This document shows positions 1-64,000 of a DNA stretch of 64,000 nucleotides, in pieces. Source of the stretch: an uncultured Candidatus Saccharibacteria bacterium (GTDB lineage Bacteria > Patescibacteriota > Saccharimonadia > Saccharimonadales > JAGQNJ01); NCBI GenBank assembly GCA_964491925.1, contig CAZBGZ010000001.1:701-64700 (forward strand). Reading direction: 5' to 3'. Made by a program: the position numbers and the translations under genes. The notes beneath the pieces were generated by a model. The model was not told where the DNA came from, did not search any database, and saw nothing but the letters and a program-made list of their open reading frames with translations. Positions within the stretch are counted from its first letter, which is position 1; every line of letters begins with the position of its first letter.

Positions 1-470
1 TTTTTAACCCAAGTTTGGAAGTGATACGTTATGTTATTTTCGGTTATTGGTGGGCTCTCGGATTTTAAGGTAAATTTATCTTCAAAATTTGGGAAAAATT
101 TCGTGCAACCGAAGTCTTTGTCGATTCTTGTTAGATAAAGTTCATCGGCCAAATCGAGTGTGCTTGCAAATAAACCCGCGCCACCTCCAACCCAAATATC
201 ATCTTTAGTCTCCCCTAAAAACTTGCGTGCATCAGTTATCTTCTCAAAACCATCGCGTAGCTCTTCTGTTGTGTTTGTCGCTACTAGGTTTCGTCTGTTT
301 GGCAGTGGTTTTATTTGTTCTTTGTACCAGCCGGCCCCCATCATGACTGCCCCACCGATTGTTTTGTCACGAAACTGCGCTACATCTCCAGGTATTTTAC
401 CCTGCCAAGGGATACCGTTATTATCTGCTAAACCTTTTTTACTATCCAACGCTGCTATAAACCTAATCAT
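1..470 (-). CDS. folA: dihydrofolate reductase (3' end runs off the window start)
   Basis: Absent from the ORF track because it has no stop in the window. Hand reverse-translation from the ATG at 470-468 gives MIRFIAALDSKKGLADNNGIPWQGKIPGDVAQFRDKT...PLPNRRNLV...IWVGGGAGLF...LYLTRID, which matches the DHFR pattern. The start overlaps the folC stop by 8 nt. Confidence 0.75.
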   Translation of the reverse strand, partial: MIRFIAALDSKKGLADNNGIPWQGKIPGDVAQFRDKTIGGAVMMGAGWYKEQIKPLPNRRNLVATNTTEELRDGFEKITDARKFLGETKDDIWVGGGAGLFASTLDLADELYLTRIDKDFGCTKFFPNFEDKFTLKSESPPITENNITYHFQTWVK

Positions 471-1734
471 TATTATCCTCTTTCTTAAGTGACTTCCTGA
501 CTTCACTCAGTAAATATAGCGATCCAGTTATTACCAGTGTATCCTTATCTAGCTGAAAAGCTTTTTTGAATGCAGTTTCTAAATTTTTTACCGTTTTTAT
601 GTTCTCTATTCCCGCGTCTTTGAACGCATTTTCAATTATTTCTGGATCTAGGGACGTGTGCGGCATTTCTTGCAAAGGCTGTACGGACGTGCAGATGATT
701 TCTGCGGCAAATGGACTTATCGATTCTACGACTTGGTTTAGGTGCATCTCTTTGGATTGGACCATGCCCAGCAAAAAAACAGCTTTTTTTGTTCCTAGCG
801 TAACATCCAATGACTTCGACAACGCTTCGAACTTAGCCCCGTTATGGGCTCCATCCAAAATCACAGTCTTATTATTAATCCTCCTAACTTCCATGCGGCC
901 GGGTATTACAATGTGGGCACTTTTATCAATACTTTTTTCGTCAAGGTTCGCTAGTTGGTCACGACGTGCAACATAATCAAAGACACTTTTTGCCAAAGAC
1001 CAATTTCGCTGTTGATAAAGTGGCAAATATTCTGGGATATCGTCTGTATGGCCAACAATAGCCAGGTCTGCTTTCACGGACTTTGCATAATCAGAGATCG
1101 TTTTTTGAACAGATTTTCCCTGGTTCGCCATGAATACATGGTTACCGGCGTGAATAATACCGGCTTTTTGATATGCAATATCTGGGAGATTATTGCCAAG
1201 TATTCTGGTATGGTCTAGTGCAATATCTGTAATGACACAAACCTTGTCATGTCTATTTATAACATTGGTGCCATCGACTAATCCCCCCAAGCCCACTTCA
1301 ATAACCCCATAATCAACTTTTTCTTTTACAAAAACCCAATAAGCAAACGCGACTAATAATTCGAAGTATGTGGGCTTCAGCTTTAGAAGTCCGTCAATTC
1401 TCATGAACTCTTCAAAGTATTCACAATATTTTGCCTCAGGTAATGGAATATTTCCTATCTGTAAGCGTTCGTTAACCTCATCCATATGGGGTGAAATAGT
1501 TAATCCAACTTTTTCTCCAGATAATTGCAACATTTTTGCAATATAGTAACTAGTGGAAGTCTTGCCAGCAGTCCCGGCAATATGGACTGTTTTGTACTTA
1601 TCTTGTGGATTACCGAGCAAATTCATTACTTTGATCATTCGAGACAGTGTATAGGCTGTCTCTACACTATCCGGAATATATCGTGCCAAAATCTCATTAA
1701 CATCCTGAAAACACTCGATCTTCATAATCACCAA
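463..1734 (-). CDS. folC: folylpolyglutamate synthase / dihydrofolate synthase (Mur ligase family)
   Basis: Track ORF of 423 aa. P-loop HIAGTAGKTSTS, EVGLGGLVDGTN, and DHTRILGNNLPDIAYQKAGII match the FolC/Mur-ligase pattern. Confidence 0.8.
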   Translation of the reverse strand: MVIMKIECFQDVNEILARYIPDSVETAYTLSRMIKVMNLLGNPQDKYKTVHIAGTAGKTSTSYYIAKMLQLSGEKVGLTISPHMDEVNERLQIGNIPLPEAKYCEYFEEFMRIDGLLKLKPTYFELLVAFAYWVFVKEKVDYGVIEVGLGGLVDGTNVINRHDKVCVITDIALDHTRILGNNLPDIAYQKAGIIHAGNHVFMANQGKSVQKTISDYAKSVKADLAIVGHTDDIPEYLPLYQQRNWSLAKSVFDYVARRDQLANLDEKSIDKSAHIVIPGRMEVRRINNKTVILDGAHNGAKFEALSKSLDVTLGTKKAVFLLGMVQSKEMHLNQVVESISPFAAEIICTSVQPLQEMPHTSLDPEIIENAFKDAGIENIKTVKNLETAFKKAFQLDKDTLVITGSLYLLSEVRKSLKKEDNND

Positions 1735-1788
1735 TTGTAAGAGAACGCATTACGAAACGAAAGAGCTACCGCTAACTTATTTTATTCA

Positions 1789-2259
1789 CTAAATATCAAT
1801 TTCGATTATTTCACAAAGTTTCGGGATCAGATTTTTTGGGTCTACTGTCCCCAATTCGTATAGTATCCCTGCTATGACGAGGCCATGAGTTATCCAAACT
1901 CTCTGTTTCGGTAGGTTAGCCAGTATTGCCTTGGCAGCAACCTTGGCCTCTTCTGGCAATTTTCCTTGGCTTACTAATGCTAAAGTATGTTTTGGATCGA
2001 CCGTATTAACCTCATTCAATAGTGGATTGACTGTAACATTTTTGAATCCTGCCAGCTCAGCCGTCTGCTTTGTTCGTAGCAGCTCAGACACCACGACTGG
2101 TTCAGTATCTAGATCAACGCCAAGATCTAATAATTCTTTGTGCAGTGCATTAACCTGCTCAATACCTTCATCGTTTATAGGGGCGCCCTCTTTGCCGAAC
2201 AACGCCCGAGTTAGTCTATTTGCTTCTGTTTTGGCATGCCTAATCAGTAAATATTTCAC
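1789..2259 (-). CDS. histidine phosphatase superfamily protein (phosphoglycerate-mutase-like)
   Basis: N-terminal LLIRHAKTEAN (RHG-type motif), SELLRTKQTA, and a late ITHG. Its start overlaps the upstream HIT gene by 4 nt. Confidence 0.6.
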   Translation of the reverse strand: MKYLLIRHAKTEANRLTRALFGKEGAPINDEGIEQVNALHKELLDLGVDLDTEPVVVSELLRTKQTAELAGFKNVTVNPLLNEVNTVDPKHTLALVSQGKLPEEAKVAAKAILANLPKQRVWITHGLVIAGILYELGTVDPKNLIPKLCEIIEIDI

Positions 2260-2690
2260 TCTTCAAGAAACCAATTTTTAAGCTCGTTCAAGTAATTTTT
2301 GTCGGTGGTTGATAGCTCCGGAACAACCGTTGAATGTCGAGACTGCAGTGGGTTTCCTAAATCTGATTTTGTACGTAAAAATAAATGCATGTGGCAGTGC
2401 ATAACTTGCTGGCTTACAGCAGGACCGCCGTTATTAGATAACAGATTGTACCCAATAAAATCTGGTATATTTTTCTTTGCGCCAGCCACAAGACCTTGTA
2501 ATAAATCATGGCTTTCCAGTATTTCTTGTTTGGACAATAAATCCAAACTGGCTACATGTCGCTTTGGGATAATCAAAACGTGATACTTACATGCAGCTGA
2601 CTTTGGATATATAGCTCGAACTTTTTCTAAGCCTAAAATATATCTATATGATTGCTTTTCATCACAAAACGGGCAGGGTGTTGTTTTCAT
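2256..2690 (-). CDS. HIT family nucleotide hydrolase/transferase
   Basis: Histidine triad HCHMHLF near the C-terminus and an N-terminal CPFC. Has 4-nt overlaps with both neighbouring genes. Confidence 0.75.
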   Translation of the reverse strand: MKTTPCPFCDEKQSYRYILGLEKVRAIYPKSAACKYHVLIIPKRHVASLDLLSKQEILESHDLLQGLVAGAKKNIPDFIGYNLLSNNGGPAVSQQVMHCHMHLFLRTKSDLGNPLQSRHSTVVPELSTTDKNYLNELKNWFLEE

Positions 2691-4744
2691 ACTAACTTAT
2701 ATATTCCTTTCGTTGTTTGCATTTTAGCAAGAAAGTCCACCGTTTCCTCTGGTTTGTAGCCCATGGCTGTCATTATTCCCCCGAATACACTTCCGGCAAC
2801 GAGTTCATCGAGTTTTTCTGGTTTTTCTATTCCTAATCTAATTAATATTTTAATGGCCTCTTTTGGGTTCCCAACTCTGATAGTTTGGATAGTTTTTCTA
2901 TCACTATCACTAATCATATTTTTTGGTATGACCTGCCCATCTAGCTGTTCTCCAGTTTCAACAGCAGATAATATTTTCTGTGAAAAATATTTTGCAAGAA
3001 TAGGCAGCCTATCTAGCATAGTTCTTACTTCACTTACAGTTGGCTTGCCCTCTACGATAGAGTTGGTCGTAGGCATGAAAAGATCTTTAATTGCTTCACG
3101 CAATATATCCTTAAACTGCATTGGCTGAAACAGTAATTCTGTTGGATTTTCAAGCACAGCTACTTTCTCCAAAGCCACCATGAAGCTTTCGATTAATGCC
3201 TCGTTTGTTGAGAAGTTAAGGCTTACGCTTGTGCCCTCACTGGGGAGAAAATAGCCTTCATTCATCATTAGACGTATGGCTGGAAGCAGCATTTCTAAAG
3301 GTTTTTGCTGAAGGTTAACAATATCTATCAGTTGCTCAATACCAACAATGTTCCCCTTGGTCCCAGAGGCTACATCACCATCAATCATTATCCCAGTACC
3401 TACACCTTGTTCTATTTCAAGTCCAGCGTCACAAAAAACCGCTCTGTCAGACCTTGATAGTGGAGGGGGGCTGTCCACTAGGGTAATTTGATAACTGTCA
3501 CCTAGTGCCGCCAATATACCGGCTACCGTCAGCCCGCCTTTCTTTTGAAGCATAACCCCATTTCCCTCACTACTTTGCAGTAAGGTCATTCCTAGGCCGC
3601 TAAACAGTTCCTTTACTAAATCGTTTTGTCCAACTAACTCTTGAAACGATAAACCTAAATCGCTATCAGCAATTACCGCTGCATCAATTGTGTTAGGCAA
3701 AATATCCTTTAGCAATCTTCGGTAGTACGAGTTCGGCCCAGCAAGGCTAAATGCTAGCTTAGTGTCGGGTATGGTGGCTTCGCCTCTGTTTTGGTACCCA
3801 GCCTGAATATCTTCCACCCCAAGAACTCCAAGACTGGCCTGACTAGCAATTTCTTCAAGTGTCACGCCCAGCCTAGTGGCCAGTGCGGCGAGCGCCTGTT
3901 CAACCCTGGGGCCTTGATCATTTAGCAATATGATTAAACCGTCTCCTTCGTTATTATCGGCAACGGCTTTTGCCAAAAGTAAAGCATGTCCAACGTGCGG
4001 CTTTTTTGCGGTGGTAATTCCAACAAAAGCTTTTTTGGGCTTATTAGACATATTGGTGTTATTTGTCTTAGTAAGTATTTCTGTGTTCTTTTTCGTATTA
4101 AGTGGAGTAGTGGAAATACCCGATCTGACAACTAGCTCGGTTGGTACAACAGTTCCTAGAATTTTGGGAGCGCCGTCCAGACCACGAGTATTCCCATACA
4201 TTCGAATAAAAACTTCCGGAAAATCATTCCTAAGCTTTAAAAGTTGTTCAGTCGTAACTGCCCTAACTAAAGGCATGCTTGCACTATACTGATCCGTAAC
4301 TAGCGCCGTATCAATCATGTGCAACGCCTTTATCAAAGCCATCTCCACCGTTACCGGCTCATCATCGCATGTCAACAGAAAAGCTGTGCTGGAATCAACT
4401 TCTGATAGAGTCAGTAGTTCTTTTAAGCTTCTTTCGGCGACTGTTTGCACTTCCACGGAGTTTGCTGGGCTTCTGTCTGATAAACTATCCATTCGAAAAC
4501 TTGTCGAGGCATCATCAAGAGCAACTCGAATATTCAAGGCCCCGAATGTTTTCGCATACTTCATTGCTAGCTGTTCATCTTCGGCTATAGCCTGAAAAAT
4601 AGCATCATAGCCCTCGTCCAAAGAGACGGGGATCGTTGTGGCAGCATCTTGAGAAAGTACAAACCTTCCAACTAATTCGGGTGGTTGCGTACTGTACAGG
4701 CTTGCTGCTCTTTCAAAATCTTGGTGTAAAACTAAATCTGACAT
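2687..4744 (-). CDS. divergent class I aminoacyl-tRNA-synthetase-like protein (ArgRS-like core) with a long N-terminal extension
   Basis: 685 aa. KKPHVGHALLL (HIGH-type motif) is followed by LNDQGPRVEQ (ArgRS-like NDxGxQ) and later by SGTKGNIVGIEQLID (ArgRS-like MSTRKGN.V.L..L). The HIGH motif sits about 250 aa in, which is unusually late. Confidence 0.4.
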   Translation of the reverse strand: MSDLVLHQDFERAASLYSTQPPELVGRFVLSQDAATTIPVSLDEGYDAIFQAIAEDEQLAMKYAKTFGALNIRVALDDASTSFRMDSLSDRSPANSVEVQTVAERSLKELLTLSEVDSSTAFLLTCDDEPVTVEMALIKALHMIDTALVTDQYSASMPLVRAVTTEQLLKLRNDFPEVFIRMYGNTRGLDGAPKILGTVVPTELVVRSGISTTPLNTKKNTEILTKTNNTNMSNKPKKAFVGITTAKKPHVGHALLLAKAVADNNEGDGLIILLNDQGPRVEQALAALATRLGVTLEEIASQASLGVLGVEDIQAGYQNRGEATIPDTKLAFSLAGPNSYYRRLLKDILPNTIDAAVIADSDLGLSFQELVGQNDLVKELFSGLGMTLLQSSEGNGVMLQKKGGLTVAGILAALGDSYQITLVDSPPPLSRSDRAVFCDAGLEIEQGVGTGIMIDGDVASGTKGNIVGIEQLIDIVNLQQKPLEMLLPAIRLMMNEGYFLPSEGTSVSLNFSTNEALIESFMVALEKVAVLENPTELLFQPMQFKDILREAIKDLFMPTTNSIVEGKPTVSEVRTMLDRLPILAKYFSQKILSAVETGEQLDGQVIPKNMISDSDRKTIQTIRVGNPKEAIKILIRLGIEKPEKLDELVAGSVFGGIMTAMGYKPEETVDFLAKMQTTKGIYKLV

Positions 4745-4761
4745 GTAATATTCCTTTTTTG

Positions 4762-4796
4762 TAAAATAAAAAAACCTCCGCGCTAACGAAGGTTTT
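4762..4796 (-). terminator. Rho-independent terminator downstream of the P-loop kinase gene
   Basis: On the minus strand AACCUUCG/CGGAGGUU forms an 8-bp stem (one G.U pair) with a 6-nt loop, followed by a T-run (TTTTTATTTT). Confidence 0.55.
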
Positions 4797-4923
4797 AGTT
4801 GATTAATAATTTCTTATTTAATGGGTACTAAAAATACGCCAGCGAAAAACATGAGCATGACGGCGATGCCAACTGGTGACGTACGTTTGATTATTCGTTA
4901 ATGAGTAATTCATAACTTATATA

Positions 4924-5463
4924 CTATAACATATATTTTTTATGCAGCAAGTTTTTTATTGATGCAGTTGTTTCAGCAATTTCTTGGCTTGACGTATCTA
5001 AAATAGTTACCTCTGTATTTTTCCAGGCTTGCATTTGTGTGTGATTCTTTATTATCTTCTTGCGTTTTAACCTGCCGTAATCTCGTTCAGCATTACGCTT
5101 CAAATTCACTTTTTGATTCGGCATTAATACTACTAGTTTGTATGGCGTGTCACCCAAATACTCTTTCCAAGTTTTAAACGTTTCTGGCGTTGCAAAGAAA
5201 TCAACAATGCAGTTTATGTTGTTTTCGTAATATCTTTTTACCAAATCAGCACAAATTGGAACCGAAACTTTTATTTGTTGTCTGGTCTCCTCTGTATAAT
5301 TTTCTTCGTAGTCATCAGCAGACGCATAACCAGCTATAATGAGTTGTCTGATTTCATCCTGATTTATATAGGCCCAAGTCCCTTTAGCTTTTTTAAGAAA
5401 AGCTTTGGATATTGTTGTCTTACCCGCCCCGGATGGACCATTCACAAGCAGTATCTTTGACAT
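4924..5463 (-). CDS. P-loop NTPase / small-molecule kinase-like protein
   Basis: Walker A LVNGPSGAGKTT at the N-terminus. Size (179 aa) and layout resemble AAA_33 / chloramphenicol-phosphotransferase-like kinases. Confidence 0.5.
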   Translation of the reverse strand: MSKILLVNGPSGAGKTTISKAFLKKAKGTWAYINQDEIRQLIIAGYASADDYEENYTEETRQQIKVSVPICADLVKRYYENNINCIVDFFATPETFKTWKEYLGDTPYKLVVLMPNQKVNLKRNAERDYGRLKRKKIIKNHTQMQAWKNTEVTILDTSSQEIAETTASIKNLLHKKYML

Positions 5464-5543
5464 ATCTCAATCATATCAAACAGTTAAGTAATTCGAACGA
5501 ACTAAAAAGAACATCAAAAAAGGCCATACCTGGCCTTGTTGTT

Positions 5544-5620
5544 TGGTGCACCGAGAGGGATTCGAACCCCCGACCTTCGCGTCCGAAGCGCGACGCTCTA
5601 TCCAGCTGAGCTATCGGTGC
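5544..5620 (-). tRNA. tRNA-Arg (anticodon UCG), CCA encoded
   Basis: Hand-folded cloverleaf: acceptor GCACCGA/TCGGTGC, D arm GCTC-AGCTGGATA-GAGC, anticodon arm TCGCG-CTTCGGA-CGCGA, T arm GGGGG-TTCGAAT-CCCTC, then ACCA. Confidence 0.92.
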
Positions 5621-5629
5621 GTGGACTGA

Positions 5630-6016
5630 TTATATCTTATTTTTATCGATTCTTCTGTTATGAGTCCTAATCCTATGACAATTTGAGCACACTAACTCGC
5701 ATTTTGCTATCTCTTCCTTAACTTGCCTTATACTTCCAGAATTTATCATTTTGCTAACAGTGTTTATTTTAATTCCGTTATTTTCTATGTGGTCAAAATC
5801 AGTCACATAGTATGGGTACTGAATTTTACAATCAGTACAAGCAGTTGTATTTTTCAAATCATATACCCACCGCCGTAAAACATCTCGTTTTTTATAAGCC
5901 TTATCGATGTAGTACTGTTTGTTAGCATAGTAATGACGACGTATGGCTTCACGTTGTTTTTCTTTGTCTTTCCAGGGCATATGGGGATTATAACTTATAT
6001 CCAGCTTCGAAGCCAT
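5630..6016 (-). CDS. HNH endonuclease
   Basis: DFDHIENNG ... CSNCHRIRTHNRR (HNH core flanked by Cys). Lies 10 nt from tRNA-Arg. Confidence 0.75.
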   Translation of the reverse strand: MASKLDISYNPHMPWKDKEKQREAIRRHYYANKQYYIDKAYKKRDVLRRWVYDLKNTTACTDCKIQYPYYVTDFDHIENNGIKINTVSKMINSGSIRQVKEEIAKCELVCSNCHRIRTHNRRIDKNKI

Positions 6017-6056
6017 AATCTTTATTGTTGGTGTAATGTGAGATATTTAATCGAGG

Positions 6057-6641
6057 TTAAACTTCGTTTTGCTTGTCTGTAGTTTCTTTTGGTGCTTCGA
6101 GTAGGTTTTGTGGTTTTGGCCGGCCAGCATTTTTTAGAATATCACCTAGAAGCGAATGCATTTTCTTAGCATGCTCTACACTCATGCCAACCCGCGCAAC
6201 AGAGCTAGACTGCGGATTACCTGTATTTTGCATAAAATTCATTACTACACCGTTATCGTTTGCGGATATATTTACGAGATCCGAGTATAGAATACGATTA
6301 TCGAACGGAATTATCATCAGCATTTGCTTGATCAGTTGCTCGTCAACAGACGGCGCCGCCTGGTCGTTGTTTTGCTTACTGTAACCGGCTTGCTCGAATA
6401 TTACTCTAGCTTCTTTTTCGTGGATATCTAGGTGGCTGATTAGCAGTAGCAGTATGTCTTCACTAGGTAAAACAGCACCATTTTCAATTTTGCGCAGTTG
6501 TTCGGCATCGATTTCTACGGCACCAGAAACCTCGGCGACGCTCTCGTGCACCTGTTGGCGCCATTTTTTTAGGCGCTCGCCAATGTTTTTATACGGATAT
6601 TCACCTCTTTGCATCTGTTTATATGGTAATGTCCAGGCCAC
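6057..6641 (-). CDS. XRE-type HTH protein with a DUF3467-like C-terminal domain
   Basis: N-terminal GERLKKWRQQVHESVAEVSGAVEIDAEQLRKIENG (HTH_3-like). The C-terminal NISANDNGVVMNFMQ...ARVGMSVEHAKKM resembles DUF3467. Confidence 0.5.
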   Translation of the reverse strand: MAWTLPYKQMQRGEYPYKNIGERLKKWRQQVHESVAEVSGAVEIDAEQLRKIENGAVLPSEDILLLLISHLDIHEKEARVIFEQAGYSKQNNDQAAPSVDEQLIKQMLMIIPFDNRILYSDLVNISANDNGVVMNFMQNTGNPQSSSVARVGMSVEHAKKMHSLLGDILKNAGRPKPQNLLEAPKETTDKQNEV

Positions 6642-6700
6642 TTGAATGCAAGTATAAGAACGATGAATAATGTCGTAAAAAACACGTATAATGTATCTAT

Positions 6701-7726
6701 ATGAAATTCAAAGAAAATGTTTCCCTAGCAGATTATTCTACGATGCGGCTTGGTGGCACGGCTAGGTATTTATCAAAAGCTAAAAGCAAAGAAGAAATCG
6801 CCGAGCAGTATTTGTGGGCTCACGAGCACTATTTACCAGTGATTGTTATTGGTGGCGGCAGCAACATAATCTGGAGAGATGAAGGTTTTGATGGGTTGGT
6901 TATAGTCAACAAAATACCCGGATTCATCGTAGAAAAACTGGACGACAAAACTGCAATATTCACAATCGGCGCTGGCGAAGATTGGGACAAGACAGTAGAA
7001 AAAACAGTCAACAAAGGATACAGTGGTATCGAGCAATTATCCTACATACCTGGAACGGTCGGTGGCACACCCGTACAGAATGTCGGGGCATATGGGCGAG
7101 AGATAAAAGACGTCCTGGTTTCCGTTCAGGCGTTCGATACGACTACTCACAAACATGTAACGATTGGTAATAAGGATTGCGATTTTAGTTACCGCGACAG
7201 TAGGTTCAAGACCACTGAAAAAAATAGGTTTCTGATAACTTCTATTTCTCTAAAATTATCCAAAACCAACCCCCTGCCACCATTTTATGAATCCGTTCAA
7301 AAATATCTGGACCAGCGCAAAATAACCGATTATTCACCATCTACCATCAGAGAAGCAGTTATTTCGGTACGTACGCAAAAACTGCCTGATCCTGATGTGG
7401 TAGCTAACAACGGGTCGTTCTTTGGCAACCCAATCATTACACACAAGCAATTCTCTGGGTTACAGAAACAATTTCCTGATATTGTCTCTTGGCCTGCCAG
7501 TGGCGACCAAGTAAAAATATCAGCAGCTTGGCTAATAGACCATGCGGGATTCAAGGACTACCACGACAGTGCGACCGGTATGGCAACCTGGAATAAACAA
7601 CCCCTGGTACTGATAAATGAGCACGCTAAATCAACCCAGGATTTACTAGATTTTAGGGACAAAATCGTAAACGCAGTAGAAGAAAAATTCGGAATTAGAC
7701 TAATTCAAGAACCAGAACTGTTGTAG
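6701..7726 (+). CDS. murB: UDP-N-acetylenolpyruvoylglucosamine reductase
   Basis: 341 aa. N-terminal LADYSTMRLGGTARYL, VIVIGGGSNII and GTVGGTPVQNVGAYG are typical of MurB. Confidence 0.9.
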   Translation: MKFKENVSLADYSTMRLGGTARYLSKAKSKEEIAEQYLWAHEHYLPVIVIGGGSNIIWRDEGFDGLVIVNKIPGFIVEKLDDKTAIFTIGAGEDWDKTVEKTVNKGYSGIEQLSYIPGTVGGTPVQNVGAYGREIKDVLVSVQAFDTTTHKHVTIGNKDCDFSYRDSRFKTTEKNRFLITSISLKLSKTNPLPPFYESVQKYLDQRKITDYSPSTIREAVISVRTQKLPDPDVVANNGSFFGNPIITHKQFSGLQKQFPDIVSWPASGDQVKISAAWLIDHAGFKDYHDSATGMATWNKQPLVLINEHAKSTQDLLDFRDKIVNAVEEKFGIRLIQEPELL

Positions 7727-7729
7727 AAA

Positions 7730-8989
7730 CTAGCTTGGAAGCGGGAAGGCTTTTGAAAAGTCTTTAATTTCGTTGTGGATTTTAGCCAAAAGCTTTTCGT
7801 CTGTGTGATTCGTTACTGCTTGATTTATCCAATCTGCAACCTGGGCCATTTCGGCCTCTTTCATGCCGCGAGTTGTCAGCGCTGGAGTACCTAGGCGAAT
7901 TCCACTGGGACTAAATGGTGGTCGTGGATCAAATGGCACAGTATTTTTATTGACTGTTATCCCAGCAAGCCCCAACGCTTTTTCGGCTTCTGCACCTAGG
8001 ACGTTTTTATTGGTTAAATCGATTAACATCAGATGGTTGTCTGTACCACCAGTTACTAGATCAAAGCCGTAATTTGTAAGCTCGGAGGCCAGTTTTTTGG
8101 CATTTTTGACAATCTGATGACCATAAGTCTTGAACTCTGGAGTTGCAGCTTCACGAAGAGCCACTGCTATGGCGGCAGTCTGGTGATTGTGCGGGCCACC
8201 CTGAAGCCCAGGAATAATAGCCCTATCGATTAGGGTTGGCAGATTTTCTTTTGCTCGAGGAACACTTTTCAATGGATTAGACGGATTTCCGTTGCATAAC
8301 AACAAAGCACCGCGTGGACCACGTAATGTCTTGTGAGTTGTCGTCATAGTAATATCGGCATAATCAACTGGCGAAGGATGTGCGCCAGCAACGACTAGCC
8401 CTGCGATATGAGAAATATCAGCTAGTAGCCATGCACCACACGAATCAGCAATAGCTCGCAGTTTCTTCCAATCAAAAATCCTTGGGTATACAGTGGCTCC
8501 AACTACTATCATTTTTGGTTTTTCTTTGTCGGCCATTGCTTGCATAGCCTCGTAATCCAGATACCCGTCCTTGCCTGTTTGGTACTGAACAGAATTAAAC
8601 CATTTGCCAGAAAAGTTCACCTTTAACCCATGCGTCATGTGCCCACCAAAATACAGCGCCATACCCATAACGGTGTCACCGGGATCTAGCAGTGCGAAAT
8701 AGGCAGCCAGATTAGCCGGCGAGCCAGAATAAGGCTGCACATTAGCATGTGATACTCCAAATAGCTTTTTAGCACGGTCCCTAGCAATATTTTCGACTGC
8801 GTCTACATTTTCACAGCCGCCATAGTAACGTTTGCCCGGATAGCCTTCAGAGTATTTATCGGTTAGCCTGGACCCTAACGCCTCTAGCACATCGCCCGAC
8901 GTATGGTTTTCGCTAGGGATCATTTCTAGGCCGTCAGCCTGCCTTTTTACCTCTTTTTGAATCAATTTCTTTATTTCTAAGTCTTTCAT
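7730..8989 (-). CDS. glyA: serine hydroxymethyltransferase
   Basis: IPSENHTS, GYPGKRYYGGCE and TTTHKTLRGPRG (PLP lysine). I prefer the ATG at 8989, which is preceded by GAGGGAG, over the track's TTG at 9004. Confidence 0.95.
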   Translation of the reverse strand: MKDLEIKKLIQKEVKRQADGLEMIPSENHTSGDVLEALGSRLTDKYSEGYPGKRYYGGCENVDAVENIARDRAKKLFGVSHANVQPYSGSPANLAAYFALLDPGDTVMGMALYFGGHMTHGLKVNFSGKWFNSVQYQTGKDGYLDYEAMQAMADKEKPKMIVVGATVYPRIFDWKKLRAIADSCGAWLLADISHIAGLVVAGAHPSPVDYADITMTTTHKTLRGPRGALLLCNGNPSNPLKSVPRAKENLPTLIDRAIIPGLQGGPHNHQTAAIAVALREAATPEFKTYGHQIVKNAKKLASELTNYGFDLVTGGTDNHLMLIDLTNKNVLGAEAEKALGLAGITVNKNTVPFDPRPPFSPSGIRLGTPALTTRGMKEAEMAQVADWINQAVTNHTDEKLLAKIHNEIKDFSKAFPLPS

Positions 8990-9112
8990 GACTGTCTCCC
9001 TCAACTTGAATTATATTTCTTCCACATATATTTGGTCAAAATTAATTCAGATCATAAGACTATTGTACTGCATTATTAACATAAAAAGTGTTGTTCTTTT
9101 TTATACTGCTGG

Positions 9113-9121
9113 TGGTATAAT
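9113..9121 (+). promoter_or_regulatory. extended -10 promoter element (TGgTATAAT) directly upstream of HTH-murA
   Basis: TGGTATAAT at 9113-9121. The ATG at 9131 is only about 10 nt downstream, which implies a leaderless or near-leaderless mRNA. Confidence 0.45.
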
Positions 9122-9130
9122 CCTTTGCAT

Positions 9131-10654
9131 ATGAGCACAACTAACGAGAAAATCGGCAACCTTATTTACCAGATACGACAAGAGAGGGGCATGACCCAAT
9201 CCGACTTTGCTAAAAAACTAAACACCAGCCAGTCAGCAGTAAACCGAATCGAACACGGCAAACAAAACATGAGCCTAGACATGCTCGGGCGCATTAGCGA
9301 CGTACTTCACAAACCATTGATCAGTATTTCAGAAGGTGCGGTCAACTTGCGTATCGAAGGCGGTCATGAACTGAGCGGTCAAGTCACGGTTAAAACCAGC
9401 AAAAATGCTGTTGTTGCGCTGCTATGCGCCAGTCTACTGAACCAAGGCACCACCCGGCTAAAGAATGTATCTAGAATCGAAGAAGTTAACCGCTTAATCG
9501 AAGTCCTAAAAAGCATGGACGTCTCGGTAAAATGGTTGCCAGGAAACGATCTAGAAATAAAGCCCCCTGCAAAAATAAATGTCGCCAATATCGACAAAGA
9601 TGCCGCGTGTAGGACCCGAAGTGTACTGATGTTCATAGGACCTCTTTTGCATAAAAGTGGTCAATTCAATATTCCTTATGCCGGCGGATGCGAGCTAGGA
9701 CGACGTAGCGTTCTGCCTCATTTATACGGGCTAGAGGAGTTCGGCGCAGACATTTTTACAAAAGCCGGACACTACCACGTAACTTCTACCCCAAAATTGC
9801 CAAAAAGATCAGTGGTCTTGTACGAATCTGGCGATACCACAACAGAAAATATCTTGATGGCGGCCGCTGGTTTTGAAGGCGAAACAGTCATAAAAATGGC
9901 CAGCGCTAACTACATGGTTCAGGATTTATGTTTTTATCTAAGAAAATTAGGAGTAAAAGTCGAAGGCGTCGGAACAAGCACCCTACGCGTAACTGGCGTG
10001 AAGAATATCAAGAAAAACGTTACTTACGCCCCCGCAGAAGACCCTGTAGAGGCCATGACGTTTATTTCGGCTGCTGTAACTACAAACAGCAGTATCACAA
10101 TAAACCGCGCTCCCCTGGACTTCCTCGAGCTAGAGCTGTTAAAACTAGAGAAGATGGGGTTAAGGTTTACGACAACAAAACCCTACAAAGCCGAAAATGG
10201 CCATACTGACCTAGTAGATATAACTATTCAAAAACATAACGCAGGCCTAGTCGCACCAGTAGAGAAAATTTACAGTCGTCCGTTCCCCGGGCTGAATATC
10301 GACCACCTCCCCTATTTTGTTCCAATCGCGGCAGTAGCTAAAGGCAGGACATTAATCCATGATTGGGTTTACGAAGAGCGCGCGTTGATGTATACAGAAA
10401 TGAAGAAAATTGGGGTCAATGTCGAGCTGGCTGATCCACATCGCGCCTTTATAACCGGACCTACAAAATGGCGTGCTGCCGACGTAGTTTGCCCCAGTGG
10501 AATTCGCCCTGCAGTAATGTTGTTGATAGGAATGTTGGCAGCACCCGGCACATCAATACTACGCAATGTCTACACGATTAACCGCGGCTACGAAGACCTA
10601 GCCGAACGGCTAAATAAACTTGGCGCAAAAATCACCGTCCTGCACGAACTATAA
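9131..10654 (+). CDS. murA: UDP-N-acetylglucosamine 1-carboxyvinyltransferase fused to an N-terminal XRE-type HTH domain
   Basis: The first ~70 aa (IYQIRQERGMTQSDFAKKLNTSQSAVNRIEHGKQN) form an HTH_3-like domain. A full MurA follows (LRIEGGHELSGQVTVKTSKNAVVALLCASLL; active-site region YAGGCELGRRSVLPH with the Cys retained). The track starts at TTG 9125. Confidence 0.85.
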   Translation: MSTTNEKIGNLIYQIRQERGMTQSDFAKKLNTSQSAVNRIEHGKQNMSLDMLGRISDVLHKPLISISEGAVNLRIEGGHELSGQVTVKTSKNAVVALLCASLLNQGTTRLKNVSRIEEVNRLIEVLKSMDVSVKWLPGNDLEIKPPAKINVANIDKDAACRTRSVLMFIGPLLHKSGQFNIPYAGGCELGRRSVLPHLYGLEEFGADIFTKAGHYHVTSTPKLPKRSVVLYESGDTTTENILMAAAGFEGETVIKMASANYMVQDLCFYLRKLGVKVEGVGTSTLRVTGVKNIKKNVTYAPAEDPVEAMTFISAAVTTNSSITINRAPLDFLELELLKLEKMGLRFTTTKPYKAENGHTDLVDITIQKHNAGLVAPVEKIYSRPFPGLNIDHLPYFVPIAAVAKGRTLIHDWVYEERALMYTEMKKIGVNVELADPHRAFITGPTKWRAADVVCPSGIRPAVMLLIGMLAAPGTSILRNVYTINRGYEDLAERLNKLGAKITVLHEL

Positions 10655-10979
10655 GCAATCATTGCTCTATGGGTATAAATGGATTAACATAATCATATAA
10701 ATCTAAAATGAAAGGGAAAAATGGCAGGCACCGCAACACCCGAATCTATAAGAATAAACAAAAAAAAAGAAGGCACTCGCCCTAGCCAGACTAAATAAAA
10801 AGAAGAAGTGGTCGGTTATGCTAAGGTCAATAAGACCTAGGTTTTAATTTATTTTGGGTGTTATACCCTAAAAATGTCAAAATACTAGGTTGACCGGTTT
10901 ATTTAAACCTTTGCTTGTTGTTTTTTAAATATAAGTGGAATACAATAATTGCCAACACTATATAACAAAAAAAGGATAA

Positions 10980-11192
10980 TATACGGCTGGCAGTGGATCG
11001 TCAGGAAACAAAAATAACGGCGGTAGCCACTATATCCGGAGAGACGGCTACACAATACGTGAAACACCTTCAACAAGCTTTTGGGGTAGGCTTTTCGGAC
11101 GGAGTACACTGACTGTAGTTAATGCCCCCGGTGGTGCCTTAAGCCGCGCACTTGCAAGAAACGGTAACAAAACTCGTAGACAACGCCCATAA
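10980..11192 (+). pseudogene. start-less paralog of the Arg-rich small ORF family (copy U1)
   Basis: Open frame ending ...NAPGGALSRALARNGNKTRRQRP*. It is homologous at codon level to 11280..11393 but has TTA where the paralog has its internal ATG, and no canonical start in frame. Its stop is immediately followed by the SD of the next ORF. Confidence 0.25.
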
Positions 11193-11202
11193 AGGAGATC
11201 CT

Positions 11203-11283
11203 ATGGCCGGACACAACATGACCCAAAATCAAATACCCTATGCTAAAAAGCATGATAGAAAAGACGCTTATACGGTGGCATGA
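11203..11283 (+). CDS. small ORF, 26 aa (MAGHNMTQNQIPYAKKHDRKDAYTVA)
   Basis: Hand-found, below the track cutoff. AAAGGAG lies 5 nt upstream of the ATG. The stop overlaps the next ORF's start as ATGA. Confidence 0.3.
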   Translation: MAGHNMTQNQIPYAKKHDRKDAYTVA

Positions 11284-11393
11284 TTCCAAATTTGCTACCC
11301 TGGAGGAGTCCACGCAATCCGGCTCCGGGCGCCGCCATGGGTAGTGCACTCGCAAGACGGGTCAGAAACAGCCGAACTGGTCGTCGTCCATAA
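11280..11393 (+). CDS. small Arg-rich ORF, 37 aa (MIPNLLPWRSPRNPAPGAAMGSALARRVRNSRTGRRP), family copy U2
   Basis: ATGA-coupled to the upstream 26-aa ORF. The C-terminal half aligns codon-for-codon with the 42-aa ORF at 16970 and with the U1 remnant. Confidence 0.35.
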   Translation: MIPNLLPWRSPRNPAPGAAMGSALARRVRNSRTGRRP

Positions 11394-11767
11394 AGCAACA
11401 TCAAAAGACGATTAATAATGGGTAGTCGAAGAACTGTACATCTCTCTATGTTGATAAATACAACCAAGAATACTGGTTAGCCGGATAAAAATAAATCAAT
11501 GGGTTATTGACTTGCTAAAAAAATACGGTTATGCTTAATACGATTTCATAAAATAAAAACAAATAAAATGTATACCACCCCTAGCAGCATAGATAAATAC
11601 CCAAAACCAGTTGTTGCCAGACCATTTTTCGTCGCACAAGAACTTATCAATGTGCCCCATAATCGTGCTAGGACCCTGTCCTTGTGGCTAAGAGGAACGC
11701 AGCGCTAGCAGTTGCCAAAAAGCATTGCCCGAGTTCCATAAATTACTACCGTTAAACGGACCAAAAA

Positions 11768-13528
11768 TTAGCGTTCGTGGATTTTAAGATACCGTTCATA
11801 AGCATCGAGGCCACCGTACTCTTTGACATTTTTTACTTTACCAGCCTCAACTACATAAATTGTGTCCATAGCCGAAAGTAGCGAATGTTTGTGCGTGACC
11901 ATCAACACCGTCTTGCCTTTCATTAGTGAATTTATACCTTCAAGCACCTTGTTCTCGGATGCAGCGTCCTGTGCAGAGGTTGGCTCGTCTAGTATCAAAA
12001 TTGGCGCCCTTTTAAACATCGCCCTAGCTACCGCAATGCGCTGTTTTTGGCCACCGCTCAGAGAATCACCACTGTTGTCAACCATTGTGTCATATTTTTC
12101 AGGTAACTTGTCTATAAATTCTGACGCATTAGCAGCCGATGCGGCACCCATTACTTCAGGCAGTGGATATTGCTCATCGGGTCTGGCGAATCCAATATTT
12201 TCACCGATGGATATGGAGAATAACTTTGGCTCTTGGCTAACAATAGCAATCTGCTCTCGCAAACTCTTCAAGTTAATGGTGCTAGTATCTTTGCCGTCTA
12301 AATACACAAATCCTTTCTCTTGAATACCAAAACGTGGGACAAGGCTAACAAGCGTGCTCTTGCCTGCGCCACTAGGGCCGATGAATCCAACTTTCTCACC
12401 GGGCTTAATATCTAGATTGACTCCATCCAATACGGTCTTATCTCCGTATCTAAAAGTAACGTTCCTAAAGTTTAACTGCCCGCGTGCTTTATCTAAAACT
12501 TCTCCTGTATTCGTATTCTCGATGTCAGAATGGTCATTGATTACCTCGAAAAACTTTTTGGCGCGGGCATGGTCATCCCTGCGTTGAGCAATAGCGGATG
12601 TTAGCTGTTGCAAAGGTTCGTAAAGTTGCGTTACGTATGATATAAACACTAACAAAATACCAAAGCTCAGCTGACCATTAAACACCTTTTGACCACCAAC
12701 AATAAAAACTGTTAGTGTCGACCCGACTACAACCAGATTGCCGCTAAATCCAAAAGCGTTTGATAGTACGACTCCCTTTAGATTGAGCTTTTTCATTTGC
12801 AGCAAAAGCCGAGTGAATTTATTTAGTTGTCTTTCTTGGCTATTGAAAGATTGCACAACATCACTCTGCTCAATCGACTCTAAAGTATGGTTGTATATAG
12901 TACTATTCAATGTCTCGACGGCTTGTGACTGTGCTTCTATTCTTTTCCCAAAATAAATTATTGAAAAGTAGAGAAAAGGCACTACGACCAGACTAATCAG
13001 GGTCATCTGAACATTAACAGAAATAAGAATTATTAAAACAAAAACTATACTAACGATTGACGAGATAATTTCAACCGGGCTGCCGACTACAAGACTCCCG
13101 ATCGCGCTCCCCTGCGAGTTCAAACGATACACATAATCACTATTCTCTAACCTGGTGCTGGAACGAAGGGGCAAACTGAGCACGTGTTTCAAAAAAGTTT
13201 GTTCTACCCGTCTTTCAAAATTTTCTGCCAGTATGGTACTGAAATAGTCTGTTATAAAATTAAAAAGTGCTTCGAATAGACCAATAACTACAACAGCTGC
13301 CATCACAACAAGGAGTAGTTGAGGTTGCGTATAATTTTGAAAAAGAGCTGGTGGCGGAATCGTTCCAAAAACACTATCGGCCAAAAACTTCATCGGCCAG
13401 GGGCTGGCCAGCGTAAAACCGATAGCTATCAGCGAGAATACCAGCAGAATGACAATTGTTGGCCATGCTTTTTTGTAATGACTTCTTAGCCACCTCTTAT
13501 ACTGTAAATCATCACTATTCTTTATCAT
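11768..13528 (-). CDS. ABC exporter, fused permease + ATPase (ABCB / bacteriocin-multidrug exporter type, no peptidase domain)
   Basis: 586 aa. An N-terminal six-TM region is followed by Walker A GPSGAGKSTL, signature LSGGQKQR, and Walker B ILILDEPTSA. Confidence 0.85.
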   Translation of the reverse strand: MIKNSDDLQYKRWLRSHYKKAWPTIVILLVFSLIAIGFTLASPWPMKFLADSVFGTIPPPALFQNYTQPQLLLVVMAAVVVIGLFEALFNFITDYFSTILAENFERRVEQTFLKHVLSLPLRSSTRLENSDYVYRLNSQGSAIGSLVVGSPVEIISSIVSIVFVLIILISVNVQMTLISLVVVPFLYFSIIYFGKRIEAQSQAVETLNSTIYNHTLESIEQSDVVQSFNSQERQLNKFTRLLLQMKKLNLKGVVLSNAFGFSGNLVVVGSTLTVFIVGGQKVFNGQLSFGILLVFISYVTQLYEPLQQLTSAIAQRRDDHARAKKFFEVINDHSDIENTNTGEVLDKARGQLNFRNVTFRYGDKTVLDGVNLDIKPGEKVGFIGPSGAGKSTLVSLVPRFGIQEKGFVYLDGKDTSTINLKSLREQIAIVSQEPKLFSISIGENIGFARPDEQYPLPEVMGAASAANASEFIDKLPEKYDTMVDNSGDSLSGGQKQRIAVARAMFKRAPILILDEPTSAQDAASENKVLEGINSLMKGKTVLMVTHKHSLLSAMDTIYVVEAGKVKNVKEYGGLDAYERYLKIHER

Positions 13529-13554
13529 TTACATACATTATGCCATAAGCGGTA

Positions 13555-14166
13555 TCAACCACCGAAAAGACTTTTTTGTAATATAATCCTGCCTTTATTG
13601 AAATATTCAGTTTTAAGTGCCTTAATTAACTTTGACCTATCAACCTCGAAAAGGTCATACCCATTTTTAGCAAAGTTTTTCACCGCCGCTTTATCCGCAT
13701 AAAAATGAATAGCGACACCATTTTCCTCTAAGCTCTTGTGGCTATTTATCAGTAATCTCAGTTGGTCATCATAATCCATAAAGTTGAGCAAAATGTGTGA
13801 ATAAACAAAATCAAACTTTTTTGGAAGTTTTTTGCGACAATCAAACAATACTACTTCTTTTTGATTTTTAAGATGAGTAATATTTATGTCGTAGATAGTT
13901 ATATCTGGCTGTATTCCCGCGATACATCCGATTAGTGGATAGTACAGTGGTATATACCGTTTATCTCCTGCTCCTAAAATCGCCCATTGGTTATGGTCCA
14001 AGGTAGTCTTTATTTGATACTTTTCAAAAACCATTTGCAGCTCGTCGGTTTTATCTTCCATTTCTTTCAGGATAATTCTGTATGGATCAGAAGCCAGTCT
14101 AGCGTGATAATCAGAGTATCCTCTGTTTTTATATAGTCTATATTTGTAGTTTGTTAATAAACTCAT
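13555..14166 (-). CDS. class I SAM-methyltransferase-like protein
   Basis: 203 aa. WAILGAGDKR (motif I-like), ITIYDIN (acidic motif II), FDFVYSHILLNFM, and LEENGVAIHF. Sits between TM paralog A and the ABC exporter on the same strand. Confidence 0.45.
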   Translation of the reverse strand: MSLLTNYKYRLYKNRGYSDYHARLASDPYRIILKEMEDKTDELQMVFEKYQIKTTLDHNQWAILGAGDKRYIPLYYPLIGCIAGIQPDITIYDINITHLKNQKEVVLFDCRKKLPKKFDFVYSHILLNFMDYDDQLRLLINSHKSLEENGVAIHFYADKAAVKNFAKNGYDLFEVDRSKLIKALKTEYFNKGRIILQKSLFGG

Positions 14167-14178
14167 AAATAATCTGCT

Positions 14179-14517
14179 TTATTTAGTTATCAGCATTCCT
14201 GCGACCAATAGATATGTTTCTGTTAGTTTTGTTATGTAAAAAACATGGTGACCAGTGAGCCGAAAATTAAAGACTCGTGCACTAATAGCCGTGTAATATT
14301 CTAGCAATCTTGGCAAAACACCAATTCTTTGCTGGGTTTTGGTAAATATACACCCCTTAAAAAATATCCGATGCATTTCGTAAAGCAAGACAAACAATAT
14401 TACATAATTCAAAGACGCGACAAAAGTCAGGATTAACACGGGTAACCAGATAACAATATGAAGCCAAAATAATGCCTCGAACATGAAAGCTTTAATAAAT
14501 TCAGTCATTACTCTCAT
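14179..14517 (-). CDS. small multi-TM protein, paralog A (G-C-x-F-T-[KR]-x-Q-Q-[KR]-x-G motif family)
   Basis: 112 aa. About 40% identical to 18235..18612 (hand count, 40 of ~97 positions, essentially gapless). Shared motifs are FW.H.V.WLPV and FxGC.FT..QQ..G.LP. Confidence 0.6.
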   Translation of the reverse strand: MRVMTEFIKAFMFEALFWLHIVIWLPVLILTFVASLNYVILFVLLYEMHRIFFKGCIFTKTQQRIGVLPRLLEYYTAISARVFNFRLTGHHVFYITKLTETYLLVAGMLITK

Positions 14518-14606
14518 TATAGTCAGGCAGCCCCTTGTAACAAACTGGTGTTACCGATATAGCTTTTTTGTAGGCGTATATTATATTGCTATACTGTTAG
14601 CTAAGC

Positions 14607-15683
14607 ATGAGCGTCATAGACATTAGAGATGTGCGTAAATCCTATGGAAGTGGGGACGCAAAAACAGAAATCCTAAAAGGGGTTAGCCTGTCTATTGAAC
14701 CTGGTGAATTTGTGGCAATAACTGGTCCTAGCGGGTCTGGTAAATCTACACTAATGAATATAATAGGATTACTGGATACCCCGGATAGTGGCTATTACAA
14801 ACTCAGTGATCTAGAAGTGCATTCTAGCAAACAATCTTCCCTTGCAAAGTTACGACTGCGGTATATTGGTTTCATTTTTCAAAGTTTCAATCTTATAGCA
14901 GGACTAAACGCTATCGAAAACGTAGAACTTCCTATGATTTATGCCAAAGTTAAACACCGAGCAAGACGTCAGCGCGCCTTCGATTTACTAACCATGGTCG
15001 GTATTGCAGAGCGGGCAAAAAATAAACCGAATCAACTTTCGGGGGGTCAAATGCAGCGGGTTGCTATCGCCCGATCACTTGTGAATAGCCCACAGATTAT
15101 TCTGGCAGACGAACCGACAGGCAATCTAGACAGTCAAACTGGCTCGGCCGTGATGGAAATACTCAAACAATTAAATTCTCAAGGAACAACAATTGTCATG
15201 ATTACACATGACCCCACCATCGCTAGGCAGGCTAACCGAATAATAAATATCAGCGACGGGACAATAACCCAACCACAACAACAAGTTACTCAGCCCGTAT
15301 CAAAACCCTTACCCACGCCAAGGGCTGCAGTTGAAGCGAATTCCCCGTCAGCCCCCGCTCCGCCTGCACTTGTCGTAGCCACAACATTGCCGCAGACGGC
15401 ACCAATCCAACAACCTCCAATAGCTCCAACAAAGCAACAGCCCGCTCCACCACCTGCTGTGACTAGTCCTGCTGTTTTTCCTGCCCAGCGTCGTATTTAT
15501 GTCGCCCCACCAACTAAAAACCCGCCATCCGCGCCTCAACCAATGGCCGTACAGGTTAATATTCCAACACTACCAGCACCAGCACCACCTCCGCTACCTC
15601 CTCGTGATTCAGATATATTAATAGAAGATGACGGCGAGGTAGTAGTAGCAATTAATCACCAAAACCCGGAAGGGGCAAACTAG
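14607..15683 (+). CDS. ABC transporter ATP-binding protein (MacB/LolD/FtsE-type) with a ~130-aa Pro-rich C-terminal tail
   Basis: Walker A GPSGSGKSTL, Q-loop, LSGGQMQRVAIAR, and ILADEPTGNLD. The tail is PAPPALV...QQPPIAPTKQQPAPPPA...PAPAPPPLPP. Confidence 0.85.
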   Translation: MSVIDIRDVRKSYGSGDAKTEILKGVSLSIEPGEFVAITGPSGSGKSTLMNIIGLLDTPDSGYYKLSDLEVHSSKQSSLAKLRLRYIGFIFQSFNLIAGLNAIENVELPMIYAKVKHRARRQRAFDLLTMVGIAERAKNKPNQLSGGQMQRVAIARSLVNSPQIILADEPTGNLDSQTGSAVMEILKQLNSQGTTIVMITHDPTIARQANRIINISDGTITQPQQQVTQPVSKPLPTPRAAVEANSPSAPAPPALVVATTLPQTAPIQQPPIAPTKQQPAPPPAVTSPAVFPAQRRIYVAPPTKNPPSAPQPMAVQVNIPTLPAPAPPPLPPRDSDILIEDDGEVVVAINHQNPEGAN

Positions 15684-15687
15684 CGAT

Positions 15688-16896
15688 ATGTTATTGCAGA
15701 ATTTTCGACTGGCCCTAATTAGTATTAGCCGAAATAAACTACGTTCGCTATTAACAATGCTAGGGATGATTATTGGCATCGGGGCGGTAGTAACGGTAAT
15801 TAGTATTGGCGATGGGCTCAAAGCCCAGGTAAAAAAAGAAGTTGACGCACTTGGGGTCAACCTGATAACGATTTCCCCTCAACCAGAAGGAGAACCTCTA
15901 ACACAGGCAGATGTCGAGACAGTTAGATCTAATGAGTTTATCCAGCAGGTTGCACCGACTACTTATGTGGATGCTGTGCCATCGAATGGGCAGATAAAAG
16001 ATGATACAGCCATAATTAATGCTACCCAGCCCAGAATGAGCGACATTATAAGCCAAAAAGTTCAAAATGGGCGGTTTTTCAACGACGGCGAAAAAGATGT
16101 AGTGGTACTGGGAGCAAGTGTCGCTACAACCTTGTATGGCCAAGAAAATCCTGTTGGGAAAAAACTGTTGTTAAAACAAGAATTTACCGACATCAATACT
16201 TTGGAACCAAAGGTTATTAAACAAGAATTTACCGTTATAGGAAATTATGAAAAATTATCAGAAAAAACCAGCATTGGGCCTGGCGCACAATTGGACACAA
16301 CCCTGTATATACCCCTAGAAAACGCAAAAACTTTTAATGACAATAAAATATTTATCGACCAGATCAGTGCTCAGGCAAAATCATCAGACCAGCTAGGCCA
16401 GGCGAAAACAAGTTTGACTGCAGCCCTTAAAGCAAAGCACAAAGACAAAGAAGATTTCACAATTCAGTCGTCCGAAGATGTATCAAAAAGCTTTGATGAG
16501 ATTTTGAATGTCGTTACAAACTTTATCACTGCTATTGCAGCAATTTCCCTACTGGTTGGTGGCATTGGCATAATGAATATAATGCTAACATCTGTCACAG
16601 AGCGCACGCGCGAGATCGGTATTCGCAAATCAATAGGTGCATCACAGATAGCTATAATGACGCAGTTTTTAACAGAGGCCCTTGTACTAACTTGCATGGG
16701 GGGGATTCTTGGTATTTTCGCGGCTTATCTAATGAGCTTTATCGTAAAACGTTACGCAGACATAACACCAGTATTCACATTCAGAGCGTTTTTAATCGCC
16801 GTTGGGGTCTCGATTTTGATCGGTGTTATATTCGGTGCAGCCCCAGCTCTCAAGGCTGCCCGCAAAAAACCTATCGAAGCCCTCCGCCACGAATAA
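15688..16896 (+). CDS. ABC transporter permease, FtsX/MacB family
   Basis: 402 aa. N-terminal TM, a large extracytoplasmic domain, and a C-terminal FtsX-like 3-TM bundle (TERTREIGIRKSIGAS motif). Confidence 0.85.
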   Translation: MLLQNFRLALISISRNKLRSLLTMLGMIIGIGAVVTVISIGDGLKAQVKKEVDALGVNLITISPQPEGEPLTQADVETVRSNEFIQQVAPTTYVDAVPSNGQIKDDTAIINATQPRMSDIISQKVQNGRFFNDGEKDVVVLGASVATTLYGQENPVGKKLLLKQEFTDINTLEPKVIKQEFTVIGNYEKLSEKTSIGPGAQLDTTLYIPLENAKTFNDNKIFIDQISAQAKSSDQLGQAKTSLTAALKAKHKDKEDFTIQSSEDVSKSFDEILNVVTNFITAIAAISLLVGGIGIMNIMLTSVTERTREIGIRKSIGASQIAIMTQFLTEALVLTCMGGILGIFAAYLMSFIVKRYADITPVFTFRAFLIAVGVSILIGVIFGAAPALKAARKKPIEALRHE

Positions 16897-16969
16897 ACAA
16901 ATCCGTAAATTGCTTATTTAGGTTTATGTAAGATTAAATTGTTTCTAGTACTAAAGGAGGGAACAACAA

Positions 16970-17098
16970 ATGCCAGGAGACACACGTTTAGATCAACGGC
17001 CAGGAACTGTACGACGAAGACGCTTCGCGGTCCAAGGTAGGCGTAATCTAGCCCAGGCGCGGGTCAATAGTAGCACCGTGAACAGGTCAGGTGTATAG
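16970..17098 (+). CDS. small Arg-rich ORF, 42 aa (MPGDTRLDQRPGTVRRRRFAVQGRRNLAQARVNSSTVNRSGV), family copy U3
   Basis: Hand-found. A strong SD (AAAGGAGGG) ends 8 nt upstream of the ATG, and the ORF lies 73 nt downstream of the FtsX permease on the same strand. Homologous in frame to 11280..11393. Confidence 0.45.
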   Translation: MPGDTRLDQRPGTVRRRRFAVQGRRNLAQARVNSSTVNRSGV

Positions 17099-17290
17099 CG
17101 ATCAGATTTTCGTAGAGCAAACATTCAGGGATGGTAACCGATGCAGTGGTGCGAGTGGTACAAAAGAAAATATTAGATATTAGTCATTAAACGACTGCCT
17201 CACCGTATGTATTTCGTACCTATATCCTTTGCAAAAACTGAATAGTGCCCTCTGACTATTCAAATCGATGCTAATTTAGTAATTTCAAGC

Positions 17291-17623
17291 TTATGTCTCG
17301 CGAATAATAGCAACGAGCATCGGAAATGCTGTGATAACATAAAAAATAACAGATGACCAGTAGTAATTCGGTCTTACTTTTGTGATTTTCTCAATAACAT
17401 AAGGTATAAATTCTGTTTCTTTCGGAACAAATCCGAGTTTTTGCTGTAACCTAGTAATTGCACACCCCCCGAAAAGGAGTAAATGTAACTGAATTGCAAG
17501 CATAGCAATAACAACCGACTCTAAACTATAGAAAAAACCACTAACAAAATACCACGTCATCAGTCCTAAGTGAATCCAAAAAACAATGTAATTTACAATC
17601 CTGTACAAGTGTCTCTTGTTCAT
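17291..17623 (-). CDS. small multi-TM protein, paralog B (divergent member of the GC..T..QQ..G family)
   Basis: 110 aa. FGGCAITRLQQKLGFVP aligns with FKGCIFTKTQQRIGVLP (paralog A) and FEGCVFTRIQQKMGILP (paralog C). Confidence 0.55.
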   Translation of the reverse strand: MNKRHLYRIVNYIVFWIHLGLMTWYFVSGFFYSLESVVIAMLAIQLHLLLFGGCAITRLQQKLGFVPKETEFIPYVIEKITKVRPNYYWSSVIFYVITAFPMLVAIIRET

Positions 17624-17635
17624 TATGCCCCTTTA

Positions 17636-17664
17636 TTGACTCGCCATACCGCTTCAGCTATAGT
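17636..17664 (+). promoter_or_regulatory. sigma70-like promoter TTGACT-N17-TATAGT for the 76-aa basic ORF
   Basis: -35 element at 17636-17641, a 17-nt spacer, and -10 element at 17659-17664. AAAGGA SD precedes the ATG at 17704. Confidence 0.5.
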
Positions 17665-17703
17665 AGTAGTCAGAACAATACTATAACAAAGGATACTTGA
17701 ATT

Positions 17704-17934
17704 ATGTCATTCGCACAATGGTACTCATTTTACAGAAATAAAGGGTATAACAATAACCAAGCAAATGGGAAAGCAAGGGCAGCCGGTGTCCGCCTACGCA
17801 ATACGAGATACAGGGGCGGTGCAAGTATGAATGTTGACAATATCGGGAGAACCGAGCGTACACAAGCTGGCTACAGGTGGAGATTCCCAAGCGGCAGGGT
17901 AATGACCTACAAGACAAAGATTACACGACCTTAA
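17704..17934 (+). CDS. small basic protein, 76 aa, Asn/Arg/Gly-rich with a G-YRW motif
   Basis: Track ORF with a good promoter and SD. Shares the TRY..(S)(M/S)N ... G.YRW...R pattern with the 43-aa ORF at 18715. Divergent from TM paralog B. Confidence 0.5.
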   Translation: MSFAQWYSFYRNKGYNNNQANGKARAAGVRLRNTRYRGGASMNVDNIGRTERTQAGYRWRFPSGRVMTYKTKITRP

Positions 17935-17945
17935 AACAACAATTT

Positions 17946-18221
17946 TTAAAATAAACTCTCTTTAAAAACCGTTATTTTTGACCTACTCAGGTTATTGTTA
18001 GTGTATTGTAAGTTTTTGTAATCCATTTCAAAGATTGAATATCCTTGTGATTGGTATTTCTCAACGCTTTCCTGATTAGCAAATATATGCACTGCGACAC
18101 CGCCTTGATTGTGGCTTTCTAGTGAAGACCTCGCCAACTGCGTAGTGGTTAGATGTACAGGCAAATTCAAAGATTTGCATATATGCACGATCTATAGTGA
18201 TGACTTTTGAGATTTACGACC
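17946..18221 (-). pseudogene. decayed, 5'-truncated copy of the methyltransferase-like gene
   Basis: The 80-aa track ORF aligns with the C-terminal third of 13555..14166 (GVAVHIFANQESVEKYQSQGYSIFEMD versus GVAIHFYADKAAVKNFAKNGYDLFEVD). Homology continues upstream through an in-frame TAG (GRKSQKSSL*IVHICKSL versus CRKKLPKKFDFVYSHILL) and then stops. Confidence 0.6.
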
Positions 18222-18234
18222 CTAGTGTAAGGTA

Positions 18235-18612
18235 TTGCCAAATGCTAGAATCAAAACAATGAGTAAAGAAAAAGAAATAATTTTCGAAAGCCCAATAAAA
18301 AGCCGGCTTCTATACGAAATTGGTTTTTGGTGGCATTTAGTAGTATGGCTGCCCGTTTATTTACTTCCGTTTATATTACCCCTGAAAACTGGGATAATCG
18401 TATTCGTGTTATATAAGATTCATGTTTTAGTGTTTGAAGGGTGTGTTTTTACTCGCATACAACAAAAGATGGGCATATTGCCATCTGGATTGGATTATTA
18501 TTCTGCTGTGTTCGCTAGAATATTTAAATACCCGTTAAGTCATAGGCAATCCTACTACATTAGCGAACTTACAGATATGTACTTTTTAACAGTTCTTATA
18601 ATCAGCAAATAA
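18235..18612 (+). CDS. small multi-TM protein, paralog C
   Basis: 125 aa from TTG, or 117 aa from the ATG at 18259. About 40% identical to paralog A. Confidence 0.6.
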   Translation: MPNARIKTMSKEKEIIFESPIKSRLLYEIGFWWHLVVWLPVYLLPFILPLKTGIIVFVLYKIHVLVFEGCVFTRIQQKMGILPSGLDYYSAVFARIFKYPLSHRQSYYISELTDMYFLTVLIISK

Positions 18613-18643
18613 GCCCTGTCCGTACTTTAACCAAAAAGCAGGA

Positions 18644-18672
18644 TTGGTATTTTATATAACCACAAGTAATAT
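18644..18672 (+). promoter_or_regulatory. sigma70-like promoter TTGGTA-N17-TAATAT upstream of the 43-aa ORF
   Basis: Hexamers at 18644-18649 and 18667-18672 with a 17-nt spacer. Confidence 0.4.
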
Positions 18673-18714
18673 GTTATTATTACTATGTTTAAAATTAAAA
18701 AGAAAGGAAATAAC

Positions 18715-18846
18715 ATGCCTTACACAGTTAGATACGCTAGAGCAAAACCATCAAATTCCACTGCCTTTGGTTGGGCCTGGGTTAAAGTTGGTACTGGCGC
18801 CAATGGGCTTTACAGGTGGCAAATACGTAGACGCAATGTTAGATAG
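18715..18846 (+). CDS. small cationic Trp-containing ORF, 43 aa (MPYTVRYARAKPSNSTAFGWAWVKVGTGANGLYRWQIRRRNVR)
   Basis: Hand-found, in a different frame from track ORF 18644..18859. SD AAAGGAAA lies upstream of the ATG. Shares the 9-mer TACAGGTGG (YRW) with the 76-aa ORF. Confidence 0.45.
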   Translation: MPYTVRYARAKPSNSTAFGWAWVKVGTGANGLYRWQIRRRNVR

Positions 18847-18981
18847 AAATACGCTATGAACCTAAGCTGAACGTATTCAGGAATGTATGTTCTATTATAT
18901 AAGTAGCTAGTTGTTATTTGAATAACTGCCTCGGGTTGCTCTCTTGCTCGAACATTTGTAGTTTCAAATTTAAAGAAGCAA

Positions 18982-19020
18982 CTATTAAAATATCCTGATT
19001 TGTTCAGGATATTTTAATAG
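18982..19020 (-). terminator. 17-bp perfect hairpin abutting the displaced tRNA-His 3' fragment (probable original tRNA-His terminator)
   Basis: CTATTAAAATATCCTGA / TCAGGATATTTTAATAG arms with a 5-nt loop, ending exactly at the 21-nt repeat. Confidence 0.5.
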
Positions 19021-19041
19021 TGGGGTGGCTGATGGGAATTG
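19021..19041 (-). repeat. exact 21-nt duplicate of the tRNA-His 3' end (att-like direct repeat)
   Basis: TGGGGTGGCTGATGGGAATTG at 19021-19041 is identical to 19209-19229. Confidence 0.9.
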
Positions 19042-19170
19042 GTCACTTCTAGCGACCCCTAAACTTCATCTTTGAAAACAAGTTTTCAAGAGAAGATTTC
19101 CTTGCGACATGCCATTCTGGGCATGTCTCACCCACGACCAGGCCGTGTGTTTATATTCCTATCACTATCT
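19042..19170. repeat. conserved non-coding element, copy C1 (most divergent)
   Basis: Shares with C2 and C3, in the same order: CATCT, the GAAAA-CAAG-TTTTC hairpin (19074-19087), and CACCCACGACC. Confidence 0.5.
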
Positions 19171-19208
19171 ATATTTATAAACCCTGAACAAGACAGGGTT
19201 TATAAATA
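19171..19208 (-). terminator. 15-16 bp perfect hairpin immediately 3' of tRNA-His
   Basis: ATATTTATAAACCCTG / CAGGGTTTATAAATAT arms with a 7-nt loop. Confidence 0.5.
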
Positions 19209-19286
19209 TGGGGTGGCTGATGGGAATTGAACCCACGACCTTCGGTACCACAAACCGACGCTCTAACCAACTGAGCTACAGCCACC
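19209..19286 (-). tRNA. tRNA-His (anticodon GUG) with encoded G-1 and CCA
   Basis: Hand-folded: G-1 plus acceptor GTGGCTG/CAGCCAC, discriminator C, anticodon arm TCGGT-TTGTGGT-ACCGA, T arm GTGGG-TTCAATT-CCCAT. Confidence 0.92.
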
Positions 19287-19348
19287 ATGAACAGAGGTGA
19301 TTATAACTCAGATTAACCTCTGTTACAACTTAAATAATGACTTACTGA

Positions 19349-19475
19349 TTCGGGCAGGGTAATCGCACGACTGCATCTGTGCTCGAAACAAGTTTCTGCG
19401 CGTAGACTGGTCGACCGTACCAGCGACTACGGTATTTTCAAAAGAAAATCCCTGTCTCAGAACCTGATGTGCCAG
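19349..19475. repeat. conserved non-coding element, copy C2
   Basis: 19382-19427 matches 29481-29526 at 36 of 46 positions without gaps (hand count). Hairpin GAAA-CAAG-TTTC at 19385-19396. A 3' block AGAACCTGATG is shared. Confidence 0.6.
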
Positions 19476-19479
19476 AAGA

Positions 19480-19519
19480 CCATATAAAAAACCAACATCA
19501 AAGTATGTTTTTTATATGG
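19480..19519 (-). terminator. 13-bp perfect hairpin downstream of the 83-aa gene
   Basis: CCATATAAAAAAC / GTTTTTTATATGG with a 14-nt loop. Confidence 0.5.
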
Positions 19520-19557
19520 TGCAGCGTGATTGCTGAGATCAGAACTATACTGTTAAA

Positions 19558-19809
19558 TTAATCCTCGTTTTGTAGTTTCTTCAATGAGTCTTCAATGACT
19601 CGGATATAATGTTCTGCTACATTCTTTTGGTCGCCATAGTTTATAAGTTCGGATAGCTCAAAATAGCCATAGGAATCAAAGTTCAATTCGTGCTCTAAAG
19701 CCCAGCCTATGGCCGAAACCTTCTCGAGAACGGCTTCGCTATCTTTGTTCTCGTTGTACAGATTATACAATGCTTTGAGAATAGTGTAGTGTGGATTTGT
19801 TTTACTCAT
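19558..19809 (-). CDS. hypothetical small acidic protein (83 aa)
   Basis: Track ORF with no recognisable motif. Lies between tRNA-Arg(UCU) and element C2. Confidence 0.45.
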   Translation of the reverse strand: MSKTNPHYTILKALYNLYNENKDSEAVLEKVSAIGWALEHELNFDSYGYFELSELINYGDQKNVAEHYIRVIEDSLKKLQNED

Positions 19810-19868
19810 TCTTGCATTTTATCAAACTAAAAAGCACCCACAAACAGATGCTTTAAACATAAGCGAAT

Positions 19869-19945
19869 TGGTGCCCCGGGCAGGATTCGAACCTGCGACC
19901 TTGAGCTTAGAAGTCTCCTGCTCTATCCAGCTGAGCTACCAGGGC
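19869..19945 (-). tRNA. tRNA-Arg (anticodon UCU), CCA encoded, with an atypically weak anticodon stem
   Basis: Acceptor GCCCTGG/CCGGGGC, a normal D arm and T arm (GCAGG-TTCGAAT-CCTGC), and loop CTTCTAA. The anticodon stem GGAGA/GCTCA has only 3 Watson-Crick pairs (27:43 is G/A, 31:39 is A/G). Confidence 0.7.
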
Positions 19946-20028
19946 GTACAACAGAGGTATTTTATCATAGTTAAAGGAAATGAGAAGAATGTATGGTCAA
20001 TGATTGCTTGATTATGTATCCTTAGGGC

Positions 20029-20544
20029 ATGACTATTGCTGAAACACGAGGTGAGGCAAGATTTATCAAGATAGGGCAAGACGATACTCCGGATACTGCC
20101 GGGGCGGTTTTGAGCGAGCGTACAACGACTCCCAGTGATGAACTACTCGCTAAATTCGAATTGTTGCTCAAAGAGCACAAACGTCAGATGCCGTGGGGCC
20201 GAATACTAAAAATTATCGCCATTAGTAGTGTTTCGCTTGGCCTTACTACCGCAGGTGTAGGCATGTTTCTTATCAATAAGGCCGATAGTAAGATTACAGC
20301 ACAAAAAGAAGATTTATCTGCACAAGTTGCAGACCTACAGGTAACAGCTGATGCTGTTCAGGGATCCCTCGAAGAGATAGATATTCAGAGTTTAAACCGA
20401 CTAGGTCCTACCGGCGAACGGTTAGCAGACTCGTTGGGGGTACTAGGTGACCAACTAGGTTTTCTAGACAGTGATCCATGTAGCCAACCAGTAGAAGGCA
20501 CTCCTACTATGATTGATGGTTGGTGCCCCCCAGAAAATGAGTGA
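20029..20544 (+). CDS. hypothetical single-pass membrane protein (171 aa)
   Basis: Track ORF. One TM helix (ILKIIAISSVSLGLTTAGVGMFLI), then a coiled-coil-like region and a C-terminal Cys pair. Confidence 0.45.
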   Translation: MTIAETRGEARFIKIGQDDTPDTAGAVLSERTTTPSDELLAKFELLLKEHKRQMPWGRILKIIAISSVSLGLTTAGVGMFLINKADSKITAQKEDLSAQVADLQVTADAVQGSLEEIDIQSLNRLGPTGERLADSLGVLGDQLGFLDSDPCSQPVEGTPTMIDGWCPPENE

Positions 20545-20550
20545 AACACT

Positions 20551-20823
20551 CTATTCCCATTCTCCAGAAATAAGTTTTTCTTTCTTTTCTCTTGTCCAGC
20601 TTTTAAGCTGAAGCTCCCTTTTACGAGCCGTAGACTTATCAGGAAAAGATTTTGATACATAAACGAGCGTAAATTTTCCTTGGTCTTTTGCCATTTTTGA
20701 GCCTTCGCCTGAATTATGTTTTACTGTTCTTTTTTCAGGATCGGGCGAAATACCGACATAGTAATGCCCGGCGTTACTGTTGCAAATGTACACATACCAT
20801 TCTTGTGCTTTTTCGTTAATCAT
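20551..20823 (-). CDS. GIY-YIG nuclease superfamily protein (UPF0213-like)
   Basis: WYVYICNSNAGHYYVGISPDPEKRTVKHNSG ... ARKRELQLKSW. Confidence 0.75.
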   Translation of the reverse strand: MINEKAQEWYVYICNSNAGHYYVGISPDPEKRTVKHNSGEGSKMAKDQGKFTLVYVSKSFPDKSTARKRELQLKSWTREKKEKLISGEWE

Positions 20824-20976
20824 CTTAAAGGGGCCCTTCGACTATGCTCCCTTCGATAAACTCAGGGTAAACAGGGGCAATCGACTCACTTTTCATGTTA
20901 AACTAACCTAACTTTATATTTTGAGATTAATATTACAATTAGAATGGTTTACCATGAGCGAACGAAGTGAGTCGAA

Positions 20977-21051
20977 TGGTGCGGGATACCAGAGTCGAAC
21001 TGGTCTCCTCAGTTTGGAAAACTGATATATTAGCCGATATACGAATCCCGC
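20977..21051 (-). tRNA. tRNA-Gly (anticodon UCC), CCA encoded
   Basis: Acceptor GCGGGAT/ATCCCGC, anticodon arm TCAGT-TTTCCAA-ACTGA, 4-nt variable loop, T arm ACCAG-TTCGACT-CTGGT. Confidence 0.9.
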
Positions 21052-21096
21052 AGAACTCATTGATTATAACAGAGGCGATTGAACAAATACAGCCTT

Positions 21097-23517
21097 TTAC
21101 TTGCGCAGAGACAAGGCTTCTTTCAATTCTTGTACACCAAGCTGGATGGTCTGGCCGGGTTGCGCAGCACCCGACAATAACCGTTGCGCCACGATATTTT
21201 CTACTGCGCGCTGAACAACCCTTCGAAGTGGCCTTGCACCAAGGCGAGGGTCATAACCGGTTTCTACCAGTAGTTGTTTTGCATCGTCAGTCAGTGCCAC
21301 ATTTACCTTTCGTCCAGCCAACGTTTTGTTAATTGTTATTAACAACAAATCCACAACTTGCAGTAACTCTGGTTGTGTTAGTGGTCTGAATAATACTGTT
21401 TCATCAAAACGGTTCAAAAATTCTGGTCTAAAAATGTTAGACGATATTAATTCTTGGATAAAGTTCTCTTCGAAATCTTCTAGTTGTTCGCCTTTATCGA
21501 TGTGTGCGCGGATTTTATCGGCGCCCGCATTGCTAGTAGCGATAATGATTGAGTCTTTGAAGCTAATTGGTTTATTATCACTGTCCCGCAGGACGCCCTC
21601 ATCCAACATCTGCAATAACAAGTTCAGAACGTTCGGGTGAGCCTTTTCTATTTCGTCCAGCAGTACCACACTAAAAGGCTGTTTGGCTATTTGTGCACAC
21701 AGACTATAAGGATCAGTCGCCCCGACAGCCAAAAGCCGACTAGTGTCAGACGGACGTGAATATTCGTTCAGGTCAACACGAACCATTCGATTCTCGCCAC
21801 CAAAATATACCGAAGCCAGAGCTTTTGACAGCTCTGTCTTACCAACACCCGTTGGACCTAAAAATAGGAATGTACCGATTGGCTTGTTTTCATTTCGTAC
21901 CCCTGCCCTTGCTCGGCGCAAAGAATCACTAACTAGTTTCACTGCTCTGGTCTGGTTGATCATGCGCTCGTGTATTTTGTCTTCTAGGTTTAATAAGGTG
22001 TTCTTTTCTTCGACTGTGTTTGCGGTCTGTACCTTAACATCAAATGATTTCTCCACTGCCTGCTGTACTGATTGAGCTGTTATGAATATGTTTTGTTCTG
22101 GGAAACCAGCGGCTGCTTCCAGTAGCTTTATGGCCTTGCCAGGGAAAACCTGCTCATGTATGTATCTGTCACTCAGTCGATATGCTTCTTTCAGAGCCTG
22201 GTGCATATATACAACACGGTTTCGAGACTCTAGCAGCAAAACCTGATCTTCCATAACCTGAAATACATCGTGCTCTGGCAACGGCTTTACAGCGATGCGG
22301 TTCATTAACTGGGCCAATCCAGGATTTGTTTGTGATAGCCGTAGCCATTCCTGCTCTGTCAACGACAAAATTATCCGTAACCCACCACCCTCTATAACCG
22401 GCAATAACAAGCTAGACAAATCTACTGTTCCAGTACCGTCTTTCAAAAATAGTTGCGCCTCGTCCAAGAAAATAATGACGTTTTTGGCAGCCATAACCTC
22501 GTTGAAAACCCTGATTAACAATTCCTCCAGCTGACCACGGCCTTTGGCGTTAGCTATGAGGTTTGCAGCATCAAGCGTAACAACTTGATGATACTGCAAG
22601 GTTTTAGGAATAGTATTTTTCTCTTCTATCAATTTCTGTGCAAAAGCATACGCTAGGGTTGATTTCCCCACACCAACATCGCCAACTAGAACAGCATTCC
22701 GTCGTCCGGGTTGACTCATCAAATGCATCATTTGATTGATGTCGTCTATATGGCCATCAGTGACGCGCTGCAACAATCCGCCATTTTGTATACTTTCTGA
22801 CAAATTATAGCCAACCCTGTTTAGTAGCGGAGCCCAACCAAAACTAAGATCGCGACCAATCCCGCCAAAATTCCTTTTTTGTCGATGATAATCAATGACT
22901 TTGTCTATATGCGAATACCACTGCACGCCTTCGGCAATATCTTGGCCACCTACACGCAGTTCGGCCAACATCATGTCATGTGCAGGAATAGCCAAAATTA
23001 ATCCGGCAACAACGGCCGCCTGACTAATGATTGGTTGATCGGCCTGAATGCTGAGTTGTAGAGCTGTCTGCCATACCAGGCTAGATGTTATCGGGTCTGG
23101 GCTGGATTGTTTTAGCATCCCCTTGCCTGCGCCGTATCGCGAGCCATAGAAGAACCCACCTGGTAATCTTGACATTATTTCTGCGATAATGAGAGGCGAT
23201 ACTTCTTGAGGTAACTTGCCTAGCACCCTTCTATCCAAAACAGATGAAATCTCACTAGTAGACTTTATTAAATCACTAGGCTCTAACTGTGCAAGCTCTC
23301 CCGAATACCAGAACAGTAGGGTTCCAATAACACCCGGAGCGATTAGCAGCAGGTTGCCTGTTGCATCATGATAAATAAACATCGACCAGCCCCAACCTAC
23401 TAAAGCTGCGGAAGCGACGGCCCAGAGACCTTTGCGAAGAATGGCATTATCAAATAATAACGAGAACCTGGCCTTTTTTGCCCGTTGACTGTTGTAGTCA
23501 TAAGATAGACTATTCAT
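21097..23517 (-). CDS. membrane-anchored Clp/Hsp100-family double-AAA+ ATPase (ClpA/ClpC-like)
   Basis: 806 aa. Two N-terminal TM helices, a Clp_N-like repeat region, D1 Walker A GDVGVGKSTLA with IIFLDEA, and D2 GPTGVGKTELSKALA with VVLLDEIEKAHP. I could not find an IGF/LGF ClpP-docking tripeptide. Confidence 0.8.
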   Translation of the reverse strand: MNSLSYDYNSQRAKKARFSLLFDNAILRKGLWAVASAALVGWGWSMFIYHDATGNLLLIAPGVIGTLLFWYSGELAQLEPSDLIKSTSEISSVLDRRVLGKLPQEVSPLIIAEIMSRLPGGFFYGSRYGAGKGMLKQSSPDPITSSLVWQTALQLSIQADQPIISQAAVVAGLILAIPAHDMMLAELRVGGQDIAEGVQWYSHIDKVIDYHRQKRNFGGIGRDLSFGWAPLLNRVGYNLSESIQNGGLLQRVTDGHIDDINQMMHLMSQPGRRNAVLVGDVGVGKSTLAYAFAQKLIEEKNTIPKTLQYHQVVTLDAANLIANAKGRGQLEELLIRVFNEVMAAKNVIIFLDEAQLFLKDGTGTVDLSSLLLPVIEGGGLRIILSLTEQEWLRLSQTNPGLAQLMNRIAVKPLPEHDVFQVMEDQVLLLESRNRVVYMHQALKEAYRLSDRYIHEQVFPGKAIKLLEAAAGFPEQNIFITAQSVQQAVEKSFDVKVQTANTVEEKNTLLNLEDKIHERMINQTRAVKLVSDSLRRARAGVRNENKPIGTFLFLGPTGVGKTELSKALASVYFGGENRMVRVDLNEYSRPSDTSRLLAVGATDPYSLCAQIAKQPFSVVLLDEIEKAHPNVLNLLLQMLDEGVLRDSDNKPISFKDSIIIATSNAGADKIRAHIDKGEQLEDFEENFIQELISSNIFRPEFLNRFDETVLFRPLTQPELLQVVDLLLITINKTLAGRKVNVALTDDAKQLLVETGYDPRLGARPLRRVVQRAVENIVAQRLLSGAAQPGQTIQLGVQELKEALSLRK

Positions 23518-23897
23518 AAACTAACCCCTGCTACAAACAACACAATCCCAAGCCCAGGCAAAATCGGTATTAGCGGCCAAAAAACCATAAATAACAAACC
23601 ACTCACAAAAACAAGCGCAGAGCAGAGTAGTCCAGTAAAAATAATAAGGCTGCGTACAATAAAACCGATCACCCTAGATATAAACTTGTCAATGAACGCT
23701 CTTATATGTGCACCGATAGACCCACCTGCCTTGTCGACAAAAGTCTGCTTGAATGGCGCAAACCATGTACGAACTAGTTCAGAAATAGAAAAAGTATCCA
23801 TGCACCATTCTAGCCGCTGCACCACTGCCCGTTGCCATGCCCACCGCCAGCCTGTGCTGTACCACCAACGCAGACACAACCATATAATCATGAGCAT
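23514..23897 (-). CDS. small membrane protein translationally coupled to the Clp-like ATPase
   Basis: 127 aa, Trp-rich N-terminus, two C-terminal TM helices. Has a 4-nt overlap with the downstream ATPase start. Confidence 0.5.
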   Translation of the reverse strand: MLMIIWLCLRWWYSTGWRWAWQRAVVQRLEWCMDTFSISELVRTWFAPFKQTFVDKAGGSIGAHIRAFIDKFISRVIGFIVRSLIIFTGLLCSALVFVSGLLFMVFWPLIPILPGLGIVLFVAGVSL

Positions 23898-23962
23898 TAT
23901 TATATAGGACTTGGGCTTTTTTCGCTCAAAATGTAAAAACTTCTAACTTTTTTGTTTTTGTA

Positions 23963-24502
23963 CTAGGTTATTAGGCGTTCTAAGACATCACCAAGACCAT
24001 ACGCCAAACCGGCTGCTAGTGCACCGAGAATGACAGTCTCTATTATCGCCCTACTAACCTTGGTATGTGCCACCTTACTCTTTAGCAGACCAATCAAGAC
24101 AAAGGCCAATCCTGTTAGTGCGACCGAGACTCTGAACAAGTTTTCCGAATCCAAACCAAAGATTATGTCAAAAGTATAAGATAGTAGCGGGACCAAACCC
24201 ACTAGGATAAATGCGGTGTAAGTCATCAGGCCGTTGATAATCGGTGAAGCTTCGCCCGAAGTATCTTTTCCCTTTTTTTCCATCAGTTCTATAGATGATT
24301 TTGATGATAGATATGCGCCTACGCTCATAGAAAACCCGTCAGCAATCAGATTAGAAAACCCTAGCACCATCAAGACTTTTGTATTAAAACCTGCGCCTGT
24401 GGCCCCGGCAACCACTGCAAATGTAGTGACTGCCCCATCAATACCGCCATAAACGAACTCACTCAAATAATCTTCAAAGTGTTGTTTTATTTTGTCTCTC
24501 AT
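23963..24502 (-). CDS. VIT1/CCC1-family iron/manganese transporter-like protein
   Basis: VYGGIDGAVTTFAVVAGATGAG followed by multiple TM helices. Confidence 0.65.
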   Translation of the reverse strand: MRDKIKQHFEDYLSEFVYGGIDGAVTTFAVVAGATGAGFNTKVLMVLGFSNLIADGFSMSVGAYLSSKSSIELMEKKGKDTSGEASPIINGLMTYTAFILVGLVPLLSYTFDIIFGLDSENLFRVSVALTGLAFVLIGLLKSKVAHTKVSRAIIETVILGALAAGLAYGLGDVLERLIT

Positions 24503-24545
24503 TATTTATTAACTATACCTGCATTTGTTCGATATAGTAATATTT

Positions 24546-25205
24546 TTATCCTAAAAACTGCAGAGAGTTTAGCATCAATGCTAGAGTAACTGGCACAATA
24601 ATGTTATCTGTACCACGAACCGCGACACTCTCTAGTGTGGTAGCCAATAGCGGAATCATCCACAAGGCACTAATACCTAGCTGCGCGAAACCGGCTGGAG
24701 TGACATAGACCAGCCAAATAGTTATTAGCAGTGATATTGCAAAAAAAGCAGCATTTCCAGCGAGCGTTTTTTTGTAACCCAGAATTTTATAAGAGTTTTT
24801 CTTGCCGAACTTTTCACCAACTAGTGCCGCAAACCCATCGGCTAGACTAAGGTGCAGTATGCAGGCAGCAAAAATCCAAGCATCCCGTGCTATTAACAAT
24901 GTAAGGGCAATACCTACGGGAAATAAAATATCGCCCCATGTTTTGCGCGGGACCTTATGAACGGACGGCAAAAAACCGCCAATCCTAGTAATTAGAATAA
25001 CTATGATAAAAGCGACACATATCGAATAAATTACCCAGTGTGGAATAAAAAATGGCCATATAGCAACAAAACTACCAACGGTAATATGAATAAATTTGCG
25101 CGTAACCTCTGCGTTAAGTCTTTCTATTTTTTGAATTCGCTCAGAAATAACCAGTAATAGAAAAACTATAAGTACAGCAAAAAAGCCAGCAATCATAAGC
25201 ACCAT
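24546..25205 (-). CDS. polyprenol (dolichol/phytol) kinase / CTP-transferase-1 family membrane protein
   Basis: 219 aa, polytopic, with an RKFIHITVGSF motif. Confidence 0.45.
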   Translation of the reverse strand: MVLMIAGFFAVLIVFLLLVISERIQKIERLNAEVTRKFIHITVGSFVAIWPFFIPHWVIYSICVAFIIVILITRIGGFLPSVHKVPRKTWGDILFPVGIALTLLIARDAWIFAACILHLSLADGFAALVGEKFGKKNSYKILGYKKTLAGNAAFFAISLLITIWLVYVTPAGFAQLGISALWMIPLLATTLESVAVRGTDNIIVPVTLALMLNSLQFLG

Positions 25206-25237
25206 TGTACCACCAGAAAAATATAAATTTTTATTGA

Positions 25238-25486
25238 CTATTTGTAGCGGTGCTTCATTGAGACTATAGATATTGCCAACATAACAGCAACTGCGTTAGT
25301 CAAAACCAGCACCATATCGCCTCGAATTAGGCCGTGAACTAGCCAAAAACTATTGCATATCGCAATAAAAATAAAAGTATGTTTAGACAAATCCCTAGTC
25401 TTTTTTGTTTTATAACTTTTCATGGCCTGTGGTATCAGGCTAGAAATACCGAATATTCCACCGATTATTCCAAAAATATTTTCCAT
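25238..25486 (-). CDS. SemiSWEET / PQ-loop family transporter
   Basis: 82 aa, three TM helices, SSLIPQAMKSYKTKKT PQ motif. Confidence 0.6.
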   Translation of the reverse strand: MENIFGIIGGIFGISSLIPQAMKSYKTKKTRDLSKHTFIFIAICNSFWLVHGLIRGDMVLVLTNAVAVMLAISIVSMKHRYK

Positions 25487-25525
25487 AATCTCAAATCGCC
25501 ACTAGGTTTACCTACCCTAGCCAAC

Positions 25526-26038
25526 TCATCTATTTCCACAAGTTATAGAGTCTATTTTCAATCCGTTATCGTCAATAACTTTTACTGTCATGGTTGGAGA
25601 TTTTTCATTCCCAAACATCATATTTACAGATAGAACGACAGTCTCACCTTCAGGCTCCAGAGAACCAACGCTAAAGTGACTAGGAACCATTTGTGCGCAA
25701 ATTATAGGGCTATAGCCAGAGTATATTTTTGATTCATAGTAAGCCAATAGATTTTTTGTACCGTATTCTTTTACTAGTTCGGTTTCTGATTTCGCGGAGT
25801 GGGTCGGTTCATTAATGTATTTTTTATAAAACTTTTCAACAAAAGCAATCTGTTTACCGTTCTCTTTATTCTCATTACTGAGATCAGGAATCTGTACGCT
25901 ACCTTGCACTGCAGAAGTATCGTCATTTTTCCGAGATTGTTTATACACGTAAAAGCCAGTTGCCGATACTAATACTACAAGAACTGCAATGAGCGTTATT
26001 TCTAAGGCTGCGATTCCTTTTTGATCAAGTTTTTTCAT
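25526..26038 (-). CDS. hypothetical secreted protein with a prepilin-type (class III) signal
   Basis: N-terminal KKLDQKG|IAALEITLIAVLVVLV, with G at -1, E at +5 and a hydrophobic helix. Confidence 0.5.
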   Translation of the reverse strand: MKKLDQKGIAALEITLIAVLVVLVSATGFYVYKQSRKNDDTSAVQGSVQIPDLSNENKENGKQIAFVEKFYKKYINEPTHSAKSETELVKEYGTKNLLAYYESKIYSGYSPIICAQMVPSHFSVGSLEPEGETVVLSVNMMFGNEKSPTMTVKVIDDNGLKIDSITCGNR

Positions 26039-26168
26039 TGATTACCTTTTTTATCTAGTTAAATAGTATGCTAATGCTTATCAAATAACAACATACCGTC
26101 TAACGCCTATCCACCGCGAGGTCACTTGACCGGTTAGTGTGAAAGTGAGACGATTATGTTGATAATTA

Positions 26169-26432
26169 ATGTTATTTGAAAGAGGTTTTGATATGTTTGC
26201 TACTACACTACTAGGTTATACTTTTAGCGTTATTTGGGCTGTGATAGTTCTGGTGTTTTGGATCGCGATTGCTTTTTGGCCAGCACGCGTAGCTGGGCGT
26301 AAAGGCCACAGCTTTCTAGGCTATTTTATCTTTAGCCTTTTCTTTTTTCCACTAGCACTCCTTGTTGCTTACCTATCCAAAGACAGGACAAAGCAAGCAA
26401 CAGCCACCCCTTCTGAACCATCAGAAGAGTAA
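26169..26432 (+). CDS. small membrane protein (87 aa)
   Basis: Two TM helices. No family recognised. Confidence 0.4.
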   Translation: MLFERGFDMFATTLLGYTFSVIWAVIVLVFWIAIAFWPARVAGRKGHSFLGYFIFSLFFFPLALLVAYLSKDRTKQATATPSEPSEE

Positions 26433-26437
26433 AAATA

Positions 26438-26668
26438 TCAATTAGGTCTTTTTTGAACTGCTAGAATTACCCAGACTAAGACTATTACTGAGCTAGTGAT
26501 AACAGAAAACCACAAGTGAAGTGTAGCCATTGTCGTGGCTATAATGGCCACAATAACAGCATTCATTACACTGGTGGAAAAAGCTGGTTTATCCTTGCCA
26601 AAAACTGTTGGAAGCATTGATGGTAAAAAAGCAAGTTGGCACAAAGCGATTATTGTATCTTGCCACAT
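26438..26668 (-). CDS. small membrane protein (76 aa)
   Basis: Three hydrophobic segments. No family recognised. Confidence 0.4.
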   Translation of the reverse strand: MWQDTIIALCQLAFLPSMLPTVFGKDKPAFSTSVMNAVIVAIIATTMATLHLWFSVITSSVIVLVWVILAVQKRPN

Positions 26669-26695
26669 AGTTCAACTATACCAAAACCCCCGCAA

Positions 26696-27586
26696 CTACG
26701 TGTGGTGACGTATGTACTTACCCAAATGCTCGATAGATTTTTTGGCTTCTGGGATATAGCGAGCATAAAGATGATGAACATGCCATAAACCTTCTGTTTC
26801 ATAGAACTCGACATCCACCCCTACCTTTTTTGCTTTTTCAACTACACGCGCAGAATCGTCATACATAATCTCGTCTTTGTCTGCTTCTATCAGTAGTGGC
26901 GGAAACCCTTCAAAAGAACCATGTAGCGGCGAAGCTATCGGATGGTCTCTGGGCGTCTGTGCAAAGTAAGCATCAATGAAGTAACTGATAGATGCTTTCT
27001 TTATAAAGATGTCTCTAGTTCTATTTCTTTCAATGCTTGCACTCTTTAGTGTGGCGTCAGTAGCCGGAGACAATACTACACCGCAGGCTGGGTATGGCAA
27101 TTTTTCTTCTCTAATTTGGTGGAGCAGCGACAGCACCAATGCACCGCCCGCTGAATCTCCCGCAATGGCAATGTCTTTAGATTTGAATGTTCTCAGCAAC
27201 CATTTATAGGCCGCTACGGCTTCATGAAGTGCCTTGGGATATGGATTCTCAGGAGCCAAACTGTAATCCAGCGACAAGACTTTAGCCCCCGACTTTTCGC
27301 CTAACCTGGATATATAATCTCTGTAAAATTTGGGATAGAAAACAAACCCACCTCCATGTATGTACAAAATAACTTTATCGGCTCTTGAACTAGGGACTGT
27401 GATCCATTCAGCTCTAAAACCTTCTTCTTTAACTGCCCGGATTTTAACTTTTTTTCTGACAGGAAAATATCTCTCTAGTCTATCGAGCGATTTTCTTGTC
27501 TGGACTAGATTTGAGTCATTAATTGGTCCACGCTTTGAACGAACGATCAGCGCAGTCCTAAAAATCTTTGCGCGTACGGTTTGCAT
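26696..27586 (-). CDS. alpha/beta hydrolase (esterase/lipase, hormone-sensitive-lipase-like fold-3)
   Basis: LYIHGGGFVF oxyanion motif and IAGDSAGG nucleophile elbow. Confidence 0.8.
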   Translation of the reverse strand: MQTVRAKIFRTALIVRSKRGPINDSNLVQTRKSLDRLERYFPVRKKVKIRAVKEEGFRAEWITVPSSRADKVILYIHGGGFVFYPKFYRDYISRLGEKSGAKVLSLDYSLAPENPYPKALHEAVAAYKWLLRTFKSKDIAIAGDSAGGALVLSLLHQIREEKLPYPACGVVLSPATDATLKSASIERNRTRDIFIKKASISYFIDAYFAQTPRDHPIASPLHGSFEGFPPLLIEADKDEIMYDDSARVVEKAKKVGVDVEFYETEGLWHVHHLYARYIPEAKKSIEHLGKYIRHHT

Positions 27587-27717
27587 TAATGTATCATAGC
27601 AAAAAAATTCCTAAGCACGATTTTGGTTATGGTCAATTCGCATTAATAATGCACTCACTATTTGAATGTGCCCTTGACAGCCTTGGAGGGTATACATAAT
27701 TCAGATAAAGTAAAGCT

Positions 27718-28227
27718 ATGTCAGTATTTCACAATCGAAGAAGAGGATATTTTTTTGGATACGGTGCCGATCAGGAAGAGGATATGATCTTTGCGATATC
27801 TGGCGAACGACCCAAAATTATCGGCAGGGCCATTTTACCAGGCTATGAACTGCGGATTCAAAATCTTAATGAAATAACAACAACACATGGTAATCCGCAA
27901 GAATTACTTCGAGGAGTTTGGGGTGATGATTTTAAAAGTTACGTAATTATTCCAAAACACGGTGCACAGGTTGAAGGTATGCTATTTCAGATTAATTTGC
28001 GTTCCAGGAATCAGATTGATTCGTGGGAGCTTACTAAAATGGGATGGTACAAACGTATACTTGTAAAAGTACGACTGCCCGGTAGTAACAGACTAATCAA
28101 GGCCGAGACGCAGGTTTTGGCTTCCGGGCAATCAGCGGTAACTAAAGTAAATACAGAGTACAAGTCATGGCTAATGCCCAAAAAGATGTTTTTAAAATTT
28201 GCTCGTAGGGGTAGGGAAGAAGAATAG
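27718..28227 (+). CDS. gamma-glutamylcyclotransferase / AIG2-like protein
   Basis: YFFGYGADQ...RAILPGYELRI resembles the GGCT N-terminal YGS..L / GY.L pattern. Confidence 0.5.
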   Translation: MSVFHNRRRGYFFGYGADQEEDMIFAISGERPKIIGRAILPGYELRIQNLNEITTTHGNPQELLRGVWGDDFKSYVIIPKHGAQVEGMLFQINLRSRNQIDSWELTKMGWYKRILVKVRLPGSNRLIKAETQVLASGQSAVTKVNTEYKSWLMPKKMFLKFARRGREEE

Positions 28228-28346
28228 CTTTAAACACTATGCTAATGTTGCCTGTTGCTGGGCTCGGTTCAAGTTGATGGAATAAACAATCAAAACTGAT
28301 TATGTAACTAGACATGGTTACAGGTATATGTTAAAATTGTATTATT

Positions 28347-28958
28347 ATGACAGGTTCAGGGCAAAATTTAACCACCGCAAGGCATCTTGAAGCTCCCGTT
28401 TTTCAACAACCCAAACCGGGCGAATTTCGCTATACCAGACGTGTTGCTTCACAGGCTCGGTCTTCTCTTGGGTTTACTGCCTTCATGCCAGTACTCGCTG
28501 AGAGCAAAGGCGGATCACTTGGTAGTAATGCTCATCGGACCGGCGTAGACATTGTTGCGTTTACTGAAGGTGGTGCTATACAAGCCCAATATCCCGATTT
28601 GTCGTTTGGCAAACATCTAGATCGCTTCAAAGCTTTTCGAAACAGACACTCATCATTAGGTGACTTTATAAGCCTAGACCTTGGCAAAATAGTGGCACGT
28701 GAAGTAAGTGACGAACTTGGGATAATTGGTGCTGTCGTTAAAGACCCTTCTCACTTAGTTAAGGATCGCGAGCTTATCTTTCGAGGCATGCAAACAGAAC
28801 TAGGGATACGACCACAAGTTGATCAACCTGAGGGTTACTACGTTGACCTTGCATCCTTTCATCCTGACAATACACATGGTGTTTCGGAAGCAGTACAATT
28901 TGCTCAAAGAAGCATGCCTACGAAACTGGATGTATTCGATGTCCAGCTTTATAACTAA
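28347..28958 (+). CDS. hypothetical protein (203 aa)
   Basis: Track ORF with no motif recognised. Confidence 0.4.
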   Translation: MTGSGQNLTTARHLEAPVFQQPKPGEFRYTRRVASQARSSLGFTAFMPVLAESKGGSLGSNAHRTGVDIVAFTEGGAIQAQYPDLSFGKHLDRFKAFRNRHSSLGDFISLDLGKIVAREVSDELGIIGAVVKDPSHLVKDRELIFRGMQTELGIRPQVDQPEGYYVDLASFHPDNTHGVSEAVQFAQRSMPTKLDVFDVQLYN

Positions 28959-29048
28959 AAACAGAGTCAGATTGGGTTGATGGGGTAATGTACGACTGTT
29001 TACGGGGTCGCGCTGAACGTACGAATTTCGAACTAATTAGTTGGGTTC

Positions 29049-29390
29049 TTATTCTCGGATAATCTCTGATTTAAACCACTTTTCTTGGAAGTGCGTCGCA
29101 TTTCGTATCTCTTCATTGCTAAATTGTTTACCATCTTCGCAGACAATCAGTTTGTCGTCGTCATCATCGGTTCTGTGCAGGATAGCAATACAGCGACCAG
29201 AAAAGATTTCAAGTGCAGTTTCTTCACCAAGTACATATACATCTATTTCTGCACCGTCGGGAGCTTTAGTATTAGGAACAAAACCGTAGTTAATAGGATA
29301 CTCATTATCGAACTTTGGGTGGTTACAGCCAAGTGGCCTGTCAACTGTAACTTGAACTATCTTACCAAGGAAGGGTTTTGAATAATCCAT
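29049..29390 (-). CDS. short inorganic-pyrophosphatase-like protein (113 aa)
   Basis: YPINYGFVPNTKAPDGAEIDVYVLGE matches the family I PPase core (NYGFIP.T...DGDP.DVLV), but the protein is about two-thirds of the usual length. Confidence 0.55.
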   Translation of the reverse strand: MDYSKPFLGKIVQVTVDRPLGCNHPKFDNEYPINYGFVPNTKAPDGAEIDVYVLGEETALEIFSGRCIAILHRTDDDDDKLIVCEDGKQFSNEEIRNATHFQEKWFKSEIIRE

Positions 29391-29442
29391 GGCTTTATAT
29401 TAACAAAAGACCGCCTTTCAGTTGTCTTTCATGTTTCGATTG

Positions 29443-29458
29443 TGGTTGGGGTGATAGG
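29443..29458 (-). repeat. displaced tRNA-Pro 3'-end fragment (att-like repeat marking the far edge of the island)
   Basis: TGGTTGGGGTGATAGG matches 40292-40307 (TGGTCGGGGTGATAGG) at 15 of 16 positions. It is followed on the minus strand by an AAGAC/GTCTT + T-run terminator at about 29405-29430. Confidence 0.7.
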
Positions 29459-29585
29459 GCAATGCACATCTGCGTCCATGCTCGAAGCAAGCTTCTGCGA
29501 GTGGTCTGGATGACCGCACCGACGACCTTCAATCTTTTTTGCAAACAAAAAATATTGGGTCGTAGAACCCGGTGCAATGACTCCA
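29459..29585. repeat. conserved non-coding element, copy C3
   Basis: Homologous to C2 (see 19349..19475). Hairpin GAAG-CAAG-CTTC at 29484-29495. Internal stems GCACCG/CGGTGC and ACGACC/GGTCGT flank a TTTTTTG-CAAA-CAAAAAA hairpin. Confidence 0.6.
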
Positions 29586-29592
29586 AAGAATT

Positions 29593-29622
29593 AAAAAAGA
29601 CTACCTGATGGTAGTCATTTTT
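29593..29622. terminator. bidirectional Rho-independent terminator
   Basis: AAAAAA-GACTACC-TGAT-GGTAGTC-ATTTTT. Confidence 0.6.
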
Positions 29623-29767
29623 AATTGGTCGGGAGTAGCAGATTTTACTCAAACCTTAAATATGATAATCCGCCAACGCCATAACCTCAGTATTATGGTA
29701 GAACGTCTGTCTGCTGTTAGCAAATATGACGACAAGAAATTATCGCTAGTCAGTCTATAATGTTAGT

Positions 29768-29974
29768 ATGGGTAACCTGTACGAATATACTGAGACAATG
29801 AAGTACGTCAGAGATATGGTTTTTCTGGAAGTTTTAGATGATACTGAGAAATCAAAGACCTGGGTTAAGGGACTAGACAAGTTCCCAAAAAATAAAAGTT
29901 TCATAGACGATAAGGCGTGGGGCGATTTTGGCGACGATAAGCCCTTGCTAAAGAAGAAAAGTACGAAGAAATAA
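29768..29974 (+). CDS. hypothetical protein (68 aa)
   Basis: Track ORF with a Lys-rich C-terminus. Confidence 0.35.
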   Translation: MGNLYEYTETMKYVRDMVFLEVLDDTEKSKTWVKGLDKFPKNKSFIDDKAWGDFGDDKPLLKKKSTKK

Positions 29975-30093
29975 CATAGCGTGTGTTAGCTCAAACCTGG
30001 TACTTGTAATAATACTTATGGTTAGTGCTTATGTTTGGTGCTAATATGTAGTGTGTGTTGGTAATTCAAGCTCCGCTTTGAATTACGCTATTT

Positions 30094-30131
30094 GCCCGTT
30101 ACTGACTTGCGTCAGTGCGGGCTATTTCTTT
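30094..30131 (+). terminator. hairpin terminator (GCCCG-ACTGAC / GTCAGT-CGGGC) followed by a T-rich tract
   Basis: Seen at 30094-30122, followed by TATTTCTTTG. Preceded by a second 9-bp hairpin at 30061-30086. Confidence 0.5.
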
Positions 30132-30361
30132 GTACGGTTGTAAGGCGACTGGTTGGTCGGCTTCAGGCTGATACCTAGCTCAGATGCTTTACTTTGCACA
30201 GCACCAGGTGAACGACCCAGCTTTAAGCCAGCGACACGTGTTGGCGTATTGCCTCGTGCCAGTTGGCGAAGTTGAGCTTCTTGCCCTGAAGTCCAGGCTT
30301 TGCCAGAATTGGCTGGTTTTCCCATTGGAACTCCGTAACTTGAGCCTCTGTATGTCGGCAC
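30122..30361 (-). CDS. hypothetical small protein with a possible Myb/SANT-like HTH (79 aa)
   Basis: WTSGQEAQLRQLARGNTPTRVAGLKLGRSPGAVQSKASELGISL. Confidence 0.35.
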   Translation of the reverse strand: MPTYRGSSYGVPMGKPANSGKAWTSGQEAQLRQLARGNTPTRVAGLKLGRSPGAVQSKASELGISLKPTNQSPYNRTKK

Positions 30362-30625
30362 GGTGGCTCATTGTTCCCACCACCTTCTTATGCGGAGCAA
30401 TAAAAAAGCAGCAGTACGTTTATCCCGTACCCTGCTCATTGGAAATTGTTGCTGTTCTAATGAAAAGGGTGCAGGCTAAGTGTCGCTTGTTTGCAATCCA
30501 CCCCCTTGCACCTCTGTTGTCTCTCTGAGACACCTCTATATTAGCACAAGCTCGTTATCTTATATGTAGTAGTTTTTACTCCGAATTGTACGCTAGATGT
30601 AGCGTTATGCTTATGCTTAACACCT

Positions 30626-31189
30626 TTAAGTGTAAAACTTGTTGTGAAAATCAAAAAACAGTGCAGCGATTAGCACTATGTAAGTGAAAAAACATAGGGC
30701 AATACAGGCAACTTGCACTTTTATTGCAGGTCGTGGGGGGTGTATGTCTAAATTGCTCTGTGCCACATCAATCTTCTTGATTAGCTCGTCCTCGGTTTTG
30801 TAATCTCTATTGTCTATGACTAATGTTACATCGTGATATGCATCAGCCCACTTTTTATATGAGCTTTCCATTTTAAAATAGTGAACAATCCCCGCAAAGA
30901 CAGCAATTACTTCAAGAATAAACGCAAAAAGGATAAGAAACTTTTGCCCCGAAGTAAGAGAATTAAGCAATCCTCCGCTACCAAGAGCGATAACATTCAC
31001 AGAAATTAGCACTGTAGTCAGGAGTATTAACTGACCAGAAAGTGAACGCTCTGTGGTGTTAGCTTCGCTAGCCGATTTGTCTCGTTGGATTTCAAACTTG
31101 TGTTTTTGTGCAGTGAGAAACTCTACAGTGGTTGGGTCGTTGAAATCGTATTTAACGGTGTTTTGGGTTTTTATTTTTTTAGCCGCCAT
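30626..31189 (-). CDS. hypothetical membrane protein (187 aa, ~3 TM)
   Basis: Soluble N-terminus, two central TM helices, and one C-terminal TM helix. No family recognised. Confidence 0.45.
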   Translation of the reverse strand: MAAKKIKTQNTVKYDFNDPTTVEFLTAQKHKFEIQRDKSASEANTTERSLSGQLILLTTVLISVNVIALGSGGLLNSLTSGQKFLILFAFILEVIAVFAGIVHYFKMESSYKKWADAYHDVTLVIDNRDYKTEDELIKKIDVAQSNLDIHPPRPAIKVQVACIALCFFTYIVLIAALFFDFHNKFYT

Positions 31190-31192
31190 AGT

Positions 31193-31399
31193 CTATTTGG
31201 TAGATTTTGGGGTAGATTTTGGAGGGTTTGAGGTTGGCTTGATACTGGAAACAGGGGGTTTGCCGTCAATACTAACTGGATAGCCTAAAGCTCTACCTTT
31301 AACTGGTCCACTTGTAGGCGGCTTTCGGTCTAGGCTCACAGGATAACCAGTGCCTTTTCTGATAGGCTGTGGTCTGTTGCTATTCGCACGCTCACTCAT
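31193..31399 (-). CDS. hypothetical Pro-rich protein with an internal repeat (68 aa)
   Basis: GYPVSLDRKPPTS and GYPVSIDGKPPVS are tandem-like repeats. There is a 3-nt gap to the downstream membrane protein gene. Confidence 0.35.
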   Translation of the reverse strand: MSERANSNRPQPIRKGTGYPVSLDRKPPTSGPVKGRALGYPVSIDGKPPVSSIKPTSNPPKSTPKSTK

Positions 31400-31419
31400 A
31401 TTATGATTTTATCACGAAA

Positions 31420-31611
31420 CTATAGGTCTTTTTTGTCTACGGCGTTCCCTGAGTTCCTTTTTTTGAACTCGCTTATAGCCATACCTGCCATAAAATCAAG
31501 GTCTGTGATAATTTTTATGACCTGTTCATCAGTGTACTTTTCAGCTTCCTTACCCATAAGCTTACGAGCCTCTTTGACGGATATAATCAGACCTTCGTCT
31601 TTATAAGTCAT
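31420..31611 (-). CDS. hypothetical protein (63 aa)
   Basis: Track ORF. First gene of the minus-strand cargo cassette. Confidence 0.35.
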   Translation of the reverse strand: MTYKDEGLIISVKEARKLMGKEAEKYTDEQVIKIITDLDFMAGMAISEFKKRNSGNAVDKKDL

Positions 31612-31669
31612 TTCTGTTCTCCTTCTCTTAATTGTTACACTATTATAGCTTTCTACCCCTGTTAATACG

Positions 31670-31678
31670 TGCTACAAT
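31670..31678 (+). promoter_or_regulatory. extended -10 promoter (TGcTACAAT)
   Basis: 31670-31678. The predicted start site falls at the foot of the 13-bp stem that begins at 31685. Confidence 0.45.
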
Positions 31679-31684
31679 ATAAGG

Positions 31685-31786
31685 GTCTAAACTCACATCA
31701 GAGAAACGCCTTTTCGGCGTAGTTGAACCATACAATGGGCAGCTACGTAAAAAAGCAATAGGTTCAACCCTGTTGTGAGTTTAGAC
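31685..31786 (+). promoter_or_regulatory. 102-nt structured leader / nested inverted-repeat element upstream of the glycine-zipper gene
   Basis: Perfect 13-bp stem GTCTAAACTCACA (31685-97) / TGTGAGTTTAGAC (31774-86). It encloses the hairpin ACGCC-TTTTC-GGCGT (31706-20) and the 8-bp stem GTTGAACC (31722-29) / GGTTCAAC (31761-68). Confidence 0.5.
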
Positions 31787-31842
31787 ACTAGCGTGGCTGT
31801 CCTTTTTATTTGGGAACGCCACAAATAAACAAGGAGGTTACT

Positions 31843-32247
31843 ATGCTAATTGGAGGTACGTTCTACGTTTTCTACAGTGGTGGACTAGATTTAATGCCAA
31901 GACCTGGCAAATACCAATTACGATTATCTAAAAGGCATATCAGTGTTGTACCTACATTCAGAGCACCTGATGCAAAGAAGTTTGAAATACCTGTGTCAAA
32001 TCTAAAAGGCGTTTCGCTTGATTATGAAATTACGGACAGACAATTATCTGCTGGAAAAGCTATTGTCGGTGGTGTTATCGCTGGTGGCGTTGGTGCAATA
32101 GCAGGTGCTTCTATGGGTGGCAAGAAAGCAACGCCATCTTTGGTTATTAGCTTTATTGACGAAACAGGTAGCGAAAAACTGTTGCCTTTGGAGGGAAATA
32201 AGTTAGATTCTGCTCATAATATGATGGTCAAGAAGTACGGGCTATAG
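31843..32247 (+). CDS. hypothetical protein with a PH/GRAM-like N-terminus and a glycine-zipper segment (134 aa)
   Basis: ATG at 31843 with AAGGAGG 5 nt upstream (the track starts at TTG 31810). Glycine-zipper segment: GKAIVGGVIAGGVGAIAGASMGG. Confidence 0.5.
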   Translation: MLIGGTFYVFYSGGLDLMPRPGKYQLRLSKRHISVVPTFRAPDAKKFEIPVSNLKGVSLDYEITDRQLSAGKAIVGGVIAGGVGAIAGASMGGKKATPSLVISFIDETGSEKLLPLEGNKLDSAHNMMVKKYGL

Positions 32248-32493
32248 TTCCTTCTGCTTCTTGTCTTTGTATATATCGTATATAAGATTAGCCAGTGCCT
32301 CGGCGTCCTCTTTCATAGCATCACGTCTTGCCAGTTCCTCTACTTGTTCCTTAGTTATCGGCTGATATACGGTTTTCATCTGCAACACCAGCATAGTGAG
32401 TTTGTGCCGAGCTGTCTGACTATCCAGCTCTTTGCCAAACTTTGACTTATAAAGTTTTTGGAAGTCTTTTACATCTTCGTCGGTAATGTCCAC
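32242..32493 (-). CDS. hypothetical helical protein (83 aa) immediately downstream of res
   Basis: Starts 1 nt after the res stop. No motif recognised. Confidence 0.4.
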   Translation of the reverse strand: MDITDEDVKDFQKLYKSKFGKELDSQTARHKLTMLVLQMKTVYQPITKEQVEELARRDAMKEDAEALANLIYDIYKDKKQKEL

Positions 32494-32494
32494 G

Positions 32495-34993
32495 CTATTT
32501 CGCCATTAGGTTGTTTAGTTGGTCTTTCCAGCTTTTTTGGTTAAGCATTTCAAAGTGGAAGTCCATATCAGCACTACCTAGGTCAAGTTCTTGCCAGCTT
32601 TTTTCTATTGCCTGCTCGTTACAAAGGTCAAAAACGCTTTTCTTGTATTCCGAGTCCTCGTTGCCAACTAATTGGTCGCCTTTAGACTCCAGTACATATA
32701 CTTTGTCGTAATCATCTCCCGACTTGTGGCTAGCTAAAAAGTCAGGGTATATTCTGCCTGGCTTCCAGCCCTGTATACGATAATCCTTTTTAGCTTCGTT
32801 TCTGTACCACCATAGGAGCTGGCTCTGGTCGTCCAAATACAAAGCGACAGCCTCCTCAAGCTCGTTTATGTCCTCGCTTGGCACGTAATTGAACAGACTT
32901 CGCTCCAGGTCGTCATCGTGATAGTTTCGTAATCTCTGCCTGCTCCTGACGGTTGCTTTGCTTCTAAGTGGCTTGTCGCTGAGTAGGTAAAACTTCATCT
33001 CGCCACTTTTTAGCATTTTCTTGAATACTGCCTCCGCCAATCTGTCCCGTTCGGCGAACAGAGTCTTTCTGAGGCTCTCTATGACAAATACGAGGTTACT
33101 CGCAACTACTTCTATACCATTAGCCTTAATAAGCGAGGTTATAGCCGCATTTGCAGTCTCGTAAGCAATCCAGGGGTTTGGCACGATGTCTACTATTTGT
33201 CTGGCTACATATTCGGTATCAACTTCCGATTCGTAGCTGAGTTCTTTTTCTTTTCTGGACAGTGGTTTGCCGTCTGCATCAAGCCCTACAGCTATCGTAA
33301 TATCATCTACGGTTCGGTTTTCCAGACTTAATTCGGATATAGCTGAGAGGTCGGCTTTGTCCCAGTCTATCTGGCTCAATATATCGGTACTGTAGCGTAC
33401 TTCTCGCCAATCCCGCCCGTCATTTACGGCAAAGAAGGGTAGGTACACTTTGCCTGCAAACTTTTTGAACTTGTCTTGGTACTCTATCGGCTTTTCGTCC
33501 AGGTAATCAGGGTTGGTTTCCTCGTTTGTATCTACGGCTATACGTCCTGCCAAGTCGCCAAGCCCCTCGCCCTCAAGGTTTTGTTTAATGCCTTTAACCA
33601 GTTTGGTCGTATCGTGCTGGAAACTGTACACGTAGCACTCGTCCAGCTCAGTTACACCTGTCTTTTTGGCGTATGGCTGCCTAAGTACACGTCCGATAAG
33701 CTGTGTCATTGCCGTTTCGGATTGTGATTTGGTCAAACTACATAGCACATAGGCGAATGGGCAGTCCCAACCTTCCTGTAACGCCTGTTTGGTTATGATA
33801 AACCGTATCGGACAACCTTGCTCAAGCAAGTCTATACCCTCAATGTCGTCTTTCTCGGTAGATTTTATGGCGATTTGTTCCTCTGGTACGCCCGCCTGTT
33901 TCATCAGGTATTCTTTAACGTCCTCTGCGTGGATATACACTCCGTCCCGTTGGTCTTTGCCTGTACGTTCCACCTGCACGAGCATTATCGGGCGTATGTA
34001 ATTATTGGTGTTCTGTTCGTATTCTTTGGCGATTTCCTGCAATTTGCCTAAATAGTTAGTAGCGTCGGCGACGGTTTCTTTCCAGCCTACGGTCGTTTTG
34101 TTGACCAGGTGCAGGTCTAGTTTAATCATCTGTTCGTCGTTCAGCTCTTTGCCTGTTATCTCTACCAGTTTATTGGCTGATTCTGGGGGAGTTGCGGACA
34201 GCTCCAGCAAGAATGACGGGTTAAAGCCTGCGATAGTGTCTCTTGCAGTTGGGCTGTACGCCTTATGACCTTCGTCAATGATGGTTATTGGTTTGAGTAA
34301 CCGAAGTACGTTACCAAGTGAAGTTTTAGGTAAGTTGCCCCACATATAGCCCTCCGCTCCAAAGGTATCAAGATTCGGTACTTGCTCCAGCAGGCGGGTT
34401 TGGAGCTTATAGGCGTCCTCGGCTGGGAAAAACTCGGTATAACCAGTGTTGTCTTTGAATACTTTTAGTGTTTCCTTGCTTTGTCTGGAAGCAGAAGGGA
34501 GCATCAGAAGCATCACGCATAGATTTTCGGCTACGTCATCAGGTGTAAAGCGGTCTAGTTTTTCAAGGATTAAGGTTTTACCACCACTGCTTACGTCTAG
34601 CACTTGTCTGTAAGGGTGTTGTCGGTCTCGCAGGTTATTGAGTGTCTGACGGTATATCTGGGTGGTTGGCACAATCCAAAGCACCATACCGTTCTGCTTA
34701 TTCAGATATACCTTGTTTATTAGGTCAATGCTGTGGCAAGCAAGCAGGGTTTTACCACCGCCTGTCGGTACTTTCAGGTACATATTTGGTACAGGTTCGC
34801 CGATACCGTTAAACGTCTTTTTGTAACTGTCTAGCCCTATTTCTTTCCAGGCTTTAGCAGGAAAATGTATGTCATTAGCAAGTTCAGCGTCTGCCTCTTT
34901 GACCCGTTCGTAGCGTTCTCGTTGTTCTACCAGGGCGGTAAGATAGCCCGATAGTGCTTGAGTTACCTTTTTTTGGTATTCTCTAAGCTCCAT
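32495..34993 (-). CDS. res: Type III restriction enzyme, Res subunit (SF2 helicase + PD-(D/E)xK nuclease)
   Basis: Motif I VPTGGGKTLLA, motif II IIDEGHKAY, and a C-terminal YPDFLA...VYVLESKGD nuclease motif. There is a 2-nt gap after mod. Confidence 0.85.
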   Translation of the reverse strand: MELREYQKKVTQALSGYLTALVEQRERYERVKEADAELANDIHFPAKAWKEIGLDSYKKTFNGIGEPVPNMYLKVPTGGGKTLLACHSIDLINKVYLNKQNGMVLWIVPTTQIYRQTLNNLRDRQHPYRQVLDVSSGGKTLILEKLDRFTPDDVAENLCVMLLMLPSASRQSKETLKVFKDNTGYTEFFPAEDAYKLQTRLLEQVPNLDTFGAEGYMWGNLPKTSLGNVLRLLKPITIIDEGHKAYSPTARDTIAGFNPSFLLELSATPPESANKLVEITGKELNDEQMIKLDLHLVNKTTVGWKETVADATNYLGKLQEIAKEYEQNTNNYIRPIMLVQVERTGKDQRDGVYIHAEDVKEYLMKQAGVPEEQIAIKSTEKDDIEGIDLLEQGCPIRFIITKQALQEGWDCPFAYVLCSLTKSQSETAMTQLIGRVLRQPYAKKTGVTELDECYVYSFQHDTTKLVKGIKQNLEGEGLGDLAGRIAVDTNEETNPDYLDEKPIEYQDKFKKFAGKVYLPFFAVNDGRDWREVRYSTDILSQIDWDKADLSAISELSLENRTVDDITIAVGLDADGKPLSRKEKELSYESEVDTEYVARQIVDIVPNPWIAYETANAAITSLIKANGIEVVASNLVFVIESLRKTLFAERDRLAEAVFKKMLKSGEMKFYLLSDKPLRSKATVRSRQRLRNYHDDDLERSLFNYVPSEDINELEEAVALYLDDQSQLLWWYRNEAKKDYRIQGWKPGRIYPDFLASHKSGDDYDKVYVLESKGDQLVGNEDSEYKKSVFDLCNEQAIEKSWQELDLGSADMDFHFEMLNQKSWKDQLNNLMAK

Positions 34994-34995
34994 CG

Positions 34996-36627
34996 TTACT
35001 TAACCTTATATATTTCAAAAGGTAGTTGGCAAAAATCTATTTTAAGCTCGTCCAGCTCGCCAGTCTCAACGTATTTGGTCGGTGCGAATACCAGTAGCGG
35101 GCGACTGCCAGCGTGTTCACGCAGTTCACGAGCCATATTCAGTGTTAAGGCTGTTTGTTTCAGGTATTCCAAATCTGGCTTGTAGAGCATATATACGTCA
35201 TAGTGGCTTGAACTCCCAACGAATTGCTTGGCTTCGTCCATTTTAGCCTCGTCAAACTCCTCGCCTGTTGCTGTGTAGTAAACATACCGTGCCAGCTCTA
35301 GGTAACTTGGGAGTTTTTTGCCTGTCAGTATTCCTTCGGTTTCTATGGGGTCGCCTAGGTCAAAGTAGCTGAATGAACCGCCAAGCCCCGCTTTAACAAG
35401 TTCGTTTTTCGCCGTTGGTACACCTTTTATTACACGGCGTACTCGTTCGGCAGTTATTGAATCTGCGTGGTCTTCAAGCTCTACTAGCACAAACTTTCGT
35501 GTCCCACCATCTTCCTTGTTAAGCTCCAATAACGCCTGTGCTGTCGTGCCCGTACCTGCGAACGAGTCAAGAACTATTGCTTCTTTATCATCGTGGGTAG
35601 CATAATCTAGCAGGTATTTGAGTAGTTTGGAGGGCTTTGGGTTCTCAAAAATCCGTTCACCAAAAATAGCCTCCAACTCTTTATTGCCATCTTGAGTAAA
35701 ACCAACGACTTCTTGTTTTAAAACACTGCGAGCTTTTACCCGCCTACCGTCTCCGTTTTCGTTCACAAGGTAGGTTTTTGTATATATCTGCCATTCACCA
35801 CTAGGGTCTTTCTTGAACTCTATTTCGTTGTTTGATTTTCTTCTTTCAAACTCCTTTGGCGAAAGTCTCCAAGGTGTTGGCGATGCACTTTTCATTGTAC
35901 CGTCAGGGCATTTTATTTCGTAAATAAGGTTTGGTCGGTCAGTGGCTATACCTTTTTTATCAAGCCTGTCTAGGTAGTAACGACCACGCTCGTCTTCGTA
36001 GCGGAACATTTTCTCATAATCAGGTGGCGGGGTCACGAATAATTCAGGGAGTACTGACAAGTCCTTTGCATAGACCAAAATATGCTCGTGCTCCTTTACA
36101 AGGTGTGGGCTATCACCGCCTCCGCCGTGCTTGTTCTTCCAGATGAACTCTCCAACACTGTTTGTTTCACCGAAAATATCATCAAGGAGAATCCTTAGAC
36201 GGTGAGATTCGTTCTCGTCAATACTAACCAGAAATAACCCATCGCTTGTTAGTAATTCCTTTAAGAGCTTTAGACGAGGCATAAGCATACAAAGCCACTT
36301 ATCGTGACGTGTAAGGTCTTCGCCTTCTTTTCCAACAACTTCTCCCAACCATTCTTTTATTAGCGGGCTATTGACCTTGTCGTTATAACGCCAGCCCTCG
36401 TTTCCTGTGTTGTAAGGTGGGTCAATGTAAATACACTTGATTTTGCCTGCATAAGTGGGCAGCAAGGCTTTTAGGGCTAATAGATTGTCGCCGTGAATAA
36501 TAAGGTTGTCGTGCAGACTGACTTTATCTGCTAGGCTTTTGTCTTTTTGCGGCACGAGTTGGTGGTATGGTACTGCAAGGTGATGGTTCTGGACGAAGGA
36601 TTTTCCTTTGAATTGTAAAAATGGCAT
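34996..36627 (-). CDS. mod: Type III restriction-modification methyltransferase, Mod subunit (beta-class N6A/N4C)
   Basis: IYIDPPYNTGN (motif IV) precedes DSFAGTGTTAQA (motif I). Confidence 0.85.
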   Translation of the reverse strand: MPFLQFKGKSFVQNHHLAVPYHQLVPQKDKSLADKVSLHDNLIIHGDNLLALKALLPTYAGKIKCIYIDPPYNTGNEGWRYNDKVNSPLIKEWLGEVVGKEGEDLTRHDKWLCMLMPRLKLLKELLTSDGLFLVSIDENESHRLRILLDDIFGETNSVGEFIWKNKHGGGGDSPHLVKEHEHILVYAKDLSVLPELFVTPPPDYEKMFRYEDERGRYYLDRLDKKGIATDRPNLIYEIKCPDGTMKSASPTPWRLSPKEFERRKSNNEIEFKKDPSGEWQIYTKTYLVNENGDGRRVKARSVLKQEVVGFTQDGNKELEAIFGERIFENPKPSKLLKYLLDYATHDDKEAIVLDSFAGTGTTAQALLELNKEDGGTRKFVLVELEDHADSITAERVRRVIKGVPTAKNELVKAGLGGSFSYFDLGDPIETEGILTGKKLPSYLELARYVYYTATGEEFDEAKMDEAKQFVGSSSHYDVYMLYKPDLEYLKQTALTLNMARELREHAGSRPLLVFAPTKYVETGELDELKIDFCQLPFEIYKVK

Positions 36628-36734
36628 AGCACTATTTTGTCACACTTTGACAGAGTTTGTTAGGGGTAATTACATAAAATGACAGATTGGGAGCGAATGG
36701 GTATTGACTGGTAGCTAATTTTATTGCACTTTAT

Positions 36735-36763
36735 TTGATTTAACAGAGGTCATTTGCTATAAT
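36735..36763 (+). promoter_or_regulatory. strong sigma70-like promoter TTGATT-N17-TATAAT
   Basis: -35 element at 36735-40 and -10 element at 36758-63. Drives the RarA_C-like / integrase pair. Confidence 0.55.
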
Positions 36764-36800
36764 TATACATACAAACCTTAACAATTTGGGGGCAAAAATT

Positions 36801-37427
36801 ATGGCAAAAGATGCTAAATCTGGCAATGCAAAATCATCGTATCGTGGAGGGTACGAGCTAAGGCTGATTGGAGACTACAGCTTTGACGAGGCAACCTCCG
36901 CAATGCAGAAGATGATTCGCCGTAATAAGGAGTACGAGGCTTGCTGGTGGGCTTACATACTCCACGACAGTGGCTACTACAAATATGTCTGGCGTAGGTT
37001 GATGATAATCGCTTCGGAAGATGTAGGTAACGGTAATCATATGGCAGCCGTTATAGTTAATGCCCTCAGACAGAATTACGAAGCCACTATAGATAGTAAA
37101 ACCCGTCTTGGTGGCAACGGTTCCTTGTTTATCTTTCAAGCAGTTATGTACCTGTGTTCGTCCGAAAAGCTACGAGAAGTAGACACCCTTGCTAACCTGA
37201 TAATCAAGGAGTTCAAGGACGGTAAACGCCTAGAAGTACCAGAAGTCGCCATTGACCCCCATACAGCCCAGGGCAAGAAAATACACGGTCGTTGGGAGCA
37301 AGGCACGGATGAGGAGAAAACGGAGAGATACAAGAAATGGTATGAGGTATGGTCTTATGTAACTCCTGCCTCAAAACAACCAGATAAGTACCTAGATAAG
37401 TGGAAAAGGTTGGAGGGTAAGACGTGA
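36801..37427 (+). CDS. RarA/MgsA C-terminal-domain-only protein (no AAA+ module)
   Basis: SFDEATSAMQKMIRRN..ACWWAYIL....YVWRRLMIIASEDVGNGN aligns with the E. coli RarA region HYDVISAFHKSVRGS..ALYWYARII...YVARRCLAIASEDVGNADP (recalled from memory). No Walker motifs are present. ATG at 36801 is preferred over TTG 36786. Confidence 0.6.
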   Translation: MAKDAKSGNAKSSYRGGYELRLIGDYSFDEATSAMQKMIRRNKEYEACWWAYILHDSGYYKYVWRRLMIIASEDVGNGNHMAAVIVNALRQNYEATIDSKTRLGGNGSLFIFQAVMYLCSSEKLREVDTLANLIIKEFKDGKRLEVPEVAIDPHTAQGKKIHGRWEQGTDEEKTERYKKWYEVWSYVTPASKQPDKYLDKWKRLEGKT

Positions 37428-38317
37428 GAAGTCTTGAGGCACATATAGTTTTCAAGGACTATGGAGCAGTCTTTGATAATTTAGATGTAGCTGAAAGCAC
37501 CAGAGCAGATTATTGCTACCGTTTGCCATTATTCGTAGATTTCGTGAACACCCACGCCTTTACGTCAAATACGTACTTGGACTATAAAAAGTATCTACGA
37601 ACAATGCCGTGGTCTGTTTCTACCAAAAACAAGCACCTTATAGTAGCAAGGGTTTTTCTGAAAGAACTGCACCGCCAGGGTTTACTGCCAACTGACATCA
37701 CACATAACGTCAAGGCTTTTAAGCAAAGCAAGAAACACAAGAAACGTGGCTTGAATGACATTGAGGTTAAGAAGCTTACTGCTTGGCTCTCCAATCTGCC
37801 AGACGAGCCTGAAAACGACAGATTAAAAGCACTTTTCAGTCTGCTGTTATTGCAAGGTTTGCGTTTAGTGGAGATATACAGACTAGATGTTGAGGACTTT
37901 GACCCTTATAACGATAGGATGTTCGTATGGGGTAAAGGCAGAGACGATAAAGAATCAGTACCATTATTGCCTCAGTCTGTTGCCTGCCTACGACAGTATC
38001 TACGGAGCAATAACATAAGAGAGGGTGCGTTATTCAGGAGCAACAGCAACAGTCAAATGGGCAAAAGATTATCTACTCGTGGGCTTCGTGAGATTATTTC
38101 AGTAATATTCCATATGCTACACATCAACAAGACTGCTCACGGTACACGCCATTTTTATACCAGCCAGCTACTAAAGCAGATGCCAGGAGAACTACTAGAC
38201 GTGGCACAATTCACACGACATCGCAGTATAGAGATGCTTCGTGAATACGATAACCGAAATAAGCAGGACTTCGCATTAGAAAAAGTAATATCTGCATTTG
38301 CGGGTATAAGTTTTTAA
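37424..38317 (+). CDS. tyrosine recombinase / phage-type integrase
   Basis: LQGLRLVEI (Arg), AHGTRHFYTS (HxxR) and RHRSIEMLREY (His...Tyr). The GTG start overlaps the upstream stop by 4 nt. Confidence 0.8.
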   Translation: MRSLEAHIVFKDYGAVFDNLDVAESTRADYCYRLPLFVDFVNTHAFTSNTYLDYKKYLRTMPWSVSTKNKHLIVARVFLKELHRQGLLPTDITHNVKAFKQSKKHKKRGLNDIEVKKLTAWLSNLPDEPENDRLKALFSLLLLQGLRLVEIYRLDVEDFDPYNDRMFVWGKGRDDKESVPLLPQSVACLRQYLRSNNIREGALFRSNSNSQMGKRLSTRGLREIISVIFHMLHINKTAHGTRHFYTSQLLKQMPGELLDVAQFTRHRSIEMLREYDNRNKQDFALEKVISAFAGISF

Positions 38318-38321
38318 GTAA

Positions 38322-38527
38322 TAAGCTAACTTGCCCCAACAATTACCTAACATTCGGGCTAAATAAGTTTGGAAGTGGTCTAAATTACGACACAAAATGT
38401 TAGGCAAATAACAGGCAATTCATAGGATTTAAGCTAACGTAACACCCCTCAAAGCCAAATAGTCTAGGGAATTGGCAGGAAATTGCTAGGAAACGAGCTA
38501 AATAAAACACCCCTTTACTGCCAATAA
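38322..38527. repeat. cluster of short direct repeats in the ORF-free spacer between the two recombinase genes
   Basis: TAAGCTAAC x2 (38322, 38430); GCTAAATAA x2 (38358, 38497); AACACCCCT..(A)..GCCAA.TA x2 (38441, 38506). Confidence 0.5.
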
Positions 38528-38617
38528 CACTAATTACAAGCACTAACTTTACACCTTAAAAATGTATCTACTATTTGAACCCTAGCAAACTATAATAAAC
38601 ATATGGAGACATTTTAG

Positions 38618-40303
38618 TTGGACAACAACCCTCTTGACCTATTTAAGCTGGTACAAAACCAGTTAGAGCCTAGCATACCTAAACCTGTAGTACCGTCTGA
38701 ACTTAGATACGCAATCTATGCACGTAAATCAACCGAGAGCGAGGAGCGGCAGGTACGCTCCATACCAGACCAAATTAGTGATTGTATGGAGCTTGTTGTT
38801 GAACCAAACAATATAGTTATTAACCAAAAAACTGATATTTACAAAGAGGAAAAATCCGCCAAGGAAGCGGGTACAAGACCTGTATTCCGTGAGCTAATGA
38901 AAAAAATAATTGACGGTAAGTATGATGGCATAATTTCGTGGCACTACGACCGCCTGGCTCGCAATATGAAAGAGGCTGGCGAGATAATTGAGCTTATAGA
39001 TAACGGTCAAATTAAAGACTTAAAGTTGGCTAAAGCCACGTTTGAAAACACACCAAACGGGAAGATGATACTTGGCATTAGTTTTGTGCTGTCAAAACAC
39101 TACTCAGACCATCTCAGCGAGTCTGTAACACGAGGCAACAAGAGCAGTACCGAGAAAGGCAGAGTTCTCAGTAAGTTTGTCCACGGCTATATTATTGCCG
39201 ACGATAAGCGTCTGATAGCTGATGACCGAAACTACCTAATTATTGAGCACGCTTTTCGTATGCGGTTAGACGGTAAATCACAGAAAGAAATAGCAGAGTA
39301 TATAAACAAGAGTGGCTATCAGGTGCACCGCTCTACTGTTGGTCATAGGATACGTACTTTTGACGAAGATATGGTATCTAAGCTCTTAAAAGAGCCTATA
39401 TACGCTGGCATATGGGTCTATGGTAAGACTGCTGTGAAGATGGCTGACGTTGACCCGAACTTTACACCTATGCTTACGGAGGAGGAGTTCTTTGCAATCA
39501 ACGGTAGAAAGTTCCAGCTATCTTATATCAAGAGTGCTGCTGCCCGTGTTGCGTCCAATGACAGGTCTAATTTCCTACGTCAGTTTGTAATCTGCGGGCA
39601 CTGTAAACGCAATCTTGGGACTAGTGTTACGTCAAAGTTTATAAAGTTATCTGGTAGATCTGGTAAGTCGGTACAGTACTACTTCCGCTTTAAGTGTAAT
39701 AACAAGGTCTGTGTAGCCTTTGGTAGTGGACCTAAGGGTTCGCTTATCAAGGATTACGTAACCGATTTCTTACAAAACCACTTATTTACAACCAAGAGCA
39801 ATTACAAACGCTACTTGGAGGACGCAGAGACGTTTTTGCAGGAGAGAAAGGCAGAGCTTACGTCTGCCAATAAAAGCTTTACCGTTCTGCTTAGCAAGAA
39901 ACGCCGTGAATACGATGACGCTAAAGCCATAGCAGCCGACACCGAAAATCCACTAGCTGTGCACTACACGCCAAAACACCTAGATAAGCTGAAAAAGGAA
40001 GTTGACGATTATAACAAGCAGGTGTTGGAGATTCGGCAAGAACTGGAAGACCAAAACACTGCTTTGGTGTCATATGACGAGTTTCTCAAACTTTACGAAA
40101 ATGCCGCCGAATTACTTCGGTCAACTTACGGAATGGCAATGGCTGACGAACTGATACGGATTTTCTTCTCAAACCTTACTGTTGTAAGTAAGCCGTATGG
40201 CAAAAAAATGACACAAAAACAGTGGTCAATAGTAGACCACTGCCTTAACGAGCCATTTGACGATTTCGTCAAAAACGGCGATTTTCTTACTTGGTCGGGG
40301 TGA
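38618..40303 (+). CDS. large serine recombinase (resolvase domain + recombinase domain + zinc ribbon + coiled coil)
   Basis: YAIYARKSTESEERQVRSIPDQ (catalytic Ser region), DRLARN, and CGHCKRNLG...CNNKVC. The last 12 nt overlap the tRNA-Pro 3' end. Confidence 0.85.
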   Translation: MDNNPLDLFKLVQNQLEPSIPKPVVPSELRYAIYARKSTESEERQVRSIPDQISDCMELVVEPNNIVINQKTDIYKEEKSAKEAGTRPVFRELMKKIIDGKYDGIISWHYDRLARNMKEAGEIIELIDNGQIKDLKLAKATFENTPNGKMILGISFVLSKHYSDHLSESVTRGNKSSTEKGRVLSKFVHGYIIADDKRLIADDRNYLIIEHAFRMRLDGKSQKEIAEYINKSGYQVHRSTVGHRIRTFDEDMVSKLLKEPIYAGIWVYGKTAVKMADVDPNFTPMLTEEEFFAINGRKFQLSYIKSAAARVASNDRSNFLRQFVICGHCKRNLGTSVTSKFIKLSGRSGKSVQYYFRFKCNNKVCVAFGSGPKGSLIKDYVTDFLQNHLFTTKSNYKRYLEDAETFLQERKAELTSANKSFTVLLSKKRREYDDAKAIAADTENPLAVHYTPKHLDKLKKEVDDYNKQVLEIRQELEDQNTALVSYDEFLKLYENAAELLRSTYGMAMADELIRIFFSNLTVVSKPYGKKMTQKQWSIVDHCLNEPFDDFVKNGDFLTWSG

Positions 40304-40368
40304 TAGGACTCGAACCTACGACCTCCGCGTCCCAAACGCGGCGCGCTAGCCAACTGCGCCACACCCCG
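40292..40368 (-). tRNA. tRNA-Pro (anticodon UGG), CCA encoded
   Basis: Acceptor CGGGGTG/CACCCCG, D arm GCGC-AGTTGGCTA-GCGC, anticodon arm CCGCG-TTTGGGA-CGCGG, T arm GTAGG-TTCGAGT-CCTAT. Confidence 0.92.
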
Positions 40369-40456
40369 ACGTCGCAGTGCGACGTCAACCTCCGTCATAC
40401 CAAAATAAATAAAACATTTCTTTTGCTAGACTGCAGTTTGTGTCGACTGCTCCTTA

Positions 40457-40494
40457 CAAAACTTCAAACAGATAAATCTTGGTTTGAAGTTTTG
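40457..40494 (-). terminator. 13-bp perfect hairpin downstream of the histidine phosphatase gene
   Basis: CAAAACTTCAAAC / GTTTGAAGTTTTG with a 12-nt loop. Confidence 0.5.
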
Positions 40495-40554
40495 GTTCAA
40501 ATGCTGAATACACGCAAGAACAGAGGGGATTATAGCGTAGCTAGGGCAAAATTA

Positions 40555-41094
40555 CTAGGGCAGTTCGAACTTATAAATTTCAGTATTTTCAAATCGTTGG
40601 TGGCTCATGAAATCGTGATGTGGAATATTTTCAGCGACAGCACGAATCATCCTACCAGTGGCACCATGGCTGACCAGTAAAATACGATCTGCTGGTAGTT
40701 TTTTTATGCGTTCAAAACCAGCCTTGACGCGCTCCAAGACTTTATCAGGATGCTCGATATCTTCTACTAACTTGCCCTCTTTGAGATGCTGATCTCGAAC
40801 CGCATAGGGCTTGCCAGAATAATACTTATTAAATACCTCTATGAACGCTCCATCTATACGTATGTTCTCAGGATCATAGCCAATTTCTTTGGCTATTATT
40901 TTAGCCGTGTCACGTGTGCGCTCCATAGGCGAACTAACTATGATCTCGATGTTCTTATCTTTTAGTTTTTGACCGGCTTTTTTAGCTTGGTTTTTTCCTT
41001 TTTCTGTTAATTGTGATTCAAATTCACCACCTGCAATCAGCCCTTCAACGTTGGCTTGTGTTTCACCGTGTCGTACAAAATAAATAGTTTTCAT
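40555..41094 (-). CDS. histidine phosphatase family protein (phosphoglycerate-mutase-like)
   Basis: IYFVRHGETQAN, SSPMERTRDTA and LVSHGAT. Confidence 0.75.
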   Translation of the reverse strand: MKTIYFVRHGETQANVEGLIAGGEFESQLTEKGKNQAKKAGQKLKDKNIEIIVSSPMERTRDTAKIIAKEIGYDPENIRIDGAFIEVFNKYYSGKPYAVRDQHLKEGKLVEDIEHPDKVLERVKAGFERIKKLPADRILLVSHGATGRMIRAVAENIPHHDFMSHQRFENTEIYKFELP

Positions 41095-41166
41095 TGTTTT
41101 TTAATTCCTTCTTCTCTGGGTAACTGTACCATTTTATAAAGTTTATGGTACAGTTACCAGTTAGAA

Positions 41167-42063
41167 ATGGTCAAAAAAACTAAAAACAAAAAAACTAAAC
41201 AAAATCCTAAGTTTCTAAAGGCGTTATTACTGGCTGGGATTATTATTTTAATTGGGACAATCCTTTCTCTCATGCTATCTGTAAAAAAGAAAAGCAGCGA
41301 AGCTGAGTCTAGAAAGACATACTCGGTTCACATTGTCGCAGGGCAATCAAATGCCGTTGGTTTGGGCAGCAATCCTGCCAGTTTCCCGTCAGATTCGACA
41401 AATAAAAAAATCAAATTTTATTATGCTCATGACACTAATTCGGGTGGGAAAATTGTAAATCTCAAAAACCAACGAATGCCAATCAGTAAAAGCAAATCAG
41501 GTTTTGGACCAGAAGTGGGCCTATCAAGAGAATTATTTAAAAATGGTTATAAAAATATTTTAATAATAAAAATTGCTAAAAGCGGTACATCTATGCAAAA
41601 AAGTTGGAACCCAAAAACAGGCACCCTGTATAATCAATACATTAAAAAAGAGACTGCAAAAGCTTTAGCCAAACTAGAAAAACAAGGTTATAAATATTCT
41701 GTCGATGGTTTCTACTGGATGCAAGGCGAATCTGATATGACTGCCGCAGCTGCACCGTCATATAAAAACAATCTGAAACTATTTATAGCGGCTGTTCGAA
41801 AAAACACCAAAAACCCAAGACTTAAGTTTGTAATCGGGAGACCAAATAACCCTAAATCGCCGGCAAAATACAGAGCAATGGTCAGGAGCGCTCAGCTGAG
41901 TGTATCGCATTCCGTCCCCAATGTTTCACTTGTCAATACTGACGACCTAAAACTAGCTGACTTTGTACACTACAATAGTGAAAGCCAAATCAAACTAGGA
42001 AAAAGATTCTTCCAAAAGATAAAACCATACATGGCCAAGAAATATCCTAACGGCCTAAAATAG
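41167..42063 (+). CDS. SASA/DUF303-type carbohydrate O-acetylesterase-like protein, membrane anchored (paralog 1)
   Basis: HIVAGQSNAVGLGS and YWMQGESD. N-terminal Lys-rich region plus a TM anchor. Confidence 0.6.
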   Translation: MVKKTKNKKTKQNPKFLKALLLAGIIILIGTILSLMLSVKKKSSEAESRKTYSVHIVAGQSNAVGLGSNPASFPSDSTNKKIKFYYAHDTNSGGKIVNLKNQRMPISKSKSGFGPEVGLSRELFKNGYKNILIIKIAKSGTSMQKSWNPKTGTLYNQYIKKETAKALAKLEKQGYKYSVDGFYWMQGESDMTAAAAPSYKNNLKLFIAAVRKNTKNPRLKFVIGRPNNPKSPAKYRAMVRSAQLSVSHSVPNVSLVNTDDLKLADFVHYNSESQIKLGKRFFQKIKPYMAKKYPNGLK

Positions 42064-42175
42064 ACCCGTCCGTCGAACTTTACAGCACACAATTGTTAAA
42101 ACAATATGTTTGATTGTATCTATTGCAACGGTTTATATCAAATGGTAATATATCACCAAAGTAAAAAATAAAAAT

Positions 42176-43069
42176 ATGTCACAAAATAAACAACTGAATA
42201 AAAATGGTTTCGCAATAATTGAACTTTTTGTAATTTGTTTGATTATTTTTACAATCATCGGTTTTGGAATATTTATTATAAAAAGGTCAGGCAATAATAA
42301 CTCTGTCAGCGAAGCCGAATCCAAACCTGATGTTTACAGTGTTCATATTATTGCAGGTCAATCTAATGCGGTAGGCGGCGGTACCTCCGAAAGAGACCTC
42401 CAGGAATCGAGCGTGGACCAAAAAGTCAAATTTTATTATCAGCATCAATCTAGCTCTGATGGTAAAATCGTTAACTTAAAAGCACAAAAAATAACTAGTA
42501 AGCAAACGGGGTTCGGCCCCGAAATTGGCCTAGCTCGAGATCTTTACGCCAATGGTTACAAGAAAATTCTTATAATTAAAGTGGCCTATGGGGCAACCGA
42601 CCTACACAATCAGTGGAAGGCACCAAATGGACCACTGTATACAAAATATATTCGTGGAACCGTCCCCAGAGCACTTCGCGAACTCAAAAAGCAAGGTCAC
42701 GATTACTCAATCGACGGATTTTACTGGGTTCAAGGTGAAGCAGACATGTATTGGGGGAACGGTAGATACTATAAAAACGATATGATCAACTTTATATCGC
42801 AGGTCAGAAAAGACCTTAACAAGCCAAATCTAAAAATTATTATTGCCCGCACAAATATGCCTGAAGCAAAACCTAGTGAGCGTAAACTAGTCAGGGATGC
42901 TCAGGTTAAAGTAGCCAATACTACCCCTAATGTAAGGTGGGTTAACACAGATGATCTACCGCTCTCAGATAACTTGCACTACAGCTCCAGGGGGCAAGTT
43001 ATACTCGGCCAACGCTTCTTTGAAAAGATAAAAACTCACATGAACAAACACTACCCGCAGGGGCTGTAG
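42176..43069 (+). CDS. SASA/DUF303-type O-acetylesterase-like protein with a prepilin-type signal (paralog 2)
   Basis: HIIAGQSNAVGGGT and YWVQGEADM. N-terminal NKNG|FAIIELFVICLII, with G at -1 and E at +5. Confidence 0.6.
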   Translation: MSQNKQLNKNGFAIIELFVICLIIFTIIGFGIFIIKRSGNNNSVSEAESKPDVYSVHIIAGQSNAVGGGTSERDLQESSVDQKVKFYYQHQSSSDGKIVNLKAQKITSKQTGFGPEIGLARDLYANGYKKILIIKVAYGATDLHNQWKAPNGPLYTKYIRGTVPRALRELKKQGHDYSIDGFYWVQGEADMYWGNGRYYKNDMINFISQVRKDLNKPNLKIIIARTNMPEAKPSERKLVRDAQVKVANTTPNVRWVNTDDLPLSDNLHYSSRGQVILGQRFFEKIKTHMNKHYPQGL

Positions 43070-43070
43070 T

Positions 43071-43412
43071 CTAGTTTACTTCTTGGTATTGTTCCTGTTC
43101 CCAGTTTGGTTTTGTTACCGTAATTATCTTCAAACTACTCGCTATTAAATAGCTGCTTTTATTTTTCGGTATGTAGACCAGATCACCCGGCTCTATAGAT
43201 TCCCTGATGCCATCAACCACAGACTCGCCAGTACCTGCTACCACAAAATACCATTCATCACATTCAGTATTTCTACCCTCACCAGACTCAGGAACACGCC
43301 CATTTAGCTCTTGGTAGCTAAATCCAACATCATTGCTTGGCAACCGATAATCGAATATCTTAACATTTTCCGTGTTGACTTCTAAGACTGACTGTTTCTT
43401 CCTTATTACCAC
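43071..43412 (-). CDS. cupin domain protein
   Basis: 113 aa. WYFVVAGTGESVVDG....IEPGDLVYIPKN. Confidence 0.5.
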   Translation of the reverse strand: MVIRKKQSVLEVNTENVKIFDYRLPSNDVGFSYQELNGRVPESGEGRNTECDEWYFVVAGTGESVVDGIRESIEPGDLVYIPKNKSSYLIASSLKIITVTKPNWEQEQYQEVN

Positions 43413-43421
43413 TAGGGTTAC

Positions 43422-44936
43422 CTACTTCGCGAACTCGACTGCGCGTGTTTCACGAATGACGTTGACCTTGATTGTGCCTGGATACTGCATTGTCGATTCG
43501 ACTTTGTTAGCGATGTCACGAGCCAATTTTATAGCAGACAAGTCATCGATATCTTTTGGCCTAACAAAAACTCGAACTTCACGCCCGGCACTAATTGCAT
43601 AAGCTTTCTCTATACCAGAGAATCCTGTAGCTATATTTTCTAGATCTTTCATTCGCTCGATAAAGTTCTCGGCACTGATATTTCGAGCGCCTGGGCGTGA
43701 TGCGCTGATAGCATCCACGACTCGAACAATCAAAGCCTCTACGGTTGTAGCCTCCACATCATCGTGATGAGCTTCTGCTGCGTGGGCCACTGGTTCAGGG
43801 ACACCGTATTTGCGAGCCATCTCGCCACTAATGTGGTGATGTTTACCTTCAATTTTATGAGTCAATGCCTTGCCCATATCATGAATCAGTGCGGCATACT
43901 TGGCAGTTTTTACGTCTGCCCCAAGTTCTTCAGCAATAATACCGGCAATGTGGGCCATTTCAGTGCTGTGTTTCAATACATTTTGGCCATAAGATGTACG
44001 GTATTTTAGCTCGCCCAGAAGTTGCAGAACTTCTGGTGGGATCCCCACAATTCCAACTTCCCTAGCAGCATCCTCACCAGCGCGGGTTACTTCTTTTTGT
44101 ACATTTTTCTGAGCTTTTTCTACGACTTCTTCGATGCGTCCCGGATGTACACGACCATCTTTTAATAGCATAGTTAATGCTTCACGGGCGACCTCGCGCC
44201 TAACGGGGTCAAAGCTTGATAAAACTACGTATCCAGGGGTGTCGTCGACCATGATATCTACGCCAGTTGCGCGCTGCAAAGCCTGAATATTACGGCCTTC
44301 TTTGCCGATAATTCGGCCTTTCATTTCTTCATCTTCCAACTTAACGCTTGTCACAGTGCGCTCTGCAGTAACCTCGCTAGCCATTCGCTCCATGGCCTGG
44401 GCAATAATTAACGAAGCTTTTTCCTCGGCGTTTTCTTTAGTCTCGTTCTGGATTTTGGAAACTAATCCGATTAGATCGCCACGAATATCTCTTTCTGTCA
44501 TTTGCATTAATTTGTCTGCTGCATCTGTTTTAGTTAATTTCGCGACTTTTTCTAACTTTTCTTGTTGTTTTGTTCGAATCACCCTTATTTCATTTTTTAG
44601 ACTTTCTACTTCGTCTTCAGACTTTCGCAGTTTTTCTGCACGTTTGTCGATTTCATCCAATTTTTTGTCTAGTGTTTCTTCGCGATCTAACAATCGTTTT
44701 TCAATGTCTTTAAACTCTCGGCGACGTGACTGCTCGTCGCGGCGAGCATTATCTACCAGCTCGTTTGCTTCTTCCTTAGCCTTAGCAACTACTTTTTCAG
44801 CTTCTTTTTGAGCTTTGTCGATTTCTTTTTTTAGTTTTTCTTCACTGGCCCCCTGTTTTTGTTTGGCAATAACTGTATTAGCACCAAACCCAACAGCGAT
44901 ACCAACCACTGCCAGCACGATGGTAATTGGATCCAT
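43422..44936 (-). CDS. rny: ribonuclease Y
   Basis: N-terminal TM helix, Lys/Glu-rich coiled coil, KH domain (IIGKEGRNIQALQ), and HD domain (ALIHDMGKA). Confidence 0.9.
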   Translation of the reverse strand: MDPITIVLAVVGIAVGFGANTVIAKQKQGASEEKLKKEIDKAQKEAEKVVAKAKEEANELVDNARRDEQSRRREFKDIEKRLLDREETLDKKLDEIDKRAEKLRKSEDEVESLKNEIRVIRTKQQEKLEKVAKLTKTDAADKLMQMTERDIRGDLIGLVSKIQNETKENAEEKASLIIAQAMERMASEVTAERTVTSVKLEDEEMKGRIIGKEGRNIQALQRATGVDIMVDDTPGYVVLSSFDPVRREVAREALTMLLKDGRVHPGRIEEVVEKAQKNVQKEVTRAGEDAAREVGIVGIPPEVLQLLGELKYRTSYGQNVLKHSTEMAHIAGIIAEELGADVKTAKYAALIHDMGKALTHKIEGKHHHISGEMARKYGVPEPVAHAAEAHHDDVEATTVEALIVRVVDAISASRPGARNISAENFIERMKDLENIATGFSGIEKAYAISAGREVRVFVRPKDIDDLSAIKLARDIANKVESTMQYPGTIKVNVIRETRAVEFAK

Positions 44937-45135
44937 ATCGTTCCCTTTCTATTTTGTCTGCTTCTCTGTTATTTAGGGCGTCACTCTCACTTCATTAGCC
45001 GCTAATAGAAAAACAGATAATATGATTAATCAATTGTTTATAACGCAGGTATATACTCACACCAAAAAGTCTCTGTATATTCCATAATCAATAATAATCA
45101 ATGCCGAGCAAAACGACAATCACATTTATTATTTA

Positions 45136-45528
45136 TTATTTCTTTGGGATAGTGATATGTGGGTCGCGGCCGTAGTCTGGCACAACTAGTTTTCCTGTTT
45201 TACCCTGGCCCAAACTTGTTATACCAGTCTGAATCCAGCCCTCTCCATTTGTCCCAACAATGGGTATGTCCAACTCATTAGCCAGCGTATTTGCCACCGT
45301 TGCACCAATTCTTAGTCCTGTAAAGCTACCCGGGCCCTTGAAAAAAACCACCGCCTCCAAATTATTCCAATCTTTTTCGAGAGGAGCCAACATCTCATCT
45401 ATTTTTGTATGAATTGTTTCTGAAAGCTGACGATGAGCCTGCCACTTTTCATAAGCCAACTCAGTCTTTCCCACAAAAAGGCCAATTTCGGCCTCTGGCT
45501 TATCCGTTCGAATAGTCAAAACTATCAT
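45136..45528 (-). CDS. tsaB: tRNA t6A37 biosynthesis protein TsaB (short form)
   Basis: FKGPGSFTGLRIGATVANTLA. At 130 aa it is shorter than typical TsaB. Has a 4-nt overlap with tsaE. Confidence 0.7.
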   Translation of the reverse strand: MIVLTIRTDKPEAEIGLFVGKTELAYEKWQAHRQLSETIHTKIDEMLAPLEKDWNNLEAVVFFKGPGSFTGLRIGATVANTLANELDIPIVGTNGEGWIQTGITSLGQGKTGKLVVPDYGRDPHITIPKK

Positions 45529-45977
45529 ATATCTCCTAAAATATACTCTAATGATTCTGGAAAATCACAGATCAGTTCCCTGCTAGATTCGCTAGTTGCG
45601 TTGATTTGGACCTTCAGTCTATTGGATGGCAAAACATGCTTGGCAAGATCAGACCACTCGACAATAACAACATTAGATTTATCATCAAGTACATCGGCAA
45701 GCTCGTGCTCAATCAATCCTACCTCACCCAATCTGTAAAAGTCGAAGTGATATATGGAAAAATCCTTAGTGTTATAAACATTAGAAATTGTAAAGGTGGG
45801 ACTAGAAACGTGATCTTTACTGCCAGTACCTGCCACAATGTAGCGCGTTAAAGTCGTCTTTCCGCCACCCAGGTCACTTATGAATTCGATAACTTCCCCA
45901 CCCCTGAGCGATTTACCGATTCTGCGTCCAATATCCTCGGCTTGGCTAATATCTTCTATCTTAATAATTTTGTGCAT
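45525..45977 (-). CDS. tsaE: tRNA t6A37 biosynthesis ATPase TsaE
   Basis: ISDLGGGKTTLTRYI, SPTFTI and HFDFYRL. Confidence 0.8.
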   Translation of the reverse strand: MHKIIKIEDISQAEDIGRRIGKSLRGGEVIEFISDLGGGKTTLTRYIVAGTGSKDHVSSPTFTISNVYNTKDFSIYHFDFYRLGEVGLIEHELADVLDDKSNVVIVEWSDLAKHVLPSNRLKVQINATSESSRELICDFPESLEYILGDI

Positions 45978-46036
45978 TACAAAATATATACTACCTCAAT
46001 TGGAGTTTTTTTGGTGATGTATAATATTGTTAGCTT

Positions 46037-46576
46037 ATGCTTTCACTGGGACTACAATTTATTAACAAGCCTATTCTTAGTTTGCGTACAGGTACGCAAC
46101 TTGGCAAGATCAGAGAGGTTATCGTAAACCCTGACAACTTAAAAATCGAGGGTTGGTATGTCGATGACGACTTTCATCACGAGACGCGTATATTATTGAG
46201 CCAAGACGTCCGTGACATTATTCCCCAGGGATTCGTGGTTAATGACCAAGATTCACTGACCAGCCCCAACGAATTAGTCCGCCTAAAACAGCTTTTAGAC
46301 ATGGGGTTCGAGGTTATAGGCAAGCCAGTAAAAACCGTTGCTAAAAAGCGGCTTGGCAAAGTAGCAGATTACGCTTTCGAGAAAGAGGCGTTTTTTATTC
46401 AAAAACTATATGTCGGACAATCGATTATTACTAGCTTTAGTGGGGGTAGTGCTATTGTTGATCGTTCGCAAATAGTCGAGATAACAGACCGGGAGATATT
46501 GGTCAACGATGCTACAGTGCCCGGTAAAGTCATGGCCATGCCAGTCGCTGATTCTGAACCAGCTCCAGCAAGCTGA
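46037..46576 (+). CDS. PRC-barrel domain protein (two repeats)
   Basis: ILSLRTGTQLGKIREVIVNPDNLKIEGWYVDD, plus a second similar module. Confidence 0.45.
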   Translation: MLSLGLQFINKPILSLRTGTQLGKIREVIVNPDNLKIEGWYVDDDFHHETRILLSQDVRDIIPQGFVVNDQDSLTSPNELVRLKQLLDMGFEVIGKPVKTVAKKRLGKVADYAFEKEAFFIQKLYVGQSIITSFSGGSAIVDRSQIVEITDREILVNDATVPGKVMAMPVADSEPAPAS

Positions 46577-46578
46577 TG

Positions 46579-47184
46579 TTAGTCGTCCACACTCATCGTG
46601 TTTTTTATATCTTCATAGCGAAAACCTTGCCCCGCTAGGTACGCAATTAGCTTCTTGTCGTCTTGGTATCTAGTTTGGCTTCGTTTTTTCTCTATCAATG
46701 CTTTTAGAATTTCTTGCTCGTCAGTTTCGTCCGCACCAAGTACCTCGTTGATTATTTCATCTGCTATGTGTTTCTGCTTTAACTCTTGCCATAGTTTGCG
46801 CTTGCTGATGTTTTTTAATAAGTGCCTGTTTTCAACCCAAGACGATGCAAATTTATGATCATCAATGTACCCAGCCTCATTCAATCTAACAATTATTTTA
46901 TCTATGATGTTCTGTTCGTATTCTTTGCGCTTTAAATAATCTTGCATTTCCCACTCTGATCTTGCCCGCCTAGATAATAAATCTAATGAGCGCATATAGG
47001 CTTTGTCCAAAATCGCGGTTTGCTGTAACTCTTCCAGCTCTGTCTCAGAATATTCTCGTCCAACCCTTATACCACTCTTCATTAACTCGTTTTCACTCAA
47101 TGAAAAACTATATTTTTCATCAATAAAAATAGAGTAACGCCCCTGTCGTTTTATATGTTGTTTTATGTCAGTGATTTTACTCAT
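46579..47184 (-). CDS. recX: RecX-like regulatory protein
   Basis: 201 aa. Repeated three-helix modules (RSEWEMQDYLKRKEY..., ...WVENRHLL) consistent with RecX. recA lies 3 kb away. Confidence 0.6.
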   Translation of the reverse strand: MSKITDIKQHIKRQGRYSIFIDEKYSFSLSENELMKSGIRVGREYSETELEELQQTAILDKAYMRSLDLLSRRARSEWEMQDYLKRKEYEQNIIDKIIVRLNEAGYIDDHKFASSWVENRHLLKNISKRKLWQELKQKHIADEIINEVLGADETDEQEILKALIEKKRSQTRYQDDKKLIAYLAGQGFRYEDIKNTMSVDD

Positions 47185-47292
47185 GTATTAATGATATCAA
47201 CAACTGATGCAAAAAGTGGTTAACGAAAGCTTGACATTGATATAAGTATAGGTGTAAATTCTTAACATAAGCATAAAAAAATAAAGGTACAA

Positions 47293-48570
47293 ATGAAACA
47301 AAATAACAAAGGGTTCTCTCACATAGAAACATTCTTGGTTTTAATAGTACTAATTGCCGTAGTGGCCGTTGGTTTTAGCGTATATAATCGTTCCTCGAGT
47401 AATAAATTAGCAGAGGCCGAAGGTTGCCCGATTGCTACTCGGACCGTAGCGGTCAGAGGAGAACATTGGCGAAAGAACAGGCAAGTCTGGGTTAAGGATC
47501 AAGGGGCAAATTATGTGTGGGTTCTAAAAATTGGCGGCTACTCCGAAAGACCTAAAGATATAAATAATTCTGAAAATAGGTTACTGAAAAATCATGACTT
47601 GAGACTATTACAAAGAAACGAGATGGCAAGTATGTTTGGTTTTGGGGGTACAGCCGGTGGTGCAACATGGGATGAAATATGCAAAAGCGAACAGAAATGT
47701 GGCGACCCACAGACAGCAAACTGGGGTGATGATGCCCGAATACGAAGTTGCCGTACGGCTGAACTCAACAAGTCACTGGCTACTAAGTATATGAAAGGCA
47801 TGAAAACAATATATACTGACAATAAAGGGGTGAACCTAAAAGCCTGCAGAGATTCCAACGACCCAGCTAAACCAGTAAGGTTTGCGGTTTACGATACTTA
47901 CACAAAGGCTCGTCAATTAGCTCAAAGCAGAGCAGGTGGCACGCCGACAGATAGTCAGATTGCTAGCGCACAAGGGGAACTATACAATTACTCGAGTCCT
48001 GACGGCAATCGACCCAGCGAAGCAAATGAGAATTTTGTTGGCAATCTATCTCTAAACCCTGGCAGGAGTCGTCTGGTTTGGAGCGGACGGAGCAAGATAG
48101 CGTCTATTCAAAGAATAAGATCGAACAGCAATATTAGCTGGTACACAGGACAGAGGCAACCGAAAGGCCAGAAAGAAACTTTGCTCTTTTACAACAAGAT
48201 CGAAGGCTATGCTAAATCATCAAATGGCGGAGAAACAAACCCTATAGTTAATTTTAGGATCAAGTATAGAAGTAGTGGCCAGCTTGTAACAAAAAGTGTC
48301 ACAGTTAGGTTTAAAAAATTGTCTACCTGTGGTAAGAAAATGTTCCCTGCCACATATTTTGAAGAGGCCGTCCAACAAGGCTGGGAAAAGGCAGAAAGTC
48401 CAATCAAGACAGGTCCGTACGGGAAAACACCTGACCCATATCTTAACAATACGTCATCACAGGAATCATCAAGTTCAACCAATTCTAGCTCCGGCTCAAC
48501 TAATGGCACTTCGGGCAGTTCATTTGGTGGCAGCACTACAGGCGGCAGCAGAGGGTCATCTGGTCGATAA
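47293..48570 (+). CDS. hypothetical secreted protein with a prepilin-type signal and a Ser/Gly-rich tail
   Basis: MKQNNKG|FSHIETFLVLIVLIAVV (E at +5). C-terminal SSSSTNSSSGSTNGTSGSSFGGSTTGGSRGSSG. Confidence 0.5.
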   Translation: MKQNNKGFSHIETFLVLIVLIAVVAVGFSVYNRSSSNKLAEAEGCPIATRTVAVRGEHWRKNRQVWVKDQGANYVWVLKIGGYSERPKDINNSENRLLKNHDLRLLQRNEMASMFGFGGTAGGATWDEICKSEQKCGDPQTANWGDDARIRSCRTAELNKSLATKYMKGMKTIYTDNKGVNLKACRDSNDPAKPVRFAVYDTYTKARQLAQSRAGGTPTDSQIASAQGELYNYSSPDGNRPSEANENFVGNLSLNPGRSRLVWSGRSKIASIQRIRSNSNISWYTGQRQPKGQKETLLFYNKIEGYAKSSNGGETNPIVNFRIKYRSSGQLVTKSVTVRFKKLSTCGKKMFPATYFEEAVQQGWEKAESPIKTGPYGKTPDPYLNNTSSQESSSSTNSSSGSTNGTSGSSFGGSTTGGSRGSSGR

Positions 48571-48634
48571 TTAGTACTTTAAGAAAATAAATAACTCATA
48601 AGCGATTTTACCGACGCTTAACGCTACTAACCTG

Positions 48635-49231
48635 TTATTCTGTTACAACAATAAATTCGCCTTCAGGAAGAGCGTGCACAGGCAAGGATTTGTTGCCATA
48701 GTTTTCTAAGTCAACTTTAGCCTTGCCCCAATCAATCGCACCACGCGGATCATCACTACCAAAATCAGAATCATAGTGCGGTATAAATTTTATCGGCAAA
48801 ACGGCAAAACCGTCTTGGCACTCTCTCCAATCGCAAGTGTAATAACTATCGGCGAGCATGCACGAGCTGGCTGAATTTGTCGCAACCACCTTATCTTTGA
48901 AAATAGATAGGTAGTCAAATTTTCGCATCCAATAAAATAGCAGGTCGCAATCTCCACCGTGGAAGTAAATCACATCGGTGTCTTTGCACTGCTCTACAAA
49001 TTTATCCGGAGAAGCCAATTCAAAAGTCGGTGTTACGTCAGTCGCCATGTCTTCTGTAATTGAGTTTGAATAACCTGCAAATTTAGGCTCCCAATACTCG
49101 CGTCCCTGGGCAAAATTACACAACAGAAACTTGGGATTATTGCCTAGCCCCTTAACAATCTCCCGATGGAATTTTTGTTTTAAATTAGGTTGATTTTTTA
49201 TTCCGCCCGAGTTCAAAACATATTTCGTCAT
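48635..49231 (-). CDS. peptidase S51 / type-1 glutamine-amidotransferase-like protein
   Basis: Weak by-eye resemblance (IYFHGGDCDLLFYWMRKF). Has a 4-nt overlap with the upstream gene. Confidence 0.35.
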   Translation of the reverse strand: MTKYVLNSGGIKNQPNLKQKFHREIVKGLGNNPKFLLCNFAQGREYWEPKFAGYSNSITEDMATDVTPTFELASPDKFVEQCKDTDVIYFHGGDCDLLFYWMRKFDYLSIFKDKVVATNSASSCMLADSYYTCDWRECQDGFAVLPIKFIPHYDSDFGSDDPRGAIDWGKAKVDLENYGNKSLPVHALPEGEFIVVTE

Positions 49232-49791
49232 AGTAAATTTCTTTTTTCGAGAATTTGTACCAATTCGGGCAATTCTTTAAACTTTGAGCCTAGATGATGC
49301 CCATTTGGGATAGTAACGATCTCGCTGTTAGTCTGCTCTGCTAGCCACTTCGCTTGTTCGATTGGACAATACGGATCATTATCACCATGCACAAAAATAA
49401 GTTTTTTGGACTTTGACTGGATTTTCTCAAAATCAAAACCGTCTTTTGGGAATAGATCTTTGAATTGTTCTGGCGGAGTCCATGGCTTTGCGCAAGTATG
49501 CCAAGAGCCTACCACAACACCGGTTTTGATAGCGGGAAAACGATTGTCCATCAAAAGATTCAACACGGAAACTGCGCCCGATGAGTGGCCAATGACTAAA
49601 TTATCAGTAAAATCCCATCCTGACCCAACAAGGAAGTCATTATAGACTTTTGCATTAGGCGTGTGATTGCCTGGTAAAAACGGCACCCAAACCTTATATC
49701 CTTTTCCTTCCAGCGTCTTTTTCATCCAAGGAAACCAATTAGCTTCTGGCGATGCATCTGTTCCGTGTAAAATAACCGCGCGCTTCATCAC
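49228..49791 (-). CDS. alpha/beta hydrolase, YdeN/RBBP9-like serine hydrolase
   Basis: AVILHGTDASPEANWFPWMKK and the GHSSGA nucleophile elbow. Confidence 0.6.
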   Translation of the reverse strand: MMKRAVILHGTDASPEANWFPWMKKTLEGKGYKVWVPFLPGNHTPNAKVYNDFLVGSGWDFTDNLVIGHSSGAVSVLNLLMDNRFPAIKTGVVVGSWHTCAKPWTPPEQFKDLFPKDGFDFEKIQSKSKKLIFVHGDNDPYCPIEQAKWLAEQTNSEIVTIPNGHHLGSKFKELPELVQILEKRNLL

Positions 49792-50301
49792 TTAATAATA
49801 CCTCGAAATTACATATTCTATACCATCCGTGACTTTATCAGGATGATCTTTTATATATCTTTTTATTTCGTCCAAAGTGAACCATTTAGTCTCTTCGACT
49901 TCACTTTCTTGCAATTTTGTTTTTTCGATATCGCTAACAAGTTTATAGACCCTGTTAAAACGTTTTATTATTTGCCCGCCAGACTCTTTCTTGCTGTAAT
50001 AAGTATATATTTCTTCCAAAGATTCTGCCCTGATACCGATCTCCTCAAAAAGCTCACGTTTGGCTGCCGACAAGTAGTCCTCGCCGCTATCAACATGCCC
50101 CGCAGCGGAGTGATCCCAGCAACCTGGGTAAGATTCCATATTATTCGAACGTTTTTGTAACAAAATTCTATTCCTAGAATCTTCCACCATTATTCTTACG
50201 ATTCTGTGTATCAATCCCTTCTGCCTAGCTTTAGATATGGTGGCACTACCTATAGGCTCATCGTTTTCATTAACGATGGTTATTAAGTTATCTTTTGACA
50301 A
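49792..50301 (-). CDS. NUDIX hydrolase
   Basis: Nudix box GHVDSGEDYLSAAKRELFEEIGI. Confidence 0.8.
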   Translation of the reverse strand: MSKDNLITIVNENDEPIGSATISKARQKGLIHRIVRIMVEDSRNRILLQKRSNNMESYPGCWDHSAAGHVDSGEDYLSAAKRELFEEIGIRAESLEEIYTYYSKKESGGQIIKRFNRVYKLVSDIEKTKLQESEVEETKWFTLDEIKRYIKDHPDKVTDGIEYVISRYY

Positions 50302-50303
50302 AA

Positions 50304-51341
50304 CTACACCTCTTTTGTGACGGCTTCGCGGATTTTTTTGGCTAGTTCTTCCATGACTTTGGGGTTTTCTTCTAGGTATTTCTTAGTAGCTTCCCGACCC
50401 TGGCCAATTTTCTCGTCTTTGTAGGCAAACCATGCCCCGGACTTCTCGACTACTTCCTTATCGACTGCGAGGTCTAGGATATCACCGGATCTACTAATTC
50501 CTTTGTTATACATAATGTCGAATTCTGCAATGCGGAATGGTGGTGCAATCTTGTTTTTTACAACTTTTACTTTCGTTCGGTTTCCGATTATTTCTTCGCC
50601 CTGTTTTATTTGACTAATCCTACGAATATCCATGCGCACACTGGCGTAGAACTTTAGAGCGTTACCTCCAGTAGTAGTTTCGGGGTTGCCAAACATGACG
50701 CCAATCTTCATGCGAATCTGGTTAATGAAGATTATTGTGGTGTTGGAGCGATTGATAATCCCTGTTAGTTTCCGTAGAGCCTGACTCATTAGACGGGCCT
50801 GGAGTCCCATGTGACTATCGCCCATGTCGCCTTCAATTTCCGCCCTCGGCACAAGCGCGGCAACAGAATCCACAACGATAATATCAACAGCGTTAGATCG
50901 CACTAGTGTTTCAGTAATCTCAAGGGCCTGTTCGCCATTATCGGGCTGAGAAACCAATAGGTTTTCTACTTTAACGCCTAGTTTTTTCGCATAAGCTGGG
51001 TCCAAAGCATGCTCGGCATCAACAAAGGCGGCTGTACCACCGGTTTTCTGGACCTCGGCGATAGCATGAAGCGCCAGCGTAGTCTTACCAGAAGATTCTG
51101 GACCGTAAATCTCTATAATTCGTCCTTTTGGCAGCCCACCACCAAGGGCAAGATCTAGCGAAATACTACCACTAGGGATACATTCAACATCGGCATTCGT
51201 GCCTTCGCCTAATTTCATAATAGAGCCCTTGCCGAATTGTTTCTCAATCTGATCCAGTGCCAACCCCAATGCCTTACTCTTGCCTGTTGCCTCTGCTGGT
51301 TCTGCTAGTTTTTTTTCTGTTGTTTTCTTATCTTTAGCCAT
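50304..51341 (-). CDS. recA: recombinase RecA
   Basis: [23 protein letters not shown] and [33 protein letters not shown]. Confidence 0.97.
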
Positions 51342-51427
51342 AGCGTAACTTAGTCCTGCCCCTCTGATATATTATATGTAATTCTAGTATAACAAAGACT
51401 ACCGTCACGTAACACTTTAGAGTACAC

Positions 51428-52081
51428 TTGATATTAATGAAGCTGCTTATGCTAAAACCGGAACGATTTACCCCGTTAGAAGTAAGGAATACATACAATA
51501 AAACGAGTTTACATCAATCTCTAAAGGGATTTACATTAATCGAAATCCTTATTGTTGTAATAGTCCTAGGCACACTCGCCGCAATAGGTTATGGTACTCT
51601 GGCCCAAAAATGGAAAAATAAGGCCTATTACACACGTGGAATAGCAGAGCTCAACGCAATGGGTAACGCTGCAAATCTGTACGTTGCAAAATACAACGAC
51701 TACCCTGCTGACGTTTCTAGAAATATTCCCTCAGACCTAAAAGAGTTTGTTCAGGGTCAAGAAAATATAGATGCATGGCCTGCTGCACCATGGCCAGGTA
51801 GCGTATATGATTATGACAACTGGCCACCAGATGCTAATGGTCCAAATCAGACTTATCAAATTAGTGTCAGAATGTGCAACCCCGGTGACACAGCCACTTG
51901 TAATAAAAATGCAAAAAAATATTTGTCCGAATACGTATCAACAGCCACCCTCAATGCTTGGGACTCTAATAGTGCCGTGTATTACTGCATCAAGGGGTCC
52001 TGTCGATCACATCAGTCCATGCCAATGAACCACCCAGGATATTGCATCAATTGTGGTACGAGTAAAACCAAAGTGTTTTAG
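51428..52081 (+). CDS. type IV pilin-like protein
   Basis: LKG|FTLIEILIVVIVLGTLAAIGY prepilin motif. The true start may be the ATG at 51449. Confidence 0.7.
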   Translation: MILMKLLMLKPERFTPLEVRNTYNKTSLHQSLKGFTLIEILIVVIVLGTLAAIGYGTLAQKWKNKAYYTRGIAELNAMGNAANLYVAKYNDYPADVSRNIPSDLKEFVQGQENIDAWPAAPWPGSVYDYDNWPPDANGPNQTYQISVRMCNPGDTATCNKNAKKYLSEYVSTATLNAWDSNSAVYYCIKGSCRSHQSMPMNHPGYCINCGTSKTKVF

Positions 52082-52136
52082 AAATTTATAAACTAGCTCT
52101 CTGTAACGGTTATGTCTATAATGGAGTTCGTACATT

Positions 52137-53954
52137 ATGCGTATATCTGATGCACTAGTCGAGAAATTGCTTCTTGACGCTAAAAAAACAACCAAAGAAC
52201 AACTAAACAAACTCCGTGAAGAAGCAGCGGTTGATAAAAGCACGCTTCAAAGTGTGGTTATTAAAAATAACCTAATTACTGAAAAAGACCTTACGAGATT
52301 GTATTCCAAAGAGGCTGATGTTCCATTTATTGACCTAAATCCAAAAGAAATTAAACGGGAAATATTGCACCTTATTCCCGAACGCATCGCTAGACAGTAC
52401 GGAGCAGTAGTTTATGACGTAGATGAGGATGGCAATAAGTTGCTCGCGATGGAAGATCCAGATGACATCCAAGCTTTTAATTTTTTGCAAAAGCAGCTAG
52501 GAACCAACGTAAAGGTAGCGGTGGCTAGTAGCTCAAGTATTCAGGCATCGATAGATCAATACAAAGGCAATATCGATAGTGAGTTGACGAAAGTTATTTC
52601 AACAGAGGAAAAAGAAGAAACTGACTCAGAAGATGATATTAGCGAAGAGGACGTTGCCGAAGATTCACCGATTGCTCAAACTGTTAATCTATTAATTGAG
52701 TATGCAGTCAAAGCTGGGGCAAGTGACATACACATAGAGCCAAGAGAAAACAATGTCATTGTCCGCTACCGAATTGATGGAATTTTAAGAGAGGCCAACA
52801 AATTACCTAAAAAAGTAATTGGCGCACTGATATCGAGGATAAAAATATTGGCAAACCTAAAAATTGACGAGCATCGTGCTCCGCAAGATGGCCGTTTCAA
52901 AATAGCGGTTAGTGGCCAGGTGTTTGCTCTGCGTGTATCCACGCTACCTATCATGGATGGAGAAAAGGTTGTTATGCGTATTCTGAACGAGTCTAGCAAG
53001 GCACTCACATTAGAAGAACTAGGTTATTGGGGCCATTCCTTGCAAGCTGTCAATCGTGCTATTGTCCAGCCCTATGGGATGATTCTTGTTACGGGTCCAA
53101 CTGGGTCAGGAAAATCCACTAGCCTTTTCAGTATTCTAAATAGCCTCAGTAGCCCCAAAGTTAACATCTCTACTGTTGAAGATCCCGTAGAGTACAGAAT
53201 TGGAGGGGCAAACCAAACCCAGGTAAATCCCGTCGCTGGAATGACATTTGTGAATGGATTGCGCGCACTCCTACGCCAAGACCCGAACATTATCATGGTA
53301 GGAGAGGTACGCGATGGCGAAACAGCCAACCTGGCAGTACAAGCTGCCCTTACTGGCCACTTAGTGTTTTCTACCCTTCACACTAATAACGCCGCGACTA
53401 CCCTGCCAAGATTGTTAGACATGAATGTCGAACCGTTCTTGATTGCAAGCACCGTTAGGGCGGTTATAGGACAAAGACTGGTTAGACGCCTTTGTGTGGA
53501 CTGTCGACAAGTATACCAGCCGGACGAAGCCACACTCAAACAAATCGCAACTATTTTTCATACTGATAATCCTGAAGTAATGGCCAGAATAAATGAATTG
53601 GAAAAAGTCGCTCTGGAAGCCGGAATAGGAAAAACAAATTCTAGTAATGCCAATCAAGAAGACAGTAGTATTTTAGGGTCTACTAACACCAACATTACAA
53701 AACTATGGAAAGCCCGCGATGGTGGCTGTGATAGCTGCAACCAAAGCGGATACAAGGGACGAATGGGCATTTACGAGGTGCTAGAAAGCACTAGCGAACT
53801 GCAAAAACTCGTCGTCGGCAATGGTACTAGTGATGTAATCCAGAGCCAAGCCATAAAAGACGGTATGGTCACAATGCAAATAGATGGATTCATAAAAGCC
53901 CTAAGGGGACAAACTTCTGTCGAAGAGATATTGCGAGTAACTACGGAATCATAA
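52137..53954 (+). CDS. pilB: type IV pilus assembly ATPase (GspE/PilB family)
   Basis: N-terminal T2SSE_N-like domain, Walker A GPTGSGKSTS, a His box, and a CxxC...CDSC zinc motif. Confidence 0.9.
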   Translation: MRISDALVEKLLLDAKKTTKEQLNKLREEAAVDKSTLQSVVIKNNLITEKDLTRLYSKEADVPFIDLNPKEIKREILHLIPERIARQYGAVVYDVDEDGNKLLAMEDPDDIQAFNFLQKQLGTNVKVAVASSSSIQASIDQYKGNIDSELTKVISTEEKEETDSEDDISEEDVAEDSPIAQTVNLLIEYAVKAGASDIHIEPRENNVIVRYRIDGILREANKLPKKVIGALISRIKILANLKIDEHRAPQDGRFKIAVSGQVFALRVSTLPIMDGEKVVMRILNESSKALTLEELGYWGHSLQAVNRAIVQPYGMILVTGPTGSGKSTSLFSILNSLSSPKVNISTVEDPVEYRIGGANQTQVNPVAGMTFVNGLRALLRQDPNIIMVGEVRDGETANLAVQAALTGHLVFSTLHTNNAATTLPRLLDMNVEPFLIASTVRAVIGQRLVRRLCVDCRQVYQPDEATLKQIATIFHTDNPEVMARINELEKVALEAGIGKTNSSNANQEDSSILGSTNTNITKLWKARDGGCDSCNQSGYKGRMGIYEVLESTSELQKLVVGNGTSDVIQSQAIKDGMVTMQIDGFIKALRGQTSVEEILRVTTES

Positions 53955-53957
53955 ATT

Positions 53958-55184
53958 ATGGCACGATTTACATACACAGCGACAAAGGATGAGAAAACAA
54001 TACACGGCGCCGTCGAAGGAGCAGATAAGAATTCTGTTATTGCTAGTCTGCGCAAACAAAACATTGTTCCATTGGTAGTAAAACAAGATGCCACTGGAAA
54101 GAGTTTTTTGAAGGGCTTTGGAAGATCAAAGAAAGTCAAAGTAAAGGACCTGGCCGTATTTACCAGACAGCTATCGACTATGGTATCTGCGGGAGTTCCA
54201 CTGAATCGGTCTTTGAATACACTGCAAGAACAAACAAAAAGTAAATTTTTTCAAAAAGCCATTGGTAGCATATCCAAAGACGTTGAAGGCGGAGCGCCAC
54301 TAGCAGACGCTTTTGGAAAATTTCCCACAATCTTTTCCGATGTTTACGTTAATATGGTTCGTGCTGGTGAAGCCGGAGGAATACTAGACGATATCCTGAA
54401 ACGCTTGGCACTACAAATAGAGCGCGACTCTAGTATGCGAAAGCGTGTAAAAAGCGCAATGGCCTACCCTGTCGTTATTTTAACGGTTACTGTTATAGGA
54501 TTTTTCGGAATTATGATCTTTATTATTCCAAAATTGGGCAAAATCATTAAAGACATTGGTGGTGAAAATGCCAGACTTCCAATTTACACAGAAGTTATGC
54601 TGTCGTTAAGTAATTTCATGCAAGACAACGCCGTTATTATAGTGGTGGTATCTGTAGCCACGACCATACTAGTTCGACGCTACATTAAAACCCCAAAGGG
54701 AAAATACAAATTTCACGAGTTACTGCTTAAAATACCCGTCATCAACACAATAATCACAAAGGTTGCTATAGCTAGGTTTGCAAGAACTTTTTCATCACTA
54801 ATGTCATCTGGTGTAGGGGTTTTGGATGCGTTGGAAGTAACTGGTGGGTCAATCGGCAATAAAGTGATCGAACAGGAACTAAAAGATGCCGCAAAGGAAG
54901 TCAAAAATGGTAAACAATTATCGGAACCCTTGAGTAAAAGCAAACATTTCCCAACTATCGTTTCTCAAATGTTGGCAGTTGGAGAAGAAAGTGGCCAAAT
55001 AGACACTATCCTAATAAAAGTTGCCGATTTTTACGAAGAAGAAGTAGAGACAGCAATTGATGGCATGAGTTCAATAATTGAGCCCGTCATGATTATTATT
55101 TTGGGCGCTGTCGTAGGCGTTATTGCAGCCAGTGTGATGGGACCAATTGCAAACCTCAGTAAGACAGCTGGTGGTGGAAATTAA
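53958..55184 (+). CDS. pilC: type IV pilus platform protein (GspF/PilC family)
   Basis: 408 aa. Two T2SSF repeats with three TM segments. Confidence 0.9.
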   Translation: MARFTYTATKDEKTIHGAVEGADKNSVIASLRKQNIVPLVVKQDATGKSFLKGFGRSKKVKVKDLAVFTRQLSTMVSAGVPLNRSLNTLQEQTKSKFFQKAIGSISKDVEGGAPLADAFGKFPTIFSDVYVNMVRAGEAGGILDDILKRLALQIERDSSMRKRVKSAMAYPVVILTVTVIGFFGIMIFIIPKLGKIIKDIGGENARLPIYTEVMLSLSNFMQDNAVIIVVVSVATTILVRRYIKTPKGKYKFHELLLKIPVINTIITKVAIARFARTFSSLMSSGVGVLDALEVTGGSIGNKVIEQELKDAAKEVKNGKQLSEPLSKSKHFPTIVSQMLAVGEESGQIDTILIKVADFYEEEVETAIDGMSSIIEPVMIIILGAVVGVIAASVMGPIANLSKTAGGGN

Positions 55185-55201
55185 GCAATATAAATTAATG
55201 C

Positions 55202-55229
55202 TTGACCACTTGACGCTTATGGTTATAAT
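55202..55229 (+). promoter_or_regulatory. strong sigma70-like promoter TTGACC-N16-TATAAT upstream of the major pilin gene
   Basis: Hexamers at 55202-07 and 55224-29. A GAAGGAGGGTGGG SD precedes the ATG at 55314. Confidence 0.55.
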
Positions 55230-55313
55230 AATGATTAGCTAGGTTTGCCTCTAAAGCGACCAAATGCGTAAGTATATAAAATAACAAAACAATATGAAGG
55301 AGGGTGGGTCCCA

Positions 55314-55760
55314 ATGATCTCACTAAAACGTAAAGAAAGCGGTTTCACAATTATAGAACTTTTGATTGTGATTATCGTTATAGGTATTCTTGCTACTCTT
55401 GTAATAACTACATTTAGTGGAATACAAAGAAATGCAAGAGACAGAACTCGTGAGGCAGATATCAACGCTTTGCACAGCCAAATTGAGTACTACTACGGCC
55501 AAAACGGCACGTACCCAACGCTTGCAAACCTAAATGACGCTACATGGCGTTCAACAAACCTAAAAGGTTTGGACTCTGAGGCTCTAAAAGATCCTAAGGG
55601 AGCTAGCGCAACATTAGTTGCAACACCTGCATCAAGTGCATACTCGTATGCAGTGACACCTGCAAACTGTGACAATGGTAGTGCTGGCGACTGTACAGCT
55701 TATGTTCTTACAGCAACCTACGAAGGTGGCGGAACATTCGTAAAGAATAGCTTGAACTAA
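55314..55760 (+). CDS. pilA: major type IV pilin candidate
   Basis: Short leader MISLKRKESG|FTIIELLIVIIVIGILATL. Has its own strong promoter, SD and terminator. Confidence 0.8.
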   Translation: MISLKRKESGFTIIELLIVIIVIGILATLVITTFSGIQRNARDRTREADINALHSQIEYYYGQNGTYPTLANLNDATWRSTNLKGLDSEALKDPKGASATLVATPASSAYSYAVTPANCDNGSAGDCTAYVLTATYEGGGTFVKNSLN

Positions 55761-55783
55761 AACAGATAAAGCTACAAAATAAC

Positions 55784-55815
55784 AAAAGGCGGCTCAAAAT
55801 AGGCCGTCTTTTGTT
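55784..55815 (+). terminator. Rho-independent terminator after the major pilin gene
   Basis: 10-bp stem AAAAGGCGGC/GCCGTCTTTT (one G.U pair) with a 9-nt loop and a U-rich 3' side. Confidence 0.55.
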
Positions 55816-55874
55816 ATGCAAAAGTACTATGCAGTACCATTTACCACGGGCAAGAGATATAATACGAACTAAGC

Positions 55875-56297
55875 ATGAGCATAAATAATTATTCCGATAA
55901 GGGATTTGCCATAGTTGAGCTACTAGTAACGATTGTTACGATCGGCATTATTTTTAGCGCGTTTATGACAACTTTTACGACTATCCAAAATATTAACAAA
56001 AAAGCTAGTGATGTTCAGAAAGCCAATTCGCTGGCGTTTGAAAAAACCCAAACTTATGAAAATAAATCTTTTTCATCCATTCCTGTATTCACCCCTTACG
56101 GTACGCTAAATGAAGTAGAAGATTTTAGTAGTCAGATCCCCAGTACCGTACATCCACCAAGATCGGGGAAAGTCTATGTTAGCACCATTTCGCCAACTCT
56201 GAAACAAGTTATCGTTTGGTTAGAATATGGACAGGGTAATGCTAAACAGACAATACAGTACTCAAACCTAATCCAACGAAACGGAGTTGGGCGATGA
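55875..56297 (+). CDS. minor pilin / pseudopilin
   Basis: SDKG|FAIVELLVTIVTIGIIF. Confidence 0.65.
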   Translation: MSINNYSDKGFAIVELLVTIVTIGIIFSAFMTTFTTIQNINKKASDVQKANSLAFEKTQTYENKSFSSIPVFTPYGTLNEVEDFSSQIPSTVHPPRSGKVYVSTISPTLKQVIVWLEYGQGNAKQTIQYSNLIQRNGVGR

Positions 56298-57022
56298 AAA
56301 AGTTAAGTAAGCTCAACCAAATAGGCTTCACTCTAATAGAGCTATTGGTGGTCGCTCCCGTAATGATTCTAACTATTATCATAATGATGAGTTTCTTATT
56401 TAATCAGTACGGCCAATTGACTCAAGAAGGCGCTAGACTAAAGTTGGTAACAAATGCTCAGATAATTACTCTAAACATCGAGGATGATGTATATCTGGCG
56501 TCCTCTTTTGCTAGTCTGATGAATAATAATCTTCAAGATAGTTACGCACCTTCTGGGGGCTGGAAATATAATACAACACCCCAAACTTTTATCATTTCAG
56601 CTGTGGCACTAACAACCAACAGCCGCAACCCAGCCCGAAAACCAGTCTATATTAACAGCGCTGGCTGTGACCCATCTGTACTAGAGAATAATTCCGAACT
56701 CCAGAATAACATCATTTATTTTGTTCAGGGTACCAAATTGTACAAGAGAATATTGACAGCGCCGCCTAGCCTACAGACTTGCGGCACCAGCTACGAAAAA
56801 CAAACATGTCCTAGTGCAAACGTAACTGCGACTTGCCCAACCGACAAAATGATGACAGATAAATTAAATAGTTTTAGTATTACGTACTACGATACTTCAG
56901 GCGCGGTTACCACGGTGCCTGAGCAGGCCCAAAAAGTAAAAATATCGGTCCAATTAAAAGATAAAGCTTTTGCCGAAGACGTTTATGGCGAGGCGAATAT
57001 AACCGTGAAGAAGTTAAACTAA
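56294..57022 (+). CDS. minor pilin (PilW-like)
   Basis: NQIG|FTLIELLVVAPVMIL. Has a 4-nt overlap with the upstream gene. Confidence 0.65.
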   Translation: MKKLSKLNQIGFTLIELLVVAPVMILTIIIMMSFLFNQYGQLTQEGARLKLVTNAQIITLNIEDDVYLASSFASLMNNNLQDSYAPSGGWKYNTTPQTFIISAVALTTNSRNPARKPVYINSAGCDPSVLENNSELQNNIIYFVQGTKLYKRILTAPPSLQTCGTSYEKQTCPSANVTATCPTDKMMTDKLNSFSITYYDTSGAVTTVPEQAQKVKISVQLKDKAFAEDVYGEANITVKKLN

Positions 57023-57023
57023 T

Positions 57024-58940
57024 ATGTTTCGAAATCGATCAACTAACAAATCATCGCAACAAAGGGGTTTCGTACTACCGACTGTGATAATTTTAACGCT
57101 AGTAATGTCTTTTGTAGCATACGCAGCTCTATTACAATCAAACAATAATCTGAATATTTCATACAAACAATCGTACATTCAGATTGCGCGTGTAGCATCT
57201 AAATCGGCAATAGATTATGCGCAAGAGCAATTCGATAATGCTCCTTGTGGCAACTACAGCGGCTCCGCCGAACAAACCCTTATGTCGAATAGCAGATATC
57301 GAGTAACCGTGAAATCAGAAGTTATTGATACATCTTCTGACGGTTATGAAAAGACAATAAAAGGAACGGGAGCAGTATACCTTCCGCACACGTCCACTAC
57401 TGCCAAGTATGTTTTTGATATTAAGTCTCAAATTGTTCGTACATATGCTCTATGTAAAACTCCGGGCGATTTTAACCCGACATTATGGCTAGACGCAAGT
57501 GACTCCCCGACACTGTTGAAGGGTGGAACGGCGACAACAAATACGATCACCTATACCACCAACTATGGCTCTATATTTGATAGCAGCCGAGACACTCTTA
57601 AAGAAAGAGCAGATGATGGCTCCCAGCCCCTTTTGGCGTGGCAGAGTCGCGCATTAGATATGCATACATGCAACACTTCGGAGTTTATTAGCGCGTTAAT
57701 ATGTGTGCTTAGCGGAACCAAATATTTATATGATGGGGCAGTGTTTCAGAATGTCAATCTGCCCAAAAACAGCACTATTACATCGGCAAATTTGCAATTT
57801 ACGGGATGCAATGCTTCTGGTGGTTGTAGTAGTGGTAATGTCGGCGGGAGTGTAACGCATCGAACCTACGGTCTTTACAATACTGCATCCAACCCCAACC
57901 TTGGTATGTTTACTTCGTCTGGTGTAAACCAGCTTAGGAGTCGTTTATCAGATCCTAACCTCCATACCAATGCATACAGCGATACAACTACAACAAACTT
58001 CCCTCCTGGTAATACTACTAACTTTAACGTAACAAATGTGGTCCAAGAGATGGTCAACAATCCAAATTGGGCCCCCGGGAATATGGGATTCGGTATAAAA
58101 CGACAAAGCGGGTCCGGGTCTAGGCGAGCAGATAAAAATGGGATAAAACTTGTTATAACCTATACCACCGTCGGTGCCACCACCCAGGCAAATAACGGAG
58201 ACTCCGTATCTGAGTGGCATGATAAATCTGGTAATGGTAATCACGCAATAACTACCCACGGAACTGCCCCAATCCGAATAGACAACCAGATCAATGGCAA
58301 GCCTATTGTACGTTTTGCTGGGGGAGATATGCTTAGTAGCCTAACAAACGCTCTCTCTGGCAAACGCGACATGTCTGCCGCTGTCGTTATTAAACCTAAT
58401 TTTAGTTCATCGTCGGCTGATGCTCGATTGATATCCGGCATGGACAGTAACTACACGAACGATACAGCTGGGACACACAGCATCATACCCCTGCTCAGGT
58501 ATGGTTCAGGTAGTGGGTTCAGCAGTGTTTATGCAAGCCTTACCGCCGGTAACCGCTTGGATTACACATGTGGTGCTAGCTGCGCCAATCAGCCATATCT
58601 CATCGGTGCGGGCTTTACGTCACAAAACACATCCAATACACTCAGCACCCTGAAAGGTAACGGTGCTATGCTTACAAACAAAATAGTCAGCCCGACTACT
58701 GCTTCACCCCCTTACACCTATTCTATTGACCAACTTTACATTGGAGGAAATAGGAGCGGGGCCATGCCAGGGACAGGCACTAACTACATGTATGGTGATT
58801 TTGCAGAGATAATAGTTTATGATCACGTTATCACATGTCGAGAGGGCGAAGCCATAGAAGAGTACCTTCGGGCAAAATGGAATATTTATAGCGCGCCAGC
58901 CTCTACTTCATGCCCTGAAGATACCGTACCAACACTTTAG
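57024..58940 (+). CDS. large pilus-associated protein with a PilX-like N-terminus and a LamG/ConA-like domain (tip adhesin candidate)
   Basis: QQRGFVLPTVIILTLVMSF (no E at +5). HDKSGNGNHAITTHG...GKPIVRFAG is typical of LamG_3-type lectin folds. Confidence 0.5.
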   Translation: MFRNRSTNKSSQQRGFVLPTVIILTLVMSFVAYAALLQSNNNLNISYKQSYIQIARVASKSAIDYAQEQFDNAPCGNYSGSAEQTLMSNSRYRVTVKSEVIDTSSDGYEKTIKGTGAVYLPHTSTTAKYVFDIKSQIVRTYALCKTPGDFNPTLWLDASDSPTLLKGGTATTNTITYTTNYGSIFDSSRDTLKERADDGSQPLLAWQSRALDMHTCNTSEFISALICVLSGTKYLYDGAVFQNVNLPKNSTITSANLQFTGCNASGGCSSGNVGGSVTHRTYGLYNTASNPNLGMFTSSGVNQLRSRLSDPNLHTNAYSDTTTTNFPPGNTTNFNVTNVVQEMVNNPNWAPGNMGFGIKRQSGSGSRRADKNGIKLVITYTTVGATTQANNGDSVSEWHDKSGNGNHAITTHGTAPIRIDNQINGKPIVRFAGGDMLSSLTNALSGKRDMSAAVVIKPNFSSSSADARLISGMDSNYTNDTAGTHSIIPLLRYGSGSGFSSVYASLTAGNRLDYTCGASCANQPYLIGAGFTSQNTSNTLSTLKGNGAMLTNKIVSPTTASPPYTYSIDQLYIGGNRSGAMPGTGTNYMYGDFAEIIVYDHVITCREGEAIEEYLRAKWNIYSAPASTSCPEDTVPTL

Positions 58941-59007
58941 AACCTTATATATATCAGACTCTTATTTTGATATACTAAAAACATAGAAACGCTAAAGCTT
59001 AAAAACG

Positions 59008-60087
59008 TTGGCGATTAAATACATGAATAATACCTATTTTTACAATGACAAGCCACTTTTTGGCCTAGACATAGGATTCAAGACAGCCAAAGTCATGCAG
59101 CTAAATCCTGCTAGCGACAACAAATACACAGTCAGTGGTTATGGGGTAGCTAATTTTGATGAATCTGCTGTTAGAAACGGCATGATTGTTGACTATGAAA
59201 AAATAGCCAGAAGTATACAACAAATGTTTGAAACAGACCTGGTCGGTGAAATAAACACTAGACGGGTTGCATTCTCTGTGCCAGCCTCCCGGACATTTAG
59301 CCGCATTCTCACCCTACCCTTACTGGCCAAGAAAGATTTAACAGAAGCCGTAAAACTCGAAGCAGAACAGTACATACCCGTACCTATCGATGATTTGTAC
59401 ATAGACCATACCATTATCAAGAAAGATAACAAGAACACAGACGTACTAGCAGTTGCGGTTCCGAAAAAAATTGTAGATTCTTATCTATTACTAGCGAAAT
59501 TATTAGGCCTAGATGCGGTTGTCATGGAAACAACTACTGGAGCTACTGACAGGTTATTCAGATACACTGATCAGCATAATGTGCCTTCTGTTTTAATTGA
59601 TTTTGGTTCTGTTTCGGCAGATATTTCTGTATATGACCAACATTTAGCTGTGACTGGGACCGTACCCGGTGGTGGCGATGATATAACTGGACTAATTGCT
59701 GAAAAGTTAAATGTCACCAAAGACGAAGCTCACTTAATAAAAATAAAATATGGTCTTAGCGTTAGCAAAAAACAAGCACAGGTCCAAGAAGCTTTGGCAC
59801 CATTGTTACAAAAAACGATCAAAGAAATTAAACGGATGATCCGCTATCACGAGGAAAGATCAGAAAAACATGGGAAAATCGAGCAAATCGTAACGTTTGG
59901 TGGTGGCGCAAATGTGCCTGGTTTAAGTGAATACCTCATTGACAACCTCCGTGTCCCTGTTAGGGCCTGCGACCCCTGGAACAATATAGCTTTCAAGAAT
60001 CTAGAGCCTCCAAGCCCAGTCGAAAGATCAATGTACATTACTGCTGCTAGCTTGGCATTAATCAAGCCACAGGAAATTTTTGTATGA
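59008..60087 (+). CDS. pilM: type IV pilus assembly protein PilM (actin-like ATPase)
   Basis: GLDIGFKTAKVMQL, LIDFGSVSADISVY and FGGGANVPGL. Confidence 0.8.
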   Translation: MAIKYMNNTYFYNDKPLFGLDIGFKTAKVMQLNPASDNKYTVSGYGVANFDESAVRNGMIVDYEKIARSIQQMFETDLVGEINTRRVAFSVPASRTFSRILTLPLLAKKDLTEAVKLEAEQYIPVPIDDLYIDHTIIKKDNKNTDVLAVAVPKKIVDSYLLLAKLLGLDAVVMETTTGATDRLFRYTDQHNVPSVLIDFGSVSADISVYDQHLAVTGTVPGGGDDITGLIAEKLNVTKDEAHLIKIKYGLSVSKKQAQVQEALAPLLQKTIKEIKRMIRYHEERSEKHGKIEQIVTFGGGANVPGLSEYLIDNLRVPVRACDPWNNIAFKNLEPPSPVERSMYITAASLALIKPQEIFV

Positions 60088-60689
60088 TAAATCTCATTCC
60101 GAATAATCTCAAAGAAGATATTATATTTGCTCGGCGCAATACTTTTCTGCTTCGCGCTTCTGTCGGAATAATAGGGGTGATCATAGGGGGGTTGCTAATC
60201 ATTGGGGCTGGAAATTTGTATTTGGCTAACGAGACAAAAAGCTTCAATAAAGCAGCAGAGCAAACAGCAGTAGCACTTGAGGCCCAGGATTTAACAGCTA
60301 CAAAAACCCGGATCAAAGAACTATCTAATGGACTAAAATTAATACTTCAAGTATTGTCAAAAGAAATTCTTTTCTCCAAGCTTTTAAAACAGGCTGGGGC
60401 AGTTATGCCAGAAGGGTCTGTGCTTTCTACAATTGAAATAAGTGAAGTCGAAGGAGGTATAGATATTAATGCGTTTGCTAAAGATTATCAGACAGCAACG
60501 CAAGTACAACTGAACCTCGCCGATCCGCAGAATAAGTTGTTTGAAAAAGTAGATATCGTTCAGGTAACTTGCTACAAACACGCACAAGAGGGCAGCCCTT
60601 ATCCTTGCAGCGTGGGGCTCAGGGCACTTTTTGCAGACAATAACCCATATTTGTTCATAAATAACAAAACAAAAGAGGCAATAAAATGA
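60084..60689 (+). CDS. PilN-like bitopic pilus alignment protein
   Basis: MINLIPNNLKE.. followed by a single TM helix. Position after pilM, with a 4-nt overlap. Confidence 0.55.
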   Translation: MINLIPNNLKEDIIFARRNTFLLRASVGIIGVIIGGLLIIGAGNLYLANETKSFNKAAEQTAVALEAQDLTATKTRIKELSNGLKLILQVLSKEILFSKLLKQAGAVMPEGSVLSTIEISEVEGGIDINAFAKDYQTATQVQLNLADPQNKLFEKVDIVQVTCYKHAQEGSPYPCSVGLRALFADNNPYLFINNKTKEAIK

Positions 60690-61348
60690 ACAGCAAAAAA
60701 GTATTCTTTGCTATGATTGGCCTCGTCAGTATACTTGCCGTTGTCGCTTTTTTAGTAATAATAGTTGGGAATTCTAGTCTTAAAAACCAATCAAAGAAAT
60801 TAATGGATGCGAAGTTAAAACAAAAAACATTGGTCGAACAACAAACAATGTTAGTAAAAGCCAAAAAGGATTTGGAGCAATACAAGGACTTAGAAAAACT
60901 ATCAAAAACCGTGGTTCCACAAGATAAAGATCAAGCCCGAGCAGTGCGAGAAATTGTAAAAATCGCCAGGCAGAGTGGAATATCAATCGAGGCCATAGGT
61001 TTCCCCGCCTCGTCGCTAGGCAGCAAAGCTCCAACTGCTGCACCACAATCCGGTAGTTCTAGTAGCCCTTCATCAGCCGAGCAATCTACACCTCAAAAAC
61101 CAAAAACATCGCCATTAACACAAGCTACTCCAGTAGTAGGGATTGACGGTGTCTATAGCATAGAGATGATAATAACCCCTGAAGCAAAAGCCGTGAACTA
61201 CTATACTTTCCTAGATTTTCTCAGCCGCCTAGAAAATAACAGACGCACTGCACATGTTAAAAAGATTACAATAAGTCCAGAGTCTACAAAAAAAACGTCA
61301 CCTAATGTTGAATTTGGACTAACATTAAATGTTTTCGTAAAGCCATGA
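60686..61348 (+). CDS. PilO-like pilus alignment protein
   Basis: N-terminal TM helix plus coiled coil. Called on position; has 4-nt overlaps on both sides. Confidence 0.45.
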   Translation: MNSKKVFFAMIGLVSILAVVAFLVIIVGNSSLKNQSKKLMDAKLKQKTLVEQQTMLVKAKKDLEQYKDLEKLSKTVVPQDKDQARAVREIVKIARQSGISIEAIGFPASSLGSKAPTAAPQSGSSSSPSSAEQSTPQKPKTSPLTQATPVVGIDGVYSIEMIITPEAKAVNYYTFLDFLSRLENNRRTAHVKKITISPESTKKTSPNVEFGLTLNVFVKP

Positions 61349-61662
61349 ATATGAAAGTAAATATGAACCTAGATATAAAAAACATAGCACCAAAACTATT
61401 GAGTGCTCTAGACAAGCTGAAAGAATACGCTGTTTTTATTGTTATACTCGTTGTCCTAGGTGCATATGGGTTCCTGGTACTAAGAATCAGATACTTTGCA
61501 TCACAGGAACCAGCAGATGCTGTGCTGACAGAGAAGGTCAACGAACTAAATGCACCCAGAATCGACAAAGATATAATTACAAAAATAGAAAAATTAGAAA
61601 GCTCAAATATAGAAGTTAAGACACTTTTTGACAAGGCAAGAGATAATCCATTCCAGGAATAG
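61345..61662 (+). CDS. hypothetical bitopic protein, last gene of the pilus operon
   Basis: 105 aa, one TM helix, 4-nt overlap with the upstream gene. Confidence 0.4.
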   Translation: MNMKVNMNLDIKNIAPKLLSALDKLKEYAVFIVILVVLGAYGFLVLRIRYFASQEPADAVLTEKVNELNAPRIDKDIITKIEKLESSNIEVKTLFDKARDNPFQE

Positions 61663-61695
61663 ATTGATTGCAAACACTTAAGTTTGATCTAGAAA

Positions 61696-62418
61696 CTAAT
61701 TGCCGTAAGATTTAATGCTGTTTTCATGAGCATTAATTATGACTTTTGAAGTCTCGTAGGGATTCGGCACAAAGGTAAAGGTATAGTTTTGCTGCTCACC
61801 AGCAGTCTCTACCACAAGAGTCCCATAGCCAATTAAATTCGGTAAAAAACCATTCTGCGAAACCGTAACATCCTGTACATCGCCAATACTAAGCTGAGAA
61901 ATTTTTCGATTAAATAAAGTAATGAATAGCATTTGCGCTAATTTTTCGTTTGTTACATATACTACGTTATTACGGTAAAGTTGAGCATTAATTGCTGTTA
62001 CCAGCAAAATCAAAACCGATAATATAAAGCCGATAAACGCCACTATCGCATTCACGCCAGCGAAACCCAATGTGTCCAAAAAACTACTTGCGGCCAATGT
62101 AATAGTTACCGCGAAAAGTGCTAGAGATATAAAAAATCCAGTTACCAAAATGATAAAAAGGCCAAATGGGTGTTTTCTGATTTCTAGCAGTAATTCTTCT
62201 TGATCATCAAATTCTATTAAACCAAAGTATTTCTTTCCGACTTGGGACAAATGGCTGCGACCTTGGTCTGGTGTTCTGGGGATATTGGATTGCGCCTGTG
62301 TCTGTCCATTGGGCATTAATGGGTTGTTCTGCTGAGAAGGATTTGGCATTTGTGGCTGGCCGAAAGATGCATTTGTCTGTGGCAACTCAGGACTTTCCAT
62401 TGGTTGTTGTGGTTCCAT
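61696..62418 (-). CDS. membrane protein with a bacterial PH (bPH_2/YdbT-like) domain and a Pro/Gln-rich N-terminus
   Basis: LLEIRKHPFGLFIILV.. forms a two-TM hairpin, followed by a beta-rich C-terminal domain. Confidence 0.5.
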   Translation of the reverse strand: MEPQQPMESPELPQTNASFGQPQMPNPSQQNNPLMPNGQTQAQSNIPRTPDQGRSHLSQVGKKYFGLIEFDDQEELLLEIRKHPFGLFIILVTGFFISLALFAVTITLAASSFLDTLGFAGVNAIVAFIGFILSVLILLVTAINAQLYRNNVVYVTNEKLAQMLFITLFNRKISQLSIGDVQDVTVSQNGFLPNLIGYGTLVVETAGEQQNYTFTFVPNPYETSKVIINAHENSIKSYGN

Positions 62419-62429
62419 ATTATCGCTTA

Positions 62430-63464
62430 TTATACCAGTGTTTGTTGATCATCGGTTGGTTTTACTGTTCGTTTTAGGTGGCTGTGCGCTTTCGGTGTAG
62501 TTTTTCGCCCTCTGGGCGTTCTTTCCAGCATCCCTATTTGCAGCAAATATGGCTCATGAAAGTCTTCAATGGTTGTTCTCTCTTCACTTGTTAGTGCTGC
62601 TAATGTCTCAAGCCCCACGGGTCCGCCATTATAGTTATCGATGATTGCAAATAATAATCGCCTGTCTGATGGGTCCAGGCCCAACTCGTCGATTTCCAAA
62701 AGTTTCAGAGCCTTTAGGCTAATTGGGTTATCTATGATTCCGTCGCCATTGACATCAGCGTAGTCGCGTACGCGTTTCAGTAGGCGGTTAGCAATTCTTG
62801 GTGTTAAACGAGCCCTTTTTGCTAGTTCTACTGCAGCAGACTCATCAATTTTTACACCCAATATCCCGGCAGAACGCTTAATTATTTTGGCAATCTCCTC
62901 AGATGTATAAAATTCTAATCTATGAATCATGCCGAACCTATCGCGCAGTGGAGCAGCCAACGCCCCTGTCCGCGTAGTGGCACCGATTATCGTAAACTTC
63001 GGCAGATCTAATCTTAGACTTTTAGCACTTGGCCCCTTGCCTAGCATTATGTCTAGCTTAAAATCTTCCATTGCACTATAAAGAACTTCTTCGACAGACC
63101 TATGCAATCTATGGATTTCATCAATAAATAATATGTCTCCGTCTTGTAAGTTCGTTAGTAGGCTAGCCAAATCCCCTGCCCGCTCAATAGCCGGCCCACT
63201 TGTTATCCGAATTTGCGCCCCCATCTCATTAGCTATTACACTAGCAAGAGTAGTCTTTCCAAGACCTGGAGGCCCGTAGAGCAACACATGATCGACTGGC
63301 TCACCGCGTTTTTTTGCAGCATCAATCGATAATTGCAAATTTTTCTTTATTCTTTCCTGCCCAATATAATTAGCAAAATCTTTAGGCCGCAGCGTTACCT
63401 CGAGCTCTTGCTCATCCTTATTCTCGGGTTCGTCTGGTTGTGTAATCCTCTCAATCGCCATCAT
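62430..63464 (-). CDS. ruvB: Holliday junction branch migration helicase RuvB
   Basis: [36 protein letters not shown] and [14 protein letters not shown]. Confidence 0.95.
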
Positions 63465-64000
63465 TTACCTGTAGTTTACGTGAAGTTCATTTACCCAGAG
63501 TTTAGTTGGGGAGTTGATTGCATTCACTATTTGACTAGCCAAGTCTGAGGCTTCGGTAAATTTTTCGACAGGAAAATCGTCTCCGGCTTTCTTGAACATC
63601 TGAGTATTTGTACCTGCCTGGAATACCGCCATAACGTGAACGTTACTATCCTTCAAATCTTCTCTCAAAACATCAGTAAATCCCCTGACACCATATTTTG
63701 AAGCCGTGTATACTGACTGACCTGCCTGAGCAATAACACCGGACCTAGAAACAATGTTAACCAATAGGGCCTCGGGTTGTTTCTTGAGTAATGACATGGT
63801 GTATTTAGTTAGAAATAAAACCCCTTTTAAATTAGTGTCTATTAGCTCATCAATCCTAGCATCTGCTACATCTTCTAGGCCTGAGAGTTTCTGCCAGATT
63901 CCTGCATTATTAATCACCGCATCTAATTGGCCATATTTCTCTTTGATATGATCGACAAGATTTTTTATATCACTGACTCTACTAACATCACAATTTACTT
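63465..64000 (-). CDS. short-chain dehydrogenase/reductase (SDR), 5' end beyond the window
   Basis: The frame stays open to position 64000 (hand translation: ...CDVSRVSDIKNLVDHIKEKYGQLDAVINNAG). Catalytic YTASKYG is present. The track shows only the internal GTG-initiated part. Confidence 0.75.
   Translation of the reverse strand, partial: VNCDVSRVSDIKNLVDHIKEKYGQLDAVINNAGIWQKLSGLEDVADARIDELIDTNLKGVLFLTKYTMSLLKKQPEALLVNIVSRSGVIAQAGQSVYTASKYGVRGFTDVLREDLKDSNVHVMAVFQAGTNTQMFKKAGDDFPVEKFTEASDLASQIVNAINSPTKLWVNELHVNYR

Follow-up and report, generated by a model that had tools for sequence, protein, structure and literature searches.

What carried a restriction-modification system to the tRNA-Pro gene of this Saccharimonadales (CPR) genome, where does the imported DNA begin, and what becomes of the recombinase gene that runs into the tRNA? 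In the window, the whole 64,000-nucleotide stretch of DNA analysed here, the tRNA-Pro 3′ end hosts a 10.7-kb mobile island with a Type III restriction-modification system, apparently the work of a large serine integrase. A sequence-only reading had described an island between two copies of the tRNA end; its sequence features held in part, whereas its island boundary and recombinase assignment are revised here. The in silico evidence comprises the junctions, the architecture of the attachment sites, a conserved tail that is in frame, a relative in circular form, and differences in cargo and occupancy. Taken together, it makes the following reading highly probable: a large serine recombinase (LSR) inserted an element spanning 29626-40299, its attP lies inside the LSR gene, integration exchanges the tail of the LSR, and the adjoining C3 module is separate and older (Table 1).

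Table 1. Features of the tRNA-Pro locus, in window coordinates.
Feature	Position	Strand	Details
C3 mini-module, separate from the LSR island	29443-29625	.	16-nt tRNA-Pro copy (29443-29458), ~130 nt of conserved hairpins, terminator; ~183 bp
Bidirectional intrinsic terminator, B arm of reconstructed attB	29599-29616	.	Terminator scan
attR common core TTGGTCGGG	29625-29633	+	Same sequence as 40291-40299
P′ arm of attP, element left end	29626-29665	+	CTCAAAC at 29648-29654, +23 to +29 from T of TGG
Displaced LSR 3′ end, 44 codons and stop, WSGVADFTQTLNMIIRQRHNLSIMVERLSAVSKYDDKKLSLVSL	29626-29760	+	LSR frame restored only in excised (attP) form
ORF68, conserved backbone gene (MxNLYEHTL...)	29768-29974	+	Starts 8 nt past tail stop
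Six small ORFs: 79 aa (-), 187 aa membrane protein (-), 68 aa (-), 63 aa (-), 145 aa (+), 83 aa (-)	30122-32493		
Type III restriction endonuclease (Res), cargo	32495-34993	-	Pfam ResIII; PADLOC REase_III E 1.8e-184
Type III DNA methyltransferase (Mod), cargo	34996-36627	-	Pfam N6_N4_Mtase; PADLOC MTase_III E 6e-153
MgsA/RarA C-terminal-domain-like protein, backbone	36786-37427	+	3′ end overlaps start of tyrosine recombinase gene
Xer-like tyrosine recombinase, 297 aa, accessory backbone	37424-38317	+	SAM-like N-domain and catalytic domain only
LSR (integrase), truncated 561-aa integrated form ending WSG	38618-40303	+	Resolvase and Recombinase domains
12-bp hairpin and T-run inside LSR coding region	40216-40246	-	tRNA-sense strand; terminator scan
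P arm of attP (LSR 3′ coding end) and attL core TTGGTCGGG (40291-40299)	40252-40299	+	
tRNA-Pro(tgg)	40292-40368	-	3′ part is B′ arm of attB; CTCGAAC at 40309-40315

The serine recombinase gene ends inside the tRNA

The 561-aa ORF had been read as entering the tRNA 3′ end, and it does so: its final 12 nt (40292-40303) lie within tRNA-Pro, which supplies the TGA stop. The protein has a resolvase-type catalytic N-domain (PF00239, E 6.6e-20), a Recombinase domain (PF07508, E 5e-13) and a YARKS motif whose R36, K37 and nucleophilic S38 are invariant across 23 homologues; the zinc-ribbon cysteines 326, 329, 360 and 365 are likewise all invariant in the homologue alignment. In the AF2 model (mean pLDDT 81), residues 393-479 form long helices of the coiled-coil kind, and Foldseek matched the model to the full-length SPbeta, phiC31, LI and Bxb1 integrases (E 2e-19 to 7e-5). 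The modelled fold is that of a serine integrase; the sequence is far from known integrases, with an E value of 2e-6 to SprA and scores under all NCBIfam cutoffs.

The position of the ORF end is a property of the family. In every relative having enough flank, it lies 10-13 nt within a tRNA 3′ end, usually that of tRNA-Pro and in other clades that of tRNA-Gln or tRNA-Gly. In particular, it lies 12 nt into tRNA-Pro in L005, L007-L009, L011, L013-L015 and L141 (LSRs of 49-80% identity), at tRNA-Gln in a clade of 48% identity (L016), and at tRNA-Gly in a clade of 37-38% identity (L143, L144). Moreover, 102 of the 120 best LSR homologues have C-terminal peptides that are antisense to tRNA-Pro. This LSR-tRNA geometry, together with a left junction common to relatives, supports the original view that a mobile island is integrated at tRNA-Pro.

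The element begins at 29626

The 3′ 16 nt of tRNA-Pro, TGGTCGGGGTGATAGG, do recur at 29443-29458 with one mismatch, as first noticed; across the 64 kb, these are the only two matches at ≤3 mismatches, with 0.22 expected. One explanation makes 29443-40307 a single island, moved by a tyrosine recombinase acting on the 16-nt direct repeat, with the LSR as cargo or as a second, unrelated recombinase. The repeat is real and improbable by chance, tyrosine integrases classically leave repeats that extend from the tRNA 3′ end as far as the T-loop, and a tyrosine recombinase with catalytic motifs intact in its sequence is present. However, backbone homology to relatives begins at 29618-29627 and not at 29443, and L007, L013, L015, L141 and L142 share the module of tyrosine recombinase and LSR without the 16-nt repeat. 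Modules with repeats of 16-22 nt also occur with no recombinase nearby, the same core is used by LSR-only elements, and the tyrosine recombinase is a short, Xer-like protein 2 kb from the junction. The comparative junctions largely refute the single-island explanation, which we regard as very improbable, and the repeat at 29443 was withdrawn as the island bound.

The left end of the LSR-borne element is placed at 29626, where the tRNA end recurs once more, as a short copy (TTGGTCGGG) immediately after the terminator. Because homology starts there, and because the left junction is common to islands without the 16-nt repeat, 29443-29625 is a separate, widespread, tRNA-linked mini-module. The C3 module is absent from the five islands named above; equivalents occur 168-189 nt from tRNA-Pro in L030, L073, L114, L122 and L137, all without an LSR, and like modules lie beside tRNA-Pro, tRNA-His and tRNA-Arg on contigs without any LSR. 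C3 would be older than the island and unrelated to it, and would already have adjoined tRNA-Pro when the island arrived. The proposal that the tRNA-Pro site was used repeatedly is upheld, with the C3 module and the LSR island in tandem.

C3 had further been equated with the mini-insertion at tRNA-His (19021-19208). The mini-insertion resembles C3 only in architecture: it has a tRNA-end copy that is perfect at 16 nt (21 nt), a hairpin with a CAAG loop, and a terminator. BLAST found no match between the two sequences. The only significant similarity of C3 (29456-29629) is to 19356-19520 (66% over 177 nt, E 4e-12), a copy located between tRNA-His and tRNA-Arg(tct), outside the mini-insertion. In the window, Rfam covariance models gave no match overlapping the C3 body, even at E ≤ 10, and none at gathering thresholds. 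A weaker C-like fragment suggested at 28972-29035 resembles the C2 start by eye (~17/22 nt) but has no BLAST match even at E ≤ 10, and the AAGAC/GTCTT terminator suggested on the left side of 29443, whose loop is 12 nt long, is not among the calls of the terminator scan.

The attachment sites follow the serine integrase pattern

The core is 6-10 nt long, and its minimal form common to relatives is TGGTCG. As reconstructed, attP joins 40252-40291 to 29626-29665, and attB joins 29586-29625 to 40292-40331. In 8/8 attP sequences the motif CTCRAAC lies at +23, whereas the tRNA has it at +18 (40309-40315); it is thus 5 bp farther from the core in the element arm. In serine integrases, attP and attB are related by a 5-bp shift of the zinc-ribbon motif, with the distal motif nearer the centre in attB (PMC3783163); the arms at this locus obey that offset rule. 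Dyad symmetry of attP is weak (0.39 vs a background of ~0.25), and its best centre lies 1 nt beyond the common core. The crossover may thus be placed only somewhere within TGGTCG, its exact dinucleotide being conjectural.

Eight islands (the window, L005, L007, L013, L015, L016, L141 and L142) have the same left junction, in the order terminator hairpin, TGGTCG and conserved arm. A terminator hairpin adjoins the attR core in 8/8 islands, and it adjoins the tRNA in many empty sites. The bidirectional terminator that had been noticed in the distal part of the island was found, and it is the terminator that stood behind tRNA-Pro before the LSR island was inserted.

We propose that the LSR at the right end would insert the element through conservative site-specific recombination, with attP located inside the 3′ end of its own gene and strand exchange within TGGTCG. 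Since TGGTCG corresponds to the ...CGACCA-3′ end of the tRNA, the tRNA would be regenerated on integration. The likely catalyst of this integration reaction is the LSR. Relatives with an LSR as their only recombinase include a closed circle, and the tyrosine protein is short and Xer-like, which together point to the LSR as the integrase for the TGGTCG junction. The circle is a single 5,637-bp molecule represented by both L018 and L019, which show a terminal overlap of 30 nt and, once rotated, 0 mismatches. Its LSR is untruncated at 593 aa, its core and motif are those seen here, and it lacks a tyrosine recombinase; it belongs to a relative of only ~41-42% identity. The same attP configuration occurs in L020.

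The tyrosine recombinase gene does lie 300 nt upstream of the LSR gene, as reported, but a role as island integrase was rejected, as its product is short and Xer-like, scores under every curated Xer cutoff, and is missing from LSR-only relatives. It is Xer-like in architecture only, with 81 bits to XerA (cutoff 220), and with 72.7 bits to XerC (cutoff 335) and 60.4 to XerD (cutoff 330), below both equivalog cutoffs. Together with the MgsA_C-like partner, whose gene is kept in L005, L007, L008, L010, L141 and L142, it forms an accessory module that may resolve multimers of the circular form. As a class, the tRNA-targeting tyrosine-integrase island was rejected, because the LSR adjoins the tRNA and the recombinase island has only TTGGTCGGG as its repeat; the 16-nt repeat was rejected as the bound of such an island, because the unit it delimits is the C3 module alone, and C3 has no integrase.

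Integration would exchange the end of the recombinase

The sequence-only reading had overlooked that attP lies inside the LSR gene. Because the gene spans attP, integration truncates the LSR. The last ~41 codons, ending in DDKKLxxIxL, would be cut from the frame and, together with ORF68, come to lie 10.7 kb away at the island's left end. The integrated LSR ends at WSG with a stop codon from the tRNA T-stem, and the excised form would encode an LSR of ~602 aa with the conserved tail. ORF68 starts so close to the tail stop that LSR and ORF68 would share one operon in the circle. The antisense hairpin in the LSR 3′ end would probably take over from the displaced tRNA terminator; it is likely the replacement terminator for tRNA-Pro, and palindromes occur at the equivalent position in L013 and L015.

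The tail frame is open and its terminal motif kept in 6/6 islands, including the tRNA-Gln clade. The conservation could instead belong to the DNA, as the P′ arm or as an ORF68 promoter or leader, or to a separate small gene, so that the tail is never translated as part of the LSR. Its first ~30 nt are indeed the P′ arm, DNA identity there is 82-87% vs ~75% in the LSR gene, ORF68 begins just downstream, and an ORF caller annotated a 71-aa ORF (P0123) across one attR junction. However, the other two frames close after 3-20 codons in the five tRNA-Pro islands (one stays open for 40 codons in L016), and the tail follows the LSR frame even in L016, although the core there stands in a different frame. 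Moreover, the DDKKL..I.L residues are encoded by different, synonymous codons across lineages, and in the circular element one unbroken ORF of 593 aa includes a tail that matches in length. An untranslated tail is therefore very unlikely in our judgement. With a translated tail, the long and short LSR forms may differ in activity or stability and act as an integration-dependent switch; the tail has a pLDDT <50 in the AF2 model, which leaves its role without structural support.

Cargo, occupancy and possible continued mobility

The cargo was recovered as originally described: PADLOC and Pfam identify a Type III system, with Mod (an N6/N4 methyltransferase) and Res (an SF2 helicase-nuclease) encoded by adjacent genes, and seven small ORFs in the island have scant or no annotation. 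The 83-aa ORF (32242-32493) belongs to the backbone and is kept in L005, L007 and L142. No two islands have the same cargo, which in relatives consists of other restriction-modification genes or of genes for defence or metabolism. For example, the LSR of L142 is 92% identical to that of the window, yet its cargo is a ThaI restriction enzyme and a C5 methyltransferase.

Occupancy is also variable. Among 124 metagenomic tRNA-Pro sites fetched with a tRNA-only pattern, tblastn found an LSR upstream of 3: it adjoins the tRNA in L100 and L121 and lies at a distance of ~800 nt in L086. The contigs of this sample represent many phyla, and many of the flanks are too short to hold an LSR gene. No LSR is present in at least 10 RNase Y-linked relatives that have usable flank. 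The majority of sampled tRNA-Pro sites carry no LSR. An isogenic empty site with the window's own flanks (the PPase-like and His-phosphatase genes) was not found among relatives.

It is unlikely, in our assessment, that the LSR integrated the element once and left a fixed, immobile remnant, with the 561-aa protein inactive ("suicidal", as for SSV) and the tail of use only to an incoming element. The integrated gene does lack ~41 conserved codons, no circular or attP form was found in the close subfamily (>50% identity), no gene was recognised as a recombination directionality factor (by position alone, ORF68 is a candidate), and a review of archaeal suicidal integrases applies the same logic (PMC8371274). 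Yet dozens of divergent integrated copies keep the truncated ORF whole as far as WSG, which argues for continued selection on the short form; the core is intact at both junctions; and cargo has turned over at a single site (L007 vs L142, with the same B arm), which implies ongoing exchange. The element belongs to a family of integrative elements that reside in Candidatus Saccharimonadales, and the copy in the window may still be active.

Comparison with known systems

The LSR has the same parts as the phiC31, Bxb1, A118/LI, SPbeta SprA and TP901-1 enzymes: a catalytic N-domain, a recombinase domain, a four-cysteine zinc ribbon and a coiled coil. As in phage and ICE serine integrases, attP and attB share a short identity, and the distal motif lies 5 bp farther out in attP. 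Enzymes of this class cut with a 2-bp stagger at a central dinucleotide and need a directionality factor to excise. Characterised serine integrases mostly have protein-coding or intergenic targets, and tRNA targets are typical of tyrosine integrases; unlike the phage and ICE enzymes, the LSR of the window targets the extreme 3′ end of a tRNA and has attP within its own ORF.

Tyrosine integrases form genomic islands at tRNA genes, and in CIME/ICE systems integrative elements and their integrase-less derivatives accrete in tandem. The locus resembles them in that the tRNA is adjoined and restored, the cargo is defensive, and the small element C3 lies in tandem at the same tRNA, its bound being a tRNA-end repeat of 16 nt that reaches only to the T-loop. 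Unlike tyrosine tRNA islands, the large island has a core of 6-10 nt as its bound, and its mover is a serine enzyme; unlike a CIME, the C3 module, without an integrase, is a conserved structured unit of 128-194 bp and not a random deletion remnant.

The IntP protein of Myxococcus phage Mx8 is a tyrosine recombinase with attP within its own gene, and integration alters its product; the window has the same arrangement with a serine enzyme. In mycobacteriophages BPs, Brujita and Charlie, whose integrase is a tyrosine enzyme, attP lies near the 3′ end of the repressor gene, and the integrated and free products differ in their C-termini and hence in stability or activity. The attP of the window is likewise near a gene's 3′ end, but the affected gene encodes the recombinase and not a repressor.

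In one survey, 16 of 23 attB sites of tyrosine integrases overlap tRNA or tmRNA genes, and six serine-integrase sites are listed without location (PMC10654092). Self-disrupting recombinases have been stated to be known only from archaea, where SSV-type tyrosine integrases have attP within their own gene, tRNA targets and a compact module of att and int (PMC8371274). As in these, attP of the window lies inside the recombinase gene, integration alters the product, and the target is a tRNA. Unlike the SSV-type gene, which is split into two large non-functional parts, the serine LSR loses only ~41 of ~602 codons, and its catalytic and DNA-binding domains remain whole.

Boundaries of the recombinase island

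The sequence-only reading described an island of about 10.8 kb at 29443-40368 in tRNA-Pro; its observation was mostly right and its interpretation right in part. The tRNA-Pro 3′ end, TGGTCGGGGTGATAGG, does recur with one mismatch at the beginning of C3, a mini-module at the far left of that interval, and has no further match at up to three mismatches in the window (0.22 expected). ORF and profile searches likewise confirmed the gene list of a Type III restriction-modification system, small genes and two recombinases. The left limit at 29443 was not borne out. Homology to the closest genome match, a Candidatus Saccharimonadales MAG (L005) whose large serine recombinase (LSR) is 79% identical, begins at 29618-29627 (L005 4382-4390), and the 16-nt repeat is absent altogether from the related islands L007, L013, L015, L141 and L142. 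The left junction carries instead another copy of the tRNA end, a short one (aatTGGTCGGGagtagcagattttactcaaacc), immediately 3′ of a bidirectional terminator, and the order of terminator hairpin, TGGTCG and conserved arm is common to L005, L007, L013, L015, L016, L141 and L142. The common junction and the start of homology therefore redefine the recombinase island, which is flanked by copies of TTGGTCGGG; the minimal core common across relatives is TGGTCG.

Features of the window around the tRNA-linked modules and the recombinase island
Feature	Position	Strand	Description	Basis
Mini-module at tRNA-His	19021-19208		188 nt, perfect	
C2	19356-19520			
PPase-like gene	29049-29390	-		ORF and profile searches
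C3, mini-module at tRNA-Pro	29443-29625			
tRNA-Pro 16-nt end copy	29443-29458		one mismatch	
Bidirectional terminator	29599-29616			
Left core copy	29625-29633		TTGGTCGGG	
Recombinase island	29626-40299			
Displaced LSR tail	29626-29760			
P′-arm motif	29643-29658		TTTTACTCAAACCTTA	
Small ORFs	within island		n = 7	ORF and profile searches
Type III Res	32495-34993	-		PADLOC, E 2e-184
Type III Mod	34996-36627	-		PADLOC, E 6e-153
MgsA_C-like gene	36786-37427	+		ORF and profile searches
Tyrosine recombinase	37424-38317	+	297 aa	ORF and profile searches
LSR	38618-40303	+	561 aa; stop codon 12 nt inside tRNA-Pro	
P′-arm motif copy	40163-40178		TTCTTCTCAAACCTTA	
Hairpin and T-run	40216-40246	-	tRNA-sense, 12 bp	
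Right core copy	40291-40299		TTGGTCGGG	
tRNA-Pro(tgg)	40292-40368	-		ARAGORN and Rfam
SASA-family pair, histidine phosphatase	41167-43069			

Attachment sites were reconstructed for six islands, with attP composed of the LSR 3′ end, the core and the left-end arm, and attB composed of the terminator, the core and the tRNA; adding the real attP sequences of two further relatives, L018 and L020, gave eight attP for comparison. In all eight, the motif CTCRAAC occupies positions +23 to +29 of the element arm, counted from the T of TGG, and the same motif lies at +18 to +24 in the tRNA (TTCGAAC in tRNA-Gln). In serine integrases, the zinc-ribbon-domain motif lies 5 bp further out in attP half-sites (positions 16-24) than in attB (11-19; Rutherford et al., PMC3783163), and the offset of CTCRAAC matches this. 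Moreover, the base preceding TGG differs between the right (attL) and left (attR) junctions in four of the six islands, so strand exchange must fall within TGGTCG; the dyad symmetry is weak, with its maximum where the core begins, and the crossover is placed only to within these six bases. The B arm of 80 LSR-free sites has T-richness at -4 to -8 as its sole consensus. Separately, a copy of the P′-arm motif lies in the LSR gene some 130 nt upstream of the core and codes there for the conserved peptide FFSNLT; it may be a chance occurrence or an accessory site.

An attachment site inside the recombinase gene

When the LSR ORF is joined to the left-end arm, its frame stays open for 37-41 further codons in 6/6 islands. 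Past the core, the other two frames reach a stop within 3-20 codons in each of the five islands at tRNA-Pro, and one is open for 40 in L016, the island at tRNA-Gln; by our estimate, if each codon has a chance of about 0.06 of being a stop, a run of 40 open ones would arise by chance at about 0.07 per independent lineage. The tails share a conserved terminal motif, and the codons of conserved residues vary by lineage (Leu TTA, CTT, TTG; Asp GAC, GAT). In L016, the frame relative to the core is off by one base, yet the tail is still in the LSR frame.

A circular relative gives direct support for an attP within the LSR gene. Two Logan contigs from separate runs, L018 and L019 (SRR26786778/9), are 5,667 nt each with a 30-nt terminal overlap and are identical once rotated by 68 nt (0 mismatches in 5,637), and thus represent a circular element of 5,637 bp, a small member of the family that is either extrachromosomal or excised. 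Its LSR is untruncated (593 aa), with the core TGTGGTCGAGAG, the motif CTCGAAC at +23 and a tail of 40 aa all within the gene, and the circle also carries DUF5681 and DUF3761 genes; in L020 the attP is arranged in the same way. For a full-length, tail-bearing LSR of the close subfamily, a word-indexed search whose query was the C-terminus plus tail yielded nothing but fragments and a single attR ORF, and HMMER, run exhaustively with the 44-aa tail, recovered that attR ORF alone, from a database clustered at 50% in which long and short forms are merged.

In the window, the conserved ORF68 begins 8 nt past the stop codon of the displaced tail, and therefore LSR and ORF68 would form one operon in the circle that is broken by integration. 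In the proposed mechanism, the free circle would express an LSR of about 602 aa, followed by ORF68; the LSR would recombine the attP within its own 3′ end with an attB formed by the tRNA-Pro 3′ end and its terminator; the tRNA would be regenerated on integration, an antisense hairpin in the LSR 3′ region would probably become its new terminator, and the integrated LSR would be cut to a protein ending in WSG. The candidate hairpin lies 46 nt downstream of tRNA-Pro, antisense within the conserved LSR peptide KQKQWS..DHCL and at the same position in L013 and L015, and is probably a replacement terminator supplied by the element. In an AF2 model of the reconstructed 602-aa LSR, the body is confident and the tail is a low-confidence helix (pLDDT 28-46) without docking information; the tail may affect the activity, direction or stability of the LSR.

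A recombinase family that reads into tRNA genes

At E<1e-20, homologues of the LSR number more than 1,000. Wherever the flank suffices (L005, L007-L009, L011, L013, L014, L015 and L141), relatives with 49-80% identity to the window LSR end 12 nt into tRNA-Pro(tgg). Gene ends of a 48% clade (L016) lie at tRNA-Gln (ttg), and those of a 37-38% clade (IMG/VR contigs L143 and L144) lie 10-13 nt into tRNA-Gly(gcc); the latter clade was recovered by an alignment query, while a single-protein search of IMG/VR gave one distant match only. Further, the C-termini of 102/120 best homologues are antisense translations of tRNA-Pro, with 34 ending in WSG (frame 1) and 68 in GRG..., GRGERT and similar (frame 2). 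The family as a whole is therefore marked by LSR genes that run into a tRNA 3′ end, and because other clades enter different tRNA 3′ ends with the same geometry, target specificity has shifted between tRNAs within it. The literature searched contains no account of these elements in Saccharibacteria. Overall, this is a large, natural family with hundreds of members in CPR bacteria, whose target is a universally conserved tRNA 3′ end.

Cargo and site occupancy

The islands share a backbone of tail fragment, ORF67/68, ORF83, cargo, MgsA_C-like gene, tyrosine recombinase and LSR, and the cargo is unlike in every island. For example, L007 and L142 have identical B arms and different cargo. These islands show movement of restriction-modification and other defence cargo among reduced CPR genomes.

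Cargo and LSR tail ends (residues before the stop codon) of the window island and its relatives
Island	Cargo	Tail end
Window	Type III restriction-modification	AVSKYDDKKLSLVSL
L007	two D12 methyltransferases, 464-aa protein	
L013		AISMHDDGKLAYIQL
L015	Abi_C	SISMVDDKKLLSIRL
L016	two methyltransferases	NISMVDDKKLLEIRL
L141	dehydrogenase, hydrolase, APH-family kinase	
L142 (LSR 92% identical)	ThaI endonuclease, C5 methyltransferase	

A metagenome scan with a tRNA-Pro-only pattern yielded 124 sites on contigs of many phyla (GC 33-70%), many with short flanks. By tblastn, three have an LSR upstream, next to the tRNA in L100 and L121 and about 800 nt off in L086, and by eye a fourth, L066, has an LSR-like frame reading into the tRNA. 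In many remaining sites the terminator lies directly against TGGTCGGGG, and at least 10 LSR-free sites are in relatives with the window's RNase Y neighbourhood and usable flank. With both flanking genes as queries, exact-protein look-ups gave no isogenic empty site that has the flanks of the window; they returned only contigs L001-L004 from two samples (Logan, SRR14932608/9). These contigs end inside tRNA-Pro on both sides, and one also ends at about 30535; the breaks could be a hint, weak at most, of population heterogeneity at the site, or could merely reflect shared tRNA k-mers.

The surroundings of the site also vary. Between tRNA-Pro and RNase Y, the window has two tandem paralogous SASA-family (sialate O-acetylesterase-like) genes and a histidine phosphatase, and L005 and L007 have different genes in their place. 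Relative to the ClpB/RNase Y flanks, tRNA-Pro, with or without an island, points in opposite directions in two sets of Saccharimonadales contigs (the window versus L013, L011, L061 and L075). The tRNA-Pro neighbourhood appears, from contig comparison, to be a rearrangement hotspot.

The tyrosine recombinase

The tyrosine recombinase consists of a SAM-like N-domain and a catalytic domain only, and its sequence shows the motifs RxxE, HxxR and (H)..Y; profile scores are Xer-like and far under every curated cutoff. It accompanies the LSR in the 48-92% clades, always with a small upstream partner (MgsA_C-like or DUF488); neither the circular L018 nor L020 has it. Across the window and six other islands, no conserved inverted or direct repeat was fit to be its site; a 23-nt inverted repeat at 30021/38525 was dropped as a chance occurrence since the six other islands do not conserve it. 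The enzyme may be an accessory that, for example, resolves multimers of the circle.

Mini-modules downstream of tRNA genes

C3 belongs to a class of 128-194-bp modules located just downstream of tRNA-Pro, tRNA-His and tRNA-Arg(tct), each ending in a 16-22-nt copy of its own tRNA's 3′ end, with identity that always stops in the T-loop. Besides the two in the window, modules occur at tRNA-Arg, tRNA-His and tRNA-Pro in L114, at tRNA-Arg in L141 and L086, and at tRNA-Pro in L030, L073, L122 and L137. C3 had been described as the module found at tRNA-His, with a weaker C-like fragment at about 28972-29035. Similarity was significant (E 4e-12) between C3 (29456-29629) and C2, which lies between tRNA-His and tRNA-Arg(tct) and looks like a degenerate tRNA-Arg(tct) version; neither 19021-19208 nor 28972-29035 has BLAST-level similarity to C3. 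The claim that the site was used repeatedly holds in the limited sense that C3 is older than the LSR island and independent of it.

The modules contain a CAAG-tetraloop hairpin, a terminator and a long hairpin whose 5′ arm copies the tRNA T-stem/variable region (ACCTNCGACC), making a second, internal copy, and the structure is closed by a degenerate inverted copy of the tRNA end. Among five alignable copies, 19/35 predicted pairs covary. Identity that ends at the T-loop is what a tyrosine integrase crossing over there would leave, so the modules may descend from another class of integrative element, either as remnants or as miniature derivatives; no recombinase lies near them. It is also possible that they are structured RNAs. 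No Rfam match to C3 was found at gathering thresholds or at E<=10, MFE differences between strands are mixed, and RNAalifold gives -22.1 kcal/mol on either strand, so that RNA and DNA hairpins, and the strand used, are not distinguishable. By analogy with integron attC or CTX phage, the modules might be folded single-strand attachment sites for a Xer-like recombinase. They are a recurrent feature of these genomes, so far without explanation.

Comparison with known systems

Serine integrases are prized for genome engineering because they are simple and directional, and structural work is actively asking how direction is set, without or along with a directionality factor. An LSR gene rewritten by its own integration offers a testable natural experiment on its 602-aa and 561-aa forms. 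Moreover, genetic tools for Saccharibacteria are scarce, and the family is a ready-made set of attB, attP and integrase for them. One tentative reading, which we consider rather unlikely, is that the C-terminus swap is a directionality or stability switch and that the mini-modules are independent mini-elements or structured RNAs. The switch would be built into the attachment site, with a 602-aa LSR in the free form, a 561-aa LSR in the integrated form and ORF68 uncoupled simultaneously; the closing stem of the mini-modules would mimic the acceptor/T-stem duplex of the adjoining tRNA.

The LSR has the domain order and predicted fold of serine integrases, and the element is like serine-integrase islands in sequence, fold and att architecture; it falls outside the tyrosine-integrase tRNA islands. 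It resembles the archaeal SSV-type self-disrupting integrases in having attP within the integrase gene and differs from them in its chemistry and in that the LSR merely has its tail swapped. A 2021 review called the self-disrupting integrase, with attP inside the int gene, exclusive to archaea (PMC8371274). If the switch were true, the LSR would be the first serine integrase to modify itself, and would stand in bacteria as a counterpart of the archaeal SSV-type integrases.

Follow-up and report, generated by a model that had tools for sequence, protein, structure and literature searches.

The question raised by this locus is whether the small genes beside a Type III restriction-modification (RM) system make up one defense module or are separate passengers of a mobile element. 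The locus lies in a 64,000-nt stretch of DNA (the window) whose source genome appears to belong to the Saccharibacteria (CPR). Saccharibacteria and other CPR have tiny genomes with many unannotated genes, and to our knowledge almost no defense biology has been characterized in the phylum. A sequence-only reading of this DNA had described three minus-strand genes, an HTH-like gene, and a divergently transcribed glycine-zipper gene as cargo in a variable, island-like region beside the RM system, and had pointed to abortive infection or toxin activity as their possible role. All of the open reading frames (ORFs) are present where it had placed them (79, 187, 68, 63, 134, and 83 aa).

The locus is within an island of ~10.9 kb (29443-40368) that has a degenerate tRNA-Pro copy at one edge and tRNA-Pro at the other and that encodes one tyrosine and one serine recombinase. 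The left edge (29443..29477) repeats the 3' part of tRNA-Pro in direct orientation and in degenerate form (repeat D9, 15/16 nt) and is a candidate attachment-site remnant. Local alignment of 29443-29477 with 40292-40332 has a score of 35, compared with a mean of 18.8 (standard deviation, 2.9; maximum, 29) for 300 shuffles, and the related contig L016 has a remnant of like kind. The recombination end (36786..40368, plus strand) consists of an MgsA_C-like ATPase, the tyrosine recombinase (37424-38317), the large serine recombinase (38618-40303), and tRNA-Pro (40292-40368, minus strand). Its proteins are 77 to 89% identical in amino acid sequence to those of L016 and L018, and L016 has the same tRNA-Pro; in L020 a different serine recombinase abuts a tRNA-Lys. 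As in tRNA-associated integrative islands, integrases adjoin the tRNA at one edge and a tRNA 3' segment recurs in direct orientation at the other; because it is degenerate, the repeat is moderate evidence. Two observations count against an island: the candidate attachment-site repeat is not only degenerate but short, and the GC content is not distinct from that of the surroundings.

Related contigs and the window share a backbone that is ~75% identical at the nucleotide level, in which two slots have been swapped independently. DNA homology to L016/L018 breaks at 30620/30621, 31765/31766, 32492/32493, and 36734/36735. On the left, backbone homology begins at 29613 and includes an unassigned 68-aa ORF (29768..29974, plus strand) that is weakly conserved in L016 (36% over 50 aa). 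Slot A (32495..36627, minus strand) contains the Type III RM system (res, 32495-34993; mod, 34996-36627), which is bona fide (REase_III, 1.8e-184; MTase_III, 6e-153) and of which both genes have strong matches in PADLOC-DB v2. The same slot contains a different Type III RM system in L016 (26 to 30% amino acid identity by tblastn), a Type II RM system in L018, and DISARM in L020, for a total of four different defense systems across the window and its relatives. Slot B (30621..31765, minus strand) carries the 187-, 68-, and 63-aa genes as a replaceable unit bounded by the homology break to L016/L017; in L016 its place is taken by a 448-nt segment that encodes a Trypco2-like 100-aa gene. The description of these genes as cargo in a variable region beside a Type III RM system is borne out, and the replacement in L016 confirms that the three minus-strand genes are one discrete cassette.

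The explanation that we favor, and that we consider probable as a whole, is that the region brings together, as a mosaic, cargo modules that are independent of one another within a tRNA-Pro-associated integrative island (29443-40368) and is not a single defense system. Defense-cargo hotspots flanked by conserved genes are known in integrative elements such as P4-like satellites and tRNA-linked islands. The present island shares with these a conserved backbone (~75% nucleotide identity) with a variable defense slot, as well as recombinases and a tRNA at its edge. It differs from them in its CPR/Saccharibacteria host, in having both a tyrosine and a large serine recombinase (its mobility being putative), and in a second, small slot that exchanges a Trypco2-like gene for a micropeptide/three-transmembrane (3-TM) cassette.

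Within that cassette, conserved partnership is limited to the 68-aa and 187-aa genes. The 187-aa gene (30626..31189, minus strand) encodes a membrane protein of an unnamed family, with TERSLSGQLILLTTVL invariant at the start of TM1. The ~3-TM topology proposed for it agrees with the three hydrophobic segments that we found (centers near residues 62, 92, and 168), and its structural model has a pLDDT of 77. The family has 22 homologs and 228 cluster representatives at an E value of ≤1e-3; the 187-aa protein has no family match in the HMM collections and no fold match by Foldseek against the PDB. The 68-aa gene (31193..31399, minus strand) encodes a Pro-rich micropeptide with the motif PI[RK]KG[TV]x[YF]P[VA]x[LIV][DN]xxPP, which is duplicated here (the repeat GYPVSLDRKPP/GYPVSIDGKPP, noticed earlier, is real). 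In our sample of nine distinct loci, a Pro-rich micropeptide ORF lies directly 5' of the 187-family gene in all nine. Judged by its codons, the micropeptide is shown to be under purifying selection: in the motifs of closer pairs, synonymous differences outnumber nonsynonymous ones (e.g., 11 versus 4 and 12 versus 4, of 18 codons). The distance from the micropeptide stop to the 187-family start is -17 to +11 nt in 8 of the 9 loci. In the window it is the 3-nt gap described in the sequence-only reading, and the 187-aa gene has no Shine-Dalgarno (SD) sequence of its own. An extended -10 box (TGATAAAAT, 31406..31414, minus strand) is situated 6 nt before the micropeptide ATG, and like boxes are found 6 to 7 nt 5' of the peptide ATG in L006, L009, L010, and L015.

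We propose that the micropeptide and 187-aa genes are an old two-gene unit that forms the core of the slot B cassette. A promoter only 6 nt before the start codon would produce a leaderless transcript that opens with the micropeptide ORF, and the SD-less 187-aa gene would be translated by termination-reinitiation 3 nt past the peptide stop, so that we infer the 68-aa ORF to be the translational entry point for the 187-aa gene. The micropeptide itself may bind, as a subunit, to the membrane protein's cytoplasmic helices, or it may act as a proline-stalling leader and so meter membrane-protein synthesis. Upstream leader or arrest-peptide ORFs coupled to membrane-related genes include SecM-SecA, MifM-YidC2, and the erm leader peptides. 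In common with these, there is a short 5' ORF with conserved residues that end at a proline motif and with a variable tail, and this ORF directly precedes a membrane-protein gene that has no independent initiation signals. In contrast to these, the micropeptide has no signal or TM segment, stalling is putative, and coupling would depend on abutting or overlapping stop and start codons rather than on an SD-masking hairpin; the micropeptide could also be a stable subunit instead of an arrest peptide.

Distant 187-family genes are located amid housekeeping genes (pilB/recA, HisRS/GDH, and PnuC/DUF2130), and we therefore take the micropeptide/187-aa pair to serve a membrane function specific to the lineage and to have come to rest in a variable slot here, not to be an RM accessory. 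At the same time, three of the four close 187-aa homologs (those of the window, L009, and L006) directly follow an RM system, each of a different kind, so that a functional link to RM is conceivable. A scan of species-representative genomes with the 187-aa family found only two loci, both in Saccharibacteria; a profile search with a broad alignment added next to nothing, and there are no relatives in the viral contig collection or in cultured phages. None of the longer 187-family members carries the peptide motif as an N-terminal fusion.

One alternative for the pair alone is that it is a toxin-antitoxin (TA)-like or abortive module, in which a labile peptide neutralizes a membrane-depolarizing three-TM protein. 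This would explain its mobility between genomic sites and its frequent adjacency to RM: genomic position varies among lineages, and an RM system directly precedes the pair in the window, L006, and L009 and lies within 4 to 10 kb of it in L027. As in type II TA operons, a small 5' gene abuts or overlaps the 3' gene (with the spacing given above for 8 of 9 loci), and TM1 is invariant. However, there is one copy per locus, kept across 22 to 40% identity in tiny genomes and often amid core genes; neither the micropeptide nor the 187-aa protein resembles any recognizable toxin or antitoxin family; there is no match in phages or viral contigs; and the peptide lacks a DNA-binding domain with which to autoregulate. 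We consider this alternative unlikely.

Among the closest known systems are the SLATT effectors (e.g., Hailong HalA), which are likewise small membrane proteins in which a cytoplasmic helical region comes after a TM hairpin. The 187-aa protein differs from these by its third TM and by the absence of a nucleotide-synthesizing partner from 187-family neighborhoods (no SMODS, SLOG, or HalB-type partner domain in the nine distinct neighborhoods). We rejected its weak NCBIfam matches to HalA (E value of 0.021; 14 bits versus a cutoff of 250) and SLATT_1 (E value of 0.12; 12.3 bits versus a cutoff of 41). Only 1 of 108 family members per model has a SLATT signal at an E value of <0.01, which is the noise level, and neither a PDB profile search nor Foldseek against the PDB gave a match. 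Family matches to Claudin_2/MARVEL, 8xMP, and DUF2721 are subthreshold and inconsistent, and nothing relevant on 8xMP was found in the literature.

The 134-aa gene (31843..32247, plus strand; ATG at 31843, or 145 aa from TTG 31810) has a strong SD, AAGGAGG, at 31831-37, as had been claimed. The sequence-only reading could name no family for any of these proteins, but the 134-aa protein has a precomputed match, graded weak/faint, to PF27000 (PH_gly_zipper), and such matches are also listed for its homologs P0024, P0032, P0035, and P0038. The proposed combination of a PH-like domain with a glycine zipper was correct, but the zipper lies inside the PH domain rather than C-terminal to it. In the AlphaFold model, a PH/PTB beta-sandwich of seven strands and a C-terminal helix is interrupted by the zipper as a low-confidence insert (residues 65 to 95). 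The top 50 Foldseek matches in the PDB are all PH/PTB (best E value, 3e-4), and 15 aligned sequences all share one G/A pattern in the zipper. The protein is thus modeled as a PH-like fold with a glycine-zipper segment, and it may attach to the membrane via the zipper loop. The 83-aa helical protein encoded at 32242..32493 (minus strand) is a conserved partner; its gene and the 134-aa gene are convergent, with an overlap of 6 nt. This overlap is kept in L016 (81%) and L018 (77%); in L020 the 83-aa homolog (51%) is 2 kb away, and L009 has an 83-aa fragment before the peptide ORF. We know of no function for PF27000 and of no family description that includes the 83-aa partner or the conserved leader RNA described below.

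We suggest that the 134-aa protein, its convergent 83-aa partner, and the structured 5' leader are a backbone unit of this island family and mark the upstream boundary of an insertion hotspot for different defense systems. The conserved anchor gene marks an exchange hotspot for Type III RM, Type II RM, and DISARM, and anchor gene and leader could be used as markers for defense hotspots in CPR metagenomes. In relatives the 134-aa gene adjoins four different defense systems, which agrees with the proposed defense setting. In a metagenome scan, the 134-aa family had a single full-length locus, L024, along with two partial matches. A prophage-like contig also carries a family member, in its early region, and the zipper region matches several PHROGs without assigned function. 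Matches in the viral collection are partial and confined to the zipper region, and there is none in cultured phages. The literature on glycine zippers with PH domains and on Saccharibacteria RM islands provided general background only.

The promoter and leader of the 134-aa gene occupy 31670..31842 (plus strand), with the promoter TGCTACAAT at 31670-31678. A P1 helix (31685-31697/31774-31786) encloses an inner P2 hairpin, with the conserved loop AAUGGGCA. A second hairpin (GUGGC 31794-98/GCCAC 31818-22) has a U-rich loop, CCUUUUU (31801-07), that is complementary to the SD at 31831-37. A leader of ~160 nt precedes 134-family genes in five distinct loci, which are the five sequences compared here; the prophage-like copy has none. 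Its folding energy is well below expectation (minimum free energy z = -6.8), and 96% of cells are paired, versus ~30% when partners are slid, with 7 of 21 pairs changed on both sides. No shuffle of 500 reached this covariation score, and the G-U pairs fit a plus-strand transcript. The leader is thus a conserved, covarying structure at a fixed position 5' of one gene family. It matches no Rfam family and has no further copies at the loci examined; 28 exact 15-mer matches in viral contigs are all attributable to chance.

Anti-SD pairing (CCUU/AAGG) is possible in all five leaders (-5.8 to -8.2 kcal/mol), and the leader may control the 134-aa gene posttranscriptionally by SD sequestration or by a terminator-like hairpin. 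Counting against this, a good terminator-like hairpin is present in one leader sequence type only. For the inner fold, a three-way junction and a long hairpin both fit, each with compensatory changes. P1, at 13 to 16 bp, is unusually stable for a ligand-switched helix, a point against our main explanation. Like riboswitch-type leaders, this one consists of a promoter, a ~100-nt covarying domain, and a second hairpin with an SD-complementary U-rich stretch before the ORF, always 5' of the same gene family. It differs from them in its lack of an Rfam match, its long closing helix, and its ambiguous inner fold, and switching is putative.

Gene and leader together could be an RNA-gated membrane effector of mobile elements, acting in superinfection exclusion or abortive infection, with the leader silencing the gene until a signal frees the SD. 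The gene adjoins Type III RM, Type II RM, or DISARM cargo in four island variants, a prophage-like contig has a copy in its early region, several phage protein families match the zipper region, and the conserved structured leader would permit SD sequestration. We nevertheless regard this reading as improbable: a backbone gene flanking an insertion hotspot explains the adjacency equally well, the prophage copy has no leader, and there is neither a PADLOC model nor a match in cultured phages. It is likewise doubtful, and in our judgment unlikely, that the PH_gly_zipper effector is gated by a new infection- or stress-sensing class of leader RNA and that the micropeptide/3-TM pair is a nascent-chain-gated membrane module. 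If true, both would be new regulatory-effector designs in a phylum with almost no characterized defense biology.

A quite unlikely alternative is that the inverted-repeat element 5' of the 134-aa gene acts as DNA, either as a recombination site for cassette exchange or as a single-strand promoter or origin. It borders the swappable slot B, its arm ends (GTCTAAAC/GTTTAGAC) have a loose apparent likeness to integron attC core sites, and a closing stem so long and almost perfect is not typical of riboswitch aptamers. However, it is present as a single copy per locus, with none at other slot boundaries. A conserved extended -10 box precedes it by 7 nt, an SD-complementary loop follows it, its G-U pairs suit a plus-strand transcript, and no relaxase or integron-type integrase was found.

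Within the mosaic that we favor, the locus yields three testable objects: a micropeptide/membrane-protein unit that is conserved across the lineage and would have an unusual translation mode, a covarying leader that is not in Rfam, and a modular hotspot island. The micropeptide motif and the leader RNA are also candidates for new family definitions.

We consider it highly improbable that the three-gene cassette (63/68/187) and the divergent glycine-zipper protein make up a single module of the abortive-infection or toxin type, with membrane effectors that would work beside or with the Type III RM system. Small multi-TM and glycine-zipper proteins do serve as effectors in known systems, the genes are in an island next to a defense hotspot, and the 187-aa protein has the weak HalA/SLATT matches given above, but the 63-aa ORF is an orphan, PADLOC matches none of the proteins, the family-wide SLATT signal is at noise level with no fold match, and distant 187-family genes have housekeeping contexts. 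The 134-aa and 187-aa genes occur together in this window only, none of the other distinct loci of either family having both, and they are therefore not a divergent two-part system. PADLOC gave no match at an E value of ≤1 for the six proteins of the locus and three left-hand neighbors, and neither it nor the SLATT or fold searches support abortive infection. Adjacency to RM is insufficient grounds for naming small membrane proteins defense effectors.

The remaining genes fit the mosaic in different ways. The 63-aa ORF (31420..31611, minus strand) has its own TATAAT (31642-31647) and an AAGGAG SD. It has no homolog in any fetched locus, forming a singleton cluster, and on comparison is unrelated to the 100-aa slot B gene of relatives; it is presumably an orphan passenger of the cassette. 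The small phage-type HTH regulator (30122..30361, minus strand), annotated as 79 aa, matches phrog_323 ("transcriptional regulator, D5-like"; E value of 5.2e-9), in agreement with its description as HTH-like. Its true start is probably ATG 30325, giving 67 aa, because there is a GGAG SD at that position and homologs are 67 to 68 aa. Homologs lie 3' of the 187-family gene in L006 (62%) and L009 (90%), and L016 has one (65%) without a 187-aa gene; we take the protein to be a phage-type regulator belonging to the island backbone. A second conserved noncoding block (30413..30545, minus strand) has a promoter-like TGCTAATAT followed by ~125 nt and then a GUACG/CGUAC hairpin with a U-run. The block has no match in Rfam. 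It is near-invariant in the window, L016/L017, and L009 and is recognizable in L006, and it may be a small RNA or an attenuator-type leader for the regulator gene.

The finding is genuine and lacks annotation, but what it shows is a mosaic. Its backbone consists of a phage-type regulator and a leader RNA with a PH_gly_zipper gene and an 83-aa partner. Downstream of this last unit lies a defence hotspot, and a second, small slot is occupied here by an old micropeptide/three-TM unit and an orphan ORF. The sequence-only reading had joined the minus-strand cassette (187-, 68- and 63-aa genes) and the divergent 134-aa gene into an abortive-infection or toxin-type module beside a Type III RM; all of the ORFs it named are present where it placed them and the RM is genuine, but none of the tests run here supports the idea that the membrane proteins are effectors, although they may be. 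What makes the locus interesting is not so much the proposed Abi system as three new, well-defined objects: a coupled micropeptide/membrane-protein family, a structured leader RNA, and a CPR island organised as an anchor plus a hotspot.

Among syntenic contigs the closest is L016, whose backbone is ~75% identical to the window at the nucleotide level; this similarity is broken at sharp points. Positions 29613 to 30620 (a 68-aa ORF, the regulator and a spacer), 31766 to 32492 (the leader, 134-aa and 83-aa genes) and 36735 to 40369 (an MgsA_C-like ATPase, a tyrosine recombinase, a serine recombinase and tRNA-Pro) are homologous in L016. Positions 30621 to 31765, which contain the 187-, 68- and 63-aa genes, are replaced in L016 by 448 nt with a 100-aa Trypco2-like gene, and at 32493 to 36734, where the window has its Type III RM, L016 has another RM of this type (26 to 30% amino acid identity by tblastn). 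The RM slot of a second relative, L018, contains a Type II MTase/REase pair. On a third contig, L020, DISARM (DrmE; DrmA, 2.5e-230; DrmB, 7e-78) and a NERD helicase come directly after a 134-aa homologue, and the serine recombinase differs from that of the window and abuts tRNA-Lys. A degenerate copy of the 3' part of tRNA-Pro is found at 29443 to 29477, with an alignment score of 35 (300 shuffles, 18.8 ± 2.9, maximum 29). Based on the slot replacements in relatives and this tRNA-Pro remnant, we interpret 29443 to 40368 as an integrative island that is linked to tRNA-Pro and has two cargo slots independent of each other. The earlier idea of an island edge with clustered defence genes was right as to the setting.

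A second, shorter tRNA-Pro-like remnant (TTGGTCGGG...ACTCAAACC) is located at 29625 to 29656 in the window and 661 to 681 in L016, exactly at the start of the L016 backbone homology (29613), and the two remnants in series could represent successive integrations at tRNA-Pro. The Trypco2-like gene is found in the small slot of L016 (1660 to 1962), L017 (423 to 725) and L018 (9452 to 9754), and scores 22.2 bits against a cut-off of 24.2. Because the Trypco2 domain belongs to conflict systems, its presence there in relatives means that genes related to conflict may also accumulate in this slot. At 41167 to 43069, between a His_Phos gene and RNase Y, the window has two SASA-family (sialic-acid-specific acetylesterase) paralogues in tandem; they are missing from L016, so the region varies at a third spot here. 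Just outside the left edge of the island, a 113-aa inorganic-pyrophosphatase-like ORF (29049 to 29390) matches only the central part of Pfam Pyrophosphatase (32 to 112 of 153) and is shorter than the full-length NCBIfam models that it matches; it is possibly a truncated gene.

The three genes of the cassette form one replaceable DNA unit, and their conservation is unequal. The 187-aa protein has three hydrophobic segments, as had been proposed (predicted helices at residues 19 to 70, 80 to 127 and 154 to 178), and belongs to an unnamed family with 22 close homologues, in which TERSLSGQLILLTTVL at the start of TM1 is invariant. A search at E ≤ 1e-3 yields 228 cluster representatives, of which the best 150 are mostly stand-alone proteins of ~160 to 220 aa. 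In the species-representative genome set, all homologues belong to Candidatus Saccharibacteria/Saccharimonadales, and neighbouring genes on related contigs are typical of this group. The family has no consistent match in Pfam or NCBIfam, and the 187-aa protein has no match in the PDB by sequence or fold. A SLATT/HalA lead was noise, with 1 of 108 family members for each SLATT model. In our searches neither the cassette proteins nor the 134-aa protein had a significant match in Pfam, NCBIfam or PADLOC, the last of which had been put forward as a check on the defence idea. Expression signals of the canonical kind (TATAAT at 31642 to 31647 and an AAGGAG SD) accompany the 63-aa ORF, an orphan that has no homologue in any fetched locus and forms a singleton cluster.

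The main result is that, in 9 of 9 distinct loci, the 187-family gene is immediately preceded by a short ORF. In the window this is the 68-aa ORF, which has the tandem GYPVSLDRKPP/GYPVSIDGKPP motif noted previously and ends 3 nt from the 187-aa start. The ORF bears the motif P-I-[RK]-K-G-[TV]-x-[YF]-P-[VA]-x-[LIV]-[DN]-x-x-P-P in 8 of the 9 loci, including those whose family member is only ~40% identical to the window protein; in the ninth, L027 (~22% identical), a 54-aa ORF has a looser version. Conservation ends at PP, and the tail beyond it varies from 2 to ~35 residues. Over the 18 motif codons, synonymous differences exceed nonsynonymous ones in closer pairs (11 versus 4, 12 versus 4 and 9 versus 3), while nonsynonymous differences are in the majority between the two divergent sequence groups. 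The synonymous excess indicates that the micropeptide is translated and under purifying selection. No SD precedes the membrane-protein gene in any of the 9 loci, and the distance from the micropeptide stop to the 187-family start is −17 to +11 nt in 8 of 9. An extended −10 box, TGATAAAAT (31406 to 31414), is 6 to 7 nt upstream of the peptide ATG in the window and closer relatives. From these features we infer the promoter, a leaderless start and translational coupling: the transcript would begin at the micropeptide ORF, and the three-TM gene would be translated by termination-reinitiation. The micropeptide itself may be a subunit or a proline-stalling leader. The upstream peptide ORF is also present in L007, where the C-terminal tail of the 187-family protein P0020 (...KPFVIKPTGYPR) is faintly like the motif (KKGTGYP), possibly by coincidence.

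Close 187-aa homologues (56 to 72% identity) directly follow RM systems in the window, L009 and L006, and the RM is of a different kind in each. Homologues with ~40% identity are located between the pilB operon and NYN/recA, between UPF0259 and glutamate dehydrogenase, or beside an Rce1-like protease, and a 22% homologue is between PnuC and DUF2130/T2SSE. In the window, recA (50304 to 51341) and pilB (52137 to 53954) are near-neighbours without the pair, which places it at different sites in different lineages; from one lineage to another, the pair has either changed its position or disappeared and been regained. This distribution is better explained by a membrane function that is specific to the lineage and was captured in a variable region than by an RM accessory. 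The pair is single-copy in the window and was not found in viral collections or cultured phages; it may have a TA-like or abortive role. Between pilB and recA, L011 has a micropeptide/187-family pair, an NYN gene and three small ORFs, and the window (50304 to 53954) has only a 217-aa ORF (51428 to 52081). In L009, between the micropeptide ORF and a block of Type III RM, HARE-HTH and DUF2779 genes, there is a 46-aa fragment (9674 to 9814) with homology to the central part of the 83-aa protein, so the order RM, 83-aa-like, peptide, 187-aa, regulator is common to L009 and the window, although L009 lacks the 134-aa gene.

Co-occurrence of the 134-aa and 187-aa genes is seen only in the window, which removes the main prop of the divergent-system idea; a "134-aa" ORF beside the 187-aa homologue of L010 is unrelated. 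The 134-aa gene (31843 to 32247) is instead tied to the 83-aa gene and to an upstream non-coding element. The two genes are convergent, with a 6-nt overlap that is also present in L016 and L018. The 134-aa protein is modelled as a beta-sandwich of the PH/PTB type plus a C-terminal helix, and its best 50 Foldseek matches in the PDB are all PH/PTB domains (best E, 3e-4). Both a PH-like fold and a glycine zipper had been recognised correctly, but the PH domain is not N-terminal: in the model, the zipper (residues 65 to 95) is a loop of low confidence inserted in the fold. Nor is the protein without a nameable family, as had been said of it, since the precomputed annotation of the protein collection labels it, by a weak match, PF27000, "PH_gly_zipper", a name without a function. 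On L021, a 55-kb prophage-like contig, a 149-aa homologue (57% identity) is located among early genes just upstream of ERF and YqaJ recombination genes, with amidase, HNH and CHAP genes elsewhere in the locus. The leader element is absent from this copy.

The leader has a common layout in 5 distinct loci (the window, L016/17, L018/19, L020 and L024). An extended −10 box (TGnTAnnAT) is followed after ~7 nt by a ~100-nt domain with a closing helix of 13 to 16 bp. The layout also has an inner hairpin and an invariant AAUGGGCA stretch, and then a second hairpin (GUGGY...RCCAC) with a U-rich, SD-complementary loop. Standard pairs occupy 96% of alignment cells, compared with ~30% when partners are slid; both sides have changed in 7 of 21 pairs, and no shuffle reached the covariation score. 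The window leader folds with z = −6.8. The interior may be a three-way junction or a long hairpin, with compensatory changes in both. No match was found in Rfam 15, and a covariance model found no further copies in about 570 kb of sequence examined. A classical small-molecule riboswitch is made less likely by the length of the closing helix, and the leader could equally depend on a protein or an RNase. Action of the element at the DNA level is a weaker alternative, and the G-U pairs agree with the plus strand.

The 79-aa ORF is HTH-like as proposed, matching the phage transcriptional-regulator family phrog_323 (E, 5e-9). Its true start is most likely ATG 30325, which would give 67 aa, because a GGAG SD is present there and homologues are 67 to 68 aa. 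Between the 187-aa gene and this regulator gene is a nearly invariant minus-strand non-coding block (30413 to 30545) in which a promoter-like TGCTAATAT is followed, ~125 nt later, by a GUACG/CGUAC hairpin and its U-run. It has no match in Rfam. In the window, L016/17 and L009 it is better conserved than the genes on either side, and it can still be recognised in L006; it is a candidate for a small RNA or for an attenuator leader acting on the regulator.
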